In this document: positions 1 through 64,000 of the stretch, piece after piece
Layout: each line of letters starts with the position of its first letter
Numbering within the stretch: the stretch's first letter is position 1
Program-made: the position numbers and the translations under genes
The notes under the pieces: generated by a model
What the model was told of the DNA's origin: nothing
Database searches by the model: none
Seen by the model: the letters and a program-made list of their open reading frames with translations, nothing else
DNA from: an uncultured archaeon
GTDB lineage: Archaea > Asgardarchaeota > Heimdallarchaeia > Heimdallarchaeales > Kariarchaeaceae
DNA length: 64,000 bases
Direction of reading: 5' to 3'
Assembly: GCA_964645535.1 (NCBI GenBank)
Contig: CAZYCQ010000003.1
Coordinates: 43,328 to 107,327, forward strand

Positions 1-3000
1 GCTGATTGGGAAAGCAATATGACAGCACCATATTCTCTTGACCACTATGCAGATTCGATGGTGAATTCCTCAAGTTTGTTCAATGGCACACTTCTTCCTG
101 TGGGTCAGGCGAATGTCTATTATGCAAATATAACAGGCACGTTTCCAGAGCCACTCAATTATTCGGTTTCCCACTATAAAGTATATCCGTTCAATTCATT
201 TTTAGTCCGAAAACCAGGTGATGGAAGACCGACAACATTTGATGCCACTACACGTCCCGCATGGGCAATCATGGACTTCGGAAATGATGAGGAGGCTGCC
301 GGAAATGGAGCTCCAGTTGTTCCAGAACTCTTCATTTACGCAATGAAAAACAAGGCTGTTGCAGTTTCTGATTTAGAAATTTCCATTTCATCAGATGGTA
401 GTAACTTTTTCAGGTTAAATTCATCATACATTACTTTAGATACCTCCAATGGTACCTATGACATCTACCAGATTGAAGTTGATCCAACTCTTGCCGTTGC
501 TGGATTGACGTATTACCGGTATCTCAACATTACCGTCTTGAGTGGCAAGGCTGAATTGGATTTTATTGAGACCACTGCAATCAATAATCCGATATATGAT
601 GCCCAATCAGTGGAAGTTGGTCCATTAACCTTGAAAGATTCCGATGCAAATACCGTTGGGTTTATCGGTGCGATTGATGGAACAATATTGGCAGTTGATT
701 GGAACCCGACAAGCCGAAGGTACGAAATTGTTTTCGATAGTTGGAGAGAAGAACGATACAAACTCAATAAGAATCTCTTTGACCTAGAGGTAATCAAGAA
801 GAAAGGAACCTTCCCAGCGTGGATATTGAACGATTACGACAGTGTAATAGGGAATTTCCAATATGGTGTCTATGATCCAGTCAACTTCACAAATTATGGA
901 AATGTTGTTTCCTTTGAAACTGCCAATTTCTATAATTACAGACAGGAATCCATGCCAGAAACAATATTGATTACGGATCAGGAAAAAATTTTGGTAGCCA
1001 CACAGGCTTCTCCAAATGCTCCGTTGTCAGTTAACTCCATTTTATCTGAAATGCTATTTGACACACCATCATATTCTGGAACTGCTGGAAAGAATATGCT
1101 AACGGTACAAGATTATATGCAATCTCGAAGTAGCCTCTCGTCAGATCCGATTTATTTTGCGGCATCACTCGTACCCTTTGAAACCAATCTATATGATTTG
1201 GGAAGGGATGCGCAACTGGATATCCGTGATTCCGGCTATCTTCTCCTATTAAGTGAATGGACCGGTTCATTGGGCCCTGCAAATCCAACCGAGGCAGGGA
1301 TTCCTCAACCCTTAGATGGAGTAAACCGGATTACCATTTGGTATCTTGATGAGATTTTCTCCTTCGATTGCCCTGCCGGTGTGCCAGAATGTGTAACATT
1401 TGTTCCTTGGAGCGTCCCTGGATTAACATCTCCGAGATTGTTGTCTTCTGAAGAATTCTCAGGTCAACTTCGTAGTGTCCTTCGAGAATCCTCATGGATG
1501 CCAAAAATAGCAGCAGGAGATTTCATCGGTGATTCAAAGAAAGATTGGGTATTGACAAACGGAAAGGTACATCTTCTTGAGGTCTCGTACAGTGTAGTTG
1601 AGAACAGTACATTGGATCTTGTATATAACGGTCAAGAAGAACAGCAAGGCCCTAAGCTTCCAGCAATCACAAATGAACGATCTTCCAAAATCAGCATTTC
1701 CTTCAGAGGTGATTATTTCAAAGGAATCAATGACCAAGCAAAGGGTAGACAATGGACTGATGCAAATGTAGTTGATTTCGACAAAGATGGAGATATGGAT
1801 CTTATTTTGGGTTTTGCAAGTTACGATTCAACCCACTTCGGAATTGATAAGCCTACGTATGGGATGACCTATTGGGAAAACGTGGGAACTAGAGACGATC
1901 CAATATGGGTTGAAAAGAAAAAGGCAGTCACCAATAATGATCCAGATTCCAATCTTAGAGTCCAGTATTATGGGTTCCCTGAACTGGTCTATGATAATTA
2001 TGATTTTGGAGATTATTCCTTCATTAGTGGAATGGGTTATCATCCCTATTTCTTGAATTCCCAACCAACAAGGATGTTCATGATGAAACAGCAGCCAACA
2101 GATGTTTTTGCAGGGGACATTTACAGTTTCACAGCAGAATACAATCATGGAACCTCACTTCTTGCAGCCACCTATCCGGATGCCAAACGGATTGACATTA
2201 ACCTACAATTTGACAGCTCCAATGGTGGAGACAAGAATTATGGCTTCCACATTTTTGAGACATGGGATAATTCAAGGGAACTTGAAGGATGGACTCTTTC
2301 GATGTCGACTGCCGACCTTGACGAAGACGGTAAGAATGAAGTTGTTGTTGGAGATTTCAATAATAACATATATGTTTTTGAACATCTTTCCAACAACACA
2401 TTCAAACGGGCCTTCAGATCATTCGATGTTAACAGAACGTTTGAGGCAAATAACAGCCCTTATGCCCATAACCAGTTTGGTGGAATTAATGGTACATTCT
2501 TCCGAACCGTCTATGAGCATGTAACCTTCTTGCTTGCAGGCGTTGACTTGAACAAGAACGGACTTCAGGAATTCATAGCAACGACAGACGGAATGCTATT
2601 CGTTTTCGAAGCGACAAAAACATTAACAGGAAGAATTCATGATGACACGTACCGGTTAATTGCTACCTTTGATCTTTTCTCTTTCCCCACAGTTTCACTT
2701 CTCTCAGAGAGCCGCCGAAAGGTAACCGCAATCTCTTGGGCAGATGATGCAACTGGTGATGGAAGAAGAGAATTGCTGATTGCAATGGGTCCCGCTCTCT
2801 TAGTTTTCGAAATCTCGACTGTTACAAGTGGAAGTGGCAATATCCAACAAACTTCAGTTATTTCCACACAATTCCCACTATTCAACATGGAAGAGATTTT
2901 CTATCGAGGCCTATATGCGGCATCCGGTCTCTACAATCTAGTTGGAAACTATCGTGTCCAAGAAGAAGCAGAAATCAGATCCATTTTGTCCACTGATTTG

Positions 3001-6000
3001 GACAATAATGGAATCCCTGAAATCATTTATGCAGGAGAAGATCAAACAAATGCCAGACCAATTTGGGGCGGTTTCATCCAAATTCTTGAATGGACTGGAG
3101 GTGTTTTCTCCCCTATCTTTCCAGACAATCTATTCAAGAGCACAACGCAATTCAACCCAATAAATGATCTTGAATGGGATGATTCTGACTATGATGGATT
3201 AAAAGAACTAATCATTGGCCATAATCAAGGTGTTGATATCTATGAATTCAATGGAGTTGATAATCTTGAACTTCGAGAGGTGATCACCTCAAATCCACAT
3301 TATCAACTGCCCATTCGATCATACTATGACACTAACAACATCAATAGGGACTTTGAGGAAAGTAAAGACATCATCAAGAGATTTGATGGTTCCTTATTGA
3401 TGGTTTATGTCGAAGTAATTTTGGGAACACCCACATTGGTCATGGCCACCTCAAATGACAATGGCAAGACATGGACTGAATGGGGAACAATTGATCCAGG
3501 CCTAGGCACAGTTATCAATTATGCCGAAATTAGTCTTGTTTACCAAGGGTCTCAATTATGGCTAAGTTTTGCAGCGATATCGAAGATTAATCTAGGTGCA
3601 AGTTCAATTTGGACGGAATCGTATTATGTAATTAAAAATCCAGTACCTGGATCGAATCCAGCCTATTCAACCGTTTCAGTATCTTGGTTAAACTATTATC
3701 GAATGACCGCTTCTGGAAGGGTTTTCTCATTTGATGGAGCAACCTCCAACCAAGTGGGATTTGCATATTACGATTCAGCGGATAAGAACGGAACGTTGAA
3801 GCTAGCTAAAATTGATATCGCGAATAGCCCAGCAGTTGTAGCGGAATTTGTAATTCCTTGGGCAAATGGTTCAAAACTTGGCGACAAGTATTTCATCCAT
3901 TCGTTGGATATTCTGGAAAATCCAAGAGAAAGAGGTAATTTTGACATTATCTTTTCAGGATATTCCTATAACGAATCGTTATCATTGGATTTGGATCTTT
4001 ATCACAATTGGTTTTATTTAAACAGCTCTTCAGCTTGGCTGTTCAATGTAACCACAATGCCAGGGAGAATCTTTGAATCAGGATTGGTAAGCCGTTTCCC
4101 CTCCCTGATTCGTGAAGAAGACACAAACAATATGGTTGTTGTATTCGAACAGCCAAAAATGAAACCATTCGGAGGTCTATTCTCTGTATGGTCGAATGAT
4201 AACGGTGTCACTTGGAATGGTCCTTATGCCATGAACCATCCCTATGGCCTAGATAGTCCCATACTTACTGAATTTCCCACACCTAACAAGGAAAGCTATC
4301 AAGTAGGTCTTATCAATGGACAACAAATACTCTCATTCTTTGACTCACGTAGACCGGTCATTGTTGCAACTGAAGGTCGAGGATTCACAATGAGCTACAA
4401 TGTCAGATATGCTTTCGGAGTACAAAAGACAACTGTGGGAATTTGTGCAATGTTTTTGGGAGATGTAGGAGTGCAAAGCAGTGTTAAATCACAGGCCTCA
4501 GATTGTTCAAGGGGAAATGCAGAACTGGAATATTTGGCATTTGCCCACAACCCTTGGAGCAATTTCACTTGGTATAATTTGGGCAAGGCTCAGAAAATTG
4601 CGATTGGAGATTCTGATGGCGACAATCGTCATGAAATCTTCGTGGGAAGCAACAACCAGGCCTTTCTCTATGAATTTGCTCGAAATGGAGAGAAATTCAT
4701 TTTGCATTCCCAAAAATGGATGAGTCCTGAATATGAGAGGGATATCACAGAAGTTGCAATCTCAGATGCAAATGGTAATGGACTTCCAGAACTTCTAGTC
4801 GAATCGGATCGAGGCATTGTGCATTCCTATGAGGCATTGAATGCAATTCCGGGTAAGGAACTTCTTCTCCCCAAAGTAGAAGCCGTGTCGTCAACTACCT
4901 ATGATTCCTCCTATGACAACTTCGTCACTAAAATAGCGACTACGGATGTAAATTCTGATGGAAACGATGATATCATCTACTCAACAGCGTTGGGTCAACT
5001 TGTTGCACTCGATGGTTTGACCTATACCCCTATATGGACATCGGGACCAGGACCCACCACTGCAAACAATGATACCACCAATTTCAATGGACTTAACTTC
5101 CTGCTTCTACCTTCAGCTTCAGACCCCAATAGTCCTGAAGCGATTTTAATGGCTTGGGAGAATTCCATTTATTGGTATCGACTCACAGATGGAAATCTAT
5201 TGACAACCATCACTGTTGGAAGTGCGGTGAATTCTGTAATCACTGCCCTAGTGCTAGGACCTCACAGTGGTTCCAGTTATCCGAATCTATATGTAGGAAT
5301 TGTCAATGGTACCGTGGCGGTATATGATCTTTCAGGACCATCCATTGTCTGGAAGAGCCATATCTCTATTGACTTGACCGCCAATTTGTTGAATTCCATT
5401 GCACTTGGGCATTTTGTATCCCAGAATTCGACCGATGTAATTGCCCAGCTCTACAATGGTACCATTGTTGTTCTCAATGGAGGAAATGGATCCATAGTTT
5501 GGTCAAAGCAGTTTGCTGTCTTGAACCAATATACGGTGCCTTATGTCTTTGATCTCAATCATGACAATATTACAGATATTGTTATAGGTACTAACGCCAC
5601 AATAGCTGTAGATGGTACGAATGGAGACCAACTCTGGAACCAAACTTATGAAGACAATGGACATATCCTGATTAACCAAAGACCAATCTTGTTTGATGTA
5701 AATAATGATTCAACTTTGGATTTAATATTTGGTGGATATGCCTACTCGCCAGTTCTATTTGCACTTGATGGTGACACAGGAAAAATCCTATGGCAAAATC
5801 AGGCAAAGGGATTTCTTCAGCTCTTGGCAGATATGAACATTGATGAGTTCGATTATGATGTTTCATCAAAGGTGCTTGCAATTGGCACACAATACATAGG
5901 TTTTGGTTTCACTTCCCAAGGATATGGCGCTATTGTTGATCCTGAATCAGGGGTTGTATTCGGAGCCTATGATGCCAGAACAGGTGTTTCTGCAAGTGCC

Positions 6001-7626
6001 ATCTTGCACCCCTCAAGTGGAAATAGCCTTCTGGTTGTTGGTGATGGTACCGGAAACATAACGGTTGTCTCTTTCTGGGAAGACCGTCCTGAACCGACCG
6101 CTACCTTCCCACCAAGTGTCAAAGAAACTCCATTCATCCGATTAGGAAGCGAATTCACTCGTCGAACGGAATTTTTCCTTGCGGATACTTTTGATGGAAC
6201 AGGAAACATTGGAACAGACGGAATCGATGATGTGTTCGTTGTGGATGATTTCTTCCTTGGCGGAGCGGACACAGGCGCACTCTTAAACGACCCCAATTTC
6301 AATGAAGCAGAATGGTCTCTTGATGTTCCAGAATTTGGAAGATATCGTGAAGCTGCTGCTCTTGCAGATGTTGATAAAGATGGATCACTCGACATGGTTG
6401 CAGCTTTTGAGAAAATGGTGACTGTTGTAAATCTTGAAACGGGATCTTTCCTATGGAATTTCACGTTATTCCCACCATCAACTGGCGTTTTCAGGCAGTA
6501 TACTGTAGATGTTGCAGATCTCGATGGTGATCTGAAAAATGAGGTGATCCTTTCATTTGTCTATTCCAACATCAATCTTCCAGTTCCTGTGACCTACGTA
6601 GTTGTTCTTTCAGGAATGGATGGATCCCTTGTATCCTTTAAAGGATTTATAGGTTATTTGAATCCCATCTTCAAGGTTGAAGACTTCGACAGCAATGGAG
6701 TTTATGAGATTCTTGCTACGATGCAGAATTCCGTAAATCAATTCCTGAATCGACTGGTTTTGATGACTGGAACTTCTTTGAGTACAGTATTCGACATACC
6801 TATCGCCGGGTTACCACCAATCACCCAAATGGCAGTTGGCAATTTCGATAATTCCAAATTAGGCAAAGAAGTTTCTTTCTTCTTTGATTTTGGTGCGTTG
6901 GAACTGACCGGTCCATTGTCATTCTTGCTCCCCTACATCCCATCCTTAATTCTCAACTTTGATATAGACCCGATTGGAGGAACTTTGGGAGCAACGAATA
7001 ATATTCTCGGATTTGCACCTGTCGGTGGTGTAGCAAGGGATCACTTGGTCTATGATATTGATGGAGATGGGAATGATGACCTTTTGGTTCAGACAACCAA
7101 GAACGCGTTTTACAATATGTTCTATAACGCTTCGGCACCAGGGCTAATCCAACAAGGTCAGTTCATCAAATCAACTGCGGTAGCCTATGCAGATACATCC
7201 ATGCTCCTTGGAGAATTTGTTGCAGTTGGTCAAACCTCATTGGCAATGGTCATTACAGGAGATACACTTGCAGTATATGAGACACCGGACATCGGTTCAC
7301 TTACACTCAAGTACAGTGTGACCATTGACATTGACATTATCCAAGATATCCTGCCAGGTCGGTTTGATGGAGATCTGCTAACTGACATCATGGTTGTGGG
7401 AAGAAATGGATATGTCTGGGTTGTTCAATCATCCAACATTGGTGCACTCAGTCTTCAAGGAGAGGAACAGGTAGTTGTTGAAAGTCCGATCCAAGTCCAA
7501 GAGCAAGGATCAGAACTGGTCAAGACATTCATGATCCTTATGCCTTACCTCGATTTCATCGCAGAAGGTCTGATGATCATGATCTTGGCACCAATGGCCT
7601 ACCGTAAAAGAAAATTCAAAGTTTAA
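1..7626 (+). CDS. Giant cell-surface protein (>=2535 aa) with FG-GAP/VCBS integrin-alpha-like repeats, BNR/Asp-box repeats, PQQ-like propeller repeats and a C-terminal TM anchor; 5' end probably outside the window
   Basis: Single uninterrupted ORF. The frame is open from nt 1 with no stop before the ATG at 19, and the N-terminus from that ATG has no signal peptide, so the gene is likely 5'-partial. Repeated Ca-binding-type D-x-D/N-x-D-G motifs followed by V/I-G (DLDEDGKNEVVVGDFNNNIYVFE from ~2314; DFDKDGDMDLILG; TDLDNNGIPEIIYAG). Two Asp-boxes: SNDNGKTW (3451-3474) and SNDNGVTW (4192-4215). DG-TNG/TG-x-LW repeats at ~5590-5800. Many N-x-S/T sequons. C-terminal hydrophobic helix followed by a KRKFKV tail. 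Confidence 0.8.
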   Translation, partial: ADWESNMTAPYSLDHYADSMVNSSSLFNGTLLPVGQANVYYANITGTFPEPLNYSVSHYKVYPFNSFLVRKPGDGRPTTFDATTRPAWAIMDFGNDEEAAGNGAPVVPELFIYAMKNKAVAVSDLEISISSDGSNFFRLNSSYITLDTSNGTYDIYQIEVDPTLAVAGLTYYRYLNITVLSGKAELDFIETTAINNPIYDAQSVEVGPLTLKDSDANTVGFIGAIDGTILAVDWNPTSRRYEIVFDSWREERYKLNKNLFDLEVIKKKGTFPAWILNDYDSVIGNFQYGVYDPVNFTNYGNVVSFETANFYNYRQESMPETILITDQEKILVATQASPNAPLSVNSILSEMLFDTPSYSGTAGKNMLTVQDYMQSRSSLSSDPIYFAASLVPFETNLYDLGRDAQLDIRDSGYLLLLSEWTGSLGPANPTEAGIPQPLDGVNRITIWYLDEIFSFDCPAGVPECVTFVPWSVPGLTSPRLLSSEEFSGQLRSVLRESSWMPKIAAGDFIGDSKKDWVLTNGKVHLLEVSYSVVENSTLDLVYNGQEEQQGPKLPAITNERSSKISISFRGDYFKGINDQAKGRQWTDANVVDFDKDGDMDLILGFASYDSTHFGIDKPTYGMTYWENVGTRDDPIWVEKKKAVTNNDPDSNLRVQYYGFPELVYDNYDFGDYSFISGMGYHPYFLNSQPTRMFMMKQQPTDVFAGDIYSFTAEYNHGTSLLAATYPDAKRIDINLQFDSSNGGDKNYGFHIFETWDNSRELEGWTLSMSTADLDEDGKNEVVVGDFNNNIYVFEHLSNNTFKRAFRSFDVNRTFEANNSPYAHNQFGGINGTFFRTVYEHVTFLLAGVDLNKNGLQEFIATTDGMLFVFEATKTLTGRIHDDTYRLIATFDLFSFPTVSLLSESRRKVTAISWADDATGDGRRELLIAMGPALLVFEISTVTSGSGNIQQTSVISTQFPLFNMEEIFYRGLYAASGLYNLVGNYRVQEEAEIRSILSTDLDNNGIPEIIYAGEDQTNARPIWGGFIQILEWTGGVFSPIFPDNLFKSTTQFNPINDLEWDDSDYDGLKELIIGHNQGVDIYEFNGVDNLELREVITSNPHYQLPIRSYYDTNNINRDFEESKDIIKRFDGSLLMVYVEVILGTPTLVMATSNDNGKTWTEWGTIDPGLGTVINYAEISLVYQGSQLWLSFAAISKINLGASSIWTESYYVIKNPVPGSNPAYSTVSVSWLNYYRMTASGRVFSFDGATSNQVGFAYYDSADKNGTLKLAKIDIANSPAVVAEFVIPWANGSKLGDKYFIHSLDILENPRERGNFDIIFSGYSYNESLSLDLDLYHNWFYLNSSSAWLFNVTTMPGRIFESGLVSRFPSLIREEDTNNMVVVFEQPKMKPFGGLFSVWSNDNGVTWNGPYAMNHPYGLDSPILTEFPTPNKESYQVGLINGQQILSFFDSRRPVIVATEGRGFTMSYNVRYAFGVQKTTVGICAMFLGDVGVQSSVKSQASDCSRGNAELEYLAFAHNPWSNFTWYNLGKAQKIAIGDSDGDNRHEIFVGSNNQAFLYEFARNGEKFILHSQKWMSPEYERDITEVAISDANGNGLPELLVESDRGIVHSYEALNAIPGKELLLPKVEAVSSTTYDSSYDNFVTKIATTDVNSDGNDDIIYSTALGQLVALDGLTYTPIWTSGPGPTTANNDTTNFNGLNFLLLPSASDPNSPEAILMAWENSIYWYRLTDGNLLTTITVGSAVNSVITALVLGPHSGSSYPNLYVGIVNGTVAVYDLSGPSIVWKSHISIDLTANLLNSIALGHFVSQNSTDVIAQLYNGTIVVLNGGNGSIVWSKQFAVLNQYTVPYVFDLNHDNITDIVIGTNATIAVDGTNGDQLWNQTYEDNGHILINQRPILFDVNNDSTLDLIFGGYAYSPVLFALDGDTGKILWQNQAKGFLQLLADMNIDEFDYDVSSKVLAIGTQYIGFGFTSQGYGAIVDPESGVVFGAYDARTGVSASAILHPSSGNSLLVVGDGTGNITVVSFWEDRPEPTATFPPSVKETPFIRLGSEFTRRTEFFLADTFDGTGNIGTDGIDDVFVVDDFFLGGADTGALLNDPNFNEAEWSLDVPEFGRYREAAALADVDKDGSLDMVAAFEKMVTVVNLETGSFLWNFTLFPPSTGVFRQYTVDVADLDGDLKNEVILSFVYSNINLPVPVTYVVVLSGMDGSLVSFKGFIGYLNPIFKVEDFDSNGVYEILATMQNSVNQFLNRLVLMTGTSLSTVFDIPIAGLPPITQMAVGNFDNSKLGKEVSFFFDFGALELTGPLSFLLPYIPSLILNFDIDPIGGTLGATNNILGFAPVGGVARDHLVYDIDGDGNDDLLVQTTKNAFYNMFYNASAPGLIQQGQFIKSTAVAYADTSMLLGEFVAVGQTSLAMVITGDTLAVYETPDIGSLTLKYSVTIDIDIIQDILPGRFDGDLLTDIMVVGRNGYVWVVQSSNIGALSLQGEEQVVVESPIQVQEQGSELVKTFMILMPYLDFIAEGLMIMILAPMAYRKRKFKV

Positions 7627-7748
7627 ACACACACATTTATCGTCATAGAATTTCTAGGAATTTTGTTTAACAAAAAAAAGTGAAAATTTCGATCAACATA
7701 AATAGGAACCTTCAGACCTACATTCAGAACTGGTTTTAGGTATAGGCT

Positions 7749-8552
7749 ATGAAGGACTTAAATATCGTATGTCTGATAAAACAAGTACCTGTTCCCAAGG
7801 CAATGAAGACAAAAGAAGATGGGATGATGGATCGAAGTGGAAAATCCATGATGAATCCTTACTGTCAGAATGCCTTGGAAGAGGCACTGAAACTGAGAGA
7901 CAAAGTTGGGGGAAAAGTGACCGTCGTGAGCATGGGACCTCCCAATGCCCAGCAATCCTTAATGGAGGCCTTGAGAAGAGGGGCTGACGAGGCAATTCTT
8001 CTTTCTGACAGATTATTGGCAGGTTCTGATACATGGGCAACTGCCAATGCATTGAGTGCAACCTTGAAGAAATATTGCATGCCCATTGACGTTCTTTTTG
8101 CAGGTCTTCAAACCATCGATGGGGATACGGCTCATGTCGGACCACAGGTTGCAGAACATCTTGGAATGCAACAGGTCTGTTATGTTGAAAGAATCATTCC
8201 GAAAGAAGAAACTTTTGAAGTGAGAAGGTTGATTGAAGGGGGTTATGAAACCTTTGAGGTTCCCTATCCAGTCATGCTTTCCATAACAAAGGAAGCCAAT
8301 GTCCCTCGAGGGCCATCTCTGAAATATTCTCTGGAAGCCCTGGAAAAGGAAATTAAAGTGGTAAATGTAGCGGATATTGGATTGACACGTGATGAGGTGG
8401 GCTTGGCAGGATCTCCGACCATTGTTTCACGTGTGCTTAATGTTGTCGTCGATCGTCCACCGGTGGTTCTTTTTAATGAAGGCACCATGGCAGACCGAGT
8501 GGAACAGATGCTTGAAGCGATCAACAAGGATTTGGAGGAAGATGAGGAATGA
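7749..8552 (+). CDS. etfB: Electron transfer flavoprotein, beta subunit
   Basis: 267 aa. N-terminus IVCLIKQVPV..., then VVSMGPPNAQQSLMEALRRGADEAILLSD and WATANALS are typical of EtfB/FixA. The stop overlaps the etfA start (ATGA at 8549-8552). Confidence 0.9.
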   Translation: MKDLNIVCLIKQVPVPKAMKTKEDGMMDRSGKSMMNPYCQNALEEALKLRDKVGGKVTVVSMGPPNAQQSLMEALRRGADEAILLSDRLLAGSDTWATANALSATLKKYCMPIDVLFAGLQTIDGDTAHVGPQVAEHLGMQQVCYVERIIPKEETFEVRRLIEGGYETFEVPYPVMLSITKEANVPRGPSLKYSLEALEKEIKVVNVADIGLTRDEVGLAGSPTIVSRVLNVVVDRPPVVLFNEGTMADRVEQMLEAINKDLEEDEE

Positions 8553-9667
8553 GTAGCGCTGAGGAAAGAGCAAGAAGAAGAGCAGAGCTAGACGCAAAAG
8601 TTCCTGAAGTTGATCTCAGGAATGGGCATAAAGGGATATGTACATGGGCACAGACCAATGGCGATGAACTTCATCCTGCCGCCCTAGAAATTCTAGGAGA
8701 AGCAAGGAGATTAAGCACCAAACTGGATGATCAGACAGTCACCACAATAGTAATCGGCAAAAACGCTGAAAAACACGCTCAAACACTCATTGAGCATGGA
8801 GCAGATCGCGTATACGTAATTTCAGACGATCGACTGGAGTTCTATCGTGATCTTCCATACACCCGGGCTATTGTTGATGCAATTCGTGAAATTAAACCTG
8901 AAATAATGATTTATACAGCTTCTGCCATAGGTCGATCACTTGCACCCAGATGTGCTGCAAGGTTACATGTTGGTTTGTCCGCAGACTGTACTGAATTGGA
9001 CATTGGCCAATACGTTAACAGAAAGAAGCAACAACGATTTCCAAGAGCCTTCATGATGAAAAGGCCTTCCTTTGGTGAGAGCAAACTGGCAACAATTATT
9101 GGACCTTGGCATTATCCGCAATCTGCGACTGTCCGACCAGGAGTTTTCCGTCCTCTGAAACCGGATCCTTCACGCAAGGGAGAAATCATACATTTCACAC
9201 CCAATTGGGAAGAAGATGATTGGAAAACAGAAGTTGTCTCATTTGAAAGTGAAGGTAGCAGGGTTGAACTTGATAAGGCAGATATTATTATTTCCGGAGG
9301 TTATGGTGTTGGAAAGGAAGGCTTCAACCTTCTACGAGAACTTGTCGATGCCATAAGAGCAAACGGTCAGAGAGCAGAGCTTGGTGCATCACGTGCTGCT
9401 GTCAATGCAGGATTCATCTCACATGACCATCAGGTGGGTCAGACTGGAAAGACCGTTCGACCTAAAGTTTATGTGGCAGTTGGCATTTCCGGAGCAATTC
9501 AACACCTTATGGGAATGCAGAACTCCCGCACCATCATTGCCATCAATATAGACCCCAAGGCCAGAATTTTTGAAGTTGCAAATTATGGGATTGTAGCAGA
9601 TTATAAGGAAGTCATCCCAGAAATGATCAAGAAAGTAAGAGCAGGTTACAAATTCAACGTCGACTGA
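8549..9667 (+). CDS. etfA: Electron transfer flavoprotein, alpha subunit
   Basis: 372 aa. C-terminal FAD-binding block ISGGYGVG...ELGASRAAVNAGFISHDHQVGQTGKTVRPKVYVAVGISGAIQHLMGM is typical of EtfA/FixB. Translationally coupled to etfB. Confidence 0.9.
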   Translation: MSSAEERARRRAELDAKVPEVDLRNGHKGICTWAQTNGDELHPAALEILGEARRLSTKLDDQTVTTIVIGKNAEKHAQTLIEHGADRVYVISDDRLEFYRDLPYTRAIVDAIREIKPEIMIYTASAIGRSLAPRCAARLHVGLSADCTELDIGQYVNRKKQQRFPRAFMMKRPSFGESKLATIIGPWHYPQSATVRPGVFRPLKPDPSRKGEIIHFTPNWEEDDWKTEVVSFESEGSRVELDKADIIISGGYGVGKEGFNLLRELVDAIRANGQRAELGASRAAVNAGFISHDHQVGQTGKTVRPKVYVAVGISGAIQHLMGMQNSRTIIAINIDPKARIFEVANYGIVADYKEVIPEMIKKVRAGYKFNVD

Positions 9668-9704
9668 AAAAGGGTCTTTAAAATCCGAGGTCAAAATAGA
9701 TTCG

Positions 9705-12700
9705 ATGGTTCAATCCGAGAACAATCATCTTCTTCCCCAAAAAATCATCTCTCTTCTTGAAGGAGATTATGTTGACAAGTTCTGGCCCTATCATGAACTG
9801 ATGAAATTCAGAGTTCACACAATTCTAGTTGTTGCAAGTCTGTATGATGATTTTGTGATGGAAGCTGACCAAACCTATTCAGAACAATTGACGGAAGAAT
9901 ACAGTCGATTGAATATCTCCACTCCCCCACCACGTATTGTTAGGGTTTCAAACACCAAGGCAGCAAAGAAGAAACTTGAAGAACAAAAATTCGAAATCGT
10001 CATTCTCACATCTAGGGTCGGTCAAAATCCCTTTGATTTTGGAGAAGAAATCAAAAAGAAGTGCCCGGACATGTCGGTCGTGCTCCTCTTGACATCCATG
10101 GCGGATATGGCAGGCCTTCCTCCGGAAAATCAGAGATCGGGAGTAGACCATATTTTTGTCTATACCGGTGATAGCGACATATTTTTGACAATTATCAAGC
10201 AAGTAGAGGATTTAAAGAATCTTGATCGGGACACTCAGTTGGGCAAGGTTCGAATAATCCTCATGATTGAGGATACAATTACATATTACAGTCTGTTCTT
10301 GCCAATGATCTACAATTTGATGGTCCAACAAACCCGTCGCCTCATTGCAAAAAGTGTGAATCACCTGCACAGACAATTGTTGGTTCGAGGAAGACCAAAG
10401 ATCATCCTCGCAAAGACCTACGAGGAGGCGATGTTTTATATTGAAAATTATAGAGATTACATTTTCACAATCATTTCAGACATTGGGTTTCCAAGAAATG
10501 GGAAAAAAGATCAGCAAGCAGGGTTTACCCTTCTTAGCCAAATAAAGGAAAAATTTCCATTCCTGCCTGTTTTGTTGCAGTCGTCTGATGAAGGCAACAG
10601 GGAGAAAGCATTGGAGAAAGGAGCTTCTTTTGTCTATAAGCATTCACCTCGACTGTTGGCAGACCTTGCAGGGTATTTTGAGAAAATAGGATTTGGTGAC
10701 TTTGTTTTTCGGATGCCGGATGGGACGGAAGTTGGACGTGCCAGAAATATTTCTGAATTCCAGAAAGTGATAAAAAAAGTCCCAGTGGAATCTATTCTGT
10801 ATCATGGTTCGAAAAATGACTTCAGCAGATGGCTTTATACCAGAAGTGAATCAGATTTGGCAAGTGAATTGGAGAAAAAGAAAGTAAGTGATTTCAAGGA
10901 TGCTGAAGAGATCCGGGAATACCTTATCAAATTCTTTGCTCGAACTCGAATTGAGAAAAAAAGAGGTGTAATCAGTGAATTCGATCCGGAAGAGTTTTTC
11001 AATACTCCATTCTCAAGAATCGGTAATGGTTCCCTTGGAGGAAAGGGAAGGGGACTGGCGTTTGTTTCTTCCGTTCTTGAGAGAATACAGGACTACCTCG
11101 GCAAAAAATACCCAAACATTCAGATTGCGGTTCCAGCAACAGTTGTTATTGCCACGGATATGTTTGATAAGTTTCTGGCAGAAAATGATCTAAAGGATTT
11201 TGTTCTTGATGAAACTCATTCAGATGAAGAGATTGTTCAAAGGATCATATCCAAAAATCTCCCAAAAAGCTTGAAGAAGGCAATCAGAGAATATGCAAAA
11301 CATGCAAAGTATCCAATCGCAGTAAGGAGCTCAAGCCTCTTGGAAGACAGTCAATTTCAACCTTTTGCGGGAATCTATGAAACCCTTCTCCTCCCCAATA
11401 CCTCTCGAAAATACAAGCAAAGAGCCGAAGAAATTGAAAAAGCAGTCAAAATCGTTTATGCATCGATGTTCAGGCAAACTGCCAGATCATATATCCAAAC
11501 GGTTGGACAGAAGATCGAAGTTGAAAAAATGGCAGTCATCTTGCAACAGATTGTTGGAAGAAAACATGAGAACAGAGTCTATCCATCCTTGTCAGGAGTT
11601 GCCCAATCCTACAACTATTATCCAGTAAGCCCAGCAAAAGCCGAAGATGGTATCGTCCATCTGGCAGTTGGCTTGGGACCATCAGTTACTGCTGGAAGAA
11701 AATACCTTTCTTTTTCGCCGAAATTCCCAAAACGATTGGTGCAGCATTATTCGCCAGAAGCTTCTCTCAAGAATTCACAAAGTGATTTTTATGCACTTGT
11801 TCTTGGAGACACCTTTGATTTGACTGAAGGAGAATTGGCAACGCTAAAACTTTTTGACTTAGAAACCGCAGAATTGGATGGAGAACTTGAGTGGTCCGCA
11901 TCGACCGTAGATTTCCAAAACAATAGAATTTTAGATGGATTGCGGGATGGAGGTCCTAGGGTAGTCACCTTTCCCTTTTTGCTGAAATACGAACGGTTTC
12001 CATTCAGTCAACTGATACAGGAGCTCCTTTTACTCTGGAAAACCGCATTCGGAACTGAAGTGGAAATGGAATTTTCAATGAACTTGGATTATGAAAACAA
12101 ACGTCATGAGCTCTATATTCTTCAGGTAAGACCACTTATCACGGAGATTTCACCAGTTGATGTGAACATTGAAACTTATGAATCAACGGATTACGTCCTT
12201 TATTCGAATATGGCTTTGGGAAATGGTTTTCTTAAGGACATCCATGACATTGTTGTTGTCCCTCCGGAAATTTTCAATCAAACCGAGACAGTTGAAATTA
12301 AGGAAGAAATCAGTAAACTAAATGCCAAATTGAAGTCAGAGGGAAAGAAGTACATTTTGATAGGTCCAGGAAGATGGGGGACATCCGATCCCTTTTTGGG
12401 AATACCTGTCCGATGGGAAGATATTGATTTTGCGGATTTAATTGTTGAATATGGTTTGGAACGATTTCAGATTGATCCTTCCCATGGTTCCCATTTCTTT
12501 TTGAATATCACCAGTGCACGAAAGGGATACTTTTCAATTCCATACGGATCTAAAGGAAGAATTGACTGGGATTGGATTAAACAGATGAGACTTGAGGAAG
12601 AAAGTCAACATGTGCGTCATTATCGATGTGAAAAACCTCTGAACGTGGTAATAGATGGAAAGAAAGGAAAGGGTATAGTTCTCAAACCAGAGATAGAGTT

Positions 12701-12737
12701 ACGAGAAGAACAGATTGAGGTTTATGCAGGAAGTTAA
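9705..12737 (+). CDS. Receiver-like domains fused to a PEP/pyruvate-binding (PPDK N-terminal, ATP-grasp) domain protein
   Basis: 1010 aa. N-terminal CheY-like segments (VRIILMIEDTITYYSLFLP..., TIISDIGFPRNGK). The central GGKGRGLAF and VRSSSLLEDSQFQPFAGIYET motifs match pyruvate-phosphate/water dikinase nucleotide-binding domains. C-terminal GPGRWGTSDPFLGIPV block. No phosphohistidine swivel or PEP-utiliser TIM domain is recognisable. Confidence 0.75.
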   Translation: MVQSENNHLLPQKIISLLEGDYVDKFWPYHELMKFRVHTILVVASLYDDFVMEADQTYSEQLTEEYSRLNISTPPPRIVRVSNTKAAKKKLEEQKFEIVILTSRVGQNPFDFGEEIKKKCPDMSVVLLLTSMADMAGLPPENQRSGVDHIFVYTGDSDIFLTIIKQVEDLKNLDRDTQLGKVRIILMIEDTITYYSLFLPMIYNLMVQQTRRLIAKSVNHLHRQLLVRGRPKIILAKTYEEAMFYIENYRDYIFTIISDIGFPRNGKKDQQAGFTLLSQIKEKFPFLPVLLQSSDEGNREKALEKGASFVYKHSPRLLADLAGYFEKIGFGDFVFRMPDGTEVGRARNISEFQKVIKKVPVESILYHGSKNDFSRWLYTRSESDLASELEKKKVSDFKDAEEIREYLIKFFARTRIEKKRGVISEFDPEEFFNTPFSRIGNGSLGGKGRGLAFVSSVLERIQDYLGKKYPNIQIAVPATVVIATDMFDKFLAENDLKDFVLDETHSDEEIVQRIISKNLPKSLKKAIREYAKHAKYPIAVRSSSLLEDSQFQPFAGIYETLLLPNTSRKYKQRAEEIEKAVKIVYASMFRQTARSYIQTVGQKIEVEKMAVILQQIVGRKHENRVYPSLSGVAQSYNYYPVSPAKAEDGIVHLAVGLGPSVTAGRKYLSFSPKFPKRLVQHYSPEASLKNSQSDFYALVLGDTFDLTEGELATLKLFDLETAELDGELEWSASTVDFQNNRILDGLRDGGPRVVTFPFLLKYERFPFSQLIQELLLLWKTAFGTEVEMEFSMNLDYENKRHELYILQVRPLITEISPVDVNIETYESTDYVLYSNMALGNGFLKDIHDIVVVPPEIFNQTETVEIKEEISKLNAKLKSEGKKYILIGPGRWGTSDPFLGIPVRWEDIDFADLIVEYGLERFQIDPSHGSHFFLNITSARKGYFSIPYGSKGRIDWDWIKQMRLEEESQHVRHYRCEKPLNVVIDGKKGKGIVLKPEIELREEQIEVYAGS

Positions 12738-12738
12738 G

Positions 12739-14751
12739 TTACCAGAGCGTGACGATCTTTTCTCGATACATTCCGTCACCAGGGCGGGTCTTGAAGACTT
12801 CATGGAATTCAGGAATATTTGCTAAGGCCACATTGACCCTTGCTTCAGGAGGAGAATGGGGATCGGATGTTCTTAACACCTCTTGGATTTCTGGTCGACT
12901 TAATGCCCGCCAAATCCTAGCATAGGACATAAAGAATTTTTCCTCATTGCTGAATTTGTCTGAGGGAGGCTCACCATGTTTCCTGAAGTGTTCTTTCATC
13001 GCTGCAAATGCAATTCTTATCCCGCCAATATCTCCAATGTTTTCTCCTAACGTAAGTTTTCCAATAAGGGGTTTTCCATTCACTTTGAATTTTTCATATT
13101 CCTCAATAAAATGTTGTGCACGTTCATTGAAAGCCTTTCTATCCTCATCCGTCCACCAATTTTCCATATTTCCGTCAGGACCGAACATGCTCCCTTTGTC
13201 GTCATATCCATGAGTTATTTCGTGCCCGATGACAGCACCAATTCCACCATAATTTTCTGCATCGCTCAACTGGGGATCAAAGAAGGGAAATTGAAGGATG
13301 GCAGCAGGAAACACGATTTCATTATGAAGCGGTGAATAATAGGCATTGACAGTCTGTGGGGACATGAACCACTTATTCTTGTCAGGAGCCTTGTAAAGAT
13401 TTTTCAACATCAAGTCTCGATTGTATTTTACAGTTGTTCGGAGAATTTGACTGAAGGTCATGTCTTCAGATAATTGAAGGCCTGAGTAATCCTCCCAAAC
13501 GTCAGGATAACCAATCTTGACATTGAAAGCCTTCAATTTTTCCAATGCCTTTTCCTTGGTAATGTCACTCATCCACTCCAATGATTTTATTCGATTTTCC
13601 AAAGCAATAATTAGGTTGTTTACAAGTTCCTTCATTTTTTCCTTGGATGAGGGAGGAAAGAATTTCTCAACATAGAGTTTGCCAACAAGTTCCCCTAGAA
13701 TAAACCTGTTGTTCATCAACTCCACAATCCGTTTCCATAGTGGTTGCATTTCCTTCTGCCCTTGAAGTACTCTTCCATAGAAATCAAAATTTGCCTTTTC
13801 GAATCTTTCACTCAATGCAGATGCCGTCAGAAGAAGCAATCTAGCCTTAAGGTAAATTTTCCAAGTTTCAAGATCTGTTTCTTGGAGCTGTTCATTGACA
13901 AAATCGAAAAATGCAGGATTATCGACATTGATATCCTTAAGTTCAAGATTGGTATAACTCCTCACAAAGCTGTCCCAATCAAAACTGGAATACTTTGAAA
14001 CAAATTCCGAAAATTGCATCTTATTGTAGCTTAATTCAGGATCCCTTTTCTGGACTTGAGAATAATGTTTTTCTGCGAGTTTAGTTTCAAAATCAAGAAC
14101 CTTCTTAGCTACGTCTTTGGCTTCGGATTCGCCGATGAATTCAAAGAGGGTTGCCAAATGCTCCACATATTTGTCCCTAATAGGTTGCTTATCCTCTTCC
14201 AAATAGTAGTCCCGATTTCCGAATCTGGGATTTGGTAAACTTAGACCTCCTGAACTGAAATGGGGTATCTCAATTGATGTGTTCTTCCTGTCCATGTTTG
14301 AGGAGAAATTGATCAATCCCAAGACCATTTTGCTCTCCAGTTCCACAATTGCATGAATTAGGTCATGGCGCGACGTGATGCCATCTATTGTTTCCAGCAA
14401 TGGTCTGATCGGTTCAAAATCCAGTTCATTCCTTCGCTCCATGTCCATTCCTACTTTGTAGAAAATGGATATTGCTTGATATTCTCCATCATGGGGTTTT
14501 TCTACAATTGAACGGACGTCTTCCATGGCTTTGTCATGTAAAATTGTGAAACTACCATACCTCGTTTTGTCAGGAGGGATTTCGGTTGTCTTTAACCACT
14601 TCCCATTTACATATCTGAAAAAATCATCTTGAGGGCGAACCTCAGGATCGATATATTCGTCAATCCTTTCAATTCCCATACTTTTTTCCTTGATTTTGTC
14701 TAAAATAAAAGGGATTTTGTAGTACCAGAGGAAATATGGAGATCTTTCCAT
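12739..14751 (-). CDS. M13 family zinc metallopeptidase (neprilysin/PepO-like)
   Basis: HEITHGYDD (HExxH) and GENIGDIGG (ENxADxGG-type) motifs, plus the N-terminal DDFFRYVNGKWL block. The true start is probably the ATG at 14679 (MGIERIDEY...) rather than 14751. Confidence 0.9.
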   Translation of the reverse strand: MERSPYFLWYYKIPFILDKIKEKSMGIERIDEYIDPEVRPQDDFFRYVNGKWLKTTEIPPDKTRYGSFTILHDKAMEDVRSIVEKPHDGEYQAISIFYKVGMDMERRNELDFEPIRPLLETIDGITSRHDLIHAIVELESKMVLGLINFSSNMDRKNTSIEIPHFSSGGLSLPNPRFGNRDYYLEEDKQPIRDKYVEHLATLFEFIGESEAKDVAKKVLDFETKLAEKHYSQVQKRDPELSYNKMQFSEFVSKYSSFDWDSFVRSYTNLELKDINVDNPAFFDFVNEQLQETDLETWKIYLKARLLLLTASALSERFEKANFDFYGRVLQGQKEMQPLWKRIVELMNNRFILGELVGKLYVEKFFPPSSKEKMKELVNNLIIALENRIKSLEWMSDITKEKALEKLKAFNVKIGYPDVWEDYSGLQLSEDMTFSQILRTTVKYNRDLMLKNLYKAPDKNKWFMSPQTVNAYYSPLHNEIVFPAAILQFPFFDPQLSDAENYGGIGAVIGHEITHGYDDKGSMFGPDGNMENWWTDEDRKAFNERAQHFIEEYEKFKVNGKPLIGKLTLGENIGDIGGIRIAFAAMKEHFRKHGEPPSDKFSNEEKFFMSYARIWRALSRPEIQEVLRTSDPHSPPEARVNVALANIPEFHEVFKTRPGDGMYREKIVTLW

Positions 14752-14863
14752 CCAAACATTTTTTTACTCACAAAAAAAAGTTGATTCGCTAAGGTGATAC
14801 GTATAGTCAATCGAAAAGAATCTTTCAAATGAACCACAAAAAATACTAGAACAACTGATTGAT

Positions 14864-17206
14864 TTGGATTCATTCGACCCTCACAGGATCGAAACAATTA
14901 TGCTCTCTCTTTGGGAAAGGGAATGGAGCTTACCAAAGAGCTTGCAGGATAATCCAAGTCAATTGTTTATCATTGATACACCACCTCCATACACCAATGC
15001 GAAATGGCATCTAGGGGGAGCCATCCATTATTCTCAAATCGACATGATTGCAAGATCTATGCGATTGATGGGGAAGCAGGTATATTTCCCCATGGGATTG
15101 GACAGGAATGGACTTCCAATAGAAATTGCAGCTGAACAGGAATTCGGTATCAGCATGTTTTCTGTTCCTAGAAAAGAATTCATAGGCTTATGCAAGAAAA
15201 TCCTTGACCGGTTAGGCGATCAGACTCTTGATTTGGTAAAACGGCTTGGAATCAGCTGTGATTCTCTTGAATGGGATCATGTTTACCGAACTGATTCTGA
15301 TCAATTTAGGGCACTAACCCAATCTACTTTCATTGAATTGTACAAAAAGGGATTGATCAGCGAAAATTTGCGACCAACCAATTGGGATCCTAGCCTGCAA
15401 TCCACTATTGCGGATGCAGAAATTGAATATCGCATTGAAAAAAGTGAATTAATTGAAATTGCATTTCTGGTTCCTGAATTGGGTGAAACCCATTCGTTTA
15501 CCACAACACGACCAGAACTCCTTCCAGCCATTCGAGCAATTATTTTCAATCCAGACGACGCCAGATATCGACATTTGGAAGGGAAGGTTGCAAGAGTGCC
15601 ATTATTAGAAAAAGAGGTGCCCATCATCCCACATCCTTCTGCCTCGCAGGACTATGGCACAGGACTTCTCCAAATCTGTTCGTTTGGCGATCTAACGGAT
15701 ATCAGAACACTCAGAGAACTTGAGATTGAACCAATCTATATCATCGATCCCGATGGACGTCTAAATGAGAAAGCTGGCAAATATCAAGGGATGACAATTC
15801 CTGAAGCTCGAAGAACTATAAAGAAAGATCTTGAACCATATATTCTCTCCAAAAAAAAGGTAATGCATAGAATCCCAATTTCAGAGAGAACTGGAACACC
15901 TGTGGAGTTTTTGGGAATGAATGAGTTTTATCTCAAGCAGAGGGAGTTTGTTCCAATCCTGAAAAGATATGCCACAGAGGTGAAGTTTGTCCCTGAACAA
16001 ATGAGACAAAGATGGCTTGATTGGTTGGAAAGTATCAAGACGGAATGGCCCATTTCCCGCAGGAGGTTTTATGGTACAGAAATCCCACTTTGGTATTGCA
16101 ATTCCTGCAATGAAACTATCCTTCCACCACCGGGAAGGTACTATAAGCCATGGGCAGAACCTCCACCCATTCAATCATGTCAGAAATGTGGAAGCGAAAG
16201 TTTCAAAGGAGAGACAAGAACATTTGACACGTGGATGGATTCCTCAATTACAGTAATGTACATCCTAAAATTCCCTTTCAATGACCAAAATCTTTCTATT
16301 TTTGATCAAGTCAATTCGCGAAACTTCTTGGCCGACATCCGTCCTCAAGGCAAAGACATCATCAGGACATGGCTCCACTATTCCTTCCTGAGAATTCACC
16401 AATTAGAAGGAAAAAGGGCATTTGCCGTAGCTTGGATATCCGGACATGTGGTTTCTGAAAAAGGGGAAAGATTTTCAAAACGAAAAGGAAACTCCCCAGA
16501 TCCAGAAGAATTCATTGACAAATATGGAGCAGATTCCCTCAGGCTATTTGGCGCGCTAGAAACAAAAACCGGGTCAGACATCAGGTTTTCAGAAACAGCT
16601 GTTAAAGCATCTTGGAAATTCCTCAAGAAACTATTCAATCTTGCCAGGTTCATTTCCAGTTTCGAAAAGCCTCGCGAATATTCCTTGCGCAAGATTGATT
16701 GGTGGATACTTGAAGAATTGAATAAAGTTATTGAGACTTGCAAGGAAGGATATCTTCAATTTGAGTTTCAACAGGCATTGAGGGAATTACGGACATTCAC
16801 GCAAAAGCTGTTTGCTTCCACCTATGTCGAGATTGTGAAGGATCGTGCATACAATCACAATAAGAAATTCAATCAAGCAAAGTCTAATGGAGCCAAATGG
16901 ACTCTCCATCATGTATTTCATACTATACTCTTGCTGTTCTCACCGATCATTCCATTTACAACAGACATTCTCTATCGTAAATTGAATGATGGAAAAACCA
17001 TTTTTGGGATACATTTCCCGAAAAAGCTTGAAACCGATTCAACCCTATCTGATTTAACTGATGATCTACTCGCTTTCAATTCCTTTGTTTGGACCTTCAA
17101 GAAAAAACAGGGATTGGCTCTCAATGATCCGATTGCAGACATTGAGGTTCCGAAGAAATTGTCTCCATTCCTTGAAGACTTGAAATCTATGCATAAGCTC
17201 CTTTGA
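14864..17206 (+). CDS. valS: Valyl-tRNA synthetase-like class Ia aminoacyl-tRNA synthetase (short, divergent signature motifs)
   Basis: IDTPPPYTNAKWHLGGAIHYSQIDMIARSMRLMG...GLDRNGLPIE resembles the archaeal ValRS N-terminus. CP1/editing block TTTRPELLPAIRAIIFNPDDARYRHLEGK...GTGLLQICSFGD. KMSKS position reads RFSKR (16469-16483) and HIGH position reads HLGG (15008-15019). The ORF-track start is TTG; the next ATG is at 14900. Confidence 0.7.
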   Translation: MDSFDPHRIETIMLSLWEREWSLPKSLQDNPSQLFIIDTPPPYTNAKWHLGGAIHYSQIDMIARSMRLMGKQVYFPMGLDRNGLPIEIAAEQEFGISMFSVPRKEFIGLCKKILDRLGDQTLDLVKRLGISCDSLEWDHVYRTDSDQFRALTQSTFIELYKKGLISENLRPTNWDPSLQSTIADAEIEYRIEKSELIEIAFLVPELGETHSFTTTRPELLPAIRAIIFNPDDARYRHLEGKVARVPLLEKEVPIIPHPSASQDYGTGLLQICSFGDLTDIRTLRELEIEPIYIIDPDGRLNEKAGKYQGMTIPEARRTIKKDLEPYILSKKKVMHRIPISERTGTPVEFLGMNEFYLKQREFVPILKRYATEVKFVPEQMRQRWLDWLESIKTEWPISRRRFYGTEIPLWYCNSCNETILPPPGRYYKPWAEPPPIQSCQKCGSESFKGETRTFDTWMDSSITVMYILKFPFNDQNLSIFDQVNSRNFLADIRPQGKDIIRTWLHYSFLRIHQLEGKRAFAVAWISGHVVSEKGERFSKRKGNSPDPEEFIDKYGADSLRLFGALETKTGSDIRFSETAVKASWKFLKKLFNLARFISSFEKPREYSLRKIDWWILEELNKVIETCKEGYLQFEFQQALRELRTFTQKLFASTYVEIVKDRAYNHNKKFNQAKSNGAKWTLHHVFHTILLLFSPIIPFTTDILYRKLNDGKTIFGIHFPKKLETDSTLSDLTDDLLAFNSFVWTFKKKQGLALNDPIADIEVPKKLSPFLEDLKSMHKLL

Positions 17207-17448
17207 AATTTCGTGAAAAACCAGTTGTTAGCACAACCAATAAGTTGAGAAAAGGAAATTTCTTCAACCAAAAGTTTATTTTTTGATAAGAAAACATCCC
17301 GTTGGGAGACGGGTTACGAAAATATTTATCCGAATAAAATCTCAAATATTTTTGCTTGAACACTAATAAATCATTGTGTGTAAAATTTAAAAAATAAAAG
17401 GAAAACCGATATGCAAAAGAGTTACCTACATTCCGAAAAATTCCGTGA

Positions 17449-17602
17449 AATAAACGTAAATATGAGGAAACAATTTGCTTTATTCATTTTTGCAGAAAGA
17501 AAGGCAGATTTTGAAGATTTTCGAAGGTTTCCCTGAGGACGAATTTCAATCACCTGCAAGAAGATTAGATTTTCCCTTGTCAATGGCTGATTTACGTTTA
17601 TT
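17449..17602. repeat. 13-nt perfect inverted repeat pair (AATAAACGTAAAT at 17449-17461; reverse complement at 17590-17602)
   Basis: Read directly in the 640-bp AT-rich intergenic region between valS and the secreted-protein gene. The arms are 128 nt apart. Confidence 0.4.
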
Positions 17603-17848
17603 CTTCATCCATTACTACAGAAGCACAGTAAATGGCTCCGAAAGCCATACGAATTTCGGATAACTTAGAGGGAAAATTTATGAATTCAATAAATGTAAAA
17701 ATGGAAATTAAACCCCTATTCTTACAGATTTTTTGGTTTCCATGAATGACACATGAACGGATTAATTTTTTTGTTGAAACTAAAGCAATAATTCAAGGAC
17801 AGGGATTAGATATAAATACTACACCTCTGTTAGACAACATGGGATACT

Positions 17849-19027
17849 ATGAAAATCCGCGCATATACATTCTCATGGTTACTCATCGCTTTCATGTTCG
17901 CTGCCGCGGGAACTCCCGCAGTAGTTGCTAACGTTGAAAGGCCAGTCAATGAGGGAATCGGCTTTGCCTATTTCGATAATTCCACTCGTGACTTTAATGT
18001 CGACATTTACTTTGTCGGTAACACCACACTTCCTGGTGGACAACTGCCCAGTGGAGGAACTGAAGGAGGGTTTGACGTTTACAACTATGAAACGGACACA
18101 GCAGTCCCCATTGTAAATGTTAAGTTCAATTACAGCGGACTCATCACCGTGAACGGATCTGATGCTGCTGGTCAAGCCTTTGTTGTTTCAAAGAACTTCC
18201 TTAAGATGGCCACATCGGGCGGTGAACACACCACCACGGGTTTTGCAGTTCCACTTTCTCAAGGAGATAACTTTGTTTCTGTCATCTATATTGCGGCCGA
18301 CGAAAGTGGCAATTATCATTATGCCATTGACACGGTTATCGTCAGAGTAAGAGCTGATGGAAACTTTAATGACAAGCCCACCTACAAGGATGGCAAGGTC
18401 ACCTTCGATGTTGAAGACCAATTCTCTGAAGGATCCAAATATCCTCTGGACTATCCAGATTTCGATTACAATGATCCAGTTACGGATCTCTCCTTCAAAA
18501 ATTATGATGGAGAGACCATTGATGGAACTGCTCAAGCAACTGCCTTCGTTCAAGAACTTGGTCTTAATGTGACTGGTTCCGTTAATTCAACTGGTACTGT
18601 CGCACTTGACCCTGACTTCCTCAATGGAACCGATGCAGTCAAGGGCAAACTATTCTATGTTGACGACTATGGTGTACATGACTTCCCAAGTGAGTTCAAT
18701 TTCACCGGAGGTTCCCTCAACGCAACCTTCAAGACTTTTGACACTGTTGCTGATGCTGAGCTTGGTGGTGAATCCTTCCTTGGAATGCTCACCTTTGCAC
18801 CCAATGGAATTTTCTCTGGTGATGCTGAAAACTCTGATGCTGAGGCAACCTATTTCAGCGAATTTGGTGCCACCTTGGATGGTGCTTCCTTCTTTGTTGT
18901 AGAAGGTAATGTAACCGTTACAACCGAAAGCACTGGTAGTGGCAGTCCAATCAACTTCGCGGCTGTTGGTTTCGGTTTGTTCTCAGCCAGCCTTGCAACA
19001 TACTTTGTACGCAGAAGAAAGAAATAA
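17849..19027 (+). CDS. Secreted/surface-anchored protein, unknown function
   Basis: 392 aa. N-terminal signal peptide (MKIRAYTFSWLLIAFMFAAAGTPAVVA), many N-x-S/T sequons, acidic Thr/Gly-rich body. C-terminal GSGSPINFAAVGFGLFSASLATYFVRRRKK, which is a hydrophobic helix plus a basic tail. Confidence 0.6.
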   Translation: MKIRAYTFSWLLIAFMFAAAGTPAVVANVERPVNEGIGFAYFDNSTRDFNVDIYFVGNTTLPGGQLPSGGTEGGFDVYNYETDTAVPIVNVKFNYSGLITVNGSDAAGQAFVVSKNFLKMATSGGEHTTTGFAVPLSQGDNFVSVIYIAADESGNYHYAIDTVIVRVRADGNFNDKPTYKDGKVTFDVEDQFSEGSKYPLDYPDFDYNDPVTDLSFKNYDGETIDGTAQATAFVQELGLNVTGSVNSTGTVALDPDFLNGTDAVKGKLFYVDDYGVHDFPSEFNFTGGSLNATFKTFDTVADAELGGESFLGMLTFAPNGIFSGDAENSDAEATYFSEFGATLDGASFFVVEGNVTVTTESTGSGSPINFAAVGFGLFSASLATYFVRRRKK

Positions 19028-19175
19028 AATTCATAAATAACAATCCACATCAATAATTTTCCATTTAATCTCAACAACAATTAATTGAATTGCGTAAAAC
19101 GATTATTTTCCAACATTTTCAGATTTAGGGAAGAGGGTAATATGCATCTTTATTAATTGGATTGAAGAAAGTATA

Positions 19176-19688
19176 TTGCTAGAGGACGATAGAATGGCAG
19201 GTATGAAAATAACCAAGCCAGATGGAACAATTGTGGAGATAGACAAGAGTATGCTCAAGTCTCTCTCTCCAGACCAATTGGCTGCCCTCATGTCGTCCTT
19301 AACCCAATCTACATCACCACCGCCTCAGAAAACCTCTTCAGAAAGTGAAAAGATTGCGTACATGAGAACGCCAGAAGAGATTTGGAATGGTGGTAAAAGG
19401 GAAAGGATCGGGTTATTCCTCGCCAATCAATATGCTCTTGGAATGACTTTGGAAACAGTTGACATCCATCGGGATTGGATGGAAACTCTTGTAAGCAAAA
19501 ACTATGATCTCTATATAGAGAAATCCCATCTCACACAGTATTTGACTAGGCTTGCGGAAATGGGATATTTGAAAAAGGAAAAGATACCAGGAAGAGGAGT
19601 GGTATGGACTACCTTGGAATTGCTTTATGAGCATTATCCCCAAGTCCCCATGGAGAATTTCCAAAAGATTGCATTGGAGATCACATAG
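19176..19688 (+). CDS. Hypothetical protein with a possible C-terminal winged-helix domain
   Basis: 170-aa ORF. The likely start is the ATG at 19194 (MAGMKITK...). It has a Ser/Pro-rich linker and a C-terminal LTQYLTRLAEMGYLKKEKIPGRGVVWT wHTH-like segment. No family recognised. Confidence 0.45.
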   Translation: MLEDDRMAGMKITKPDGTIVEIDKSMLKSLSPDQLAALMSSLTQSTSPPPQKTSSESEKIAYMRTPEEIWNGGKRERIGLFLANQYALGMTLETVDIHRDWMETLVSKNYDLYIEKSHLTQYLTRLAEMGYLKKEKIPGRGVVWTTLELLYEHYPQVPMENFQKIALEIT

Positions 19689-21270
19689 GCATATTTGCAT
19701 GTTTTTTCGGAGGAATGTGCTCTCGTTTGCTGAGAGTAAAGTTGAGGGCTTTGATCAGGATGTCTCGTGTTTCTTCGGGAAAGATAACTCCATCAATTAA
19801 TCCAAGTTCAGCAGCAATATATGGATTGGAAAACTGTTCTTCATACAGATCTATCATTTCTTTTCTTTTCTTCTCAGGATTTTCTGCCTTAGATATTTCT
19901 TTACGGAAAATGATGTTGGCAGCACCACTGGCACCCATAACCGCAATTTCTGCGGTAGGCCACGCATAGACTTGGTCTGCACCAGAATGCCTGCTTCCAA
20001 GCACATCATATGCACCTCCAAAGTCTTTTCGTAGAATTATGGTCAATTTGGGAACGGTCGCCTCGCAATAGGCATAAAGAAGTTTTGCACCATGCCTGAT
20101 GATGCCACCAAACTCCTGATCAGAACCTGGAAGGAAGCCAGGGACATCAACAAAGGTGACAATGGGAATATTGAAGGAATCACAGAATCTGATGAAACGG
20201 GCGGCCTTATCTGAAGCATTGATATCCAAGGTACCGGCCATATGCTTCGGTTGGTTTGCCACAATACCTACAGGATATCCATCCAATCTTGCAAAACCTA
20301 TGACAATATTTTGGGCATATTCTTTCTGAATCTCAAAAAAGGAATTTTCATCAACAACTCTAATAATTATCTCAGTTACATCAAAAGGTTTGTTTACATT
20401 GTCTGGAAGAACTTCCCTCAATTCCATGGGGTCACTTCTAGGAGAAACAGGTTCTGACCGAGGAGGATCAGACAGATTGTTTTGAGGGATATATTCAAGC
20501 AATTTCTTGACATATGCCAAGGCAGTAGCCTCATTTTTTGCTCTAAAATGGGCCACACCACTCTTGCGATTATGAGTAATGGAACCGCCCAAATCCTCAA
20601 AAGAAATATCCTCGCCTGTCACTTCCTTAACCACATTGGGACCGGTGATAAACATATACGATGTTTCATCAACCATGACAATGAAATCAGTTAAAGCAGG
20701 AGAGTAGACCGCACCACCTGCACAAGGACCCATAATGACGGAAATTTGCGGGACGATGCCAGAAGCAATGACATTGGCTCTGAAGATCCTTCCATAACCT
20801 GCAAGGGAAGCCACACCTTCCTGAATTCGTGCCCCACCAGAATCATTCAAGCCAATTATTGGAAGACCATTCTTCATGGCAAAATCCATTATTTTCAGAA
20901 TTTTTTCGGCATGCATTTCGCCTAAGGCACCACCAAAGACGGTGAAGTCCTGAGCGAAAATACAGACTTTCCTTCCATCAATGGTTCCATAACCCGTGAC
21001 AACACCATCCCCCAATATTTTCTTTTTCCCCATCCCGAATGCTTCAGTCCTATGAACCACAAATTTGTCGGTTTCAACAAAGGAGCCTGGATCCAATAGC
21101 ATTTCAATTCTCTCTCTTGCAGTCATCTTTCCTTTTTCGTGTTGTGCCTTGATCCTTTCTTCGCCACCTCCAAGCTCAGCAATTCTATTCTTTTCCTCGA
21201 GAATTTCGAATTTCTGTTTCTTATTCACAGGTTGACCTAAGTCTCGGTTGACAAAAAGGTTGTGGAACAC
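19681..21270 (-). CDS. Acyl-CoA carboxylase carboxyltransferase subunit (propionyl-CoA carboxylase beta / methylmalonyl-CoA decarboxylase alpha family)
   Basis: 529 aa. RIKAQHEKGKMTARERIEMLLDPGSFVE, GVVTGYGTIDGRKVCIFAQDFTVFGGALGEMHAEKI and PQISVIMGPCAGGAVYSPALTDF are characteristic carboxyltransferase blocks. Confidence 0.9.
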   Translation of the reverse strand: MFHNLFVNRDLGQPVNKKQKFEILEEKNRIAELGGGEERIKAQHEKGKMTARERIEMLLDPGSFVETDKFVVHRTEAFGMGKKKILGDGVVTGYGTIDGRKVCIFAQDFTVFGGALGEMHAEKILKIMDFAMKNGLPIIGLNDSGGARIQEGVASLAGYGRIFRANVIASGIVPQISVIMGPCAGGAVYSPALTDFIVMVDETSYMFITGPNVVKEVTGEDISFEDLGGSITHNRKSGVAHFRAKNEATALAYVKKLLEYIPQNNLSDPPRSEPVSPRSDPMELREVLPDNVNKPFDVTEIIIRVVDENSFFEIQKEYAQNIVIGFARLDGYPVGIVANQPKHMAGTLDINASDKAARFIRFCDSFNIPIVTFVDVPGFLPGSDQEFGGIIRHGAKLLYAYCEATVPKLTIILRKDFGGAYDVLGSRHSGADQVYAWPTAEIAVMGASGAANIIFRKEISKAENPEKKRKEMIDLYEEQFSNPYIAAELGLIDGVIFPEETRDILIKALNFTLSKREHIPPKKHANMPM

Positions 21271-21326
21271 CTATCTTATGTTGCACATGAACAAAACTTC
21301 ATTAGATAGGCGGGGAAATATCAAAT

Positions 21327-21617
21327 GTGGTCAAATTCGTTGTTGAGATCCACCGTTCCTTGAGAAAGGAAGATGATCCTAAAGAGTATGAAATCGAAGT
21401 GGATGGTTCTGACAAAACAATTGGAGAACTCATCTCATTGGCTTTGCAAGATCGGGATGACATCAAAGAGCTTTGCCTGAATGGAACAAAGGCAAAGCCG
21501 GGAATTCTTTATATTTCTGGAAAGCATGAGTTGAGAAGTTTGGGGTTGATTGACGAGCCATTTACCCCAGAAGAGGATACCAGAATCAAAATTGTCCCCG
21601 TACTTCATGGGGGATGA
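21327..21617 (+). CDS. Urm1-family ubiquitin-like beta-grasp protein ending in Gly-Gly
   Basis: 96 aa. The C-terminus ...RIKIVPVLHGG-stop (GG then TGA at 21615-21617) resembles the Urm1 C-terminus (..S/TLHGG). PGILYISGKHELRSLG corresponds to the Urm1 'GILVLIND.DWEL' region. GTG start in the ORF track (21327); an out-of-frame ATG lies at 21325. Confidence 0.65.
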   Translation: MVKFVVEIHRSLRKEDDPKEYEIEVDGSDKTIGELISLALQDRDDIKELCLNGTKAKPGILYISGKHELRSLGLIDEPFTPEEDTRIKIVPVLHGG

Positions 21618-21620
21618 TTA

Positions 21621-22424
21621 ATGAAGATATTTTTGGGAACTACTGGTTGGGCATACAGTTTTTGGAAAGGAAGCTTTTACCCGAAAAGGATTGGGAATTT
21701 CCTTAACTATTATGCGTCACAAAGCCCTATTGTCGAGATTAATTCGTCATATTACAGCATTCCTTCAGAACAGACCATCAAAAGGTGGGAAGAACAGACA
21801 CCGAAGGAGTTCGGATTTTTTGCCAAGATGAACAAGGAAGTTACACATTCAAATAAAGGATCTGAAAGCAGAATTGGGAAATTAAGGGAATTCCATTTGA
21901 GATTCAACAAATTGAAAAAATTGAGAGGTATTCTTTTTCAATTTCCGTATGCCTTCAATCGAACGGAAAAGCATGAACAACTTCTTGAAACTCTAGTTGA
22001 AAAAAATGCCATATGGTCAGAAGTGCCTGCCATAGTTGAGATACGAAATAAATCTTGGTTTAAATCTCCAGTTCTATCCCGTTTATTGGATGAAAACCGA
22101 ATTGTCCTTGCATGCACCTCTAAGCTTAGCGAAACTTATGATTGGGCGGCTACCCAAAAAATATTGTATGTAAGAATTTTGGGGTCTAGAAAGGAATTTC
22201 CAGATCATCTGTTAGGAAAGAAACGAGTTGACAAAAGTGCACAGCTTGAAAATTGGGCAGAAAAAATAGCAGCCTTCGAGGGAGAGATTGCATACATCTT
22301 CGTCAATAATCGATTTTCGGGGAATGCAGCAATCGATGCACAGAAACTTTACCAAATTCTTGAAGGGAAGGGAGTTCCAATAATCGGGTTCAAACCCAAA
22401 CCATCTTTGGCAGATTACTGGTAA
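21621..22424 (+). CDS. DUF72 (UPF0759) family protein
   Basis: 267 aa. The N-terminal IFLGTTGWAYSFWKGSFYP motif and overall length are typical of DUF72. It starts 3 nt after the Urm1-like stop. Confidence 0.8.
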   Translation: MKIFLGTTGWAYSFWKGSFYPKRIGNFLNYYASQSPIVEINSSYYSIPSEQTIKRWEEQTPKEFGFFAKMNKEVTHSNKGSESRIGKLREFHLRFNKLKKLRGILFQFPYAFNRTEKHEQLLETLVEKNAIWSEVPAIVEIRNKSWFKSPVLSRLLDENRIVLACTSKLSETYDWAATQKILYVRILGSRKEFPDHLLGKKRVDKSAQLENWAEKIAAFEGEIAYIFVNNRFSGNAAIDAQKLYQILEGKGVPIIGFKPKPSLADYW

Positions 22425-22470
22425 GACCCATAGAAAAAAACTTTATGCCATGATATTCCCTGCCTAAATA

Positions 22471-23208
22471 ATGAATAACGAAAAGACCGTAGTGGCGATT
22501 ATCAGCGGGGGTCTTGATTCAACAACAATGCTTTGGTTTCTTATGTCAGAGGGCTATGATGTCATAGAAACCATCAGTTTCAATTATGGGCAAAGACATG
22601 TCAAGGAACTCGATTCAGCGAGGCAGATTGTGGAGAAATTCAACAACCAATTCAACAAAGAGATAGATCATCAAATTGTTGATTTACGAGAAGTAGGTAA
22701 ATTAATTTCAAAGGGAGCCCTTACAGGAAAGGAAGATGTCCCTAAAGAGATGTATGACCGTGAGAGTCAGAAAGTGACTGTGGTTCCCAACAGAAATGGA
22801 ATCATGCTGAACATCGCTGCTGGAAGGGCAGTGACCATAGGTGCCCGGTATATTGCGTATGCTGCGCATGCAAGTGACTATAGCGTCTATCCAGATTGCA
22901 GACCGGAATATATTGAAGCCATGGACAAGGCAATTTATTTGGGGAATCTTTGGGATCCCGTCAACATTTTGGCACCATTCAAGCATCTTTCAAAAGGAGA
23001 AGTTACAGGAGTTGCAATGAAAGTGGGGGCTCCTTTGGAATTGACATGGAGTTGCTATCAAGGGGGAGAAAGACCATGTCTGGAATGCGGAACCTGTCTT
23101 GAAAGAACAGAGGCTTTTTTACAGATTGGTGAATCCGATCCGTCCTTAACTGATGAAGAATGGAAACTGGCAGTTGAACAATACAAAAAGCATGCTGCAA
23201 AGGATTGA
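22471..23208 (+). CDS. queC: 7-cyano-7-deazaguanine synthase
   Basis: VVAIISGGLDSTTMLW PP-loop, NYGQRH, and the C-terminal Zn cluster SCYQGGERPCLECGTCLERTEAF. Confidence 0.9.
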   Translation: MNNEKTVVAIISGGLDSTTMLWFLMSEGYDVIETISFNYGQRHVKELDSARQIVEKFNNQFNKEIDHQIVDLREVGKLISKGALTGKEDVPKEMYDRESQKVTVVPNRNGIMLNIAAGRAVTIGARYIAYAAHASDYSVYPDCRPEYIEAMDKAIYLGNLWDPVNILAPFKHLSKGEVTGVAMKVGAPLELTWSCYQGGERPCLECGTCLERTEAFLQIGESDPSLTDEEWKLAVEQYKKHAAKD

Positions 23209-23257
23209 TATATTTGTCGGAATTCGTTATCCTTTTGAGGGTAACCAATCAGAAGAG

Positions 23258-23267
23258 TTTTTATAAA
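23258..23267 (+). promoter_or_regulatory. TATA-like box (TTTTTATAAA) upstream of the membrane zinc-ribbon gene
   Basis: Centred ~26 nt upstream of the ATG at 23289. Confidence 0.4.
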
Positions 23268-23288
23268 AAACTCCTAATGTATTAAATA

Positions 23289-24083
23289 ATGAATGCACAC
23301 CCAACAAAGATTGAACCACCTCGGCTAAATTTCTTCTATACGGCAGTCATGCTCATCATGACAATTTCATGGTTTATTTCCATGATACGATCGTCAATCT
23401 TGATGGCTCAGGAGCAGGCTCCGAATTTTAAGCTGATTGCCTCAATTGCTACATCTGCCATTTTGTTTTCAGTCAGTATACCTGTGACCATTCTTTTTTA
23501 CTTGTCTAGCACTGGAAGACAACTTGATAAGGTTAGCGTGATTCTTCCTGCAAACCTAGTGCACGCCTTGAACCGATGGATAGAGGGGATATTCACAGAA
23601 GGAACTTCAACAGAAAATGCCATAGTGGTTGTTGGTTTTTTGATACTTGGAGCATTCATAGGCCAAACAACAGTTAACCAATTTCAAGAGGGAATTTTTC
23701 CAGTTGCATTGATTCTTGGTCTTGTCCTTTATTCAATTGATCAACGAGGAAAGAAGAAAAAACGTCTCATTGCCATGCTTCGACATGATGAACGGATTCC
23801 CCTGAAAATTGCAAGTAAAAGACTGGATCTGAGCACGAAAAATCTAATTAAGATGGTTTTTGACCTATCCTCAGAAGGTCATCCGATTGCGGTGGATACC
23901 GAATCCAAATATGTCTACAGGACAAAAGACCTTTCTGAAAATACAGAAACAGTTAGTACGCAAGTGCAGGAAAGTGGACAAAGAATGGTGGGCGAGATAT
24001 GTGCTTATTGCGGAGAAGCTAATCCAATTGTTGGAGCAAAGTTTTGCATTAAATGCGGAGCATCAATGGTGCCTGCAAAATGA
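23289..24083 (+). CDS. Membrane protein with a C-terminal zinc-ribbon
   Basis: 264 aa with four predicted TM helices in the N-terminal half. C-terminal CAYCGEANPIVGAKFCIKCGASM zinc-ribbon. TATA-like box 26 nt upstream. Confidence 0.6.
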   Translation: MNAHPTKIEPPRLNFFYTAVMLIMTISWFISMIRSSILMAQEQAPNFKLIASIATSAILFSVSIPVTILFYLSSTGRQLDKVSVILPANLVHALNRWIEGIFTEGTSTENAIVVVGFLILGAFIGQTTVNQFQEGIFPVALILGLVLYSIDQRGKKKKRLIAMLRHDERIPLKIASKRLDLSTKNLIKMVFDLSSEGHPIAVDTESKYVYRTKDLSENTETVSTQVQESGQRMVGEICAYCGEANPIVGAKFCIKCGASMVPAK

Positions 24084-24093
24084 GGGATGAAAA

Positions 24094-25113
24094 ATGACAA
24101 GTGAAGAGGACATCATCGACTTGCTTACCAAAATTTCGACCAAAGGGTTCACGAATCTCCAAGCAAAAGCGTATCTTTCCCTCCTGAAACTAGGCGAAGG
24201 AACAGGATCTGCAATTGCAGAGCAAGCCGGAATCAATAGGTCAAAGATCTATGATGTCCTAGGTGATCTAGAACTTATGGGGGCTGTAAGGAGAATATCC
24301 CGGGAAGGAAAAACAATCTATGTTGGAATAGATCCGAACGAGGTTCTTGAAAAATTAAAGGGGGATTTCATTGCCGATTTGGAAATATCGAAAAAGGCTC
24401 TTGAAAGAATAAAAAATACCTTCGGCTTTCTGGATGAAGCATCGGTTACACTTTCAAGAATGCAAACAAAAAACCTGAACATCAATGATTTCAGCATCAT
24501 GATTTCTACAACTCAACGTGCAAGGGGGCAACTCCTGGAACTTCTACCTCCAGAAAATAGGCCTTCGGAAGAAGTTACTTTGCTTGAATTGGGAAAACGA
24601 CCTACAAAAGGAGATTTGATCATGCTTATTGGGGATTACGAGGTTTTGCTCTTTAACGCGCCAACCTCTTCCCAAATCAAAAACGTTCTAAGATTCTTAG
24701 GGCGGGAATTCAGTATTTTTTTCAAAGGTATTGTTAATCATCTGTGGGATCAGTATTTGCCTCAGCACATCATCGAGGATATACAGAAAGGGGACAGACT
24801 TCTCCTCGCCAAGGAGATGGTGACATTGATGAGATATCGCTTGGCAAATGGAGCCATCAGGAATGAACACCTACGACCGGTTCCTATGCTGATAACTGAC
24901 ACTCACATCTCATTCATCTATCTTGACGAAGAAGACCCAAAAATACCGATTAAGAATATCAAAACCATTAAGATCGAAAATGGAATGATTTTCTGTGATC
25001 TGTATTCGGCAACAGGCAACAAGCTTGCAACACTTGAATTTAAACCTTTAAGCAACACTCTTATGATTCGGAATCTGATTTCTGTACTTATTTCCGATCG
25101 TCTGCGGAATTGA
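24094..25113 (+). CDS. TrmB-family transcriptional regulator (N-terminal wHTH) with an uncharacterised C-terminal domain
   Basis: The N-terminus LQAKAYLSLLKLGEGTGSAIAEQAGINRSKIYDVLGDLELMGAVRR matches the TrmB-type HTH. Confidence 0.7.
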   Translation: MTSEEDIIDLLTKISTKGFTNLQAKAYLSLLKLGEGTGSAIAEQAGINRSKIYDVLGDLELMGAVRRISREGKTIYVGIDPNEVLEKLKGDFIADLEISKKALERIKNTFGFLDEASVTLSRMQTKNLNINDFSIMISTTQRARGQLLELLPPENRPSEEVTLLELGKRPTKGDLIMLIGDYEVLLFNAPTSSQIKNVLRFLGREFSIFFKGIVNHLWDQYLPQHIIEDIQKGDRLLLAKEMVTLMRYRLANGAIRNEHLRPVPMLITDTHISFIYLDEEDPKIPIKNIKTIKIENGMIFCDLYSATGNKLATLEFKPLSNTLMIRNLISVLISDRLRN

Positions 25114-25558
25114 GCTGCCGGATTATTTTCATGACTACATCATCAAGTGATTCCTTGATTTCATGTTCCCAAATGCGAATTATTGTCCACTCAAGTTGCT
25201 CTAGGTTTTCTGTGTCCTCCCTGTCTCGTTCTTTGTTTCTAGAGATTTTCTTTTTCCAGAAATCCACATTTGACTTTGGCTCCCTATAGCATTTGGGGCA
25301 TGCATGCCAGAAGCAACCGTCAATGAAAATGGCGATTTTTTTATTAGGAAATGCTATATCAGGCCTGATAACCTTGGTCATCCCTTGAATTGGATAATGA
25401 ATACGATATCGGTATCCACTGTTCCAAAGCAACTTTCTTACTTGAAGTTCAGGCTTTGTGTTCTTTCCTCGAATTTTGCTCATTATTCGGGATCGAACAT
25501 CTGCAGAGAATTTGTCAGGCACCTGAATAGGATTTGGAAAGGGCATTATAAACATCAT
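25088..25558 (-). CDS. vsr: Very short patch repair endonuclease
   Basis: 156 aa. RSRIMSKIRGKNTKPELQVRKLL and RPDIAFPNKKIAIFIDGCFWHACPKC are canonical Vsr blocks. Confidence 0.85.
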   Translation of the reverse strand: MMFIMPFPNPIQVPDKFSADVRSRIMSKIRGKNTKPELQVRKLLWNSGYRYRIHYPIQGMTKVIRPDIAFPNKKIAIFIDGCFWHACPKCYREPKSNVDFWKKKISRNKERDREDTENLEQLEWTIIRIWEHEIKESLDDVVMKIIRQLNSADDRK

Positions 25559-25643
25559 GCTTTAGAGAATATCGTGCATTCTTGGAAAAAACCATAGGTT
25601 GCCGCAATATTACATCTCATAAGGACTGACAAAAACAGGATGT

Positions 25644-27473
25644 ATGGATGACTTCAAGTATTATTTGGGTATTGAAACTACAGGAGGTGCAACATGGAGC
25701 CCGGATTCAAAACGAATTGCGTTTGTCTATGATGCACCAGGCAATTTGCAAGTTTACAGTGTAGAGGCGAAAAAAGCACTTTCTTGGCCAGAAAAGAAAA
25801 CGTTCAGTGAAGATAGATGCACAAATCCAAGATTCTTGAAAACAGGAGAAATAATTTTCCAGACAGATAAAGGAGGAAATGAAAATTTTCAAGTTTACAT
25901 GATTAACAAGAATAATGGAATCATCAAGGTGACAGATTATCCCAATTCAAAAATCTTGATTAATTATATTACAGATAATCACGTTTATGTTTCAGCTAAC
26001 ATTCGTGATAAAAGGTCTTTTGGGATATACCGATTTTCTACCTCGTTTTTTGAACTTGAAGAAGTTATCTCCCCTGATGAAGGATTGTACCGCATTGGAA
26101 CAATAGACAAGGAAGAGAAGAAAATAGCCATAGTACGACCATCCTCCAATGTTCACACAGAAATCCTGATCTATGATATGGAAACAAGACAAGTGAATAA
26201 ACTGACAGAAAAAAATTTTGAAGAACATGCAGTCTGGTCACCTGTCAAATTCCTAACGGAAAATAAACTACTTGTTGTAACGGATTACCAGAATGACTTC
26301 AGAAAATTAGGGATCTTGACTCTTTCAGGAAAATTCGATCCCCTAGATGCAAAATCTCCCTATGACATTACGTCAATTGATTGGAGCTATGAGGATGACG
26401 CAATATTCTTTTCTGAAAACAGGGAAGGCTACAATGTTCTTTTCCAAACCATAATAACAGAAAATGGAATGACTGAAAAGAAAGAAATACCCTTGCCTTT
26501 CAAGGGAGTCATTGTCCAAGGAGATACCAGATCTTTTACCAAAGGAATTTCACGTTCACCCGATGGTAATTGGTTAGCTGTAACCTTGTCTTCATCTACA
26601 GAACCCACTAGCATCTGGATTTATGATCTGAAAGAAAGGGAATGGTACAGAATAACACAACCAAGCACGGCTGGGTTAGACAGAAATGCATTTTCAAAAG
26701 AGGAATTGCTTAGATACAAAAGCTTTGATGGACTGGAAATTCCATATTTCAGGTATTTGCCAAGATCGTCAATGCCAAAAGGAGGATTTCCTGCAATCCT
26801 GATGATACATGGAGGACCAGAAGCACAATTCCGTCCTACATTCAACCCCATCATACAATTTTACCTTTCAGCAGGCTTTGCAGTAATTGCCCCGAATATT
26901 AGAGGAAGTGCTGGCTATGGACGGAAGTATCTTGATGCAGATAACAAGGAAAAACGACTAGATGCAATAAGGGATATCGCTGAACTTGCCAAACATCTCA
27001 AGAATGAGGACAATGAAATCAATGGCGAAAAGCTTGTAATATATGGAGGTAGTTATGGTGGATTTGCAGTCTTGTCCTGCTTGACTGAGTATCCTGATTT
27101 ATGGAAAGCGGGAGTCGATATTGTCGGAATTTCTGATTTCGTGACCTTCCTCAAGAACACAGCCGCTTGGCGAAGAAAATTGAGAGAAGCGGAATACGGG
27201 TCACTTGAGGACGATTATGAGACTTTAGTGAAGATTTCACCCATTCATAAAGTTGATCGAATCAAAGCACCTCTATTCATTATTCAAGGAGACAATGATG
27301 AGCGTGTACCTCTGTCTGAATCTATTCAGATTTATGAATCACTTCAAAAAAGAGGGATTGAAACCCGATTGTTGAGATTTGCTGATGAAGGACATGGAGT
27401 AGTAAAATTGAAAAATAAGATTAAAGCTTATCCTGAAGTTCTGAATTGGCTTCAGGAAATTGTCAACCGCTGA
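25644..27473 (+). CDS. S9 family serine peptidase (prolyl oligopeptidase/acylaminoacyl-peptidase-like) with an N-terminal beta-propeller
   Basis: 609 aa. Nucleophile elbow GGSYGGF, then IQGDNDERVP and DEGHG, giving a Ser-Asp-His order. The N-terminal half is WD/propeller-like. Confidence 0.85.
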   Translation: MDDFKYYLGIETTGGATWSPDSKRIAFVYDAPGNLQVYSVEAKKALSWPEKKTFSEDRCTNPRFLKTGEIIFQTDKGGNENFQVYMINKNNGIIKVTDYPNSKILINYITDNHVYVSANIRDKRSFGIYRFSTSFFELEEVISPDEGLYRIGTIDKEEKKIAIVRPSSNVHTEILIYDMETRQVNKLTEKNFEEHAVWSPVKFLTENKLLVVTDYQNDFRKLGILTLSGKFDPLDAKSPYDITSIDWSYEDDAIFFSENREGYNVLFQTIITENGMTEKKEIPLPFKGVIVQGDTRSFTKGISRSPDGNWLAVTLSSSTEPTSIWIYDLKEREWYRITQPSTAGLDRNAFSKEELLRYKSFDGLEIPYFRYLPRSSMPKGGFPAILMIHGGPEAQFRPTFNPIIQFYLSAGFAVIAPNIRGSAGYGRKYLDADNKEKRLDAIRDIAELAKHLKNEDNEINGEKLVIYGGSYGGFAVLSCLTEYPDLWKAGVDIVGISDFVTFLKNTAAWRRKLREAEYGSLEDDYETLVKISPIHKVDRIKAPLFIIQGDNDERVPLSESIQIYESLQKRGIETRLLRFADEGHGVVKLKNKIKAYPEVLNWLQEIVNR

Positions 27474-27888
27474 CATGAACTGAAGTAGGCTTGACAAAAA
27501 CAATTAACCTCTTCTGTCCCTCAGGTATGGGAAAATCTCGATTATCACCCCAATATTTATGCGCAAGCTTGTTGATATGAGCCTTGGCCTTTTCTTGATC
27601 ATCATCTATTGAAACAACCTTCCCTTGGAGAGAGATATATCTGTAGGGATTATCCGAATCTGGGACTGAAAGAGCCACCATTGGATTGGATCGAATATTT
27701 TTGACTTTCAACCTACCTTCCGCGGTATTGAAAACAACATATCCAGTTTCATGGTCATATTCGATCCAAATTGGCGTGACTTGGGGCTGACACTTTGTGT
27801 TGACTGTTGCAAGAAAGCCAACATGTGATCCTTCCATTAGATCCAGATAATCTTCAGGAATACTCATAGCATAAATGGAAAATGACAA
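27463..27888 (-). CDS. Pyridoxamine 5'-phosphate oxidase-family (PPOX-class, FMN/F420-binding split barrel) protein
   Basis: 141 aa. GFLATV...PQVTPIW...FNT...KVKNIRSNPMVALSV pattern is typical of the family. Confidence 0.7.
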   Translation of the reverse strand: MSFSIYAMSIPEDYLDLMEGSHVGFLATVNTKCQPQVTPIWIEYDHETGYVVFNTAEGRLKVKNIRSNPMVALSVPDSDNPYRYISLQGKVVSIDDDQEKAKAHINKLAHKYWGDNRDFPIPEGQKRLIVFVKPTSVHVSG

Positions 27889-27960
27889 GATTATACTTTT
27901 TCGTTTGTCCTATTTTTGGAGTTGTTCCTATATCTACGTCCTTAGAAAAAACTATTTGGA

Positions 27961-29352
27961 ATGGAAGGAAGTTCTGAAATCGTGACTTCCGAGCCGACAA
28001 TATCTGCACGGGAAAGAGAAGCACTTTCCAGGTCTCCGATAAAAAAACTTGAAAATCCATATCGAAAATTCATCAGGAATGAAGCAGTAAGTGGAGTAAT
28101 TCTTGTTCTTTCGATTTTCATTGCACTTGTGTGGGCGAACCTTTCATCAACCTATGAGCATATTTGGGAAGCAGAACTAACTTTTGAATTCGAGAAAATA
28201 AAGTTTCAAACTAATTTACATTTCCTCATAAATGAATTTTTGATGACAGCCTTTTTCTTGCTTGTTGGCTTGGAGATCAAACGAGAATTGTTGTTTGGAG
28301 AACTGCGAAATTTCAGAGTGGCAATTCTCCCGCTTTTTGGAGCCATCGGAGGAATGGTAGTGCCCGTTTTGCTTTATGCATCGATTAATCCGCCGGGATC
28401 ACCGTATTTTAAAGGATGGGCAATTCCTATGGCGACTGATATTGCCTTTGCATTGGGGATACTCTACATGATGGGGAATCGGGTACCTCATTCTCTCAAA
28501 ATCTTCTTGGCATCTCTTGCCATTTTTGATGATCTTGGTTCAATAATGGTAATTGCCATATTTTATTCAAAAGGAATAGAAGTTGAATATCTCCTCCTAA
28601 GTGCAATATTCATCCTTTTGCTTTTCCTATTGAATAAATTTAATTTACGAGTTCTGAGAATTTATTTTCTGATTGGTTTCGGACTGTGGATTTCCCTATA
28701 CCTTGCAGGGGTCCATCCAACATTGGCAGGAGTCATTATCGCCCTATTCATTCCAGAACAACAACATCTTGATTTTATTGAGTTTGAAGAAATAGGTTTT
28801 CAACTCTTAAACAAAATGGATAATTACCTCAAAGACAATGAATTGAAGAAATATGAAGTCGAACCATTTATGGATACGATTCAAACTTTAAGGATCGCAT
28901 GTGATGAGGTATTGTCACCGCTTCAACGCCTAGAATACAATCTTTCCCCCATGGTCACATTCTATATTATTCCCCTTTTCGTTTTTGCCAATGCGGGAAT
29001 CAGTTTTACTGGGTCATTTGCAGAACGAATAATTGAACCTGTTGCATTGGGTGTTATCACGGGATTAGTGTTCGGAAAGCCTCTGGGAATTTTTCTCTTT
29101 TCCCAAATACCACTGAAACTTAAATGGGCATCACTTCCTAGGAGCATGACAGTTGGACACTTATTTAGTGCAGGACTGATTGGAGGAATAGGCTTTACCA
29201 TGTCTACATTTATACTTACCTTGACTTTTACAGACCATGAGATCATAGAATCAACAAAAATTGCGATTCTCATGGCATCTTTTATTGCAGCGGTTTTGGG
29301 AATGGTGTCAATCAAATTTCTTGACAAGAAAAACAAAAAAACAAGGGATTGA
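27961..29352 (+). CDS. nhaA: Na+/H+ antiporter NhaA
   Basis: 463 aa. FFLLVGLEIKRELLFGEL, ATDIAFALG and AIFDDLGSI (DD motif) blocks, with about 12 TM helices. Confidence 0.9.
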   Translation: MEGSSEIVTSEPTISAREREALSRSPIKKLENPYRKFIRNEAVSGVILVLSIFIALVWANLSSTYEHIWEAELTFEFEKIKFQTNLHFLINEFLMTAFFLLVGLEIKRELLFGELRNFRVAILPLFGAIGGMVVPVLLYASINPPGSPYFKGWAIPMATDIAFALGILYMMGNRVPHSLKIFLASLAIFDDLGSIMVIAIFYSKGIEVEYLLLSAIFILLLFLLNKFNLRVLRIYFLIGFGLWISLYLAGVHPTLAGVIIALFIPEQQHLDFIEFEEIGFQLLNKMDNYLKDNELKKYEVEPFMDTIQTLRIACDEVLSPLQRLEYNLSPMVTFYIIPLFVFANAGISFTGSFAERIIEPVALGVITGLVFGKPLGIFLFSQIPLKLKWASLPRSMTVGHLFSAGLIGGIGFTMSTFILTLTFTDHEIIESTKIAILMASFIAAVLGMVSIKFLDKKNKKTRD

Positions 29353-29412
29353 AATCATATTGCAATGGCAGGTGAAACAATGTTAAAGAATAATGATAGA
29401 TAGTTTTACTTA

Positions 29413-29994
29413 ATGGCAAATGGAAATCAGACCCCGTCATATATTATCAAGGTGATTATGCTTGGTTATACTCGTGCCGGTAAGACCGCATTATTGAAAA
29501 AATATATGGACGGGACTTTTCCATCTAAATATACACCTACCCAACCAATGAATCTTGAAAGTAAAAGAATGGAGATAGATGGTCGGTTGACCCAAGTTTC
29601 CATATGGGATATTGGATCCCAAATGGGCTATGACACACTATTGCCCATGTATTATCGTGGAGCTTTAGGGGCAATCATTGTTTTTGATTTGACTCATAAG
29701 AAATCCTTTGAAGTTGTTCCTACTTTGTTAAATGAAATTAAGAAGCATAATCCTGCAATTCCATTAGCCATTGTGGGGAATAAGGTCGATTTGAGGGATG
29801 AAAGACAAATAACACCTGAAGAAATTTCGGAGCTTATGGATAAACTTCGACAAGATTGGCCGAAAAAAATATCATATTTTGAAGTTTCTGCAAAAGGAGA
29901 ACAAATGAAAATTCGACCCATATTTGAGAATCTAGTACGGGAAATCATTAGAGGAGTTGCAACAGACGAAGACGAAGAAGAAGTTTTCATATAA
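29413..29994 (+). CDS. Ras/Rab-like small GTPase
   Basis: 193 aa. G1 GYTRAGKT (29464-29487), G3 region WDIGSQ (29605-29622), G4 GNKVD, G5 VSAKG. YYRGALGAIIVFDLT is Rab-like. Acidic C-terminus with no CAAX or Cys. Confidence 0.85.
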   Translation: MANGNQTPSYIIKVIMLGYTRAGKTALLKKYMDGTFPSKYTPTQPMNLESKRMEIDGRLTQVSIWDIGSQMGYDTLLPMYYRGALGAIIVFDLTHKKSFEVVPTLLNEIKKHNPAIPLAIVGNKVDLRDERQITPEEISELMDKLRQDWPKKISYFEVSAKGEQMKIRPIFENLVREIIRGVATDEDEEEVFI

Positions 29995-30664
29995 TCTCCA
30001 AGTGTTGGAAAGTTGTAACAACGCAGTCAATACCAATATCCTTGAAGGCACTGATATCTGTTTTTCCTGTTAGAACACCAATGAAACGGATACCCGCACC
30101 AGTACATGAAAGAGCATCATGAATGCTATCTCCAATACCTATCACTTCAGTTTCCTTTAAGCCAGTAATTGCAAGACCTTTCTTGAATGGTTCAGGATCA
30201 GGTTTTCCTTTTGTGATATCTTCACCACTGACAATATAGTCTACCTTCTTTAAAAGACCTGCATTTCTTAATAGAGTCTTTACTAATTCTCGGTAAGTAC
30301 TGCTTATTACCACACGAGTTACTCCTTTCTGCTCCAAAAGATCAAGCAGATTTTCCACACCTGGAAAAGGTCGGACGTCTTTAATCAGTGTTTCCAAGTA
30401 CCCCTCTTTTTCAGTGGCAGCTTTCCAGGCATCTTCAGGAGAAATGTCAGACATGAAAGTCTTGATTATATCGTGGGGGGTTCGACCCATCATGCCTTCC
30501 AATTCCGACTTGGTCACATTCTTACCTAACTTTCGTAAAATCCATTGAAAAGCTTCGATGTGAAGATCCAAGGTATTGATTAGAGTGCCATCAAGATCAA
30601 AGAGAATGGCTTTGACATTTTCAATAGTACAAACCCCTTCTTCCCCCTTAACTTTAAGAAGCAT
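29987..30664 (-). CDS. HAD-IA family hydrolase (phosphatase/beta-phosphoglucomutase-like)
   Basis: ILFDLDGTLINT (motif I), SSTYRE, GKPDPEPF, GIGDSIHD. Confidence 0.8.
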   Translation of the reverse strand: MLLKVKGEEGVCTIENVKAILFDLDGTLINTLDLHIEAFQWILRKLGKNVTKSELEGMMGRTPHDIIKTFMSDISPEDAWKAATEKEGYLETLIKDVRPFPGVENLLDLLEQKGVTRVVISSTYRELVKTLLRNAGLLKKVDYIVSGEDITKGKPDPEPFKKGLAITGLKETEVIGIGDSIHDALSCTGAGIRFIGVLTGKTDISAFKDIGIDCVVTTFQHLEII

Positions 30665-30712
30665 TTGTCGTAATTTTTTCTCATACCTAAATTAATGCTT
30701 TCAAATCACCCA

Positions 30713-31534
30713 TTATGCCTTTGAAGGATCAACTTCATGTGGGAAGAAAAGAAGACGCCCCTCCATTCCTCCTGTAACTGCAATGTTTTGTCCAGAAATA
30801 TGACCGCTTACCCTAGATGAAAGCAAGGAGACAACAGGATATGCAATATCCTTTGGAGTCGCTATCTTCCTGAGTGCAGTTGTTTGCAATACCTTTGTAA
30901 CAGATGTCTCATCTTTAAGACCATCTTCTGCCATTGGAGTTTTTACCCATCCAGGACTTACCAAGTTAATTCGACCATGTTCGGAGATACGGACTATTTC
31001 ATTCTTTATACTAAGCATAAATCCCCAGAGGGCTGCTTTAGAAGAGGAATAATCTATATGACCAGCTTCTCCGAATATCCCCGCAGTGGATCCAATCAGG
31101 ACAATTGCAGGATCATGCACAGGAGATCGTTTCAGGAGTCTTAGAAATTCTCTTGTACAAAGGAAAATAGAGGTCAAGTTTGTCCGCAAGGTATTTTCCC
31201 ATTGAGCAAGTTTCATGTCCGTGATGGGCGTATCATTCGGAGGCCAAATGCCTGCATTATTGACCAGACCATCCATGCCGTCCAGAGTTTCTTCAATAGT
31301 CCTGAACATGCCAATGATGTCATCTTCATTTTTCAAATCTGCCTGAACCAGTAATGGTTCTTTGTCTGCAATTGTGGTAGCAAAGTTAACCAGTTCTTTG
31401 GCACCATTGATATTTGAATTGTAGTGTGCAATAACAATGGCACCTTCCTCAATAAGCAGTTTGGAAATAGCACGACCTATCCCACCCGAGGCGCCAGTAA
31501 CAAGAATGCGTTTTCCTTTAAGGCCTAGATCCAT
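30713..31534 (-). CDS. Short-chain dehydrogenase/reductase (SDR)
   Basis: VTGASGGIGRAI Rossmann motif, NNAG, and the YSSSK catalytic YxxxK. Confidence 0.85.
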   Translation of the reverse strand: MDLGLKGKRILVTGASGGIGRAISKLLIEEGAIVIAHYNSNINGAKELVNFATTIADKEPLLVQADLKNEDDIIGMFRTIEETLDGMDGLVNNAGIWPPNDTPITDMKLAQWENTLRTNLTSIFLCTREFLRLLKRSPVHDPAIVLIGSTAGIFGEAGHIDYSSSKAALWGFMLSIKNEIVRISEHGRINLVSPGWVKTPMAEDGLKDETSVTKVLQTTALRKIATPKDIAYPVVSLLSSRVSGHISGQNIAVTGGMEGRLLFFPHEVDPSKA

Positions 31535-31568
31535 AATCTTGGAAAAAGAGGCCAGAATTTAAACTCTC

Positions 31569-32279
31569 TCAGCTCAAGAGAAATTCATGCAATTCTTTCA
31601 ACGAACCTCTGAAATCCGGTTCGGTCGCCTTCGGATGATCGTGATTTGTAACATGCGTATCGGTCAACCAACTCCGTATCCCCAATCTTTTCGAGGCTGT
31701 ATCGAAAAGCAGATCGTTTCCCACCATCAACGTCCTTTCGGGCTCGCTTCTACTGATTTCAAGAAGGGATTGGAAGTATTGTGGATAAGGTTTACAGAAA
31801 AATGAGTTTTCAGCATGCGTATAATGAATAAAGTCATTCTTGTCAAGACCTGCCCACATTATTCGTTTCTCAGTTGCCACCTTGTAGAATACTGGTTGTG
31901 TTGCCAAGACAAGTTTATAGCCAGCTTCCTTCAGATCCTCAATGAGCTTGGAACCATAGGGCACTGGAAAGGAAACTGCCTTCAATTTGTCAAAAGTAGT
32001 ATTATAAAATCTGATAAACCGAGATTTGGCCTCGTCATGAGTCAATCCAGTGATAGGGGCGAAATACTCAAAAAATGCATCAACAACAGGTCGGGGTTTT
32101 GTATTATTCAGCATTGCCTCAGTTCCTTTCCATAGATGTTTGACAAATTCGTCAAAAGAAACCACATCCAAAAAAAATTTTGCCGCTTCTTGAATATAGA
32201 TTTTTTCAAAATCAGCATCTGAAAGGTCAAGCAGAGTTCCATCTAAATCAAAAAAAATGGTATCGAAATCTTTCACCAT
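31569..32279 (-). CDS. HAD-like hydrolase
   Basis: IFFDLDGTLLD motif I and a late MVGNDLLFD motif. Confidence 0.7.
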   Translation of the reverse strand: MVKDFDTIFFDLDGTLLDLSDADFEKIYIQEAAKFFLDVVSFDEFVKHLWKGTEAMLNNTKPRPVVDAFFEYFAPITGLTHDEAKSRFIRFYNTTFDKLKAVSFPVPYGSKLIEDLKEAGYKLVLATQPVFYKVATEKRIMWAGLDKNDFIHYTHAENSFFCKPYPQYFQSLLEISRSEPERTLMVGNDLLFDTASKRLGIRSWLTDTHVTNHDHPKATEPDFRGSLKELHEFLLS

Positions 32280-32320
32280 TTAACTTGAAAAAACAGTAGT
32301 ATAAAACTATTTCAGATTGA

Positions 32321-34174
32321 CTAACCAGTAAATGTCCTGTGTTTAAAGGATCTGAAATTGCTCCATTGGTAGAGTCCAATGGCGGAACCAAACAGGAGGA
32401 TTGTCAAGAATAATTGCAATCCAACCATTATGGAGCCATTTATTCCATGAATCCTTTCCTCAAAAAATTCGGTTAAGCTTACATTGAAAAGAAATGCAAA
32501 TGTGGCAGGAACAGCACTGACAATGCTACCAGAAATCGCAGCAATTTTGGCAAGACGATGATCAATGACTTTCGTTCTGAGACGGATGTCATCAATGGTT
32601 TTATTGTCTTGAAGAAACTCGATATGTGCATCCATCCATCCTTTGGAGAGTGGAGTGACAAAGAATCGTAAAGTAGATTCTTTATCTTCTGGAGAAATCA
32701 CTCTTTCTGAAGGAACGATGATGGAACCTGGAAATTGAGGGCGGACAACAATGGGTTTTTCCTGTTCAATTTCAATGGTTTCCGTAACCTCTGAAATTCT
32801 TTCTCCAGAAACTAAAGAAGTGATGCTTTTCTTTTTCTCAAATCTTTGTTCGGATATCTTAATGATCAAAGGATAGGTTCGCTGCAAAATCATGCGGTCA
32901 TACCAATCAATCTTGAGACTTTTCTCACTTAAAGGACGATAGTCCCTCTTTCCTATATCCTCTGGGAAGAGGACGGAAGCTTCCATTAATTCTTCTTCTT
33001 CAGCCATTTCCTCTTCCTTCTCCAAATCCTCAATGAAACTCCCCAATTCATCATCATCCATTTCTTTTATTTCGGATTCAAGACTCCCGGATTGTTTAGA
33101 AGATCTTTTCTTTGCCATTGCCCTTGGACTTTTAGCAGGTGAACTCGATTGAGAATCCATTTTACCTGTTGATTGAGCCGAAGGAGCCGGAGCCGGTTTT
33201 GGGAGCGGAGAAGAGGGCATAACTTTTGGAGGAGGAGGGGCTTTCGTAGGTGAAGAAGTCACTTCTGTTTTTGGAGGAGACGGTGGCACGCCAGCGGTAG
33301 CCGACGGGGGAGGTGGAACTGCTTGGCGCGGAGGAGATGTGGTCACTTGTTCTAAATGATCCTTGCTTTTGGGAGATGGAACCTCTTCCATTCTAGGCGC
33401 AGGAGCAGGTGGAGAAGGGACACTTCCTTTAGGAGACGGAATGGATCCAACTTCTTTACTTTCTTTAGCGTCAATTGTCGGAGATTTTTCTTTTGGTTTT
33501 GCAGTAACAACCTTGGCTTTGGAAAACAACGGTTTGTCCACTTTGATCTCTTTTTCGGAAGAGACCTCAATGTCTGATTGGATAAAGGATTCAAGACCGG
33601 GAACAATGTATTCGTTGATATCCTTATCAAGAATGGTTAATGATATCATTTTCAATCCCATTAAGCTAAATTTGAGATCAACACCAGAAAATTTGTTAAC
33701 AGGGATTGATTCTCCAGGAGAGGTTTCATCGAGTATGTTAGTTTCAGAGATAGGTTTGGAAAGGATAACCCCAATTTTGGTTAATATATTACCCAATATC
33801 CGTTGTGGAGGGATATTGAGAAATGCAGTGCCTATTGCCGAGGAAAGAGAAGCATCAAAATTGATTTTGAGGGTATAGGTTTTTCCATCAATTGTTTCCT
33901 TCAACAGAATCGAAAGTGAATGGGGAAGAATAAGGAAACCATCTTCAGGATGGGTAGGAATGAAGGAGAGTTTTTCTAAATCAGAAACGTCCTTCCAAGG
34001 TACATCAAGATCATCTTTATTGAACATCAAGGTAGTTGAGTCATTAGGGATTTCAAGCCAATATTCCTTACCTTGCTCCTCAGCAGTCCAAATACGGGGA
34101 GATCCATCTATCGTGTAAACGTTGAGAGGAAATATTTGTTCTCCTTTTTCGGCGTTGTTAGTGATAGCCTTCAT
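32321..34174 (-). CDS. Membrane-anchored protein with a long proline-rich disordered linker, unknown function
   Basis: 617-aa ORF. Globular N-terminal ~220 aa. A Pro/Ser/Lys-rich tract of ~120 aa (nt ~33140-33460: ...PSPPAPAPRMEEVPSP...PPPPSATAGVPPSPPKTEVTSSPTKAPPPPKVMPSSPLPKPAPAPS). An acidic EEEMAEEEE segment, a second globular domain and two C-terminal TM helices. Confidence 0.65.
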   Translation of the reverse strand: MKAITNNAEKGEQIFPLNVYTIDGSPRIWTAEEQGKEYWLEIPNDSTTLMFNKDDLDVPWKDVSDLEKLSFIPTHPEDGFLILPHSLSILLKETIDGKTYTLKINFDASLSSAIGTAFLNIPPQRILGNILTKIGVILSKPISETNILDETSPGESIPVNKFSGVDLKFSLMGLKMISLTILDKDINEYIVPGLESFIQSDIEVSSEKEIKVDKPLFSKAKVVTAKPKEKSPTIDAKESKEVGSIPSPKGSVPSPPAPAPRMEEVPSPKSKDHLEQVTTSPPRQAVPPPPSATAGVPPSPPKTEVTSSPTKAPPPPKVMPSSPLPKPAPAPSAQSTGKMDSQSSSPAKSPRAMAKKRSSKQSGSLESEIKEMDDDELGSFIEDLEKEEEMAEEEELMEASVLFPEDIGKRDYRPLSEKSLKIDWYDRMILQRTYPLIIKISEQRFEKKKSITSLVSGERISEVTETIEIEQEKPIVVRPQFPGSIIVPSERVISPEDKESTLRFFVTPLSKGWMDAHIEFLQDNKTIDDIRLRTKVIDHRLAKIAAISGSIVSAVPATFAFLFNVSLTEFFEERIHGINGSIMVGLQLFLTILLFGSAIGLYQWSNFRSFKHRTFTG

Positions 34175-34374
34175 AGTTACTTATTACTCGTTATTGAATT
34201 TCGTATTAAAAACTGGTTCATCAATAGTAACTCTGTGTAAAAAATTGGAAAAAAAAGTTGCAGTTGAAATTTGATGCATACATTAAAGAATCTGCGCAAT
34301 AATCCACATCATTCAGACTAAAGATGGAAAATTGGAGAAAATTTGTACAGGTTTTACATTTCAGTTCTGAAAAG

Positions 34375-34382
34375 TTTATACA
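34375..34382 (+). promoter_or_regulatory. TATA-like box (TTTATACA) with a purine-rich BRE-like GAAAAG, upstream of fumC
   Basis: Centred ~26 nt upstream of the ATG at 34404, implying a leaderless or near-leaderless archaeal transcript. Confidence 0.4.
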
Positions 34383-34403
34383 TAAACGGGTCGATCACTA
34401 CCT

Positions 34404-35816
34404 ATGGAATACAGAATCGAAAAAGATTCCATGGGAGAAGTTAAGGTTCCAGCAGATAAGCTTTGGGGAGCACAAACTCAAAGATCTCTAATGAACTTTG
34501 ACATCTCATCAAGAAAATTTCCAAAACCATTCATCAAAGCGTTGATTGAGGTCAAACGGGCAGTTGCAATTGCAAACAAGGAATTGGGACAGGTCGATGC
34601 AAAAATAGCAGATGCAATTGTTCAGGCAGCAGAAGAAATTCTTGAACAAGGAATGCATCTCGATCAATTCCCACTGGACATTTACCAAACAGGAAGTGGC
34701 ACACAGACAAACATGAATGCAAATGAGGTGCTTGCAAACCGTGCAATACAAATTTTGGGAGGTGTCGTGGGTTCAAAAGATCCTGTACATCCTAATGACC
34801 ATGTCAACAAAGGCCAGAGCAGCAATGATGTAATCCCAACAGCAATGCATATTTCAACATTGGTTGAAATCGAGAAAAGATTGCTTCCAGAGTTGGATAA
34901 CCTCTCAGCAGCTCTTGAACAGAAGGCCAAAGAGTTCATGGGCATTATCAAAATTGGAAGAACACACCTTCAAGATGCAGTTCCATTGTCATTAGGACAG
35001 GAATTCAGTGGATACGTGCATCAATTGAAGATTGCCAAGCAAGCAATCAACGCCGCAAAAGAATTGATTCGTCCTCTTGCTCTGGGAGGTACCGCAGTGG
35101 GAACAGGTCTCAATGCACATCCAGATATGTCAAAGAGAGCGATAGAAATAATTTCAGAGAGAACAGGCGTTCAATTTTCTGATGATGCCAATAAATTTGC
35201 GCTTTTGGCAGGAAAGGATGGACTCGTTGCAGTCAGTGGAGCTCTGAAAACCCTCGCGGTAGCCTTAATCAAAATAGCAAATGATATCAGACTGCTTGCG
35301 TCTGGACCAAGATGTGGCATTGGAGAACTTCATCTTCCTGAAAATGAGCCCGGATCGTCAATCATGCCTGGAAAGGTCAATCCAACTCAAGCAGAAATGA
35401 TAGTTCAGGTAGGGGCTCAAGTCATTGGCAACGATGCTGCAATTACCGCAGGAGGGACATGGGGGTTCTATGAATTGAACTTAATGAAACCCATGATCAT
35501 ATCAAATGTTCTCGAAAGTATTGACATATTAACGCGGGGAATGGCGTCCTTCAGGAAAAATGCTGTTGAAGGTATCACCGCAAATGTTGAGAGAATCTCG
35601 TCTTTGGTAGACAAATCCCTTATGCTTGCAACCGCTTTAACACCAGTCATAGGATATGATAAGGCGGCGGAGCTCGCCAAGAAAGCCTACAAAGAAGGAA
35701 AGACAATCCGGGAAGTCGTAAGGGAAGAACAGCTCATGTCAGAAGATGAACTTGAGAAAGCACTTGATCTTACACACATGGTCTTTATCCGTCATGATGC
35801 GAAAAGAACCGATTAG
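34404..35816 (+). CDS. fumC: Class II fumarate hydratase
   Basis: 470 aa. GSSIMPGKVNPTQAE signature, TGSGTQTNMNANEV and SSNDVIPTAMH blocks. Confidence 0.95.
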   Translation: MEYRIEKDSMGEVKVPADKLWGAQTQRSLMNFDISSRKFPKPFIKALIEVKRAVAIANKELGQVDAKIADAIVQAAEEILEQGMHLDQFPLDIYQTGSGTQTNMNANEVLANRAIQILGGVVGSKDPVHPNDHVNKGQSSNDVIPTAMHISTLVEIEKRLLPELDNLSAALEQKAKEFMGIIKIGRTHLQDAVPLSLGQEFSGYVHQLKIAKQAINAAKELIRPLALGGTAVGTGLNAHPDMSKRAIEIISERTGVQFSDDANKFALLAGKDGLVAVSGALKTLAVALIKIANDIRLLASGPRCGIGELHLPENEPGSSIMPGKVNPTQAEMIVQVGAQVIGNDAAITAGGTWGFYELNLMKPMIISNVLESIDILTRGMASFRKNAVEGITANVERISSLVDKSLMLATALTPVIGYDKAAELAKKAYKEGKTIREVVREEQLMSEDELEKALDLTHMVFIRHDAKRTD

Positions 35817-36973
35817 GCGGTAAGAGGACCATCTATCAGATAGGATTTGTCAGATCTCCATTTTTTCTGGTCGAAATCAAAATTCAGATTGTAAAATGGA
35901 TAAACCCAAGAATACTTTTCAGTGAGATAAAGGAAAGAGAATTTGATGTCCTTGAATTTTTCCCAGAGGAAGTATCCATATTCTCCAGCAATTGAAGGAG
36001 GTAACCAAGCCACATGGATGAATTTTGACTTTTCAGATCGCATGAATGAACGGAATGGAAGGAGATTAGTTTCCAAAAAAGAATGGAACCGATTGATTTC
36101 CTTTGCCCCACCTGCATCGCCCATTATCAATAATGGAACTGTTATGTCGAAAATCCGCCGATCATATTGAAGAACAGGCTTACCCATCACGTTTTCTTCA
36201 ATCTTGTTCATCCGACGAGAAATAGTTGATGCATCTCTTTTATAGAATGAAGCGATGTCTACAGGACGAACTTTTCCATTGACAGTCAATTCACGGATTA
36301 GGAAAAAATCCAAGGAATCCAACTTATGGAGAAATGGATCCATCTCCCTGACTTCATAATAAGAATTGCTAGGCAGTCCGCCCCAGAATTCCTCTATAGA
36401 ATCGGGTCCAAATACTGCAAAATCCCATTCATTGGGAGAAGACCAATAGGAAAGATCCAATCTAGACTGACTCATCCGTTCGTCTTCAACCTTTATGAAA
36501 CTTTTCAGCTCAAGTTCTTTCTGGATGGCACGATAGAATTCATCCATTTGGGCTCTTGCGTCAATCGGAACATCAAACTGGGCATAGGCATTCATCCCAT
36601 TATCCAAATAGATTGTCCGATAGTGAGTATAGGGATGAAGGTCACAGATTCTGAAAAAGCGTTCAATGGTGTCATTATTTGGGAAATCAAAAAAAACCAG
36701 ATCCTGTCTGATCAATCCCAAACTTTTGGGATTATATCTCCCTTCAACCTCAGTCAGTAGACGTTTTCCTCCTGGAAGTACAGGATCCCTAATCTCCTTA
36801 GTTTTTCGCAACACCCCCGAGGAATGGAGAAATGAAAGTATCTGCGATAACTGGTGATAGGTCATGGGATATCCTTGGTCATTGAGCAATTTTTTCAAAG
36901 AATTAACACTAATTTTCGGATACTGAATAAGGTTAAGCATGACCACCTTCTCAAGCAAACCTAAGTCTTTCAA
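35813..36973 (-). CDS. Hypothetical protein with two putative winged-helix modules
   Basis: 386-aa ORF. The N-terminal ISVNSLKKLLNDQGYPMTYHQLSQILSFLHSSGVLRK and the central LIRELTVNGKVRPVDIASFYKRDASTISRRMNKIEE both look HTH-like. No family recognised. Confidence 0.5.
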   Translation of the reverse strand: MKDLGLLEKVVMLNLIQYPKISVNSLKKLLNDQGYPMTYHQLSQILSFLHSSGVLRKTKEIRDPVLPGGKRLLTEVEGRYNPKSLGLIRQDLVFFDFPNNDTIERFFRICDLHPYTHYRTIYLDNGMNAYAQFDVPIDARAQMDEFYRAIQKELELKSFIKVEDERMSQSRLDLSYWSSPNEWDFAVFGPDSIEEFWGGLPSNSYYEVREMDPFLHKLDSLDFFLIRELTVNGKVRPVDIASFYKRDASTISRRMNKIEENVMGKPVLQYDRRIFDITVPLLIMGDAGGAKEINRFHSFLETNLLPFRSFMRSEKSKFIHVAWLPPSIAGEYGYFLWEKFKDIKFSFLYLTEKYSWVYPFYNLNFDFDQKKWRSDKSYLIDGPLTA

Positions 36974-37006
36974 TGATATTCCCCAACCAGAATGAAAATT
37001 AAATCT

Positions 37007-37477
37007 TTATGTTGAAATCTCAAGATCAGGATCAGAGCCACCTGATCCGCCAGGTGGATCAAAGATCAATGTGCTTGTTGCGGTAGATCGCCCCCCATTG
37101 TTCAATGTAGCATCAATATTGAGGGTATACCATCCAGATTCGGTTGCGTGATCGTAGAAGAAATTGTAAATCGTGAAGGATTGGTAGTTGGTGGAAATAA
37201 TGAAAAGATAACTGAAATTTAAACCGGAAGGTAATGTCAAAGTGACATAATATTCGAAAGTGTAGGCCACACCTCCATAAAGGTCAATGGAGACTTCAGC
37301 GTAAACATCATCCATATACCCATCTTCATCTAGATCTGTGTAATTTGCAAAGAGGATGGCTACAGAGATACTGGTTTCAGAGGTGTCTTGAACTTTCACT
37401 TGCGAAGAAGCTCGGGATAGATTCATCCCGATCAACAATAGGCTCAGCAAAAATATTGTTGAGATTCGAATTTTCAT
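37007..37477 (-). CDS. Small secreted protein, unknown function
   Basis: 156 aa. Signal peptide MKIRISTIFLLSLLLIGMNLSRASS, beta-rich body, C-terminal PPGGSGGSDPD. Confidence 0.5.
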   Translation of the reverse strand: MKIRISTIFLLSLLLIGMNLSRASSQVKVQDTSETSISVAILFANYTDLDEDGYMDDVYAEVSIDLYGGVAYTFEYYVTLTLPSGLNFSYLFIISTNYQSFTIYNFFYDHATESGWYTLNIDATLNNGGRSTATSTLIFDPPGGSGGSDPDLEIST

Positions 37478-37719
37478 TGATCATATATTTACATATTATT
37501 TATAAATATTTCTTGAAAAATAGCAATTACTGATATTCGTAAATACAGAGCTTGAAAATCACCCATGATAAGCACAAAGTGGCTTTTTCGAAAAATTTTC
37601 CTATCATTTTCCAAAACAATGTTGCATGTATTCTCGAAATATTTATATATTAAATAAAAATTAGTGAAATTAGCAATTCGAAAACCGACCACAAAAGTTC
37701 GTTCATCTGAAAACAAAGC

Positions 37720-38784
37720 GTGAACTGGACAGGTTTTCGAATGGAGTTGATCGGAATGCGAAAAATAAAGAGTAGCTTGATCATATCAATATTCCTAATC
37801 TCTGCTATTGGGATAGGTTTTGCTCCATTGATCTCGGAGGCAAAAGAAGGACCCTCAATTTATGCAGGGCCTCCTTGTAGCCTTTTTGGGACATGTGATA
37901 GTGGCACAACCTATCCATGGCAAGATTCAGATCCCGAAACCCCTTGGGGAATTGAGCGGGTCTTCAACGGAAATTATTATGGAGATCAATACACAACTAA
38001 AGTGCAAGTAGCAATTCTAGATACAGGTATTGACCTTGACCATCCAGATCTCCAACCGAACATCAAATGGGCAGTTGATGCCACAGGCGGAAACAGTGCA
38101 GATGACAAGAATGGCCATGGAACCCATGTTGCCGGCACAATTGGAGCAATCCGAGATAATAACGGCGTTGTGGGGATGTATGCCAATGTGGAAATTTACG
38201 CCATCAAGGTTCTTGGAAATGGAGGATCTGGTTCATGGGATGATTTGATCTATGGTCTTGATCTTGCCATGAAGGGTCCAGACGGAGTTGTAGGAACCGA
38301 AGATGATGCAGATGTAGTAAGCATGTCATTGGGTGCTTCAAGTGATCCTGGTACGGCAGTACACAACAAAATCATTGAATTGTACAATGCAGGGATTACA
38401 CTCGTAGCTGCTGCTGGAAATGATGGAGACGGCGATCCCACAACTACAGAGATGGGTTATCCAGCAGCATATCCAGAAGTCATTGCAGTTGCAGCAACCG
38501 ACAAGGATGATACACTTGCAAGTTTTTCAAATTCAGGTGATTACATTGACTTTGCTGCACCGGGAGTCTCGGTTTATTCCACCTATAAGGGAGGAGGCTA
38601 TGACACCCTTTCAGGAACATCAATGGCTACCCCACATGTCAGTGGCCTTGTAGCCCTCTATCTTGCAATGGGTGGAACAAGAGACCCAAGTGCAGTATAT
38701 GATTGGCTGAAAGCAAATGCATTGGATCTTGGTCCTGCTGGATTTGATACAGGTTATGGCTGGGGATTGATACAAGCACCATAA
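37720..38784 (+). CDS. Secreted subtilisin-like serine protease (S8)
   Basis: Catalytic triad blocks AILDTGIDLDHPDL, HGTHVAGTIGA and GTSMATPHVSG. Signal/TM segment MRKIKSSLIISIFLISAIGIGFAPL. The likely start is the ATG at 37756 (or 37741) rather than the GTG at 37720. Confidence 0.9.
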   Translation: MNWTGFRMELIGMRKIKSSLIISIFLISAIGIGFAPLISEAKEGPSIYAGPPCSLFGTCDSGTTYPWQDSDPETPWGIERVFNGNYYGDQYTTKVQVAILDTGIDLDHPDLQPNIKWAVDATGGNSADDKNGHGTHVAGTIGAIRDNNGVVGMYANVEIYAIKVLGNGGSGSWDDLIYGLDLAMKGPDGVVGTEDDADVVSMSLGASSDPGTAVHNKIIELYNAGITLVAAAGNDGDGDPTTTEMGYPAAYPEVIAVAATDKDDTLASFSNSGDYIDFAAPGVSVYSTYKGGGYDTLSGTSMATPHVSGLVALYLAMGGTRDPSAVYDWLKANALDLGPAGFDTGYGWGLIQAP

Positions 38785-38897
38785 ATAGGCCCTAAACAAA
38801 ATTTGTGTTTCCAGAAGCCGTTACTTAAATTCTTCGGCGGTCATGTTTCAATTCCGTAAATGAATAAACTTTAAATCAGAGTGAAACATGCTTTGTT

Positions 38898-41800
38898 GTG
38901 CAACATCGATTATTCGTCATATTTTTGCTGGCATTGATTTTGGTATCACAACCAGCGGTTGCAAATCAGACATATTCTCAGCCAATTGGATTTTTTCTTT
39001 TAGAGGACGGGGAGGATTTCTTTTCAGTCCTCCCATTGGGAACCAAGAAGGATGACAGTGGAAATGTCCACGTATGGTTCAACTATATTGAACCTACACT
39101 CCATGAGGATCAAGAACGATTGGTTGTGCTATATTATGCGGTCATTTCAGAAACAGGGGAGGTGTTCATCAAAGAATTGGATCGTCATCCATTCAGTTTA
39201 AGCAAGGTAGCCTTCTTTGATTGGAATGAACTACGGATTCTTCCAAATGGAACGGTAATGGGAATATTTGTGGCACCAAGTGATTTTGGGGTTGACTTGA
39301 ACCTTGTAAGATGGAATGGAAACCTGTCCGTGATCACACTTGAGCAACAAAGTGAATTTGATTTTTCTGGGGACATCATAGGACCCATTGACAAGCCAGA
39401 TGAAAATTTTCTTTATTTGCTTGATGGAGAGTTTGGGGGGAGCAAGTCCATCATGAAATTGGAGTTCTCAAGAGAAGGAAATCTTCTAAATAAAACAGTG
39501 GTAGGTTTTCCAACTTTGTTGGACGACAGCAAGGAAATTACAGACATATTTGATGCCACTTATGCCAATGGAACATTTTTTTATAGTGTAGCATTGCGTG
39601 AGAATGGAGCTTTTGATTCATTGGGGGTAGTTTCACAGATAAATCAAACTACAGTCTCTTTGTTTGCAAAATCCATGGATTATAACGTGAAAGAGATTGC
39701 AAACATTCCTTTCTTAAGAAACCTGAGACAAGATATTTTGACACCCCGCCTTGTGGCAACAGAAAATGGAAAGCTTTATTCTTATCTCTTTGGATTTGAC
39801 AATTCGGTCAATTTTTTGGGAATTTGGACAAATGGAACTCTGAAAGATATTTTCACAAATTCTACAGAAAACCCATTCCAGCTATCTTTCTTCCCGCTTC
39901 TAAGTGCAATAGGCGATCATCTTGAAATCTATTTCTTAGGAATCCAATATGCACAAGATGCCATTTCATTTACTGTTGATCATTTTACATATTTTGAGAA
40001 CGGCACCTTAACTAAAGAGAAATTTCTTGATCCCAACTTATCAGGAGACATATTTCTTTTCATTCCAGATCCACAGGCACAAGATTTTACAGCCATTGCA
40101 TCCACTTTTAACACTCCTCGGACATCCAGGATAGATTATGGCATTCTCAATGAAACTGTTGGGGGACTGTATCTCCTTTCTTCAGAAAGCCTGCCCCCCA
40201 TAGAACCCATGTTTTTTAATCTTATTCTGGAAAACGAACAGACCACTGCTAAGGAATTTAATCCCTTGATTTATCTATATCCAGCTATAGGAAGTCTCAT
40301 GCTCCTTTTTGCCATTCTCACTTATGCAAATTGGAGAAAGAGAAGACTTGCTATTCCTCCTGAATTGCAGAAGCTTCTGGACACCAAACCTGAATTGATT
40401 TCGGAAGGTAAAGAGGTAGAAAAGTTTGTTCATAGGTTGAGATTGAATTTAATTTATCTTAGAAGCAATGCGAAAAGAATCATCAGAACAATTCTCATAA
40501 TGTTTATCCCAGCGCTCTTATTTTCGACCCTTATATTGGGAATTCTTACATATCAAGCAAATCTGCTAAGCACCTATCAAGCACAAAATCCCTTGAATGA
40601 TATTGAAGACTTAAGTCTCGAGTCCAATATGAAAACAGATTTTACATGGACCAATCTCTGGTTCAGCGATGAATTCCAAGAGTCAAATTTCAGTGAGGTG
40701 GATTTTGCAATTCCTGAACAACTGTCTTCTCAATCCCTTAAGTCATTTGGAATTGAGGATTTGGGATTTAGATTATCTTCAGTTGTGACCTTCCCGCTTT
40801 TTGAACCTGTGTTCCTTAATCTCACCTTTGGAGAGGAAAATATTCAGGTCAATCTTCCTTTTCCCAGAGAATTTGGTGTGGTGGATCAACGTTGGTTTCA
40901 ATACCTAACAGACCATTTGATTCGAGGGCGTCTTCCTCAACATCCAGGAGAGGTACTAGTACTTGATTCTTGGTATGTTGAACCGGTTGCCTTTCTTCCT
41001 GATGAGCCATCAGGTGTGATTTGGGATGTAGGTTCAACCATTGAAGTGGCAGCTTCGGAATTGGATGTATTTCTTAACAGCACCGTTCAGGGACTTAAAC
41101 AGAATGTAACTGTTGTGGGTGTACTTGAGAGAGTAGAAAGCCTGCCATTTTCGGAAGTGAAAGAGTGGACCGAAAAACTGAATACTACCACCAAAGGTCT
41201 CAGACTATTGGACAAAGTACCGTTTGTTACGTTTTCACACCTGATGGGGAAGTTTCTCAATGAATTTTCAAGATTAAGCCTGCGTCCGACAGCACATATA
41301 AACATGAGATATGAAGTTGAAAAGGTGAATCGTGATGCAATTCCAGAATTGGTTCAAAATCTGAAGGAAATGGGAAATGAAACCTTACGGTTTACTGGTT
41401 TTACTTGGACGGGAAATTATTCAAGCAAGAGAATTGTGGAATTTTTGGAAGGATACTATCTTGCGAGTCGGGACATTCAATTGGAAACAGTGGTATTGAT
41501 TGTTCCGATTTTAGCGCTTGCAGTCTTGGTCACTTATGATGCACTGGGCATGAACCGATTGTCGATTACAGAGGAAATCAGGAGGTTCAAACGAGAGGGC
41601 ATGAGAACTGAAAGAATTGTACTACTGCTTTTGGCTGAGCAGGCCATGACGACGTTAGCATCAATAATCCTATCTCTAGCAACAGTAAATTATGCAACTC
41701 AGGAAATGATTAGGTTTACAGGTTACTTTGAACATGGAGACGTTTTTGTTCCACAGGTAACTTGGGAGCAATTGCCTTGGATTGGAATAGGGACATTCTT

Positions 41801-43340
41801 GGGTCTATTCGTACTGGGGTCAATCAATTCATTGACGGTTCTTTTCCGCAGGGAAGAGGCTAAGTTCGAAACAATGTTGGCCGGCATTCAATGGGATATC
41901 TTGGCGGTAATTTTTGGCCTTTCCCTTGTATTGATCAGTGATTTCCTAACGGGCTTTGTCGCTTCATCCCTAGATGAGAAAAATGAATTAGCTTCCGATC
42001 TTCCATTTCTTACAGTTAAAACGATTTCAACCATTATTGCAACATTAGGAATTCTTTTAGTACTCTCAAAACTCCTTAACCGATTTTTCTCCATCATTGG
42101 CTTCGTGGGTTGGAAAACCGTCAAGAGAAAGGAAGGACTGATATTCAAGGGCTTTCATATGCATATCGGTCTTTATGGAAGATTACTCATTGTATTTCTG
42201 ATCAGTATTTTCCTTGTGGTACCAATGTTCACCATTCCGGTTTCACTGAACAATGAATACAAAGTTTCAGCCTACAATGAGTTTTCAACAGATATCAGTG
42301 TACTTGAGTGGCATGCCGTGCCAAATCTTACACGGAGAGAAGTCTTAGGTATTGATGGAATTAAAAGCCATTCAGAATATTTCATCGGAATTGTGCCTTT
42401 TGCCAATGACCTAAAGGCATTAGTACTTGCCATTAATACCTCCACGTTCCTTTCAAGCATTTATGTTCCGAACAAATATCTTCCGGATTATGGGATCAAT
42501 CTTTCAGTAGTAGAAGATTTGAAAGAAGGTGAATGGTTGGGAAACAAGGCATTTTTGGAAAGAAATGCCTTTGACCCAGGAGATCGTCCGCTTTTCAGAT
42601 TTGAACATACATCAAAATCATACCCAATGAAGGTAAAGGCAGGATTCGACCAATTCCCCATACTTAAGCGTGAAGCAGTACGGCTTAATGATCCAATTGC
42701 CTATCCGCTTCAGATGGTAATTTCCTTGGAAACCCTCAAGGAGATACAGGACATATATTTGTTCCAAAAAACGGAAACATCTTCAGAAACTGCCAGAAGG
42801 CTTGAGGAGAGAAATCTACTGATCAGAAGCAAGAGGATTGACCAAGTGCCTGAAATGGTGGAAGAAATTAAATCGCTTACCGGAAGACGAATTGAGCATA
42901 TCAACACCTTCATTAATAAACAACGCCATCCGTTTTTCAGGGCATTTGAATTTCTCACCCACTTGAGTTTAATAACGGCAGCCCTATCTCCATTACTCGC
43001 CACCTTTGTGCTAGCTAAGCTTCTTTTTGAAAGAAGAAAAGACGAATGGGAGGTGTACTATAGAATTGGAATTTCCAAAGGGTTTTTCATTTTCCAAGTG
43101 ACCCTTGAATTGATTCTTTCAACGCTTTTACCGAGTTTGCTAGGTATTATAGTTGGAAGAATTTGGACTGAGAACAATGGATCACAACTTTTTGGCCTTG
43201 AAGGAAGAAAAATTGAACGGATGGAAATGACAGATTGGATATATGCTTGGGTAGGTATTCAGATCATTCTCTCCCTTTTCATTTGGATACAACAAATGAA
43301 TAGCATGCTCAAACGGCATATCAAGGAGGTTAGGCTGTGA
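38898..43340 (+). CDS. Giant (1480 aa) ABC-transporter permease with two FtsX/MacB-type 4-TM modules and large extracytoplasmic domains
   Basis: N-terminal signal peptide and a ~450-aa sequon-rich domain. FtsX-like blocks VLIVPILALAVLVTYDALGMNRLSITEEIRRFKREGMRTERIV (~41500-41630) and LITAALSPLLATFVLAKLLFERRKDEWEVYYRIGISKGF (~42960-43090). GTG start, with the stop overlapping the GTG start of the ATPase gene. Confidence 0.8.
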   Translation: MQHRLFVIFLLALILVSQPAVANQTYSQPIGFFLLEDGEDFFSVLPLGTKKDDSGNVHVWFNYIEPTLHEDQERLVVLYYAVISETGEVFIKELDRHPFSLSKVAFFDWNELRILPNGTVMGIFVAPSDFGVDLNLVRWNGNLSVITLEQQSEFDFSGDIIGPIDKPDENFLYLLDGEFGGSKSIMKLEFSREGNLLNKTVVGFPTLLDDSKEITDIFDATYANGTFFYSVALRENGAFDSLGVVSQINQTTVSLFAKSMDYNVKEIANIPFLRNLRQDILTPRLVATENGKLYSYLFGFDNSVNFLGIWTNGTLKDIFTNSTENPFQLSFFPLLSAIGDHLEIYFLGIQYAQDAISFTVDHFTYFENGTLTKEKFLDPNLSGDIFLFIPDPQAQDFTAIASTFNTPRTSRIDYGILNETVGGLYLLSSESLPPIEPMFFNLILENEQTTAKEFNPLIYLYPAIGSLMLLFAILTYANWRKRRLAIPPELQKLLDTKPELISEGKEVEKFVHRLRLNLIYLRSNAKRIIRTILIMFIPALLFSTLILGILTYQANLLSTYQAQNPLNDIEDLSLESNMKTDFTWTNLWFSDEFQESNFSEVDFAIPEQLSSQSLKSFGIEDLGFRLSSVVTFPLFEPVFLNLTFGEENIQVNLPFPREFGVVDQRWFQYLTDHLIRGRLPQHPGEVLVLDSWYVEPVAFLPDEPSGVIWDVGSTIEVAASELDVFLNSTVQGLKQNVTVVGVLERVESLPFSEVKEWTEKLNTTTKGLRLLDKVPFVTFSHLMGKFLNEFSRLSLRPTAHINMRYEVEKVNRDAIPELVQNLKEMGNETLRFTGFTWTGNYSSKRIVEFLEGYYLASRDIQLETVVLIVPILALAVLVTYDALGMNRLSITEEIRRFKREGMRTERIVLLLLAEQAMTTLASIILSLATVNYATQEMIRFTGYFEHGDVFVPQVTWEQLPWIGIGTFLGLFVLGSINSLTVLFRREEAKFETMLAGIQWDILAVIFGLSLVLISDFLTGFVASSLDEKNELASDLPFLTVKTISTIIATLGILLVLSKLLNRFFSIIGFVGWKTVKRKEGLIFKGFHMHIGLYGRLLIVFLISIFLVVPMFTIPVSLNNEYKVSAYNEFSTDISVLEWHAVPNLTRREVLGIDGIKSHSEYFIGIVPFANDLKALVLAINTSTFLSSIYVPNKYLPDYGINLSVVEDLKEGEWLGNKAFLERNAFDPGDRPLFRFEHTSKSYPMKVKAGFDQFPILKREAVRLNDPIAYPLQMVISLETLKEIQDIYLFQKTETSSETARRLEERNLLIRSKRIDQVPEMVEEIKSLTGRRIEHINTFINKQRHPFFRAFEFLTHLSLITAALSPLLATFVLAKLLFERRKDEWEVYYRIGISKGFFIFQVTLELILSTLLPSLLGIIVGRIWTENNGSQLFGLEGRKIERMEMTDWIYAWVGIQIILSLFIWIQQMNSMLKRHIKEVRL

Positions 43341-45016
43341 ATTGGGCGGTCGAAGTTGAAAATGTGGTCAAAATCTATCGGCATAAGTTTGATGGAACAA
43401 AAATTTCTGCCCTTCAAGGTTGCGATCTGCTGGTGAGAAAAGGAGAAGTCCTAGCCGTTATTGGACCCTCTGGAGCAGGGAAGTCCACATTGCTGCGATT
43501 GATTGCAGGAATAGAACAGCCCTCTAGTGGAAGAATCTCAATTGGTGGAATCTCAATCCAAGATTGGGATGAAACCAGAAGGAGGGAATTTCGGAGAAAA
43601 TTCATCGGTACATTTTCACAGCATGCCAGAGATAATCTAGATCCGGATATGAAAGTTTCCGAGGCAATTGAATGGGAACTAATAAATGCAGATTGGAAAC
43701 GGGATGAAATTGCACCTCGAATTGCAAGGGTTCTTGAAAGATTGAATATTGCCGGATTGAGAAACTCGCTTTGCAGAAACCTATCCGCTGGAGAGGCCAT
43801 GCGAGTTTCACTTGCAAAGGCCATTGCAAAAAAACCCTTTGTGGTTCTAGCGGATGAACCTTCCGGTCAACTTGACACTGAGAATATGAACCTACTCTTC
43901 AAGCTGATGAAAGAAGCCGCTAAGGAAGGAACGGCAATTGTCGTTGCCACACATGACACAAGGTTCCAAGCCCTTGCTGACAGATCTGTCATGATCCTCG
44001 AGGGAAAACTCGCTTCTGAAGAAGAAGGCATTGATTTGCTGCAACAGCATTTGGATCTTGACAAATTGCGAGAGCAAGGAGAATTGACAAGAACTGTAAT
44101 TGTCGATTCAACCAAACATATTCGTCTTCCATCTCCAGTAATCTATACCTTGGAACTAAATCGAAAAGCAAAAATTGTAATTGATTTCAGAACCGGAAAT
44201 GTTCGTCTTGAAAAACATCCTGAAGATGACCAATTCATTGTGGATGCAGAAACAAAGGAACCAGAGCTGAAATTTTCAAGGGAAAATGTACAGAAGAGGC
44301 CGTTCATTACATTTGAAAAAGTCAACAAAAGCTACGATGGAAAAACCAAAATTGATGTGATCAAGAATCTTGATTTGGAAATTCTTGAAGGAGAATTTGT
44401 AGTACTTTTAGGACCTTCAGGGGTAGGCAAGACTACCCTAATTGGCATGATTTCAGGACTTGAAAAACCTACAAGTGGAACTCTTTCTGTCAAAGGGACT
44501 CAACTTGAAAAAATGTCTGTAGGAGAGCTTTCCGCGTTTAGGAAGAAAAATATTTCATTGCTTACACAGAATTACATCCTTCACCCATATCTGACTGTTG
44601 AGGAGAACATTGCCTTGAGTTACAGAATGATGGATCAGGAGGTAGATAGGAAGAGCATAATGGCAGTCCTCAATAAATTGGAAATGACCCGGTATGCCAA
44701 TGTGTATCCCGGAGAGCTTTCCGGTGGACAAAGACAAAGAGTTGCATTCACATCCGCCTTTCTCAAGCCAAATTACGATCTTATTCTCCTTGATGAACCA
44801 ACTGCCAATCTTGATTCAATTCTTGCACGAAAAATCATGAATCTGCTTACAGAGCTGGCAGAGACAGGAAAGACAGTTCTTCTTGCAACCCATGATCTGA
44901 CAATGGTTCGACCGGGTTATAGGGTGTTGAGGATCAAGGAGCAAAGAATCTTCGAAGATGTCATTGCAACGGAAGAATATTGCAACAACCTAAAGAAGGA
45001 ATATTTTCATCAATAA
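43337..45016 (+). CDS. ABC transporter ATP-binding protein with two tandem nucleotide-binding domains
   Basis: NBD1 has GPSGAGKST, a degenerate signature LSAGEAMRV, and VVLADEPSGQLD. NBD2 has GPSGVGKTT, LSGGQRQRV and LILLDEPTANLD. An AGGAGGT SD lies ~7 nt upstream of the GTG start. Confidence 0.9.
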   Translation: MNWAVEVENVVKIYRHKFDGTKISALQGCDLLVRKGEVLAVIGPSGAGKSTLLRLIAGIEQPSSGRISIGGISIQDWDETRRREFRRKFIGTFSQHARDNLDPDMKVSEAIEWELINADWKRDEIAPRIARVLERLNIAGLRNSLCRNLSAGEAMRVSLAKAIAKKPFVVLADEPSGQLDTENMNLLFKLMKEAAKEGTAIVVATHDTRFQALADRSVMILEGKLASEEEGIDLLQQHLDLDKLREQGELTRTVIVDSTKHIRLPSPVIYTLELNRKAKIVIDFRTGNVRLEKHPEDDQFIVDAETKEPELKFSRENVQKRPFITFEKVNKSYDGKTKIDVIKNLDLEILEGEFVVLLGPSGVGKTTLIGMISGLEKPTSGTLSVKGTQLEKMSVGELSAFRKKNISLLTQNYILHPYLTVEENIALSYRMMDQEVDRKSIMAVLNKLEMTRYANVYPGELSGGQRQRVAFTSAFLKPNYDLILLDEPTANLDSILARKIMNLLTELAETGKTVLLATHDLTMVRPGYRVLRIKEQRIFEDVIATEEYCNNLKKEYFHQ

Positions 45017-45018
45017 CG

Positions 45019-45966
45019 TCAACTTGCAAGGGTTATATCCGAATTTGCGTGCCGTGAAAGAATATGACTATATTTTTCTTTTATTTTTGCTGCTTCAACC
45101 CTTTCCATTGCCAATTCCACATATTTCTGTTCCAGCTCGGTTCCCAAAAAGGTTCGTTTGGTATGGAGAGCTGCAATCGCCGTCGTTCCACTTCCCATAA
45201 AAGGATCAAACACCACATCTTCCTTGAAGGAATAGAGTTGAATCAATCGGTAGGGAAGCTCAATCGGAAAAGGAGCAGGATGACCGATACGTTTGGCCGA
45301 GGTTGTCGGAAAGTTCCAGATGGATTTGGTGAATTCCATGAATTCTTCCCTTGAAATTGTTGATGTTTTGTCTTTTTTGGCCCGTTTCATGGTGCCTTTT
45401 GAGAAAACCAAGATATATTCATGAACGTCACGAAGAGTGGGATTGGAAGGACTCTTCCAAGACCCCCAAGCAGTGCTGGAACCTGCACTTGCCCCCTTGT
45501 CCCAAATGATCTCACCTCGTTGTAGATAACCAATGTCAGAAAGGATTTGAGAAACATAATCCGAGATGGGAATATATGGTTTCCTTCCCACATTTGCAAT
45601 ATTGATGGCAACTCTTCCTCCATCAACCAATTTGGGATAGATCTCTTCAAACACATCTCGAATAAGCTCTAGGTATTCAGTGAGTGAAAGATCCATGTCG
45701 TAATCTTTTTTGGCGTTGTAAGGGGGAGAAGTCACCACAAGATGGAGGCAATTGTCAGGAATAAAGGAAAGATCACGGGCATCTGCCTGGACAATGGTAT
45801 TTTTGAGATGGGAAGGCAATTCATTCTCTTCACCTTTGGGGCTATAGTTAGGTGCTTGACGGATTTCCCGGTACATGGCAGATTCGTAAAAAATTGAGGA
45901 ATCGTGATTTTCGCGTTTTGAAGCACCAAAAGAACTAGTTTTCGTCCGTTTTTTCATGACTTTCAC
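45019..45966 (-). CDS. Beta-class N4-cytosine/N6-adenine DNA methyltransferase (N6_N4_Mtase family), SPPY catalytic motif
   Basis: Motif IV VVTSPPY (SPPY = 45718-45729) precedes the AdoMet motif I FDPFMGSGTT, which is the beta-class order. GHPAPFPIELP block present. The ORF-track start is GTG at 45966; the ATG at 45957 (MKKRTK...) is more likely. Confidence 0.85.
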   Translation of the reverse strand: MKVMKKRTKTSSFGASKRENHDSSIFYESAMYREIRQAPNYSPKGEENELPSHLKNTIVQADARDLSFIPDNCLHLVVTSPPYNAKKDYDMDLSLTEYLELIRDVFEEIYPKLVDGGRVAINIANVGRKPYIPISDYVSQILSDIGYLQRGEIIWDKGASAGSSTAWGSWKSPSNPTLRDVHEYILVFSKGTMKRAKKDKTSTISREEFMEFTKSIWNFPTTSAKRIGHPAPFPIELPYRLIQLYSFKEDVVFDPFMGSGTTAIAALHTKRTFLGTELEQKYVELAMERVEAAKIKEKYSHILSRHANSDITLAS

Positions 45967-46008
45967 TCACAATGTATATCGTTCGGTAAGGCAACAAACT
46001 CCTTTGAT

Positions 46009-46016
46009 TATATAAA
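46009..46016 (-). promoter_or_regulatory. TATA-like box (minus strand TTTATATA) for the small SPPY methyltransferase
   Basis: Lies 45-55 nt upstream of the candidate starts (45966/45957), inside the 325-bp spacer. This suggests transcription independent of the upstream operon. Confidence 0.35.
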
Positions 46017-46291
46017 TTTCGCGAAAATTAATTGGTTGTTGATTAACCGCGACATTTATATTATCAACGATACTGTTGAGTAAAGACTCCATCCCTGATG
46101 ATTTTAGATTATTAGAACATGACATAAATCTTTATGGTTGCAAGTTTTGTGATGTGAAAGCAATTTTTTCATCAGATATGGCGCGAAAATAGAATAGAAG
46201 TACAAGATCACCTTAGCACTCATCATTCTTCAAACTCAGACCGCGCCATTTACAACCTTACCTGACGTCCATCAATAGGGAGGACAATGGG

Positions 46292-49200
46292 TTACCCTCG
46301 TTTTCGCATCTCCTCGATCTTTTCTGCAATTTGTTCAATTATAATTTCTATGAACTCCTTATCCTCTAAGTCAGAATTATACACCCTGAATACATCCCAA
46401 CCATTCTTCTTTAACAATATGTCAATAATTCGATCTTTTTTGTTTGAAGGTGTATGAAATGTGTTCCCGTCGATATAGATCGCGATTTTCTCCTCTTTAA
46501 AAGTAAAATCTGGGATGGTATATGGCATGTTTATATCACCAAGATCCACCTTTTCCTGTGTGGTATATCCAAAGAGCCTGTGTAACTTCAAATAATTCTC
46601 AAAAATCATTTCAGGCGGGGTTGACGATTTAGAAATCAAAGAAGGCTTGTAATTTTCAGGAATTACATGCTGAAATTTAGGTCTTAATTTAAGAGAGTTC
46701 AAAAGATCTATGGCCAAATGTCTATTCAATAAGTCGTGTATAGGTTGGTTCCAATATGTTTTCATACATGCATAGCAGGATGTTTCACACGCGTTTCCAC
46801 AATCCATTAGTTTTTCGATTGCAGAATCTATAACATTTATCCACTTCTCAATCAACTGTTCGAGAATTCCGGAGCCCCCCTTCATAGGATCGAACAAAAT
46901 CCCATTGAGTTGTTCCTCTGGAGTTGAAAATACGAAATAGTCAAAGTCCTCACGATTACTCTCTAAACTGTTTGAAATGCCTATCAAAATCCCTTCAAAA
47001 ATATTTACGTACTCGTCTTTGGTATCAAATCCCTTCAACAAAATACATTCAAATTCTGATTCATAATAAATCCCAAACCTAAATGAACGACTTCCACATT
47101 TTTCGAGGTGGAACTTCTGGAACTTTTCCAAATGCTGCTCTTTTGTGAAGACCGACCTAACCGCCCCACAATTTGGGCAAATCGGGTATTGAAGTAGGGT
47201 TGAGTCTTTCTCAACTCCGGAATTCAATAACAGAATACTCTGATCGGAAATATGTTCCAATATTTTATCTCCAATTTCATATCTTTTCCCTTCACCATTG
47301 AACTGTTGAGGTTTACCGTTCAGCTTAATAGGAAGAACTCGCCTAAATTCCTCGGCATCTGAATCGACCCTTCCCACATATCTTAAGATAACGTTACTTA
47401 GAGGAATTGCACCAATTGAATATGAATTTTCCTCAGGATTTGAATAGCCAACCCAATCCTCATTTGATTCAATCACCATTTCACCTAAAATTGTGAAGTG
47501 GCGGATATCAATTCCCACTTCACCAATTTTTGAAAGCTCTATCAGGCTTGTACTGAATTTCGCACCTAATACATAAAGGGCATATCCTGGAGAGAATTCC
47601 CTAAGAGCAATCGGAGCGATTCTTGAAAAGGCAAACTCAGGAACAATTGATCTGCTGGGGGGTGGACTTTGAGCGATTACACCTTCTGTATTTGCGGAAT
47701 ATGCAGGCAATAATCCTTGATTTTGATAGAAGTTATATGTATAGTTGTCAAAATTCTTACTCAACATCTTTGTATAAATACGCCTATAAATTTCAAGGAG
47801 GTTTTTTTCCTCCCTATCCAAATCTCTTCGAAGGTTCGAAAGATCTCTGTAATTTTTTTCGGCCCATATGAATCGGGACTGTAGATTTTTGATTACTCCA
47901 AGGAGGGATTCAGGGAATTCTTTAAGTACGGACTTGTGAAATTTTGGATCTGCAACACCTTTGGCCTCCCTAGGCCAGCGGATGCTGAAAATCTTCCGAA
48001 TTTCCTCAACAATTGAACTTTCATTTGCACTTATGAAATCTCTAAGTTCTTTGATTATGGTTTCATTCGAAGGCACTGTTATGTAACTCCCATTTTCACC
48101 AACCAGAAATGATTTCACGAAAGGAGGGAGGATTTTGTTGTAAATGTCCATCCTGTTGTTTCGAATTACTTGTGCAAGAACGGTCGCATGAATATGCTTC
48201 CTTACCATCGTCCGATTTTTGAGATTAAAAACCGGAGTCAATGTTTTTCCGTTCAACATCCGTGACGGATTGTTGAAAAAGTAATCGTCATGTGCGTTGT
48301 TAGTACAGTAATTGAAAATTACGCCAATCCCTTCTCTTCTGCCCACTCTTCCCGCTCGCTGCCAATAATTCGATGGTGTCGGTGGAACATTTCTCATCAA
48401 AACAACGTCCAAACCTCCAATATCCACACCTAGTTCCATTGTTGGACTCGCTACCAATACGTTCGTTGATCCTTTCGGTTTCTTGAATTCTTCCTCGAAT
48501 TGACGGCGAAGTTCTCCGGGAACTTGCGCAGTATGTTCTTTCGGAAGCAAAAGCACAAAATCCGAATCTAAAGTTGAAAGATTGTAATCATCATCTGGCA
48601 GGGGAATTTTCACCAATCGCCCTTCACAACGCCATCCTATGCAAACGGGGCTGGGGTTGGGATGAAGCAGACCACAAATTTGGCATTGATACATCCTTCT
48701 TTGGGATTTGGGAACAACCTTAATCCCGACTTTTTTACCATTCAACTGATAACCTGTTGCCCAAGTTTCGGCTCCCCGTTTAATTTTTACTTCCACTGGA
48801 ACTAGGAGGTTTGTTTTTTCTGTTAGGAATTGCCAGATGTCTTTGAAAAACGATTCCAACGATTTTATATTGATTCCAGATTTACGGACAAGACTAGTAT
48901 AACTTGTTTCATGAGTCCTTGAGTAAAAATTCTTAATTCGTTTCTTGCCACCATCTCCTTTTTCAAATTGAAGGAGAAACGGTGAATGTTCAACGACATA
49001 ATACGGTAGGTATCCAGATAAAACCTCTTGGTCACCTTCCTTCCAGAAACGTGAAAAAATATTATGCGTTTTGCCATACGAAAAGACTCTGTTCTTTCGC
49101 GTTAAATGAAGCATATTTCGAATAATTTCGGTAAGAGTCTCTTCATCGATTGAATAAATCCGAGAAAGTTCTTTAATATGTTCATTTTCTGGATTGAGAT

Positions 49201-51550
49201 CCTCATACTCAATGTTTATTACACCCATTCCCTCCAAGTTTTCCCGGTTCGAATAGCGGTTTGTAATTTCAATTAAAATACGGTATACCAATATGGTTTC
49301 CAAAGTTGATTTGAAATTTTTTGAGAAGGACTCTCCTGCCGTTTCTCCAAATGCATCCGGGAACAAATTCATCGCCAGGTCCCTATCTTCGTACAGAATT
49401 TTAGTTAGTCCCTGCACAAGGTCACCTATTGAAACAGGAATGGATCCATCCTTGGTTTCTTTCCTCAACACTTCAAACATTAAATGACGTAGACGATAGA
49501 CCTTCGCCTTATCAGTCATCCAAGCTACTTGAAAGGCAGCCTCTTGACGGTTGTCCGCAAACATCAGCAGTCGTTGAGAATCTTCCGGAAGGTTGAACAG
49601 GATTTCTTGAGCAAGAATATAGTTGTTTGCCACTTGAATTCCCTGAACCTTGGCCATGGGTTCATACCTGCCCTTGGTGCTGCGTTCACAAGTTCCACAT
49701 CGATTGATTTTCTCCCCTTTTTGAACCAGCGCGAATACCTTGACCAGTTTGTCATGTCCACAGCCTCCAGAGGCACAATGTTTTACATGCTTGTCATGCA
49801 ATGTGCCACACTGCTCACAGGCAAACAAGGTTTCAAAATGGCGATTTGAATCTTCATCTTCTATCCCATTCAAATTATTCGAAAACAATATTCTTACGCC
49901 ATCTTCCTCCTTTTTAGCTTCATAATAATAACACGAGCCATCTGAACTTGGTAACCCCCTCTCAGTGATGGAACCGGTCTTCTTACCCTCGATCATTGTG
50001 TACCGCTGTTCCAAATAATGCTGATTGCAGTTTCGACATATCAAGACAGGAAAATACCGCTTTTCTCCCGTTGGGTTATCCTTCATGTGCAGGATAACCT
50101 TAGTTCCAAGCCCACTCGATACAAGTTCTCCTCTTAACTCCCTTATCCCACTAACGAAATAATGCAGTTTTGCCCGAAACAGAGGATCCCCATCCTTTTG
50201 AGCAATTGATGCCAAGGCGAGATAAAGTAGGAGACTATGAACCAATCCTTCATCCTTGGAAAAACCCAAGTCCCGACTCACTTCGTCCAAGACGTAAGTT
50301 AGGTTTCTCGGTCGTTCCAAGTTTTGTGCAATAGACCTGATGAACTTTAATTTCGGGAGATATTCAAACAAAGATTCCCTCCAATTAGCACTGGGATCAA
50401 GTTCCAAGTTGGGTGCTACATGCTCCATTGCATATCTTACGGCTTCAAAGATAGCATCTTCCTCTGAAAGATTCGAATCGTATAGTTTCTCTAGAAAGTT
50501 ACGATAGACGTCTTCGGGATTAGTTATTTTCCTTGGTTTAATCAACAAAGCACTCCTGATCTGCCAAACTTGCTGGTCATAGCTTGGACCAATAACTCTC
50601 GTCCTTTCCGGAGGAGATCCCGTTAAGCGAAACATGAATTCCTTTGTTTCTGATTCCTCACCTAAGGTTGCACTGGTGGCTATGCAGACTACCTCATCTG
50701 CATCGGCGTGAAAGGTCGCAGATCGAGCGATGATCCGCCGGAAAAGGACAGAAGCCTCTGCTCCAAAGATCCCTCCATAGGTATGTGCCTCATCGATTAC
50801 CACATATTTCAAAGGAGCCCGCTCGAAAAGGTTGATATCCGATTTACGCGTTAGAAGAAGTTCGAGTTGAAACACATTTGTTATCAAGATCATTGGCGGG
50901 TCATTTCTGATCTCTTGCCTTGACACCCGTTGTTCTTCAGGATACACGCGCTTTTTTCGTTTAAGGGCAACTTTATATTCCTCCCTTGTTTGCACTCTTT
51001 CAACAGCCTCTTCTTGGTCTCGCGTATCCCCAGTATAAACTCCAAACGTCACTCCAGTTCCGACCAGAAGCTTGCTGATCCGTTCTAGCTGGTCATTTGC
51101 CAAGGCATTCATGGGATAGATTAGGATGGCCTGAACCCCCGACTTTCCTGCATCCCTCATCTTTAGACAATGGCTAATAATAGGAATAAGAAAGGACTCG
51201 GTCTTTCCAGAACCAGTGCCTGTTGTAATAATCGTATGCTGATCACTTACAATTGACCGGATAGCATTTTCCTGATGCTTATGGAGTGTAAACTGAATTA
51301 GATTTTTGAGACCTGGGTGGAGCAAGCCCTCATCGACAAGCTGAGAAACTTGCATACCTGTTTGGAATTTCCTCTCCAACGAGATAAACGGTCCTTTAAT
51401 CAAAGGCGACTTACTTAAATCGTTGAACGAAATAAGGGTTCTAAACTGTTTCTGCAAATCAGGGTCTGCAAATCGAAACGCAGTTAATTGGTACCTAAGA
51501 TATTGTTCCAACACCTTTTGCGAAAATGTTATGGGATTGAATGACTTCAT
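46292..51550 (-). CDS. 1752-aa DEAH-box SF2 helicase fused to a DUF1998-like Cys-rich module and a C-terminal Vsr/DUF559-like endonuclease domain (DrmA+DrmB-like / DruE-like)
   Basis: Motif I [9 protein letters not shown] (51197-51223), motif II DEAH (50783-50794), SAT, [13 protein letters not shown], then after a ~330-aa insert [67 protein letters not shown]. Several CxxC pairs. [20 protein letters not shown] (46766-46801) resembles the DUF1998/MrfA Zn module. The tail [21 protein letters not shown]...NGWDVFRV (within ~46295-46620) resembles Vsr/DUF559. Confidence 0.85.
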   Translation of the reverse strand: [1752 protein letters not shown]

Positions 51551-51554
51551 CTGT

Positions 51555-51561
51555 TCACCTC
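51555..51561 (-). promoter_or_regulatory. Shine-Dalgarno GAGGTGA for the helicase gene
   Basis: The minus strand reads TGAGGTGAACAG-ATG. The SD overlaps the MTase stop codon. Confidence 0.5.
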
Positions 51562-54500
51562 ATAGGAATTTTCCCAAACCAGTCGACATTTCCTCGTCGC
51601 CGTCACCAAAGCATTCCCTATCATCATGGGTATCGCCATAAATTCTATGCAACTCAGCGTCTTCTGCTTGACAGCGTGCCCATCCATCATCCGTCATGTT
51701 GAGTTGCCAATCAAGGAAACGAGGACCCAATTCAGTTCTTGCATATTCCGGAAGTTGCCAATCCTCTTCAAGAAACTTATCAAATCCCTTCTCCAACAAA
51801 TCTTTATATGCTAGAAGGCAAAAAGTTTGAATCCTCATGGGTTTGGGTTTTTCTTTGTCAACTCTCCAAAAGCCTTGTGGGTTGGATTTGTCAAAAGAGA
51901 GGATGTATTCAAACTCCTCATACGTTAAGTTGTAAGCATAGGCAGCGCACGCGTTTAAAATAGCATAAATTCTTGTTCTCTCATGTAGAGTCAAAGCCCA
52001 CTCTTTGGCATAGAATGGCACTTGATTTCTGAAACAGAGCCAAAAGTGGGCAAATGCGGGTGCATTGCAAACAAAATTCAAAACAAGTTTGGTAATAAAC
52101 CTGTTCGAAAAATTTGAAAGGTGGTTTGGAAATCTGATTAAAGTAATTATATCTTTTGTTAGAGAGCTTTTAGTCAACCAAATTCTCGTTAGAAAATCAA
52201 AGCAAAAGCTCATTAAAACTGAAACAGCTGACGTATAGATACTATTAGTACCGGTCAACGTTGGTAACTTGTGGGTACATGAATAATTTGGGATCAAGGT
52301 AGAAATGAAAGATCTTTGGTTTGTATTGCTCGCGATATCCCTAAAAACAATTTTGGGCATTGGACTGCCAACAATTCGGGTTTTTGCATCCTCTAGCCTC
52401 ATATAGTATTCTGTTACACAATATTGCCTATCGAGCGGGGTTTCCTCAGTCTTTACCCTTTTTGCACTTCCAGAGAGATAGTTTGCTGCTGCAAAATCTC
52501 CGATCTGAATGTGTTTTCCTCCATACACCGGCAAAAATGTTTCCTTCCCATCGTGATAAATTCCGTACTTATTGACGTTGTTCCTGATTTGGGCATCACG
52601 CACAAAAAGGCTGGATGCCCCAGAGGCATCAAATTCTCTCATATACTTCAAGCCCAGATCCTCGAAGTTGGGATTGAGAACCAACTTCCCGTCTTCCTCA
52701 TGGGTCGACATCTTGATCAGCAATTCATACTGTTTTCTCGAGGTGAGAGCAATCAGCTTGAATTGGTCGCCTGTCAGTAGCTCCATTAGCTCAGGGGTTT
52801 GGTTGAAAACATAGGGTTCATCAAATGTTGCGTTTTCCCAATCCTCCAGATCCGTTCGGTAAAATGCCGTGTAGACACCTGTTGCAGGTGCACCTTTTTG
52901 GCAGACGAAGGCCGCGAACATGAAGCTGGAATGTATTTCAAAGATCTTCTTCCGATTGCTGAATGAGAAAAACCATTCCCAACGGGATTGCTCAAACAGC
53001 ATTTTTCGAAGCTCACTGGAACCTGTCTCCGTACCCAAGCCCATGTCTAAAATTAATCCGATCCTACCGCAGGGTTTGGCAATATGTATCGCAAATTCTG
53101 TGAATAGCTTGTAGTAGTTTTTATCGCCTATGCCTTGATACAGGAAAGGAATAGTGAATTCCCCTTCCTTCCGGTCGATAGTTCCCCCGCGATTGCCGAT
53201 GTAGTTAGTCAATGACAGGACTTGGTTGTTGTAATGAAGCCATTCTTTCTGAATCGAATCTGATTGAAGCAGCCTTTTCTTGACAACCTTCATCTCTTTT
53301 GAGGCGTAAATGTCTATTAAGGGATGGTAATTGACAAGAAATTCCTTGGTCTCAACCTTGATCTTCTCCCATGGTGGATTGCCAATTACGGCATCAAACC
53401 CTCCCTTTTCGAATACCTCGGGAAATTCAAGTTCCCAGTGGAAGAACTTGACTTCATTCGCATAGCGGAAGACGATACGGTCAAATTCTGGATCGCCTTC
53501 TGCTAACATTCGTTTGAAGCCATTGCCACTAAATCTATCTTTGAACTTGACAAATTCATCATGAGAGATAAACCAGAGGGCTGTCCAGAGATCCATCCGC
53601 CGTTTTATTGACACATAGTTTGGTGAGGTGAGCAGCTTGTTGTAATGATCGTATTTTCGTGTTTCGTCAAAATCCACGATTATTTGCTCACGGTTCTCGA
53701 TCAAGTTTTTTATTTCGGTATCGATAAACTCATGGAGGGTTGTCTGATTAATGTCGATCCGGGAACCAAGAGTTTTCACTTCACTTTTGAATGGTTTTGT
53801 TTTCTTCTCCTTCTCATTCATTTCTTCCCGTTCTTTGATTGCATTGATGGGAAACCGTGCGGACTCTATTTCCGCCTTCCAAGCACCTACAAGAGAGTTG
53901 CCGACCTTTAGTTTGTGGTCCAAAAATTTGAAGGGAAGGGTATTGTCCATGGTTTCAAGCCATAACGCAAGTTTCGCCAATTCCACAGCCAGTGGGTTAA
54001 TGTCAACCCCATAGATACATCTTTCGATGATGACCCGCTTTAGCTTTCTTACGAGTAACTCCCAGTTGTAGGAACCGTTGCTCACCGTATGGTCTTCATA
54101 TTCCACACTGATACTGCCATTGATCTTGCAGAAAACCGTTGTTCCGTTGATTCGAATACGATTCGATTGTTCAAGGCTCCAAGCAAGTGCCTCGGATAGG
54201 TAGTTCAGGGCACTGATAAGAAAGCTTCCCGAACCCATTGCTGGATCCACGACATCAAGGTCAACAATATCTTCAGGAGATTTAAAGCTCCCATCCTCAT
54301 TTCTCACCAAGGGTTCGAGAGCCCTTCTGACTGTTGGCTTTACCAGTCCCGGCTTGGTGTAGAAGGTTCCAGAACCCTTTCGAGAGCCGTTCCAAGCAGA
54401 AATATAAAGCTTGCCGGGAGGAAAGACCTCAAGGATTAGTTTATCGTATGGAAGGTTCGTTTTAGTAATTTTTCTAAACCGGTCAACAAACTTGTTGATT

Positions 54501-56068
54501 TCTACCCTTATTTCATCTATTTCACTTTGACCAATAACCTCCTCTGAGGGTTCATATGTACCTGTTTTACCCTTATAGAGTTCTTTTAGTTCAAGATCTG
54601 TAAGAGAATTCAGAAGTTGGAGGGAAATAATTCTTGTCTCCTTCCCTGTGTTCAACACAACAGCCACTATGTCTTCTTCTTTGACCAAGCGAACCTGATA
54701 GTCAAGCAATCCTTCATAAATCATCCCAATGTATTCCGTTCCCAGTTCTGCAAAATTGACAGGCATGGTTATGGTTTTTTTTCTGTTTTTTACCGAGGTT
54801 TGAACCGGGGCAAATTTCAGCTTGCTTAATATTTGGTAGATTTCGTAATTGGTAACAATCCAGTTTCCCTCTTCAAAGAACGAGAGAGCTTTTCCGAGGG
54901 GTGTTTTGATTTTATTGCCGGGACGGAAAAGTTCTCCGGAATATGCCGGTATCGAGAAATCTGAAAATGGGGACCCATAATAAACAAGGTTGAATAGGGC
55001 GAGGATTCTGTACCAAGCATTTTTTTCTAGATTCATCTCTTCGGGAGACAATTCGCTTTCCTGTTCTTTTAGATCCTTCCATATTTTCTCTAGAGAATAG
55101 CCCTGTTGATAGATGGGTGAGCTTCCGACAGGCAACAGTCCCCTTGCTTCTGCGTACAGGATGACGATCAATCGGAGCATGATTCTAATTGCAGCATGAT
55201 ATATGGGTTCAAGTTTTTTGGGAGTGATGATTTCATCCTCGGGTTCTCCATCGAAGAGGGCAGAGAGAAGTTTACGGGTACCATCCACAGTCGCAGCCTC
55301 ACCCGATAGGAAGAGTTCTATTGCCTCCCGGATTTGTTCGCCAATTTTTGTGGAGAGAACACTTTGGCTTCTCCGACTTTGGAAGACATAATGTTCCAAT
55401 GGCTTCTTGTGCTCAGACAGAATACCGAATAGTCCTTCAAGAAGGGTGATCCCTTCATCGTTGAGCATATCGTGACAATTCCAAGTAACCCAGGCAAGAT
55501 TGTCAAGAGTTGCGTAGATAAGCCTTATTTGCGAACCATTGGTGAAGATTCCGAAGCGAATTCCATGATCCACCATCTCTCTTACGAATTTTGCCTGCCT
55601 TTGCCTCATTTTGCCAATACCCAATTTTTGGTTATCATGGACAATCATGACAAACAGATCCACATTAGACCTTTTTTTTCCATTCTTAGGTTTCTTCTTG
55701 GAAGATAGCAGGAGATTCCCGATTTGGTTTTCCTCTGCCTTTTGGAAGCTAATTTTCGTCCCATTAGACTTGACAACAGTCCATTTGGAGTGATCGGAAA
55801 GTTCTAAGGAGGTGAACAGTTTTTCAACCCATTTAAACCTTGAAAGTTTGGTCAGATCATTTTCTTTTTGGGCACTAAAGGTCTTGTTCACTTGGAAATG
55901 GTCGAATGCAAAACGCAGCTCATCGATCAAATTAGCCGGAAGGGTGTTCGGTCCTTCAGGAAACAGTTCCTCAATTACGGTTTCACTGAACATGAAACCT
56001 TCTTTTTCAAGCTGGTTCCACCATGAATTGTCTTTGAATTGTACGAGTTGTTTCTGAAGAGCGCTCAT
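51560..56068 (-). CDS. 1502-aa gamma-class N6-adenine DNA methyltransferase of the Eco57I/type IIG/PglX/DrmMI-like kind
   Basis: GTFYTKPGLV, motif I VVDPAMGSGSF (DPAMGSGSF = 54221-54247), IYGVDINPLAVELAKLALWLE, KVGNSLVG, FFHWELEFPEVF, and motif IV GFDAVIGNPPW (NPPW = 53369-53380). There is ~560 aa N-terminal to the MTase core and ~600 aa C-terminal to it. Confidence 0.85.
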   Translation of the reverse strand: MSALQKQLVQFKDNSWWNQLEKEGFMFSETVIEELFPEGPNTLPANLIDELRFAFDHFQVNKTFSAQKENDLTKLSRFKWVEKLFTSLELSDHSKWTVVKSNGTKISFQKAEENQIGNLLLSSKKKPKNGKKRSNVDLFVMIVHDNQKLGIGKMRQRQAKFVREMVDHGIRFGIFTNGSQIRLIYATLDNLAWVTWNCHDMLNDEGITLLEGLFGILSEHKKPLEHYVFQSRRSQSVLSTKIGEQIREAIELFLSGEAATVDGTRKLLSALFDGEPEDEIITPKKLEPIYHAAIRIMLRLIVILYAEARGLLPVGSSPIYQQGYSLEKIWKDLKEQESELSPEEMNLEKNAWYRILALFNLVYYGSPFSDFSIPAYSGELFRPGNKIKTPLGKALSFFEEGNWIVTNYEIYQILSKLKFAPVQTSVKNRKKTITMPVNFAELGTEYIGMIYEGLLDYQVRLVKEEDIVAVVLNTGKETRIISLQLLNSLTDLELKELYKGKTGTYEPSEEVIGQSEIDEIRVEINKFVDRFRKITKTNLPYDKLILEVFPPGKLYISAWNGSRKGSGTFYTKPGLVKPTVRRALEPLVRNEDGSFKSPEDIVDLDVVDPAMGSGSFLISALNYLSEALAWSLEQSNRIRINGTTVFCKINGSISVEYEDHTVSNGSYNWELLVRKLKRVIIERCIYGVDINPLAVELAKLALWLETMDNTLPFKFLDHKLKVGNSLVGAWKAEIESARFPINAIKEREEMNEKEKKTKPFKSEVKTLGSRIDINQTTLHEFIDTEIKNLIENREQIIVDFDETRKYDHYNKLLTSPNYVSIKRRMDLWTALWFISHDEFVKFKDRFSGNGFKRMLAEGDPEFDRIVFRYANEVKFFHWELEFPEVFEKGGFDAVIGNPPWEKIKVETKEFLVNYHPLIDIYASKEMKVVKKRLLQSDSIQKEWLHYNNQVLSLTNYIGNRGGTIDRKEGEFTIPFLYQGIGDKNYYKLFTEFAIHIAKPCGRIGLILDMGLGTETGSSELRKMLFEQSRWEWFFSFSNRKKIFEIHSSFMFAAFVCQKGAPATGVYTAFYRTDLEDWENATFDEPYVFNQTPELMELLTGDQFKLIALTSRKQYELLIKMSTHEEDGKLVLNPNFEDLGLKYMREFDASGASSLFVRDAQIRNNVNKYGIYHDGKETFLPVYGGKHIQIGDFAAANYLSGSAKRVKTEETPLDRQYCVTEYYMRLEDAKTRIVGSPMPKIVFRDIASNTNQRSFISTLIPNYSCTHKLPTLTGTNSIYTSAVSVLMSFCFDFLTRIWLTKSSLTKDIITLIRFPNHLSNFSNRFITKLVLNFVCNAPAFAHFWLCFRNQVPFYAKEWALTLHERTRIYAILNACAAYAYNLTYEEFEYILSFDKSNPQGFWRVDKEKPKPMRIQTFCLLAYKDLLEKGFDKFLEEDWQLPEYARTELGPRFLDWQLNMTDDGWARCQAEDAELHRIYGDTHDDRECFGDGDEEMSTGLGKFL

Positions 56069-59000
56069 AATTTCACCTCCATTTCATCAGCCAAATGGAA
56101 ACCCGCAGTAACTGCATAGATTTCTTTGGACCGAATTGTATACCTGTTTGGAATAATGTGATTTTGCATGAATTCAGATTCCTGTTTTGCATGTTTCTCT
56201 ACTGATTTAATGTATTCATTGTAACCTGTTTGGAAGAAGTGGTCAATTTCCTCCTCAAGTTGTCTGATCTTTTTTTCTTGGAGCATTATCTGCCTTTTAT
56301 GTTCTTCAGGATCGAAGTACATGTCTATGCTGGATGTCTGAAGGGTCTCAAGAATCTTCTTTTCATGTTCAAACTGCTTCCTCAAGATGTTTGAATAGAT
56401 AGAACGGTTTCGGAGCTCATCCAATTTTTCAGCAAGGATTTGTTTTTCCCTGTTAAGTTCCTCCATTTTCTGTTTTTCGATTTTTTCCTGAATTTTCTGG
56501 GTAAGTTTTTCTGCATGCAGACCAATATTTTCCTCAATTTTTGAAGAATTGCTCACCCAAAATTTCCGAATATCTGAGATCAATCCTTGGTGAAGTTGAA
56601 TTTTCTCTTCTTCATTACCAAGGTTGGGATTATCTGAGGGTCCCCGAAATTCTAATAGCCTCCTCTTAAGATCGATTTTGAACTCAAGTGATTCAAGGGA
56701 AGCATGAATAATTTCGGAAAGATTATTTCGAAAGATTAAAAGGACATTGATTTTAAGAACATTTTGGTCTGCCTTGCTATCTATGACCAAATACCAACGA
56801 GTAAGAGCGGTATCAGTATCCCAAATGAAGGATCGCATTGTAATCAGCGCTCTTTCCATCAGGGGATGCCCTAGCGTCAAAAGCTCCTTTGTATCAGATT
56901 TTCTGAAAACCTTCCTGTTGTTTTCTTCAACCAGGAGTTCATTATGATCGAATACGAGAACCTTATTGGTTTTATGGAATAGTTGGTTGAAAATTTTCTC
57001 CCACTTTCCGAATTTTGTTACAATTAAGCCATTAGCTTCCTCCCGAGCATCACCACCAACAAACTTTAGGGCATGAAGGAAAACCTCTTTCATGGTTTCA
57101 GGATAGAGGTTGAAGTAACGGTTTGTCTCGATGAAGCTCATACTAGCGGACGTAGTATTCTTGATGTTGAATTCTTTTGGAGTCATGTCCTTAACTGGGT
57201 CACTCTCGAACTCGAATTCATCTAATGTTGTTTGTTGATAATCCCTCAAATATAGATGCCTTAAAATTAGGCTTTCCAAAATTTCACCAGTCTTTCCGAG
57301 ATCGTCCCTGATGCTAGCTACTTTTTGTGCGATTTTGTTCAAAAATTTCAGGTCATCGTTTTGGTCGGAGGCAAAATGGTAAACATAGACATCTCTGGAT
57401 TGACCATGTCTATCAACCCGTCCAATTCTTTGTTCAATTTTTGAGGGGTTCCAAGGGATATCATAATTTATGAGGTATCTACAGAAAAATTGCAGGTTCA
57501 TCCCTTCTGCTGCGGTATCAGAAGCAATGAGAATTCTCTCTCGGGTATCTTTTGCATTGAAAGCTTTGATTATTCTTTCCCTCTCGGAAGCCGATGTTCC
57601 TCCATGAATAGTTGCTATTAATTCCTCCAACCGTTTGTCCTCTGAAATTAATCGATTTTGAAGGTATTCCAAGGTATCAACATATTCCGTGAAAATGATA
57701 ACTCGTTCATCTTCCTTCTCAACCACCTTTGAATTTAGCCAATTGACCAATGCATTAAATTTTTCATCATTTATCTTCTGAAATTGATTCCCTGAATAAC
57801 CCAGCCTTGCAAGTTGTTTGTTTATCCGTTCATGAATTTGTACAACATCTTCTGATGCTGTTTTTGGTCGAATGACCGTTGAGGCTGACTTTAGCGCGTT
57901 TTTTTCCAGCCTTTCTTTTTCTTCGTCGGTTAATTCTTTCTGAAGGGCATTCTTTATTTGTCTTCTTGCTTCATCATAAGTAATTTCATAATCAATCTCT
58001 GTTGGAAGTGTGTGCATTTTCCATGATATGCTGAAAGCCCAGCCAGATGAAAGCAGTCGTTTTTTGAAAAATGTGACCAAATATCCAGTAATGCGTCCGT
58101 AATCCTCATTTTGATCCTTATTTTTCAAAATGTCAAGATATTCATCGAGCAGTTCGAACAGTTTAATTTCATCTGGTCCGTATTCCAGCCTTATGATTTC
58201 ACTCTTTCTCTCAGTAAAGTAATTGTTACCATTCGGATCTTTTATCTCAGATTTAATTCTCCTGATGACGCTTTTTGGGATTTGTTTCGCCATGTGAGAA
58301 TCTTTGGGAATTTCTGTAGTCTGATGAAAGTTTAGTGGATCCAAAATTTCAAGCAGCCCAGTAAACGAAGATGTAAAGCCATTGTGGGGAGTTGCGGTTA
58401 AAAATATCCGATGGCTACAGAAGGCCGAGACTTCGCGCAGCATCATTGTTCTCAGACTATTTGAAGCCGTAAGATTTCTTGGAGCGAAGTTGTGGGCTTC
58501 ATCAACAATCAACAGATCCCAAGCCCTTCTTGAGGATTTTTCCCGGCTTCTCGCCGCAAAAATGAAGCTGTTTTTTACATCCTCCTGACGGAGATAATCC
58601 ATTGAGGTTATTATGCGTGCAATGGATCGCCAAGGGTTGTAGTCAAAGCCGTATTTTCTTTGTAGATGATTTCTGGTTTGGGAGTTTACAATGGTGAAAT
58701 TCAGTTGGAATTTTTCGCGTAGCTCCTCTTGCCATTGACTTTGGAGAGCTGACGGGCAAATTACAAGTATCCGTTTCACTCCCCGTTGAGCGATCAATTC
58801 TTGCATTATTAATCCTGCCTCGATTGTTTTTCCAAGCCCTACACCGTCTGCAATAAGTAATTTTACCCTGTTTTGTTTGAGGGCGGTATACACAGGTAGA
58901 AGTTGGTAGTCCTCAATTTTCACTGCACTCTTCCATGGACTCACAATGGACAATTTTTTGTCATTTTCGCTTAACATGTTATAACCGATTGTTGTCCACC

Positions 59001-59304
59001 TGACTGCATTGATAAATGAGTTCATGAAACCAATATTTGTTGGATTTGCTTCTCTGACAGGTGGCATCTCCAAATTGGTATAAATCTGTCTATCAATTTC
59101 TCTCTCCCAGAGGATTGTCTCTTCTCTCGATCCAAAGGATTGGTCTAAATATTCAACCTCAACCAAGTGAAGGTTTTTTGAATTCTCTTCCATGGAATCA
59201 GACTTTTCTGAGGTCACAGATACTACAACCGCCCTGCGGCCACGGACTCTGACAAGCTGACCGGCTTGGGGAATTTCGGGGGAATTTTCGTAACTCCCTC
59301 TCAT
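56065..59304 (-). CDS. SNF2-family helicase/ATPase (DrmD-like), 1079 aa
   Basis: [15 protein letters not shown] (DGVGLGKT = 58825-58848), IVDEAHNF (DEAH = 58492-58503), [38 protein letters not shown]. The C-terminal ~430 aa is unassigned and includes a Lys/Glu-rich coiled-coil-like stretch. The stop overlaps the MTase start (ATGA, 56065-56068). Confidence 0.9.
   Translation of the reverse strand: [1079 protein letters not shown]
56073..56080 (-). promoter_or_regulatory. Shine-Dalgarno GGAGGTGA for the large methyltransferase
   Basis: The minus strand reads GGAGGTGAAATT-ATG. It lies inside the 3' end of the SNF2 gene. Confidence 0.5.
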
Positions 59305-59330
59305 TGTATACAGGAAATTTTAATCAGGAG

Positions 59331-59338
59331 TTTTTAAA
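59331..59338 (-). promoter_or_regulatory. TATA-like box (minus strand TTTAAAAA) for the SNF2-MTase-helicase operon
   Basis: Centred ~30 nt upstream of the SNF2 ATG (59304). It lies in a 192-bp divergent intergenic region. Confidence 0.35.
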
Positions 59339-59496
59339 CTTAATTCGTTAAAGGAAGATTTTTTGTAACATGATCGACAAATTTTCATATACCAGTTTCC
59401 TTTTTACCATTTAGCGTGATGTTGGAAGCAAAACCCCTATGTTGACTTCATCCCCCTTTATGCCTTAGAATGAAAAACAAAAGAACATAAAGGAAT

Positions 59497-59904
59497 TTGA
59501 TTTTAACGGACTTTATGAACGTAATGATTTCCAACTTCGATCGGACTATCCAGGTTCTACAATTGGCTCATCATTTGAATGAAGTAGATGTTTATTTCAG
59601 GTCTGGAGCAAACTGGATCATAATTGGGGAATTCCTAATGTCAAGGGCAATGCTTCAAATCATGTTGGCAGAAAACCGACAAACCACCTCTATTATCTAT
59701 GGGAATTTTCATTTGTTCGAGATGATGGTCAGGAATCAAAGTAAAATCAGGGGAAAAAATCCCCAGGATTTGAGAAAGCGGGATTATTTTGCAATTCTTG
59801 TCAAGAGGGGAGAACGTATTTTCACCTATCCATTAAAATGGATGTTCGAGGAAGGCGACATTGTCCTTCTTGTTCGAAAGCGACGATTAGTTGAAAAATA
59901 TTGA
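59497..59904 (+). CDS. Small hypothetical protein with a possible TrkA-C/RCK_C-like C-terminus
   Basis: 135-aa ORF with a TTG start in the ORF track. The C-terminal DYFAILVKRGERIFTYPLKWMFEEGDIVLLV resembles the TrkA_C fold pattern. Weak. Confidence 0.35.
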   Translation: MILTDFMNVMISNFDRTIQVLQLAHHLNEVDVYFRSGANWIIIGEFLMSRAMLQIMLAENRQTTSIIYGNFHLFEMMVRNQSKIRGKNPQDLRKRDYFAILVKRGERIFTYPLKWMFEEGDIVLLVRKRRLVEKY

Positions 59905-59986
59905 GAAATTGCAATCAAGATACTTGTTCCATCAAAAATTTACTTAACAGAACCAAACCATTTTTTAGATTAAATCAAAAAAGAGC

Positions 59987-62900
59987 TTGAGAAATATGCA
60001 GAGGTATGCCGAACCCGAGGTTTACAAGTCAAAGCACGCAATACGAATTGTCACTGCGGCAGCACTGTTTGACGGCCATGACGCAGCAATTAACATAATG
60101 CGACGGATTCTTCAGGATTCCGGTGCTGAGGTCATCCACCTAGGCCATAACAGAAGCGTAAAGGACATAGTCAAGGCCGCAATCCAAGAAGATGCACAGG
60201 GCATTGCCGTGTCAAGCTATCAGGGAGGTCATATGGAATTTTTCAAGTATATGAAGGACCTTCTTCGAAAATTCGGTGCGGATCACATAAAAATCTTCGG
60301 GGGAGGTGGCGGTGTTATTGTTCCTTCTGAAATTGAGGAATTGGAGGCTTATGGGATTACCAAAATTTTCTCGCCTGATGACGGGAGGGTTATGGGACTT
60401 CAAGGGATGATTAATTTCATTCTCAAGGAATGTGACTTCGATACAAGCCAATATTCCCCAAAGAAATTCGATCCAAGTGATTTGGAAGAGGAATGGAGAT
60501 TCACAGCAGGAACCATTACAAAGGCAGAAAATGACAAGCTCGAAGATCTAAAGATAATTGAGAAAGGAAGGCAAAAACGGATCCCCGTAATTGGAATAAC
60601 AGGAACAGGAGGGGCAGGAAAATCCTCGCTTACAGACGAATTGGCAAGACGATTTCTGATGGACTTTCCTGAAAAAACCATGGCCATTATCTCAATAGAC
60701 CCTTCCAAGAGGAAGACAGGAGGGGCGTTACTTGCAGATCGTATTAGAATGAACACGCTAAGCCATACAGATAAGATCTACATGAGATCTTTGGCAACAA
60801 GGCAGGCAAACTTGGCAGTATCTAAAGCGGCTGATGAGGCAATAGACATTTGTAAGTTTGTCGGCTATGACTTCATCATTGTTGAGACTTCTGGAATCGG
60901 ACAATCAGATACTGAAATCGTTGATCTAAGTGATGTCTCGATATATGTCATGACATCAGAATATGGTGCAGCCACCCAACTTGAGAAAATTGACATGATA
61001 GATTATGCAGACATCATCGTCATCAACAAATTCGAGAGGCAGGGATCTTTGGATGCACTTCGCGATGTAAGAAAGCAATATCGACGGTCAAGAAAACTTT
61101 TCGATACCGAGGCATATCCTGATGAACAACTTCCTGTTTTCGGAACTATGGCCAGCAAGTTCAATGATCCCGGAGTGAATGCCCTCTATCTCCATCTTAT
61201 CGGATTGGTTGATGAGCGATTCCCAGAAGTGGATTTCAAATCTCATTTATTGGATCTAGCTGATTTTCCGGTCGGACTTTCGAAACAGGAAAGCATTATT
61301 CCTCCAAATCGCATTCGGTATTTATCCGAAATTGCAGATACAGTACGGACATACAAACAGTGGGCAAAACAGCAAGCAGAGTTCGCCAGAAAATGGTGGC
61401 AACTGGAAGAAGTCAAGAAATCCATTCTCAAGGGAACTGAACCAGTAGATCCCAGAAGTGATGAACCTCGACCTCCATTTATTGAAAGAATACCCGATGG
61501 AATGCTAGAATTACTGGATCAACAGATTGAATGGTATCAATCCCAGTTGACACCAGAAAACAGGGAGCTAATTCTTAATTGGGAAGCCCTTAAACAGCGG
61601 TATGCCGAGGATGAATACGTCTATCTTGTTCGTGGAAAAGAGGTTCGAGTTCAGACATTTACGGAATCTTTGGCTCACCAAAGGATTCCCAAAGTAGCCT
61701 TCCCCAATTTTGTTGATTGGGGGGAGATCTTGGAGTGGCAACTTCTTGAAAATGTCCCAGGAAGGTTTCCGTTCACTGCCGGAGTGTACCCCTTCAAACG
61801 AACAAATGAAGACCCGACAAGGATGTTTGCGGGAGAAGGACCTCCGGAAAGAACCAATAAGAGGTTCCATTACCTGTCAAAAGATTCTAAGGCAGCCCGG
61901 CTAAGTACAGCTTTTGATTCAGTTACACTGTATGGGGAAGACCCCCATGAAAGACCAGACATCTATGGAAAAATAGGTGAAAGCGGAGTCTCAATCTGTA
62001 CAGTCGATGATATGGAAAGGTTGTATGCAGGATTTGACCTATGTGATCCATCGACTTCGGTTAGTATGACAATTAACGGCCCCGCACCCATTATGCTTGC
62101 ATTCTTTTTCACAACAGCCATTAGGCAGCAATGCAGGAAATGGGTCGTTGATCAAGGGCTTCTTAGTCCAGCCGAAGCATTTGTAAGGACGGGAGACGGG
62201 AGATACGGGTTCAATGTTCATAGTGGAGAATGGTGGGTTGTCGATGAAAACACCCCTCCTCTGAAGCCATGGGAAGAGATAAGGAAATTGATCCCCGATG
62301 AGGTTTATGAGGAATTGAAGGCAAAGGCAATGTCTGTAGTCAGGGGAACTGTACAGGCCGATATCCTGAAGGAAGATCAAGCACAGAACACTTGCATTTT
62401 CTCAACTGACTTTTCCTTGCGAATGATGGGAGATATTCAAGAATTCTTTGTGGAAAACAATGTCAAAAACTATTATTCGGTCTCGATATCAGGATATCAT
62501 ATAGCGGAAGCAGGAGCAAATCCGATAACACAAGTTGCGTTCACTTTGGCAAATGGATTTACCTATTTGGAATATTACCTCTCCAGAGGACTCCATATTG
62601 ATGATTTTGCCCCGAATTTCTCATTCTTCTTCAGCAATGGTCTTGATCCTGAGTACAGTGTCATAGGAAGGGTTGCAAGAAGAATCTGGGCAATTGCTGT
62701 GAAGAACAAATATAAAGGAAACAAGAGAAGCCAGATGTTGAAATATCACATTCAAACAAGTGGAAGAAGTCTCCATGCCCAAGAAGTTGACTTCAACGAC
62801 ATCAGGACAACCCTTCAAGCGTTACTTGCAATCTATGACAACTGCAATTCCTTGCATACCAATGCCTATGATGAGGCAGTTACTACACCAACAGAAGAAT

Positions 62901-63445
62901 CAGTTAGGAGAGCAATGGCAATTCAATTGATCATCAACCGTGAGTTTGGTGTGGCTAAAAACGAGAACCCAAACCAAGGTTCCTTCATTATCAATGAATT
63001 GACAGAATTGGTTGAAGAAGCGATCCTTGCGGAATTTGATCGACTGACTTCAAGAGGAGGAGTTCTGGGAGCCATGGAAACACAGTATCAACGGAGTAAA
63101 ATCCAAGAGGAATCCTTGTATTATGAAACTCTTAAAAACACTGGAGAACTTCCCATTATCGGAGTCAATACATTTTTGGATCCCAATCGGAAACCTAACG
63201 AATTGGAAGTCAGAGAACTCGTCAGAGCCACAAAAGAAGAAAAGGACATGCAGATCAGGAGACTTAGGGAGTTTCAAGAAAAACATAAAGAAGAAGCCCA
63301 AAAAGCTCTTAAAAAATTACAGCAGGTTGCAATAAGTGGAGGAAACATTTTTGCCGAACTGCTTAATACAGTCCAGTATTGTTCCTTGGGTCAAATCAGC
63401 AAGGCTTTATATCAAGTGGGTGGAGAATACCGAAGAAATCTCTAA
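59987..63445 (+). CDS. icmF: Fused isobutyryl-CoA/methylmalonyl-CoA-type mutase (B12-binding domain + MeaB-like G-protein + mutase catalytic domain)
   Basis: N-terminal B12 domain [38 protein letters not shown] (DxHxxG). Central P-loop [13 protein letters not shown] with INKFE (NKxD-like). C-terminal TIM-barrel blocks [12 protein letters not shown] and [17 protein letters not shown]. The likely start is the ATG at 59996 rather than the TTG at 59987. Confidence 0.9.
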
Positions 63446-64000
63446 ATAGATAATAGGCCAATGAATATCAGCAAAATTCCAAGAATAAGAGTGACAAGAG
63501 CAAAGTTAACTTTTCTAGCAAATTGCAGAAGAGCTTGAATCGTCAATAAGCCACCAAGAAAAGCAACAATGATGCCAAATACCAAGCCCATCAAACTAAG
63601 TGAGTTATTATCGGCAGGTGCCTGAAGGATATCAAGCAAATCTAGGAAGGTACCTCCCAGAACTGCGGGAACTGACATCAGGAAAGATCCTCTAAATGAT
63701 TCTTCAGGATTGACCTTATTCAGGAGTAAGGCAGAAACCGTAGTTCCAGATCGGCTGATACCAGGGATTATGGTAAACCCTTGAGCCATTCCTATCAGGA
63801 TCTCTTGACCAGGAGATAAATCATGGAGATCCAGAATCTTATTTTCTTCCATAGAACGTGAATAATAAATCAATGCAGAAGTTATCAAGAGTGAAACACC
63901 AATTAGCAAATAACCAAGGACAGTCAACAACTTTGGATCAATTATATCAAGAAGCAGTATCTTTATGGGTAGTCCAGTTATTGCTGTCCCAATGGTCGTC
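63442..64000 (-). CDS. uppP: Undecaprenyl-diphosphatase (BacA/UppP), N-terminus outside the window
   Basis: [24 protein letters not shown] motif. The reading frame stays open from 63930 to the window edge (…[28 protein letters not shown]), so the gene is truncated by the window. Confidence 0.85.

Follow-up and report, generated by a model that had tools for sequence, protein, structure and literature searches.

A probable ARMADA type I operon encoding the helicase-nuclease ArmC in an uncultured archaeon

Results

Gene Organization of the Locus

The window analysed here is a 64,000-nucleotide stretch of an archaeal metagenome-assembled genome. On its reverse strand, an ORF with an ATG start (46292-51550) codes for a DExH helicase of 1752 aa (NCBI accession RMG34078.1). 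Two genes located upstream on the same strand code for an SNF2 helicase and an adenine methyltransferase, and each of the three proteins retains its catalytic motifs. The genes are tightly packed: the stop of the first and the start of the second overlap by 4 nt, and a gap of 9 nt separates the second from the third. They are named here armA, armB, and armC after the ARMADA system to which they probably belong:

56065-59304 (-): armA, SNF2/RapA/BrxHII/DrmD-like helicase of 1079 aa, with GLGKT at 156 and DEAH at 268
51560-56068 (-): armB, PglX/DrmMI/type IIG-like N6-adenine methyltransferase of 1502 aa, with DPAMGSG at 608-614 and NPPW at 897-900
46292-51550 (-): armC, YprA-family DExH helicase-nuclease of 1752 aa, the subject of this study

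ArmA contains the Pfam domains SNF2-rel_dom and Helicase_C. It exceeded the cutoff of the NCBIfam DrmD model NF038317 (669.7 bits; cutoff 610) and also matched RapA (1e-52), and among PADLOC models it matched DrmD (8e-202) and BrxHII (3e-83). ArmB showed Pfam matches to Eco57I, N6_Mtase, and MmeI_Mtase, PADLOC matches to REase_MTase_IIG (3e-164) and DrmMI (7e-125), and an NCBIfam match to BREX-1 PglX (9e-11). The arrangement of the trio is conserved: in 19 related loci from many phyla, genes for an SNF2 protein, a methyltransferase, and a helicase follow one another on one strand in this same order. The nearest relative also has the three genes linked, but arranged C-A-B.

Directly downstream of armC lies a gene for a SPPY methyltransferase of 315 aa. 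It was considered as a conserved fourth component and rejected, as it has its own TATA-like element and as 80 related loci contain nothing meaningfully homologous to it, the sole match being a 43-bit fragment situated 10 kb away in locus L071. No ArmD-like sequence was detected anywhere in the window by tblastn (best E 0.2). The search for a mobile-element context yielded no tRNA gene in the window and no integrase among the ORFs scanned in it. The genes surrounding the trio in the window are mostly housekeeping genes.

Domain Architecture of ArmC

ArmC was modelled with AF2 in two parts, one covering aa 1-1130 (pLDDT 86.7, pTM 0.86) and a second one (model 2) covering the C-terminal part (pLDDT 85.1). 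The domain order in both models agrees with the published description of ArmC (PMC12458937). The following regions were delimited:

50591-51289 (-): RecA1, aa 88-320, with motifs I, II, and III (Pfam DEAD 91-299, motifs, AF2 secondary structure)
50201-50533 (-): all-helical insert after RecA1, aa ~340-450 (AF2 helices 345-449)
49649-50176 (-): all-beta double zinc module, aa ~459-634 (AF2 strands 459-634; C505/C508, C578/C581, C592/C597, C618/C621)
49457-49636 (-): RecA2 part 1, aa ~639-698, with the motif IV-like FADNRQEAAF (AF2 helix 639-653, strand 661-664, helix 668-698)
48551-49453 (-): insert within RecA2, aa ~700-1000 (AF2 helices 708-912, beta wing 916-945, ribbon 953-982)
48221-48550 (-): RecA2 part 2, aa ~1001-1110, with motifs V and VI (Pfam Helicase_C 1008-1072, AF2)
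47711-48214 (-): helical HTH/coiled-coil-like module, aa ~1113-1280 (AF2 model 2)
46982-47683 (-): OB-CON beta module, aa ~1290-1523, with one zinc module (C1458, C1461, H1481, C1485) (AF2 strands)
46751-46981 (-): MZB/DUF1998 zinc domain, aa 1524-1600, with C1584, C1588, C1592, and C1595 (Pfam PF09369)
46295-46633 (-): Vsr/DUF559-type (EDxHD-like) nuclease, aa ~1640-1752 (Pfam, Foldseek, residue conservation)

An initial annotation, made from the sequence, had described this ORF as a 1752-aa helicase with a split second RecA lobe and several zinc-ribbon inserts, and its positional claims were borne out. The ORF boundaries were exact. Motifs I-III, placed by it within aa ~110-300, correspond to GSGKT (113-117), DEAH (253-256), and SAT (293-295). 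The motif IV-like stretch expected at ~661 is LLMFADNRQEAAF at aa 661-673, in which F664, D666, R668, Q669, A671, and A672 are invariant among the relatives, and motifs V-VI, expected at ~1030-1072, are VLVASPTMELGVDIGG...QRAGRVGRR at aa 1031-1072. Pfam DEAD covers 91-299 and Helicase_C is limited to 1008-1072. In the model of aa 1-1130, a RecA2-type beta-alpha unit (strand 661-664, helix 668-698) is followed by a helical and beta module of ~300 aa (700-1000) and then by the remainder of RecA2 (1003-1100); the large insert proposed for the second lobe was recovered, with a helical/beta-wing module and a zinc ribbon between the RecA2 elements. Part 2 of RecA2 is 42% identical to DruE 1073-1198.

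The Cys motifs named in the initial annotation were all present (CRNC at 505, CEQC at 578, CASGGC at 592, CGTC at 618, CQIC at 956, CIGWRC at 970, and CPNC at 1458), and the CxxC-type pairs that it had placed between and around the lobes are invariant in 24 full-length relatives with 32-37% identity to the query. ArmC has 24 Cys, 19 of which, together with H1481, are invariant in these relatives, as are its five Cys/His clusters. The clusters of aa 1-1130 (12 Cys) are invariant also in a 49-sequence alignment (A2), and C1458/C1461/H1481/C1485 and C1584/C1588/C1592/C1595 in a further one (A3). Since this conservation persists at 32-37% identity, the clusters are, judged from the alignments, more than a product of chance.

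The helical insert at ~340-450 is a confident all-helical fold in the AF2 model, and its position matches that of the BrxA-like/WH domain of the ARMADA-Druantia lineage (PMC12458937); a Pfam scan of the isolated insert (E<=10) gave no match. In the all-beta module that follows (459-634), 8 of 8 Cys are invariant and the Pfam Zn_ribbon hints are weak. The model suggests that the RecA2 insert is a winged-helix/MarR-like module of duplex-binding type that closes with a zinc ribbon formed by C956, C959, C970, and C975, all four of them invariant; the same Pfam scan of this insert (E<=10) gave a weak MCM winged-helix hint (E 0.06). Model 2 contains a helix of 37 residues (model residues 103-139, aa 1202-1238 of ArmC). 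The OB-CON region matched MrfA (6znp) in Foldseek at 5e-7 over 347 columns, and it carries one Cys/His cluster in ArmC and in its homologue P0033 (see below), vs. two in E. coli ArmC-II and DruE. The DUF1998/MrfA-type zinc module that had been proposed from CPNC and from window positions 46766-46801, which encode C1584/C1588/C1592/C1595, was confirmed by Pfam PF09369 at 1524-1596 (31.8 bits, cutoff 24.2), and this domain aligned to DruE 1653-1722.

ArmC ends after a single Vsr-type domain; the extra EEP and Vsr domains of type II are missing. E1647, D1681, D1694, H1699, and D1706 are present. The isolated domain matched Pfam DUF559 (26.2 bits, cutoff 20.6), MTES_1575 (3.5e-6), and Vsr (0.024), and Foldseek retrieved, each at high probability, 3r3p (TMt 0.72) and 3hrl (TMt 0.69), which are also the structures matched by ArmC Vsr domains in PMC12458937. 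In the MAFFT alignment the catalytic His lies two residues off-register relative to the family His, beside a 4-residue deletion, and nuclease activity is, on these sequence features, predicted rather than certain. This domain, the helical insert at 340-450, and the location of the zinc-rich beta domain (459-634) ahead of the motif IV strand were absent from the initial annotation.

ArmC Belongs to the ARMADA-Druantia Lineage

Database searches with ArmC gave at least 7788 proteins at E<=1e-10. The 119 best non-self matches among those listed are ~1770-2000 aa long, with coverage of the query at 97-100% and identities of 31-35%, and the indels specific to the query do not exceed 7 residues. In PADLOC, the two best models were DruE3 and DruE1 (6e-114 and 4e-106), vs. 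7e-20 for DrmA. A profile search of the PDB retrieved DruE (9tu7, 1.9e-108) and MrfA, and neither DrmA nor DrmB at 1e-5. The proposal that a fused DrmA- and DrmB-like polypeptide is closest to Druantia DruE was thereby upheld. In Foldseek searches of the PDB, the N-terminal model retrieved nothing beyond MrfA and generic SF2 helicases, and the C-terminal one matched MrfA and the Vsr-like nucleases 3r3p and 3hrl; the PDB copy used runs to April 2026 and gave no DruE entries (9tu7, 9wae), which the sequence search does find. ArmC is a DExH helicase of superfamily 2 and of the YprA/MrfA family, and it appears to carry all the accessory modules of the ARMADA-Druantia lineage.

By hhalign, the ArmC family profile aligned in a single collinear block both to E. 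coli DruE (1432 columns, E 2.3e-75) and to E. coli ArmC of type II (1478 columns, E 2.5e-80). The similarity runs from end to end, inserts included, which overturns the reading of ArmC as an unusual architecture: a divided motor domain and zinc modules like those of ArmC are the norm in a family described in 2025 and not an oddity.

Probable Assignment to ARMADA Type I

The trio of SNF2 protein, methyltransferase, and helicase was named ARMADA by Bell et al. (2025; PMC12458937), whose description of ArmC includes a BrxA-like domain after RecA1, a beta-barrel zinc module with two or more CxxC motifs where RecA2 starts, and a MarR-like insert in RecA2 that has a zinc module close to its C-terminus. 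The pairing of a DruE-like helicase with a DISARM-type SNF2 protein and methyltransferase, pointed out in the initial annotation, is therefore real, and the novelty implied for it does not hold. RMG34078.1 was not found among the rows listed for Table S1 of the supplementary tables (PMC12458937), so the type was assigned via the full-length homologue P0033 (Evansella MDQ0257513.1), which those rows enter as "ARMADA Type I helicase." With P0033 the end-to-end score of ArmC was 956 bits, compared with 274 for E. coli ArmC-II and 290 for E. coli DruE, the type I score being 3.3 times that of DruE. In a rough neighbour-joining tree, ArmC groups with P0033 and archaeal homologues, and ArmC and P0002 form a long branch. 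The type I assignment is based on this listed homologue, the scores, and the rough tree. The locus also displays type I features: the OB region has one zinc module, there is only one Vsr domain, ArmD is missing from the window, and the host is an archaeon, with the A-B-C gene order noted for archaeal ARMADA (PMC12458937).

On these grounds we consider it likely, with a probability of about 0.8, that the 1752-aa protein serves as the helicase-nuclease ArmC in an ARMADA type I defence operon of three genes (armA-armB-armC), which spans 46292-59304 on the reverse strand. Type I is a predicted system type (PMC12458937), and the locus shares with it the three proteins ArmA-ArmB-ArmC and, judged from the AF2 models, the order of domains in ArmC: RecA1 followed by a helical insert, then the beta zinc module, a RecA2 interrupted by a winged-helix-type module with zinc, the helical/coiled-coil module, OB-CON-MZB containing one zinc module, and one C-terminal Vsr domain. 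It differs in that the window ArmC has at most about 35% identity to any other sequence found, and therefore lies on a long branch, in that C-A-B is the commoner gene order, and in the small SPPY methyltransferase gene downstream, missing from all related loci examined. RMG34078.1 is probably a divergent member of this known type.

The reference for type II was the E. coli ArmABCD system (NCTC 12900, EDL933, Sakai SpLE6), for which we used the Sakai genome, which carries the whole Zorya-Druantia-ARMADA island. The A-B-C order is common to both, ArmA is 27% and ArmB ~26% identical, ArmC is collinear (hhalign E 2.5e-80), and the Walker, DEAH, GxG, and NPPW motifs required in E. coli are all present in the window trio. 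In contrast, the window lacks ArmD, a RelE-UvrD/GajB-like helicase, and its ArmC (1752 vs. 2113 aa) lacks the extra EEP-like and second Vsr domains and has one OB-region zinc module instead of two. Type II is reported to be absent from archaea (PMC12458937).

Alternative Interpretations

The trio could also be viewed as a class 1 DISARM system (DrmD, DrmMI, DrmA, DrmB, DrmC) in which DrmA and DrmB were fused and DrmC was replaced. ArmA and ArmB are indeed homologous to DrmD and DrmMI, the former exceeding the NCBI DrmD equivalog cutoff (669.7 vs. 610 bits) and the latter matching DrmMI at 7e-125, and helicase and DUF1998 functions are both present, the DUF1998 module of the helicase being located on DrmB in DISARM. 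However, DrmA and DrmB are separate proteins in DISARM whereas the window has a single polypeptide, and the ArmC core is far from DrmA: two NCBIfam DrmA models gave 22.4 and 21.2 bits (cutoffs 999 and 950), the PADLOC DrmA match was confined to motifs V-VI (7e-20, vs. 6e-114 for DruE), and the PDB profile search led to DruE and MrfA, with no DrmA or DrmB at 1e-5. Since the ArmC helicase core begins near residue 88, the EVE-like domain, trigger loop, and jelly-roll N-terminus of DrmA (PMC12458937) have no counterpart in it. Moreover, none of the neighbours has a PLD domain (DrmC), the nuclease being of Vsr type and fused to the helicase. We regard this interpretation as very unlikely.

Even less probable is a Druantia-type system in which DruE would have unusual partners. 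It draws on the top PADLOC models (DruE3 and DruE1), on the collinear profile alignment, and on DruE of E. coli Druantia type III (cryo-EM 9tu7 series) being the solved structure closest to ArmC, which appears to share its layout: RecA1 and WH, the double zinc domain, a RecA2 with a duplex-binding insert, eWH, OB-zinc, and MZB. Nevertheless, DruE has a tandem PLD where ArmC has a single Vsr domain with acidic and His residues, two OB-region zinc modules against one, and a dimerisation domain, and its score is less than a third of that of the type I ArmC reference. The partner of DruE is DruH, and none of the scanned neighbours matched the DruA-D, DruM/F/G, or DruH models; those of ArmC are a DrmD-like SNF2 helicase and a DrmMI-like methyltransferase.

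The least probable of the three is that a housekeeping DNA-repair helicase of the MrfA/YprA kind became by chance a neighbour of type IIG restriction-modification and SNF2 genes. This agrees with the mainly housekeeping surroundings and with the features that ArmC shares with Bacillus subtilis MrfA (6znp), namely the DExH core, the strands of the N-terminal region, and the OB-CON-MZB canopy with its zinc site of four Cys. It does not agree with the tight packing of the genes (4-nt overlap, 9-nt gap), with the linkage of the trio, which is seen across many phyla in 19 related loci and in another order in the nearest relative, or with the defence-branch inserts and fused nuclease of ArmC. MrfA, a 751-aa protein that works together with MrfB in DNA repair, has no such nuclease and none of the helical, zinc, and winged-helix inserts. 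BRIGADE and TALON were rejected, as 7-deazaguanine, TPR-CSD, and TBP genes and an RNase H fusion were all missing.

Discussion

As an ARMADA type I system, the locus may function along lines suggested by analogy with DISARM, BREX, E. coli ARMADA II, and the cryo-EM work on DruE. ArmB, an NPPW adenine methyltransferase, would mark host DNA at a short motif, and the SNF2 translocase ArmA and ArmC would act jointly against invading DNA. ArmC is probably, by the same analogy, a 3'-to-5' helicase that loads on single-stranded DNA. It would load where single-stranded DNA is exposed, thread the tracking strand beneath the OB-MZB canopy and across RecA2 and RecA1, and translocate 3'-to-5' while its zinc and winged-helix inserts grip the duplex and part the strands; the Vsr-type nuclease could then cleave the DNA, resulting in direct, non-abortive clearance of the virus. 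DruE is a 3'-to-5' DNA helicase in which the domains corresponding to those of ArmC guide the duplex and both strands (DruE cryo-EM work). In E. coli, ARMADA II confers a non-abortive protection from phages that depends on the NPPW motif of ArmB and on the Walker motifs of both ArmA and ArmC (PMC12458937; PMC13463889). We found no demonstration in the literature of methylation as the self mark of ARMADA, even for type II.

It is conceivable, though we consider it unlikely, that the archaeal three-gene ARMADA is a distinct sub-lineage that discriminates self from non-self differently from bacteria, with the SPPY methyltransferase providing a second or alternative mark, or with the Vsr domain targeting replication intermediates of archaeal viruses independently of methylation. 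This idea draws on the ~35% identity of the best relative, the A-B-C order, and the absence of ArmD.

The "missing link" between DISARM and Druantia sensed in the initial annotation had already been described, as ARMADA, and no new question is opened by it. The present analysis adds an uncultured archaeon to the probable hosts of ARMADA type I. All family domains and catalytic motifs appear to be retained at about 35% identity, and the invariant residues are therefore a useful guide for mutagenesis. Since no experimental test of ARMADA type I or of archaeal ARMADA was found in the papers searched, this compact three-gene locus is a reasonable candidate for such work.

Domain Organization of ArmC

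The armC ORF (46292-51550, minus strand) starts with ATG and contains 1752 codons; the ORF and all motifs quoted for it in the initial annotation were confirmed at their positions. AlphaFold2 modeling of residues 1-1130 gave a confident structure (pLDDT 86.7, pTM 0.86), whose domains are listed together with the sequence motifs and Pfam matches.

Features of ArmC (amino acid positions)
Ahead of RecA1: N-terminal helices and strands (model)
88-320: RecA1 (model)
91-299: DEAD (Pfam)
113-117: GSGKT
253-256: DEAH
293-295: SAT
345-449: all-helical domain (model)
459-634: all-beta domain with eight cluster cysteines (model)
505/508, 578/581, 592/597, 618/621, 956/959, 970/975, 1458/1461: cysteine pairs
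661-673: LLMFADNRQEAAF
661-698: RecA2-type strand and long helix (model)
700-1000: inserted module of helices, beta wing and zinc ribbon (model)
1003-1100: remainder of RecA2 (model)
1008-1072: Helicase_C, matched only here (Pfam)
1031-1072: VLVASPTMELGVDIGG...QRAGRVGRR
1524-1596: MrfA zinc-binding domain (DUF1998), score above cutoff (Pfam)
1584-1595: four-cysteine cluster

Since this predicted order places residues 700-1000 between the two parts of RecA2, the model bears out the proposal that RecA2 is split, by an insert of about 300 residues. A second model, of residues 1100-1752 (pLDDT 85.1), comprised a helical module that includes a helix of 37 residues, an OB-CON region rich in beta strands, the MZB and a small alpha/beta C-terminal domain. 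In Foldseek searches the beta region matched MrfA (6znp, 5e-7), and the C-terminal domain matched two Vsr-like nucleases, I-Bth0305I (3r3p, TMt 0.72) and NGO0050 (3hrl, TMt 0.69), as well as PvuRts1I and AbaSI in their nuclease domains. This domain, absent from the initial annotation, was matched in Pfam by DUF559/MTES_1575 (Vsr-like nuclease), and it retains the acidic and histidine residues expected of the fold (E1647, D1681, D1694, H1699, and D1706), the histidine adjoining a short deletion relative to the family. Across 24 aligned full-length relatives (32-37% identity to ArmC), all 19 cluster cysteines and H1481 were invariant. The 12 cluster cysteines within residues 1-1130 were likewise invariant in an alignment of 49 sequences (A2), as were C1458/C1461/H1481/C1485 and C1584/C1588/C1592/C1595 in a further one (A3).

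Relationship of ArmC and Its Partners to DISARM and Druantia

Genes armA, armB, and armC form a tight operon on the same strand; armA and armB overlap by 4 nt, and 9 nt separate the upstream stop codon from the armC ATG:

56065-59304, minus strand: armA, SNF2 helicase (1079 aa)
51560-56068, minus strand: armB, adenine methyltransferase (1502 aa)
46292-51550, minus strand: armC, helicase and predicted nuclease

ArmA scored 669.7 bits against the NCBI DrmD equivalog (cutoff 610) and additionally matched RapA and BrxHII. ArmB contains Eco57I, N6_Mtase, and MmeI_Mtase domains with intact DPAMGSG and NPPW motifs, and is strongly similar to DrmMI, type IIG enzymes, and PglX.

Profile scores place the helicase far nearer to DruE of Druantia than to DrmA of DISARM: the PADLOC DruE models gave 6e-114 and 4e-106 versus 7e-20 for DrmA, whose match spanned motifs V-VI only. 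A PDB search with the ArmC family profile retrieved E. coli DruE (9tu7, 1.9e-108) and MrfA (4.6e-49), and neither DrmA nor DrmB at 1e-5. Using hhalign, this profile gave one collinear alignment with E. coli DruE (1432 columns, E 2.3e-75; profile 53-1694 versus DruE 51-1750) and one of 1478 columns with the type II ArmC of E. coli, ArmC-II (E 2.5e-80). The inserts are therefore family traits and not a quirk of one gene, and the singular architecture first suggested did not hold; structure and mechanism of E. coli DruE have by now been published.

ArmC is unlikely to be a repair helicase that happens to lie beside these genes, since the linkage is conserved (see below) and the protein carries the defense-lineage inserts. 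Membership in DISARM, even as a variant, is excluded by the DrmA scores, the fused helicase, and the absence of PLD proteins, and membership in Druantia by partner genes missing among the neighbors scanned and a Vsr domain where PLD is expected.

Identification as ARMADA Type I

In 2025, Bell et al. (PMC12458937) defined ARMADA by a YprA-family helicase that resembles DruE and is fused to a Vsr nuclease, accompanied by an SNF2 protein (BrxHII/DrmD-like) and a methyltransferase (PglX/DrmMI-like), and cast the system as the "missing link" that joins DISARM and Druantia. In the ArmC described there, RecA1 is followed by a helical insert that resembles BrxA, a zinc module of beta-barrel type lies where RecA2 starts, and RecA2 is interrupted by a MarR-like insert that has a zinc module of its own; then come an HTH/coiled-coil module, an OB-CON-DUF1998 region with inserted zinc modules, and a C-terminal Vsr domain (PMC12458937). 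In domain order and position, our predicted structure matches this description segment by segment, with an all-helical domain at the place of the BrxA-like insert and a module of helices, beta wing and zinc ribbon, a possible winged helix, at that of the MarR-like one.

ArmC corresponds to NCBI RMG34078.1, from an archaeal MAG, and has at least 7788 homologs at E<=1e-10. The best non-self relatives listed shared only 33-35% identity over 99-100% of its length, and indels specific to ArmC did not exceed 7 residues. One full-length relative, MDQ0257513.1 of Evansella vedderi (P0033), carries the label "ARMADA Type I helicase" in Table S1 of PMC12458937. Comparison with this reference and with proteins from the SpLE6 island of E. 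coli Sakai, where DruH-DruE and ArmA-D are encoded, gave 956 bits end to end for type I versus 274 for ArmC-II and 290 for DruE. In a rough neighbor-joining tree, ArmC grouped with P0033 and archaeal homologs, outside ArmC-II and DruE. Between RecA2 and MZB, ArmC and P0033 have one Cys/His cluster, whereas ArmC-II and DruE have two. The protein stops after a single Vsr domain, no ArmD-like helicase was found in the 64-kb window, and the host is archaeal with an A-B-C gene order, all of which fit type I as described. The system is a divergent archaeal member of ARMADA type I; the substance of the initial interpretation was right, and its claim to novelty falls, the combination having already been named.

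Conservation and Variation in Related Loci

Eighty related loci were fetched from one-genome-per-species contigs. In 19 of them SNF2, methyltransferase, and helicase genes lie on one strand in the order of the window (14 with type-I-like helicases, five in a second clade), and 13 more have the methyltransferase upstream, the SNF2 gene falling beyond the flank fetched. The locus of the nearest relative (P0002) reads helicase, two unrelated reverse-strand genes, SNF2, and methyltransferase, the commoner type I arrangement. Some ARMADA loci are interleaved with other defense-type genes: a Mrr_cat nuclease between ArmC and ArmA (L082, nearest relative), a McrB-like AAA_5 protein following ArmC (L002:15925-18132), and an 848-aa unknown plus a 615-aa DUF2357 protein inserted between ArmB and ArmC (L016:5561-9939).

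UvrD-type helicases were located directly 3' of four type-I-like ArmC genes (L057:15730-17775, L022:15794-17851, L006:6821-8863, and L040:7997-10021), whose products scored 646-1378 bits against the type I reference and 171-292 bits against ArmC-II. The L057 protein is 34% identical to E. coli ArmD end to end, and the other three share 37-50% identity with it or with its counterpart in L022. Since ArmD-like helicases adjoin type-I-like ArmC in these loci, ArmD seems not to be restricted to type II.

No SNF2/PglX-like gene was found within 10 kb on either side of type-I-like ArmC in L011, L015, L026, L037, L038, L077, and L022. Their neighbors include proteins without a Pfam match, with an AAA_16-TPR protein in L015; L022 keeps the ArmD-like helicase as sole partner. 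These ArmC versions may stand alone or have other partners. About 20 of the best 120 homologs (including P0050, P0055, P0078, P0085, P0089, P0092, P0095, and P0096) are 1960-2000 aa long and have an additional Peptidase_S24 domain (LexA-like, PF00717), listed after DEAD and before MZB. Such a protein is called "YprA/SOS-response repressor LexA" in one source. They may represent an autocleavage-regulated ArmC variant.

Genomic Surroundings

Genes outside the operon
19-7626, plus strand: 2535-aa protein with FG-GAP and beta-propeller repeats, opening the window
38898-43340, plus strand: 1480-aa protein with a signal-like N-terminus, about 11 more hydrophobic segments and large loops between them
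43337-45016, plus strand: two-domain ABC ATPase (559 aa), overlapping the preceding gene by 4 nt
45019-45966, minus strand: 315-aa beta-class N4/N6 DNA methyltransferase (SPPY at 80, DPFMGSG at 254)

The 315-aa methyltransferase gene lies 325 nt downstream of armC, with a TTTATATA element about 40 nt ahead of its start and no restriction gene adjacent. Because it had no meaningful homolog in any of the 80 related loci, it looks to be an orphan, or an enzyme gained locally, rather than a system component. No sequence match to the 1480-aa protein was found in Pfam, NCBIfam, PADLOC, or PDB. It does not belong to the defense operon and probably represents an FtsX/MacB-like ABC permease of giant size; the 2535-aa protein is probably a giant surface adhesin. 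Other genes are housekeeping (PPDK-like protein, M13 peptidase, class I tRNA synthetase, fumarase, S8 subtilase, and IcmF). The window contains no tRNA gene and the ORFs scanned no integrase, and therefore the ARMADA operon has no obvious mobile-element borders.

Proposed Mechanism

Protection by ARMADA II of E. coli is direct and does not involve abortive infection; it depends on each of the four genes, on the Walker motifs in ArmA and ArmC, and on the NPPW motif in ArmB (PMC12458937; PMC13463889). DruE, a DNA helicase of 3'-to-5' polarity, loads where single-stranded DNA is exposed, and its double zinc domain and the duplex-binding insert of RecA2 seat the duplex. By homology, we propose the following mechanism: ArmB would mark host DNA, the ArmA translocase would help ArmC to engage single-stranded regions of unmarked invading DNA, and ArmC would unwind this DNA 3'-to-5', its Vsr domain then cutting it.

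Follow-up and report, generated by a model that had tools for sequence, protein, structure and literature searches.

A Type I ARMADA locus of an uncultured Kariarchaeaceae archaeon encodes an ArmC helicase ending in a Vsr/DUF559-like nuclease-fold domain

In ARMADA (disARM-related antiviral defence array) systems, the helicase ArmC has been described as having at its C-terminus a 'predicted active Vsr-type nuclease' (Bell et al. 2025, bioRxiv 10.1101/2025.09.15.676423 / PMC12458937); this nuclease is marked 'active?' in Table S2 of the same work, and neither a nuclease activity nor a nuclease point mutant of ArmC is reported in the two ARMADA preprints considered here, Bell et al. (PMC12458937) among them. 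Defence has been demonstrated only for Type II ARMADA, the armABCD genes of E. coli (ECs_5261-5264 in Sakai; tested in NCTC 12900, ATCC 8739 and EDL933), which confer non-abortive anti-phage protection that needs the ATPase (Walker) motifs of ArmA and ArmC, the NPPW motif of ArmB and a fourth gene, armD; defence by Type I is a prediction. The nearest biochemically characterised relative of the ArmC helicase body is DruE of Druantia III, an ATP-driven helicase-coupled nuclease whose DNA degradation and defence are both lost upon either of the substitutions E266Q and D1740A (Loeff, Chanez and Jinek 2026, doi 10.64898/2026.05.13.724313). ArmC and DruE have also been described as 'resembling fused DrmABC components' (doi 10.1101/2025.09.22.677730), with reference to DISARM, whose class 1 comprises DrmD, DrmMI, DrmA, DrmB and the PLD protein DrmC.

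A locus of this kind was found in a window of 64 kb, the whole stretch of DNA that was analysed, as a minus-strand operon of three genes, armA-armB-armC, spanning 46292..59304. The first gene, armA (56065..59304, minus strand), encodes a SNF2/RapA/BrxHII-like, DrmD-like helicase of 1,079 aa with GLGKT and DEAH motifs, which matches the Pfam models SNF2-rel_dom (68.6 bits) and Helicase_C (83.9 bits), and its stop overlaps the start of armB by 4 nt. The product of armB (51560..56068, minus strand) is a PglX/DrmMI-like N6-adenine DNA methyltransferase of 1,502 aa, with both its SAM motif (DPAMGSGSFL) and its NPPW motif (GNPPWEKIK) intact; it matches Eco57I (81.1 bits) and N6_Mtase in Pfam, and the type IIG (3e-164) and DrmMI (7e-125) models in PADLOC. 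The third gene, armC (46292..51550, minus strand), encodes a YprA-family helicase-nuclease of 1,752 aa; its ATG lies 9 nt past the armB stop and is preceded, 5 nt upstream, by the Shine-Dalgarno sequence AGGTGA. A sigma-70-like promoter candidate (59617..59644, minus strand; TTGACA-16-TATGAT, 11/12 matches) is located upstream of armA, but it comes from a consensus scan only and such a match is no proof of function.

No UvrD-like ORF that could represent ArmD was found flanking the operon, and no signs of a mobile island (tRNA, integrase or GC anomaly) were found at the locus. A Type II N4/N6 DNA methyltransferase of 315 aa (45019..45966, minus strand; Pfam N6_N4_Mtase, 153 bits) is encoded 325 nt downstream of armC, and no terminator-like site was found between the two genes. 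This methylase was considered as a companion of ArmC and rejected, since a homologue stands next to ArmC at none of the other ~80 ArmC loci; it is probably a neighbour outside the ARMADA system.

Placement of the locus in the Type I clade was judged by similarity to published members. ArmC is 34% identical over residues 1-1745 (1,007-1,019 bits) to two proteins, GLV59818.1 and MDQ0257513.1, that Table S1 of Bell et al. (PMC12458937) gives as 'ARMADA Type I helicase'; with the E. coli proteins it scores far lower, 200 bits for Type II ArmC and 218 bits for DruE. The same preference is seen for its partners, as ArmA scores 544 bits to the Type I ArmA of Dictyobacter versus 183 bits to the E. coli Type II ArmA, and ArmB 632 bits to the Dictyobacter ArmB versus 100 bits to that of E. 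coli. The closest relative of ArmC in a search among 5.8 billion proteins is 35-36% identical. As in Type I systems, a YprA helicase and DUF1998 are joined in a single chain with a C-terminal Vsr-type domain, of the kind predicted to be active, next to a BrxHII/RapA-like SNF2 helicase and a PglX-like methylase and without ArmD. The order SNF2 helicase, Eco57I-type methyltransferase, helicase is the same in the Dictyobacter locus, and the order ArmA, ArmB, ArmC was found in 21 of the 38 loci with enough flank, in many phyla, with 9 more partial; it is the reversed order that Bell et al. describe for many archaea and cyanobacteria. About 8 of the 38 relatives have no recognisable ArmA or ArmB nearby.

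Dissimilar from the Type I norm of ~1,795 aa, the ArmC of the window is ~45 aa shorter. The Type II system shares the three core genes in the same order and an ArmC in which a helicase and DUF1998 are combined with a C-terminal nuclease region other than PLD; however, it has armD (a RelE-GajB/UvrD-like helicase) after armC, and the E. coli ArmC, at 2,113 aa, carries additional C-terminal domains, predicted as EEP and inactive Vsr, whereas the ArmC of the window ends directly past its Vsr-like domain. The tail of the Type II ArmC of E. coli was not detected by an HMM built from Type I tails. Within the known ARMADA family, the locus is ordinary though rather divergent, and its nuclease tail is the normal, published architecture of that family.

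ArmC is a single ORF in which RecA1, RecA2 (with insertions), DUF1998 and the Vsr/DUF559-fold domain follow one another, and all of its ATPase motifs are intact. RecA1 (DEAD/DEAH; residues 91-299, 50654..51280, minus strand; Pfam DEAD, 83.7 bits) contains the Walker A motif GTGSGKT (K116) and the Walker B motif DEAH (D253, E254, H256), the codons of which were verified, and these residues occupy invariant columns in a full-length alignment of 24 sequences. The RecA2 core (residues 1008-1072, 48335..48529, minus strand; Pfam Helicase_C, 47.3 bits) has QRAGRVGRR as motif VI, with Q1064, R1065, A1066, G1067 and R1068 invariant in the same alignment. So are cysteines C1584, C1588, C1592 and C1595 of the DUF1998/MZB zinc-binding domain (residues 1524-1596, 46763..46981, minus strand; Pfam MZB, 31.8 bits, cut-off 24.2). 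Further invariant cysteine clusters of the 24 sequences (C505/C508, C578/C581, C592/C597, C618/C621 and C956/C959/C970/C975) are, from their sequence, compatible with zinc modules between residues 505 and 975; Type I helicases are characterised by a BrxA-like helical insert past RecA1 and by a zinc-binding beta-barrel that opens RecA2.

A preliminary description of this DNA had proposed that a Vsr/DUF559-like endonuclease domain is fused to the C-terminus of the helicase. The peptide that it quoted is genuine: the minus-strand ORF 46292..51550 reads ...YTIPDFTFKEEKIAIYIDGNTFHTPSNKKDRIIDILLKKNGWDVFRVYNSDLEDKEF... at its C-terminal end, and positions 46295-46620 correspond to ArmC residues ~1645-1752. 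Read on the plus strand, the same positions hold stops throughout, which places the feature on the minus strand. Pfam, hhalign, AF2, Foldseek and conservation together delimit a Vsr/DUF559-like PD-(D/E)xK nuclease domain at residues ~1640-1752 (46295..46633, minus strand). With Pfam DUF559 (PF04480; gathering cut-off 20.6), the isolated tail scored 25.8 bits (E 1e-5) and full-length ArmC 20.8 bits; MTES_1575 reached 27 bits, under its own cut-off, and Pfam Vsr (PF03852) gave no significant match to the tail (14.7 bits, E 0.029, cut-off 27), so that of the two profiles suggested at the outset DUF559 recognised the domain and Vsr did not. The stand-alone Vsr reported elsewhere in the window does exist (25088..25558, minus strand; Pfam Vsr PF03852, 76.8 bits). 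Its asserted kinship with the tail was upheld by hhalign, in which a profile of 31 tails matched this Vsr with 85% probability (E 6.2e-6), the Glu, the PD and KIAI(Y/F)IDG being in register.

The fold comparison was needed because searching the PDB by sequence alone with the tail profile gave weak results, namely a marginal match to 3r3p (E 0.25) plus two chance matches. The AF2 model of the tail has a mean pLDDT of 87.7 and an alpha-beta-beta-alpha-beta core. With this model, the best PDB match listed by Foldseek was the Vsr-like nuclease I-Bth0305I (3r3p; E 3e-4, TM 0.76, target-normalised), and the other leading matches listed were PvuRts1I/AbaSI and the DUF559 protein 3hrl, which is also the structural match in Bell et al.; the E. 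coli Vsr structures 1vsr and 1cw0 were absent among the 50 matches listed. The resemblance of the tail to Vsr/DUF559 exceeds chance.

The active site of Vsr is defined by E25, D51, H64, H69 and D97 (Taylor et al. 2011, PMC3239194). By sequence register, ArmC has the complete five-residue 'EDxHD' signature of Vsr-like nucleases, with verified codons: E1647 (46610-46612), D1681 (46508-46510), D1694 (46469-46471), H1699 (46454-46456) and D1706 (46433-46435); the expected Asp and His equivalents thus align. Among 331 ArmC tails, the conserved columns hold E in 318 and D in 329, 327 and 328, and a His stands 3-7 residues past the DG Asp in 316, such that the putative catalytic positions are at least 95% conserved across many phyla. 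The His of the window's ArmC occurs 2 residues earlier than in the family majority, a spacing that it shares with 94 of the 331 relatives. The DG-to-His loop is accordingly shorter (DGNTFH versus the majority DGLSKxIH), and the window tail is therefore unusually close to Pfam DUF559, a model that only 4 of the 31 tails reach.

In sequence and model, the tail appears to share its fold and a composite active site (E, D, x, H, D) with Vsr, DUF559, I-Bth0305I, AbaSI and PvuRts1I, and the spacing from the DG Asp to the His is identical in the Vsr-like nucleases. The Asp-to-GW spacing of the tail is presumably also that of E. coli Vsr. However, the tail falls outside the Vsr family proper: it lacks the cysteines of the Vsr zinc site, with no Cys past the DG motif (GNTFHTPSN), the mismatch-specificity residues of Vsr (zinc site and intercalating Trp) are not conserved in it, and, unlike a free-standing enzyme, it is the C-terminal end (~110 residues) of a motor protein of 1,752 aa. 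These data confirm, at the level of sequence and predicted structure, that the C-terminus of ArmC is a Vsr/DUF559-type nuclease-fold domain with putative catalytic residues in place.

Of 58 complete relatives, which come from archaea and over 15 phyla of bacteria, 55 carry the tail, and its profile, searched against 1.84 billion representatives, matched essentially only ArmC-length proteins and fragments. Because of this distribution, the fusion is, as read from sequence, ancestral and family-wide; the earlier suggestion that the domain had replaced a missing PLD nuclease at this particular locus does not hold. The same observations bear on a class 1 DISARM origin, according to which a locus with DrmD, DrmMI and DrmA/B lost its PLD gene drmC and recently fused a DUF559 nuclease to the helicase. 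The likeness to DISARM is real, as ArmA passes the NCBIfam equivalog DISARM_DrmD (669.7 bits, cut-off 610) and matches PADLOC DrmD at 7.8e-202, ArmB matches the DrmMI models, and in the broad sense of YprA kinship the two systems have homologous helicase and DUF1998 modules. The PLD motif HxK(x)4D...GSxN is missing as well; a search for the HKD motif in the whole 64-kb window gave no strict match and one loose H.K....D in an unrelated 236-aa ORF. However, DrmD and DrmMI, the class 1 accessory genes, both of which have counterparts in the window, are common to class 1 DISARM and ARMADA, and the core triad DrmA/DrmB/DrmC was not found. The helicase itself scores 380 bits with PADLOC DruE (DruE3, 5.9e-114) versus 68 bits with DrmA, and 21-22 bits with the NCBIfam DrmA models, far under their cut-offs of 950-999. 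Helicase and DUF1998 form one gene, as in the Druantia/ARMADA branch, whereas they are consistently split into DrmA and DrmB in the DISARM branch, and the nuclease is covalently attached with a Vsr-like PD-(D/E)xK fold in place of a PLD DrmC. A recent fusion is, moreover, at odds with the age of the tail. The DISARM origin is already contradicted by this evidence and is regarded as highly improbable. The idea that a tethered nuclease takes the place of DrmC thus agrees with the literature on fused DrmABC components (PMC12458937; doi 10.1101/2025.09.22.677730), but the locus is not a canonical DISARM minus DrmC, its helicase not being DrmA.

A housekeeping role was weighed for the same protein, namely that of an MrfA/YprA-type DNA-repair helicase whose Vsr-like domain nicks mismatches or lesions, with no part in defence. 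YprA/MrfA is a repair helicase and Vsr a repair nickase, and both the absence of island signs at the locus and the ~8 of 38 relatives lacking neighbouring partners would suit it; on the other hand, ArmC is encoded in a tight operon (the 4-nt overlap and the 9-nt spacer holding the Shine-Dalgarno) with a SNF2 helicase and a PglX-like methylase, the three genes are kept together across phyla, defence by the homologous Type II system is proven by experiment, and the residues that give Vsr its mismatch specificity are not conserved. This makes a pure repair function the least probable of the explanations considered. Druantia III offers the same overall design as ArmC, an MrfA-like SF2 helicase that is joined to DUF1998 and has its nuclease at the C-terminus; however, DruE has tandem PLD-like domains instead of a Vsr-like one and is partnered by the exonuclease DruH, not by a SNF2 helicase and a methylase. 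PADLOC found no Dru accessory proteins (DruA-D, DruM/F/G, DruH) among the neighbours, and the DruE matches, albeit strong, were partial.

The tail very probably belongs to the ArmC of a Type I ARMADA system as its native nuclease domain, with a proposed role in helicase-fed cleavage. In such a mechanism, ArmB would license self by methylation of host DNA or otherwise, and ArmC would load on the DNA of the invader, probably where this is single-stranded or forms junctions, like its characterised relatives, and translocate by ATP hydrolysis; the tethered Vsr-like domain would then nick or cut the DNA fed by the helicase, with Mg2+ held by D1681 (perhaps also by D1694) and with H1699 as the general base. 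ArmC would thereby perform in cis the task that is assumed for the separate PLD nuclease of DISARM and has been shown for the fused PLD of Druantia III DruE. A cleavage activity of the locus is a prediction, and analogy does not guarantee that the nuclease is the effector, because DrmC is dispensable for DISARM defence and no nuclease activity of it has been seen.

The dispensability of DrmC would also suit a catalytically silent Vsr-like domain, which would serve DNA binding, dimerisation or regulation while defence proceeds by helicase displacement or by a nuclease acting in trans. Silent copies of the Vsr fold do exist in the same protein family, because in the predictions of Bell et al. 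DruE of Druantia I and II has an inactivated Vsr, and Type II ArmC has additional Vsr and EEP domains that are likewise inactivated. The question mark in their Table S2 entry points the same way, and the equivalent His of I-Bth0305I also aids dimerisation (PMC3239194). However, those relatives are called inactive because they lack such catalytic residues, whereas ArmC has all five positions, and their conservation of at least 95% in 331 tails is what selection for catalysis would be expected to leave. A silent domain is thus considered improbable, though clearly less so than either DISARM loss or repair.

Standard annotation would call this locus DISARM, because the NCBI DrmD model accepts its ArmA and no model exists for ArmC itself; it is correctly labelled ARMADA Type I, and the case adds nothing new in principle to that family. 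Its value lies in the fused Vsr-like nuclease of ArmC, whose catalytic residues are conserved, yet whose activity is only predicted in the ARMADA preprints considered here; being unusually close to canonical DUF559/Vsr, the tail of the window could be a convenient construct for testing that nuclease. It is conceivable, but rather unlikely, that the Vsr-like domain acts as a strand- or structure-specific nickase like Vsr, gated by ArmB methylation, and not as a bulk degrader of DNA. Type I ARMADA, with its three genes, would in that case restrict DNA through nicks delivered by the helicase, with no need for ArmD.

Read on the minus strand, 46295-46620 forms the final ~108 codons of the 1,752-aa open reading frame of the ArmC helicase (46292..51550); a plus-strand reading was ruled out by a frame crowded with stops. 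The C-terminal peptide quoted in the preliminary description matched this ORF exactly, and the stand-alone Vsr cited there for comparison exists as a 156-aa ORF on the minus strand (25088..25558) that scores 76.8 bits with the Pfam Vsr model. That description had called by eye a Vsr/DUF559-like nuclease at the end of the helicase, and the call was correct: four independent lines, namely Pfam, profile-profile comparison, an AlphaFold2 structure model and active-site residues, agree that the tail is a Vsr/DUF559-type nuclease domain, and chance resemblance is excluded. The polypeptide stops directly after this domain. In Pfam, DUF559 (PF04480) matched the isolated tail at 25.8 bits (E 1e-5) and full-length ArmC at 20.8 bits against a curated cut-off of 20.6, but the Vsr model, proposed as a companion check, reached a non-significant 14.7 bits on the tail; the related restriction endonuclease family MTES_1575 scored 27 bits, under its own cut-off. 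A profile built from an alignment of 31 homologous ArmC tails matched the window's own bona fide Vsr (85% probability, E 6.2e-6); the Glu at the N-terminal end, PD and KIAI(Y/F)IDG all fell in register. The model of residues 1597-1752 was confident (mean pLDDT 87.7), and its best solved-structure matches were I-Bth0305I, a homing endonuclease of the Vsr-like type (3r3p; E 3e-4, target-normalised TM 0.76), the nuclease domains of PvuRts1I and AbaSI, which are likewise Vsr-like, and the DUF559 protein NGO0050 (3hrl, TM 0.69).

The Vsr-like active site, 'EDxHD', corresponds in E. coli Vsr to E25, D51, position 64, H69 and D97 (Taylor et al. 2011, PMC3239194). By sequence register the catalytic Asp and His equivalents align, the ArmC counterparts being E1647, D1681, D1694, H1699 and D1706, with codons verified. 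The DG Asp and the His are spaced as in Vsr, and so, by a count on the E. coli Vsr sequence, are the last Asp and the GW motif; the tail lacks the zinc-site cysteines of Vsr. On the Pfam, profile, structure and active-site evidence, the tail is therefore best named 'Vsr-like/DUF559-type' rather than 'a Vsr'. Among the 31 sampled tails, four reached Pfam DUF559 at E <= 0.01, that of the window being the best, and full-length ArmC from E. coli and from Dictyobacter gave no such match. Judged by these scores, the window tail resembles canonical DUF559/Vsr more closely than most tails of ArmC do, which is probably why the domain was visible by eye.

Upstream of armC on the same strand lie armA, encoding an SNF2 helicase (56065..59304), and armB, encoding an Eco57I/PglX-type adenine methylase (51560..56068); armA and armB overlap by 4 nt, and a 9-nt gap that includes an AGGTGA Shine-Dalgarno separates armB from armC. 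The locus resembles DISARM because ArmA matches DrmD (PADLOC, 7.8e-202; NCBIfam DISARM_DrmD, 669.7 bits, above the cut-off of 610) and ArmB matches DrmMI (PADLOC, 7e-125; no NCBIfam model at its cut-off). However, the ArmC helicase, which carries a DUF1998/MZB domain (Pfam) on the same chain, matches DruE of Druantia, its nearest characterised relative, far better (PADLOC, 5.9e-114) than DrmA (7e-20; NCBIfam, 21-22 bits against cut-offs of 950-999). No PLD HKD motif was found within the 64-kb window.

ARMADA, the disARM-related antiviral defence array, comprises a BrxHII/RapA-like SNF2 helicase (ArmA), a PglX-like methylase (ArmB) and a YprA-family helicase closest to DruE (ArmC) (Bell et al. 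2025, PMC12458937). Table S1 of that paper gives the label 'ARMADA Type I helicase' to at least two full-length matches of the window ArmC, MDQ0257513.1 (P0033) from Evansella vedderi and GLV59818.1 (P0041) from Dictyobacter halimunensis, and the Dictyobacter locus has the SNF2-methylase-helicase order of the window. Proteins were also compared directly with those of the E. coli O157 Sakai island bearing Zorya II, Druantia III and Type II ARMADA. ArmC scored 1,007-1,019 bits against Type I relatives, 200 against E. coli Type II and 218 against E. coli DruE; ArmA scored 544 against Dictyobacter Type I and 183 against Type II, and ArmB 632 and 100, respectively. Unlike Type II, which has ArmD (UvrD-like), the window locus has no armD gene adjoining the operon, and ArmC ends after the Vsr-like domain; the system is therefore Type I ARMADA in the order armA-armB-armC. 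This order, described for many archaea and cyanobacteria (PMC12458937), was the commonest among relatives (21 of the 38 loci with sufficient flank, plus 9 in part). The ArmC architecture is published and the system named, and the window locus is a divergent further member.

Thousands of ArmC relatives were found in 5.8 billion proteins; the best 120 were mostly ~1,790-1,800 aa, ~45 aa longer than the window ArmC, with 31-35% identity and 97-100% query coverage including the tail. A motif scan found PD...(I/V)A(I/V)Y(L/I)DG...H...G..V..I near the C-terminus in 98 of these 120. Across 80 loci from species-representative genomes, which include those of archaea (Thermoplasmata, Bathyarchaeia, Methanomassiliicoccales, Poseidoniaceae) and bacteria (Planctomycetota, Cyanobacteria, Myxococcota, Acidobacteriota, Pseudomonadota, Actinomycetota, Spirochaetia and others), the tail HMM matched 55 of 58 complete helicase ORFs, which rules out a local fusion at the window locus. 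Among 331 tails, the residue was conserved at the positions of E1647 in 318, D1681 in 329, D1694 in 327 and D1706 in 328, and a His lay 3-7 residues past the DG Asp in 316; the majority spacing was 7, with the Vsr-like 5 of the window protein in 94. An exhaustive comparison of the tail profile with 1.84 billion representatives returned 1,006 proteins at E <= 0.001, the strong matches being ArmC-length proteins (domain at ~1,600-1,800) or shorter proteins, probably contig fragments. Since the tail is conserved family-wide and its strong matches are ArmC-length, the domain is an old, family-specific part of the helicase, apparently selected.

Variants were also observed. In 19 of the best 120 homologues (about one sixth; ~1,960-2,000 aa; e.g., P0050, P0055, P0078, P0085 and P0089, and at L004:9944-15925, L042:9968-15940 and L011:9992-15946), an extra ~190-aa LexA/UmuD-like S24 peptidase domain, absent from the window ArmC, follows the nuclease, and 18 of the 19 retain the Ser (G.SM.P) and Lys ((V/I)KR(Y/F/L)) dyad motifs. 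The extra domain suggests that the helicase-nuclease bears a regulatory module that cleaves itself, possibly when triggered by RecA/ssDNA; no mention of the domain was found in the ARMADA paper (PMC12458937), main text and supplement, as far as these were available. With 10 kb of flank requested on each side, neither ArmA nor ArmB was recognisable, even at relaxed thresholds, in ~8 of 38 relatives with >=8 kb upstream (L011, L015, L021, L030, L049, L057, L075, L080), which could be solitary ArmC or ArmC with other partners. Some ARMADA-like loci carry, between armB and armC, extra ORFs of ~300-480 aa (L024:9046-9951, L070:9076-9987, L077:8510-9787, L068:8052-9479) or several genes (L009, L016); the window locus has none. 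Precomputed Pfam annotation records PF27116.1, perhaps a recently curated domain specific to ArmC/DruE, for many homologues.

Elsewhere in the window, a very large ORF (19..7626, plus strand, 2,535 aa) opens the sequence. Genes for a TrmB-like regulator and for an S9 peptidase neighbour that of the stand-alone Vsr; Vsr is usually found alongside a Dcm-type methylase, and no C5-cytosine methyltransferase (PCQ/ENV-motif ORF) was found within the 64 kb. Adjoining the ARMADA locus, an apparent operon (37720..45016, plus strand) encodes an S8 subtilase of 354 aa, a protein of 1,480 aa that matched nothing in Pfam, NCBIfam or PADLOC, and a 559-aa ABC ATPase with tandem NBDs, the start of which overlaps the ORF of the 1,480-aa protein by 4 nt. 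The weak PADLOC matches there (subtilase, mad3/AriA-like ATPase) may reflect just generic domains. A type II N4/N6 DNA methyltransferase of 315 aa (45019..45966) is encoded on the minus strand, as armC is, and 325 nt downstream of it; no terminator-like site separates the two genes, and no cognate restriction enzyme was obvious. The methyltransferase is probably orphan or unrelated rather than part of ARMADA, because none was found beside the other ArmC loci examined.

For ARMADA, protection has been shown for the E. coli Type II system only: it gave broad, non-abortive phage protection, with all four genes required and with protection abolished by Walker A/B mutations in ArmA or ArmC or an NPPW mutation in ArmB (PMC12458937); deletion of armC makes EHEC sensitive to several phage families. 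In Druantia III, DruE is an MrfA-like helicase with a C-terminal PLD nuclease that requires ATP to degrade ssDNA, and E266Q (helicase) and D1740A (nuclease) each abolish DNA degradation and defence (Loeff, Chanez and Jinek 2026, doi 10.64898/2026.05.13.724313). The two ARMADA papers report no ArmC nuclease assay or nuclease point mutant, and Bell et al. annotate the Vsr-type domain 'active?' (PMC12458937); in DISARM the PLD protein is dispensable, and no activity has been seen for it. It is possible that the domain is catalytically silent with a DNA-binding or regulatory role, as inactivated Vsr-like copies occur in Druantia I/II and Type II ArmC (PMC12458937), but such a role is hard to reconcile with the five catalytic positions each being at least 95% conserved. 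The preliminary description had suggested a DISARM locus with its PLD nuclease, DrmC, replaced by the fused domain; despite the DrmD and DrmMI likeness, this is contradicted by the helicase affiliation and the antiquity of the fusion. A housekeeping DNA-repair role for ArmC is unlikely, given that its operon is conserved and couples it translationally to a PglX-like methylase and an SNF2 helicase.

The window locus shows the ARMADA architecture, with intact ATPase and methylase motifs and, in ArmC, a complete, conserved nuclease signature. In the most likely mechanism, ArmC would load onto invader DNA, translocate, and hand the DNA to the tethered Vsr-like domain, which would nick or cut it using Mg2+ held by D1681 (perhaps D1694 too) and H1699 as general base; ArmA may help loading or remodelling, and ArmB would give a self mark or licensing function.

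What the first reader, a model, noticed from the sequence alone, without database searches (positions are those of the whole stretch)
51560..56068. Very large adenine methyltransferase with ~560 aa of unassigned N-terminal sequence
The MTase core at aa ~565-900 is clear: GTFYTKP, DPAMGSGSF, IYGVDINPLAVELAKLALWLE, GNSL, FHWELEFPEVF, NPPW. The first ~560 aa and last ~600 aa are not explained by it. The N-terminal segment VDLFVMIVHDNQKLG...IRFGIFTNGSQIRLIY resembles the 'TNG..hRLY' strand that follows PD-(D/E)xK nuclease cores in type I HsdR and type IIG/ISP enzymes. I cannot find a clean D...(D/E)xK triad. The domain may be an inactivated nuclease, a sensor, or a docking module. Whether this protein is modification-only (DrmMI/PglX-like) or bifunctional (type IIG) changes how the whole system would work.
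Basis: partly seen in the sequence, partly recalled or inferred. Interest (0 to 1): 0.6.

Follow-up and report, generated by a model that had tools for sequence, protein, structure and literature searches.

The report
ARMADA methyltransferase with dead nuclease domain
This 1502-residue protein is the adenine methyltransferase (ArmB) of a known three-gene anti-virus system called ARMADA; its unexplained front end is mostly a relic of a DNA-cutting domain that has lost its catalytic residues, and its back end is an ordinary DNA-recognition module.

Summary
The ORF is real: 51560-56068, on the minus strand (the finding gave no strand), 1502 aa. All quoted motifs are present.

It is translationally coupled to a DrmD/ArmA-type SNF2 ATPase upstream. 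A YprA-type helicase with DUF1998 and a Vsr-like nuclease (ArmC-like) follows it. This matches ARMADA type I (Bell et al. 2025) in an archaeal genome.

The "unassigned" regions resolve as follows:
- **aa 1-215:** an alpha/beta domain homologous to the N-terminal nuclease domain of stand-alone type IIG relatives. Those relatives carry invariant E...PDY...(D/E)xK...QxxxY; the profile-profile match is 95.5%, E 1.5e-8. The triad is gone here and in the whole ArmB-like family. The Lys is absent at the +2 column in all 50 aligned sequences (49 relatives plus the query), and the first Asp survives in 26%. A new conserved GxG(R/K)xR loop sits there instead.
- **aa 224-440:** an MmeI/PglX-type helical spacer.
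- **aa 441-566:** an N-terminal extension of the methyltransferase.
- **aa 567-1075:** the gamma-class methyltransferase.
- **aa 1076-1275:** a TaqI/CamA/PglX-like target recognition domain.
- **aa 1276-1487:** a helical C-terminal domain, as in PglX.

The protein is therefore modification and specificity only, not type IIG. Any cutting should come from ArmC. It is an ordinary, divergent member of a published family. The dead-nuclease origin of the N-domain is a modest addition I did not find in the papers I read. Other follow-ups in this scan had already called this locus ARMADA type I.

The parts
55424..56068 (-). ArmB aa 1-215: N-terminal alpha/beta domain derived from a PD-(D/E)xK (MmeI_N-like) nuclease, without the catalytic triad. 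The PD-equivalent is P127-K128; the (D/E)xK-equivalent is H144/D145-N146-Q147. It carries the family loop G150-I-G152-K153-M-R155 and the strand FGIFTNGSQIRLIY.
   Evidence: AF2 model: pLDDT 85.4 overall, but 54-68 for aa 91-140. Secondary-structure order is H71-87, E97-99, E105-107, E138-142, H153-167, E172-176, E180-186, E191-197. hhalign to the intact-nuclease clade gives 95.5%, E 1.5e-8 over aa 23-221; controls. Pfam MmeI_N is weak here (aa 158-254, E 0.019) but above cutoff in the intermediate homologue P0023.
54749..55399 (-). ArmB aa 224-440: all-helical spacer/coupler with the family-wide motifs LRLIVILYAEARGLLP (298-313) and IPAYSGELFRP (373-383).
   Evidence: AF2 helices 224-418, pLDDT mostly above 90. 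The motifs are invariant or nearly invariant across 57 homologues, including the nuclease-active ones. Pfam MmeI_hel hits the same motif in P0023, P0035 and P0036. BLASTP to E. coli ArmB starts here (aa 238-729, E 9e-25).
54371..54748 (-). ArmB aa 441-566: N-terminal extension of the methyltransferase. It holds the IGMIYEGLLDY motif (447-457), beta hairpins and charged helices inserted before motif X.
   Evidence: AF2 secondary structure. G448, Y451 and E452 are invariant or nearly so. This segment is variable and acidic in relatives. Equating IGxIYEGLL with the HsdM-type N-terminal motif rests on my own knowledge and was not tested.
52844..54370 (-). ArmB aa 567-1075: gamma-class N6-adenine methyltransferase domain. 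Motif X is GTFYTKP, motif I is DPAMGSGSF and motif IV is NPPW. Helical insertions lie at about 731-865 and 907-960.
   Evidence: Pfam Eco57I, N6_Mtase and MmeI_Mtase. AF2 model 2: pLDDT 84.7, pTM 0.87. Foldseek hits to PglX, BrxX, CamA, BseCI and TaqI at E 5.6e-13 to 1e-7. A family profile matches the same PDB chains.
52244..52843 (-). ArmB aa 1076-1275: beta-rich target recognition domain (TaqI/CamA/PglX type).
   Evidence: The Foldseek alignment to CamA covers nearly the whole CamA chain (methyltransferase plus TRD), TM 0.64 normalised to CamA. PglX aligns over about 950-980 columns. The family profile aligns to CamA 159-548, TaqI 98-418, MmeI 478-882 and PglX 503-969. The domain boundaries are read from DSSP and are approximate.
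51563..52243 (-). ArmB aa 1276-1502: C-terminal helical domain (to about 1487) and a disordered tail.
   Evidence: AF2 helices at model positions 718-928, pLDDT about 77-97; the tail is below 50. PADLOC PDLC03622 covers aa 972-1444. 28-39% identical in 11 of the 12 full-length relatives compared (21% in P0070).
56065..59304 (-). ArmA/DrmD-type SNF2 (RapA/BrxHII-like) ATPase, 1079 aa. Its stop overlaps the ArmB start by 4 nt.
   Evidence: NCBIfam DISARM_DrmD scores 669.7 bits against a cutoff of 610. PADLOC DrmD E 7.8e-202. Pfam SNF2-rel_dom and Helicase_C. ORF coordinates.
46292..51550 (-). ArmC-like YprA-family DEAD/DEAH helicase with an MZB/DUF1998 module and a C-terminal Vsr/DUF559-like nuclease, 1752 aa. 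It starts 9 nt after the ArmB stop.
   Evidence: Pfam DEAD, Helicase_C, MZB (aa 1524-1596), MTES_1575 and DUF559 (aa 1661-1744). PADLOC's best match is DruE. This matches the ArmC description in Bell et al..
45019..45966 (-). Small beta-class N6/N4 DNA methyltransferase (315 aa), 325 bp downstream. Probably not a core part of the system.
   Evidence: Pfam N6_N4_Mtase E 1.5e-44. PADLOC MTase_II E 3e-116. No such gene lies next to the ArmA-B-C genes of relatives L001-L003.

Best explanation
The gene encodes ArmB, the PglX/DrmMI-like N6-adenine methyltransferase and DNA-specificity subunit of an ARMADA type I-like defence operon (ArmA SNF2 ATPase, ArmB, ArmC helicase-nuclease) in an archaeal genome.

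Shown here:
- The domain order is: degenerate PD-(D/E)xK-derived N-domain (aa 1-215), helical spacer (224-440), methyltransferase extension (441-566), gamma-class methyltransferase with intact SAM and NPPW motifs (567-1075), TRD (1076-1275), helical C-terminal domain (1276-1487).
- The N-domain is homologous to the active nuclease domain of stand-alone type IIG relatives but lacks the catalytic Asp and Lys.

Inferred:
- ArmB descends from a type IIG-like restriction-modification enzyme whose nuclease was silenced once cleavage passed to a partner (the Vsr domain of ArmC here; the PLD protein DrmC in DISARM).
- ArmB reads a short asymmetric motif through its TRD and methylates host DNA (m6A). 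As in BREX and in E. coli ARMADA II, it is probably also needed for the restriction side, as the specificity factor.
- The dead nuclease fold is kept under selection as a non-catalytic module. Its conserved basic GxG(R/K)xR loop and flanking Arg/Lys suggest DNA-backbone binding, docking to ArmA or ArmC, or both. ArmA plus ArmB would then resemble a split type ISP enzyme without its own nuclease.
For: **Identity and context**
- PADLOC whole-length match PDLC03622 E 3e-164; DrmMI model over aa 11-907 E 7e-125.
- The upstream gene is a DrmD equivalog above the NCBIfam cutoff.
- The downstream gene is DEAD + MZB/DUF1998 + Vsr/DUF559.
- The gene order and content match the ARMADA type I description, including the order reported for archaea and cyanobacteria (bioRxiv 10.1101/2025.09.15.676423).
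- All three relatives examined (L001-L003) encode the same three proteins nearby; in L002 and L003 they lie in the same order and strand as here (L002 with two inserted genes).
- The genome is archaeal: ribosomal protein L24e is present, and the controls match only in archaea.

**N-domain**
- hhalign of the ArmB-like clade against the clade with invariant E/PDY/(D/E)xK/QxxxY gives 95.5%, E 1.5e-8 over aa 23-221. Against the DrmMI-like clade it gives 97.2%, E 3e-11. The reversed control gives 0.4%.
- Pfam MmeI_N is above cutoff in the intermediate P0023. It is the only N-terminal Pfam hit, though sub-threshold, in the query, P0007, P0022, P0035, P0036 and P0045.
- The AF2 secondary-structure order is alpha-beta-beta-beta-alpha-beta-beta-beta.
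- Context tracks motif state. The intact-motif homologue P0036 is solitary. The degenerate P0025 sits in a DISARM class 1 locus. Degenerate P0003, P0005 and P0013 sit in ARMADA loci.
- Column counts over the query plus 49 relatives: P127 88%; Asp at the PD position 26% (Lys in the query); conserved Asp 80%; Lys at +2 0%; G150 96%; G152 82%; K/R153 86%; K/R155 94%.
- The N-domain is retained at 23-32% identity in all 13 relatives compared, similar to the TRD.

**C-terminal half**
- AF2 pLDDT 84.7, pTM 0.87.
- Foldseek: PglX E 5.6e-13 over about 950-980 columns; CamA TM 0.64.
- Profile hits to CamA, BseCI, PglX, BrxX, TaqI and MmeI from motif IV through the TRD.

**Function**
- In E. coli ARMADA II, deletion of armB or the NPPW mutation N971A abolishes defence.
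- E. coli ArmB aligns to the query over aa 238-729 (E 9e-25) and 865-1064 (E 2e-13).
Against: - Foldseek found no significant structural neighbour for the aa 1-640 model in the PDB (best E 0.37) or BFVD. The best relevant BFVD hit is a 'Type I restriction enzyme R protein N-terminal domain' at E 0.21, prob 0.6. The nuclease fold is therefore inferred from profile homology and secondary-structure order, not from a structural match.
- The homology signal comes from the two flanks: the N-terminal helices (aa 23-88, alone E 2e-3, prob 12.7%) and the TNG strands. The catalytic-core segment (aa about 90-150) cannot be aligned reliably. MAFFT and hhalign place the PD-equivalent at different positions (K128 versus Q109). 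AF2 confidence there is low, 54-68.
- A conserved Asp and many basic residues remain, so a non-canonical active site is not formally excluded.
- The closest relative P0003 has PD...DKK-like residues.
- The N-domain of the experimentally tested E. coli ArmB (type II) could not be aligned to this one.
- The docking or DNA-binding role is inference only.
- Placement of ArmC in the ARMADA type I clade of the YprA tree was not tested here.
Confidence: 0.75

Rival explanations
1. The protein is a bifunctional type IIG/ISP-like restriction-modification enzyme. Its N-domain still cuts DNA through a non-canonical active site, for example the conserved Asp plus a migrated Lys/Arg from the GxG(R/K)xR loop.
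For: - PADLOC's best model is labelled REase_MTase_IIG.
- The N-domain is homologous to active nuclease domains.
- One acidic residue is conserved in 80% of the family, and basic residues are abundant nearby.
- The closest relative P0003 shows IPDF...ITDKK, which could be read as PD...DxK.
- From general knowledge, active-site migration is known in PD-(D/E)xK enzymes.
Against: - The query has Lys or Gln/Phe at either candidate PD position and no Lys at +2 of the conserved Asp.
- Family-wide, the Lys is absent in all 50 sequences and the first Asp is present in only 26%.
- The QxxxY motif, invariant in the active clade, is lost.
- All intact-motif homologues examined in context are solitary genes. 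All degenerate ones sit beside a dedicated nuclease-bearing helicase system.
- The operon has its own Vsr-type nuclease.
Confidence: 0.07
2. aa 1-215 is not derived from a nuclease at all. It is an unrelated alpha/beta sensor or docking domain that shares only a short TNG-strand motif and some N-terminal helices with type IIG enzymes.
For: - There is no significant Foldseek hit to any PD-(D/E)xK structure.
- hhalign restricted to the part before the TNG motif gives only 12.7% probability and covers aa 23-88 only.
- The catalytic-core segment is unalignable and poorly predicted.
- The Pfam MmeI_N hit of the query is sub-threshold (E 0.019).
Against: - The matching flanks are collinear, lie on both sides of the core, and span 189 columns at E 1.5e-8. 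The reversed control is negative.
- An intermediate clade links the query to MmeI_N above Pfam's cutoff (P0023, 28.9 bits against 27, aa 59-258 to profile 19-179).
- MmeI_N is the only N-terminal Pfam hit in all three clades.
- The proline of 'PD' (88%) and the acid of '(D/E)xK' (80%) are still conserved at the expected spacing.
- The position of the domain in the polypeptide, before the LYAE(A/D)RGLLP helical spacer, is the same as in the active enzymes.
Confidence: 0.12
3. The N-domain is a functionless evolutionary relic, kept only because removing it would destabilise the protein.
For: - It is the least conserved part of the protein, at 23-32% identity against 49-58% for the methyltransferase core.
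- aa 91-140 are predicted with low confidence.
- Some database homologues (P0019, P0021, P0004) start within or after the domain.
Against: - A new motif that is not part of the ancestral nuclease signature is highly conserved across 50 sequences clustered at 50% identity: G150 96%, K/R153 86%, K/R155 94%, R129 80%. This points to purifying selection for a new role.
- The domain is present across both DISARM-type and ARMADA-type enzymes.
- The short homologues may be truncated gene calls; this was not checked.
Confidence: 0.06

Closest known systems
ArmB of ARMADA type I/II (Bell et al. 2025, bioRxiv 10.1101/2025.09.15.676423 / PMC12458937; EHEC study PMC13463889)
   Same: - A large PglX-like gamma-class adenine methyltransferase encoded between a RapA/BrxHII-like SNF2 ATPase and a YprA-type helicase with DUF1998 and a C-terminal Vsr nuclease.
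- The SNF2-MTase-YprA gene order is the one reported for archaeal and cyanobacterial type I loci.
- About 600 aa precede the GxG motif in E. coli ArmB too (G605, N971).
- BLASTP to E. coli Sakai ArmB: E 9e-25 over aa 238-729 and E 2e-13 over aa 865-1064.
   Different: - Only about 26% identical to E. coli ArmB in the aligned parts, and the first about 230-270 aa do not align.
- There is no ArmD, as expected for type I.
- An extra small beta-class methyltransferase lies downstream.
- The published work annotates ArmB only as 'PglX-like methyltransferase' with a CamA hit and does not dissect the N-terminus.
DrmMI of class 1 DISARM (Ofir et al. 2018; Serratia system, bioRxiv 10.1101/2021.12.28.474362)
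   Same: - Paired with a DrmD SNF2 gene (NCBIfam equivalog above cutoff).
- PADLOC DrmMI models align from aa 11 to 907.
- The DrmMI-like clade (P0025 in a DrmD-DrmMI...DrmA-DrmB locus) shares the degenerate N-domain (hhalign 97.2%).
- Serratia DrmMI methylates the asymmetric motif ACACAG.
   Different: - The partner helicase here is a single DruE/ArmC-like fusion with a Vsr nuclease, not separate DrmA, DrmB and the PLD protein DrmC.
- DrmMI-clade relatives have an MmeI-type TRD by Pfam, whereas the query's TRD is not recognised by Pfam.
Stand-alone type IIG/IIL restriction-modification enzymes (MmeI family and TaqI_C-TRD relatives such as P0035 and P0036)
   Same: Same overall order: N-terminal nuclease-fold domain, LYAExRGLLP helical spacer, gamma-class methyltransferase, TRD. 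The N-domains are homologous, and the query has weak MmeI_N and MmeI_Mtase hits; MmeI_hel hits only its relatives P0023, P0035 and P0036.
   Different: - Those enzymes keep invariant E, PD, (D/E)xK and QxxxY residues (19 of 19). The one examined in context (P0036) is a solitary gene.
- The query lacks the triad and works inside a multi-gene system.
- It is also about 200-300 aa longer because of insertions in the methyltransferase and a C-terminal helical domain.
PglX/BrxX of BREX type 1 (PDB 8C45, 8Q56, 9EWZ; PMC11341690)
   Same: - Best structural match for aa 560-1502 (Foldseek E 5.6e-13, about 950-980 columns): methyltransferase, TRD and a helical C-terminal region.
- A methyltransferase that also serves as the specificity factor of a defence system.
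   Different: - PglX has an N-terminal helical bundle and explicitly no nuclease domain. The query has a nuclease-derived alpha/beta domain.
- NCBIfam BREX PglX models score far below cutoff (40 against 500 bits).
- None of the seven flanking ORFs scanned (38898-63445) is a BREX gene.
Type ISP enzymes (LlaGI/LlaBIII)
   Same: Conceptually, ArmA (SF2/SNF2 motor) plus ArmB (nuclease-fold domain, coupler, gamma-class methyltransferase, TRD) contain the same set of modules as a type ISP polypeptide. The family profile hits the LlaGI methyltransferase (5FFJ, E 3.4e-6).
   Different: - The modules are split over two genes.
- The order differs: the nuclease-fold domain is on the methyltransferase subunit, not before the motor.
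- The nuclease is dead.
- This resemblance is an analogy from my own knowledge and was not tested here.

Membership tests
ARMADA type I, ArmB | Encoded in one operon with a BrxHII/RapA-like Swi2/Snf2 ATPase (ArmA) | tested here: met
   The upstream ORF 56065-59304 overlaps the ArmB start by 4 nt. Pfam SNF2-rel_dom and Helicase_C. NCBIfam DrmD 669.7 bits against a cutoff of 610.
ARMADA type I, ArmB | Operon contains a YprA-family DExH helicase with DUF1998 and a C-terminal Vsr-type nuclease (ArmC) | tested here: met
   ORF 46292-51550 has DEAD, Helicase_C, MZB (DUF1998), and MTES_1575/DUF559 at aa 1661-1744. Its best PADLOC match is DruE, in line with the ARMADA paper's statement that ARMADA helicases are closest to those of Druantia. 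Placement in the ARMADA I clade of the YprA tree was not tested.
ARMADA type I, ArmB | PglX-like gamma-class N6-adenine methyltransferase with GxG and NPPW motifs | tested here: met
   DPAMGSGSF 608-616 and NPPW 897-900. Foldseek's top hits are PglX/BrxX and CamA. CamA is also the HHpred hit given for ArmB in the paper's Table S2.
ARMADA type I, ArmB | No GajB-like/RelE-fused helicase ArmD (this distinguishes type I from type II) | tested here: met
   The gene after ArmC is a 315-aa N6_N4 methyltransferase, followed by a convergent ABC ATPase. There is no UvrD-like ORF.
ARMADA type I, ArmB | Confers anti-phage or anti-virus defence; the methyltransferase motif is required | not testable with these tools
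   Shown only for E. coli type II (N971A abolishes defence). No data exist for this archaeal locus.
Type IIG restriction-modification enzyme (MmeI-like) | N-terminal PD-(D/E)xK nuclease with a catalytic D...(D/E)xK triad | tested here: not met
   The domain is homologous, but the candidate PD positions are K128 or Q109. The (D/E)xK equivalent is H144/D145-N146-Q147. The Lys is absent in 50 of 50 family sequences.
Type IIG restriction-modification enzyme (MmeI-like) | Methyltransferase and TRD in the same polypeptide as the nuclease domain | tested here: met
   Domain order from the AF2 models and Foldseek/profile hits.
DISARM class 1, DrmMI | Adjacent DrmD SNF2 helicase | tested here: met
   NCBIfam DISARM_DrmD equivalog above cutoff.
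DISARM class 1, DrmMI | Core triplet of DrmA (helicase), a separate DrmB (DUF1998) and DrmC (PLD nuclease) | tested here: not met
   The helicase and DUF1998 are fused in one 1752-aa protein with a Vsr/DUF559 nuclease. No PLD domain was found. NCBIfam DrmA models score 21-22 bits against cutoffs of 950-999.
BREX PglX | Matches NCBIfam BREX PglX models, with BrxA/B/C/Z/L neighbours | tested here: not met
   The best BREX_1_MTaseX score is 40.3 bits against a cutoff of 500. None of the seven flanking ORFs scanned (38898-63445) is a BREX gene.

The most novel reading that the evidence does not exclude
The ArmB/DrmMI N-domain is a nuclease fold put to a new use. Its active site has been replaced by a conserved basic RPxR...D...GxG(R/K)xR surface. 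That surface would either clamp DNA or couple the methyltransferase to the SNF2 motor (ArmA) and the ArmC nuclease. In that case ArmA plus ArmB would work as a split, nuclease-less type ISP-like translocating reader that licenses ArmC on unmethylated DNA. The silencing of a type IIG nuclease would then mark the evolutionary step from single-protein restriction to multi-protein DISARM/ARMADA defence.
Probability: 0.35. Interest if true: 0.45.

Novelty: new member of a known kind. Interest (0 to 1): 0.3.

Why it matters
This methyltransferase is not a self-contained restriction enzyme. Cleavage must come from the ArmC Vsr nuclease, and ArmB supplies methylation and, probably, sequence specificity.

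It also gives a domain map for the roughly 1100 residues that Pfam leaves blank in ArmB-type proteins. It suggests an origin for DrmMI/ArmB: a type IIG enzyme whose nuclease was silenced. Finally, it points to a conserved basic loop as a concrete mutagenesis target in the ARMADA and DISARM systems that can be handled in E. coli.

Beyond that, the locus is a divergent archaeal example of a system already published in 2025.

Tried and rejected
1. **phmmer of the whole protein against PDB sequences:** no hit at E <= 1. A family profile found PDB methyltransferases, but only from motif X onward and nothing for the N-terminal 500 profile positions.
2. **Foldseek of the aa 1-640 model against the PDB:** nothing significant, best E 0.37, unrelated helical proteins. 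Against BFVD: nothing significant. A phage 'Type I R protein N-terminal domain' at E 0.21 and a 'PD-(D/E)XK nuclease' at E 2.4 are only suggestive.
3. **First alignment, with the query cut at aa 560 (A1):** it stretched the query's end onto the methyltransferase motifs, so I discarded it and used aa 1-640 (A2) instead.
4. **Locating the catalytic residues by alignment:** MAFFT puts 'PD' on P127-K128, while hhalign puts it on F108-Q109. I could not decide between them. Neither position is acidic in the query.
5. **hhalign of the E. coli ArmB (type II) N-terminal 270 aa against each clade profile:** not significant (prob <= 3%). I do not claim that type II ArmB has the same domain.
7. **MANTIS (bioRxiv 10.64898/2026.09.23.753747) as a possible relative:** a different system, not relevant.
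8. **Considered and rejected:** DISARM class 1 membership (no separate DrmA/B/C), BREX PglX (scores far below cutoff, no Brx genes) and a true type IIG enzyme (triad missing).

Full report
**Observation.** The ORF listing and translation show one open frame of 1502 codons at 51560..56068 on the minus strand. The plus strand is closed. In the N-terminus, VDLFVMIVHDNQKLG lies at 136-150 and IRFGIFTNGSQIRLIY at 170-185. Pfam assigns only the methyltransferase core. So the statement that about 560 N-terminal and about 600 C-terminal residues are unassigned is true for Pfam. It is not true for PADLOC. The type IIG model PDLC03622 matches the whole length (E 3e-164), and DrmMI models align from residue 11 to 907 (E 7e-125).

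**Context.** The upstream gene (56065-59304) overlaps the start by 4 nt. It is an SNF2 ATPase that passes the NCBIfam DISARM DrmD equivalog cutoff (669.7 against 610 bits). The downstream gene (46292-51550) starts 9 nt after the stop. It is a 1752-aa DEAD/DEAH helicase with an MZB/DUF1998 module and a C-terminal MTES_1575/DUF559 (Vsr-like) nuclease, and its best PADLOC match is DruE.

A literature search showed that this three-gene set was named ARMADA in 2025: ArmA (RapA/BrxHII-like SNF2), ArmB (PglX-like methyltransferase) and ArmC (YprA helicase with DUF1998 and Vsr). Type I also occurs in archaea, where the SNF2-MTase pair precedes the helicase, as it does here. There is no ArmD, which fits type I. 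The genome is archaeal: ribosomal protein L24e is present, and the controls match only in archaea. All three closest homologues examined (P0003, P0005, P0013) have an SNF2 ATPase and a YprA/MZB helicase gene nearby. In L002 and L003 the three genes run in the order seen here, with two extra genes inserted in L002. In L001 the SNF2 gene lies on the opposite strand between two methyltransferase copies. Earlier follow-ups of this scan on neighbouring stretches reached the same ARMADA type I call. I had reached it independently from the papers.

**N-terminal 215 residues.** A word-indexed search seeded on aa 1-560 returned 57 homologues, the best at 36-40% identity. They fall into three groups.
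- Clade B has about 20 proteins of roughly 1230-1400 aa with a TaqI_C TRD. All 19 aligned members carry an invariant nuclease signature: NEaQtE in helix 1, then PDY, G(D/E)xK, PxxQxxxY, and WGILTNGxxWRL. One examined in context (P0036) is a solitary gene, as expected for a stand-alone type IIG enzyme.
- Clade C (for example P0023 and P0025) has degenerate motifs. P0025 lies in a DrmD-DrmMI...DrmA-DrmB locus, which is class 1 DISARM. P0023 matches Pfam MmeI_N above the gathering cutoff (28.9 against 27 bits, aa 59-258 to profile 19-179).
- Clade A is the query plus the ARMADA-context proteins.

Profile-profile comparison of the N-domains gives A against B 95.5%, E 1.5e-8 over query aa 23-221, and A against C 97.2%, E 3e-11. 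A reversed-profile control gives 0.4%. MmeI_N is the only N-terminal Pfam hit in members of all three clades, and it is sub-threshold in the query (aa 158-254, E 0.019).

The AlphaFold2 model of aa 1-640 has pLDDT 85.4 and pTM 0.83. It gives the order helix 71-87, strands 97-99, 105-107 and 138-142, helix 153-167, and strands 172-176, 180-186 and 191-197. That order is compatible with an alpha-beta-beta-beta-alpha-beta restriction-endonuclease-like core. Residues 91-140 are modelled with low confidence.

**Is it catalytic?** A full HMMER scan of 1.84 billion cluster representatives with aa 1-225 found only 58 proteins at E <= 1e-3. All 49 relatives that could be aligned share the clade A signature.

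Column counts over these 50 sequences are:

| Position (query numbering) | Residue | Frequency |
|---|---|---|
| 127 (Pro of 'PD') | Pro | 88% |
| 128 (catalytic Asp of 'PD') | Asp / Asn / His | 26% / 30% / 14% (Lys in the query) |
| 129 | Arg | 80% |
| Acid of '(D/E)xK' (H144 column; D145 in the query) | Asp | 80% |
| +2 of that acid (catalytic Lys) | Lys | 0% |
| 150, 152 | Gly | 96%, 82% |
| 153 | Lys/Arg | 86% |
| 155 | Lys/Arg | 94% |

QxxxY is replaced by (Y/Q)xxFLELLR. The GxG(R/K)xR loop is new relative to the active enzymes.

hhalign places the PD-equivalent elsewhere, at F108-Q109. Neither placement gives the query an acidic residue. When the TNG strands are removed, the remaining similarity is weak and limited to aa 23-88 (E 2e-3). 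The catalytic core segment itself has therefore diverged beyond reliable alignment.

My reading is that this is a nuclease-derived domain that no longer cuts, in the query and in the family as a whole. One caveat is that the nearest relative P0003 shows IPDF...ITDKK, so a few members may keep more of the site. The new conserved basic loop, together with retention of the domain at 23-32% identity in the 13 relatives compared (similar to the TRD), argues that the fold has a non-catalytic job. DNA-backbone binding or docking to ArmA/ArmC is my inference and is not shown.

**Residues 224-566.** The model is all-helical from 224 to 418 at high confidence. It is followed by beta hairpins and charged helices up to motif X. 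The motifs LRLIVILYAEARGLLP, IPAYSGELFRP and IGMIYEGLLDY are invariant or nearly so in all 57 homologues, including the nuclease-active ones. Pfam's MmeI helical-spacer model hits the first motif in P0023, P0035 and P0036. BLASTP to E. coli ArmB begins here. This part is the common spacer and methyltransferase extension of MmeI/PglX-type enzymes. It is enlarged here, but it is not a novelty.

**C-terminal half.** The model of aa 560-1502 (pLDDT 84.7, pTM 0.87) finds the following by Foldseek:
- PglX/BrxX: E 5.6e-13 to 1e-12 for the best chains, typically about 920-980 aligned columns.
- CamA: TM 0.64 normalised to CamA, that is, methyltransferase plus TRD.
- BseCI, TaqI and DrdV.

The family profile aligns to the same chains from motif IV through their TRDs. 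I read three parts:
- the rest of the methyltransferase fold to about aa 1075, with helical inserts at about 731-865 and 907-960;
- a beta-rich TRD at about 1076-1275;
- a helical domain at 1276-1487 like that of PglX.

The boundaries are approximate.

**Comparison with the known.**
- PglX of BREX has a helical bundle and explicitly no nuclease domain (PMC11341690).
- The intact triad that would make this a type IIG enzyme is absent.
- DISARM membership fails on the missing separate DrmA/DrmB/DrmC genes.
- BREX membership fails on scores and neighbours.
- ARMADA type I fits on every feature I could test.
- The ARMADA paper and its Table S2 describe ArmB only as a PglX-like methyltransferase with a CamA hit. 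In the papers I read I did not find the N-domain described as an inactivated nuclease. That is a modest addition rather than a new kind of system.
- The N-terminal 270 aa of the experimentally tested E. coli ArmB (fetched from strain Sakai, ECs_5262) could not be aligned to this domain. I therefore do not extend the claim to type II.

**Mechanism and verdict.**

Shown:
- The architecture.
- Intact SAM-binding and NPPW motifs.
- A dead nuclease-derived N-domain.
- Operon partners that include a dedicated Vsr nuclease.

Known from relatives:
- DrmMI methylates an asymmetric 6-bp motif.
- The ArmB catalytic motif is needed for defence in E. coli.

Inferred:
- ArmB methylates host DNA at a TRD-defined asymmetric motif.
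- It acts as the specificity subunit, and its N-domain binds DNA or partners.
- ArmA translocates and ArmC cuts.

The finding is a correct observation with a largely correct suspicion, located in an already described system. Interest is low to moderate.

Noticed in passing
window 45019-45966 (minus): A 315-aa beta-class N6/N4 DNA methyltransferase lies 325 bp downstream of ArmC. It recalls the second methylase (DrmMII) of Serratia class 1 DISARM. No such gene accompanies the ArmA-B-C genes of relatives L001-L003, so it is probably an independent or orphan methyltransferase.
   Followed up: partly
L001:1612-14665: A related metagenomic locus carries two paralogous ArmB-like methyltransferases (1558 and 1554 aa). 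They flank an oppositely oriented SNF2 gene, with the YprA/MZB helicase further on. This may be a duplication that gives two specificities.
   Followed up: no
L002:14990-16720: In another relative, a DUF6577 gene and an AbiEii toxin gene are inserted between the ArmB and ArmC genes. A defence system is nested inside a defence operon.
   Followed up: no
P0003 (L003:10001-14716), N-terminal about 150 aa: The closest homologue (36% identity over aa 1-560) has IPDF...(44 aa)...ITDKK where the query has ISFQ...VHDNQK. This is a possible surviving PD...DxK pair, so some ArmB-like proteins may keep more of the nuclease site than the query does.
   Followed up: partly
window 55606-55626 (ArmB aa 148-154) and family alignment: A Gly- and Arg/Lys-rich loop, hGxG(R/K)xR, is 82-96% conserved in the ArmB-like N-domain family and absent from the nuclease-active relatives. 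It is a candidate new functional site.
   Followed up: partly
window 38898-43340 (plus): A 1480-aa ORF next to the island has no Pfam, PADLOC or NCBIfam hit at E <= 0.01. A tandem-NBD ABC ATPase follows it at 43337-45016.
   Followed up: no
L007:36769-41703 (E. coli O157:H7 Sakai ECs_5262, ArmB type II): The first about 270 aa of the experimentally studied E. coli ArmB show, by eye, LPVLARY...LWIVEAHD...RFVLLLGNRQLLLLDR, which resembles a degenerate PD...ExK...TNG pattern. No profile comparison was significant.
   Followed up: partly
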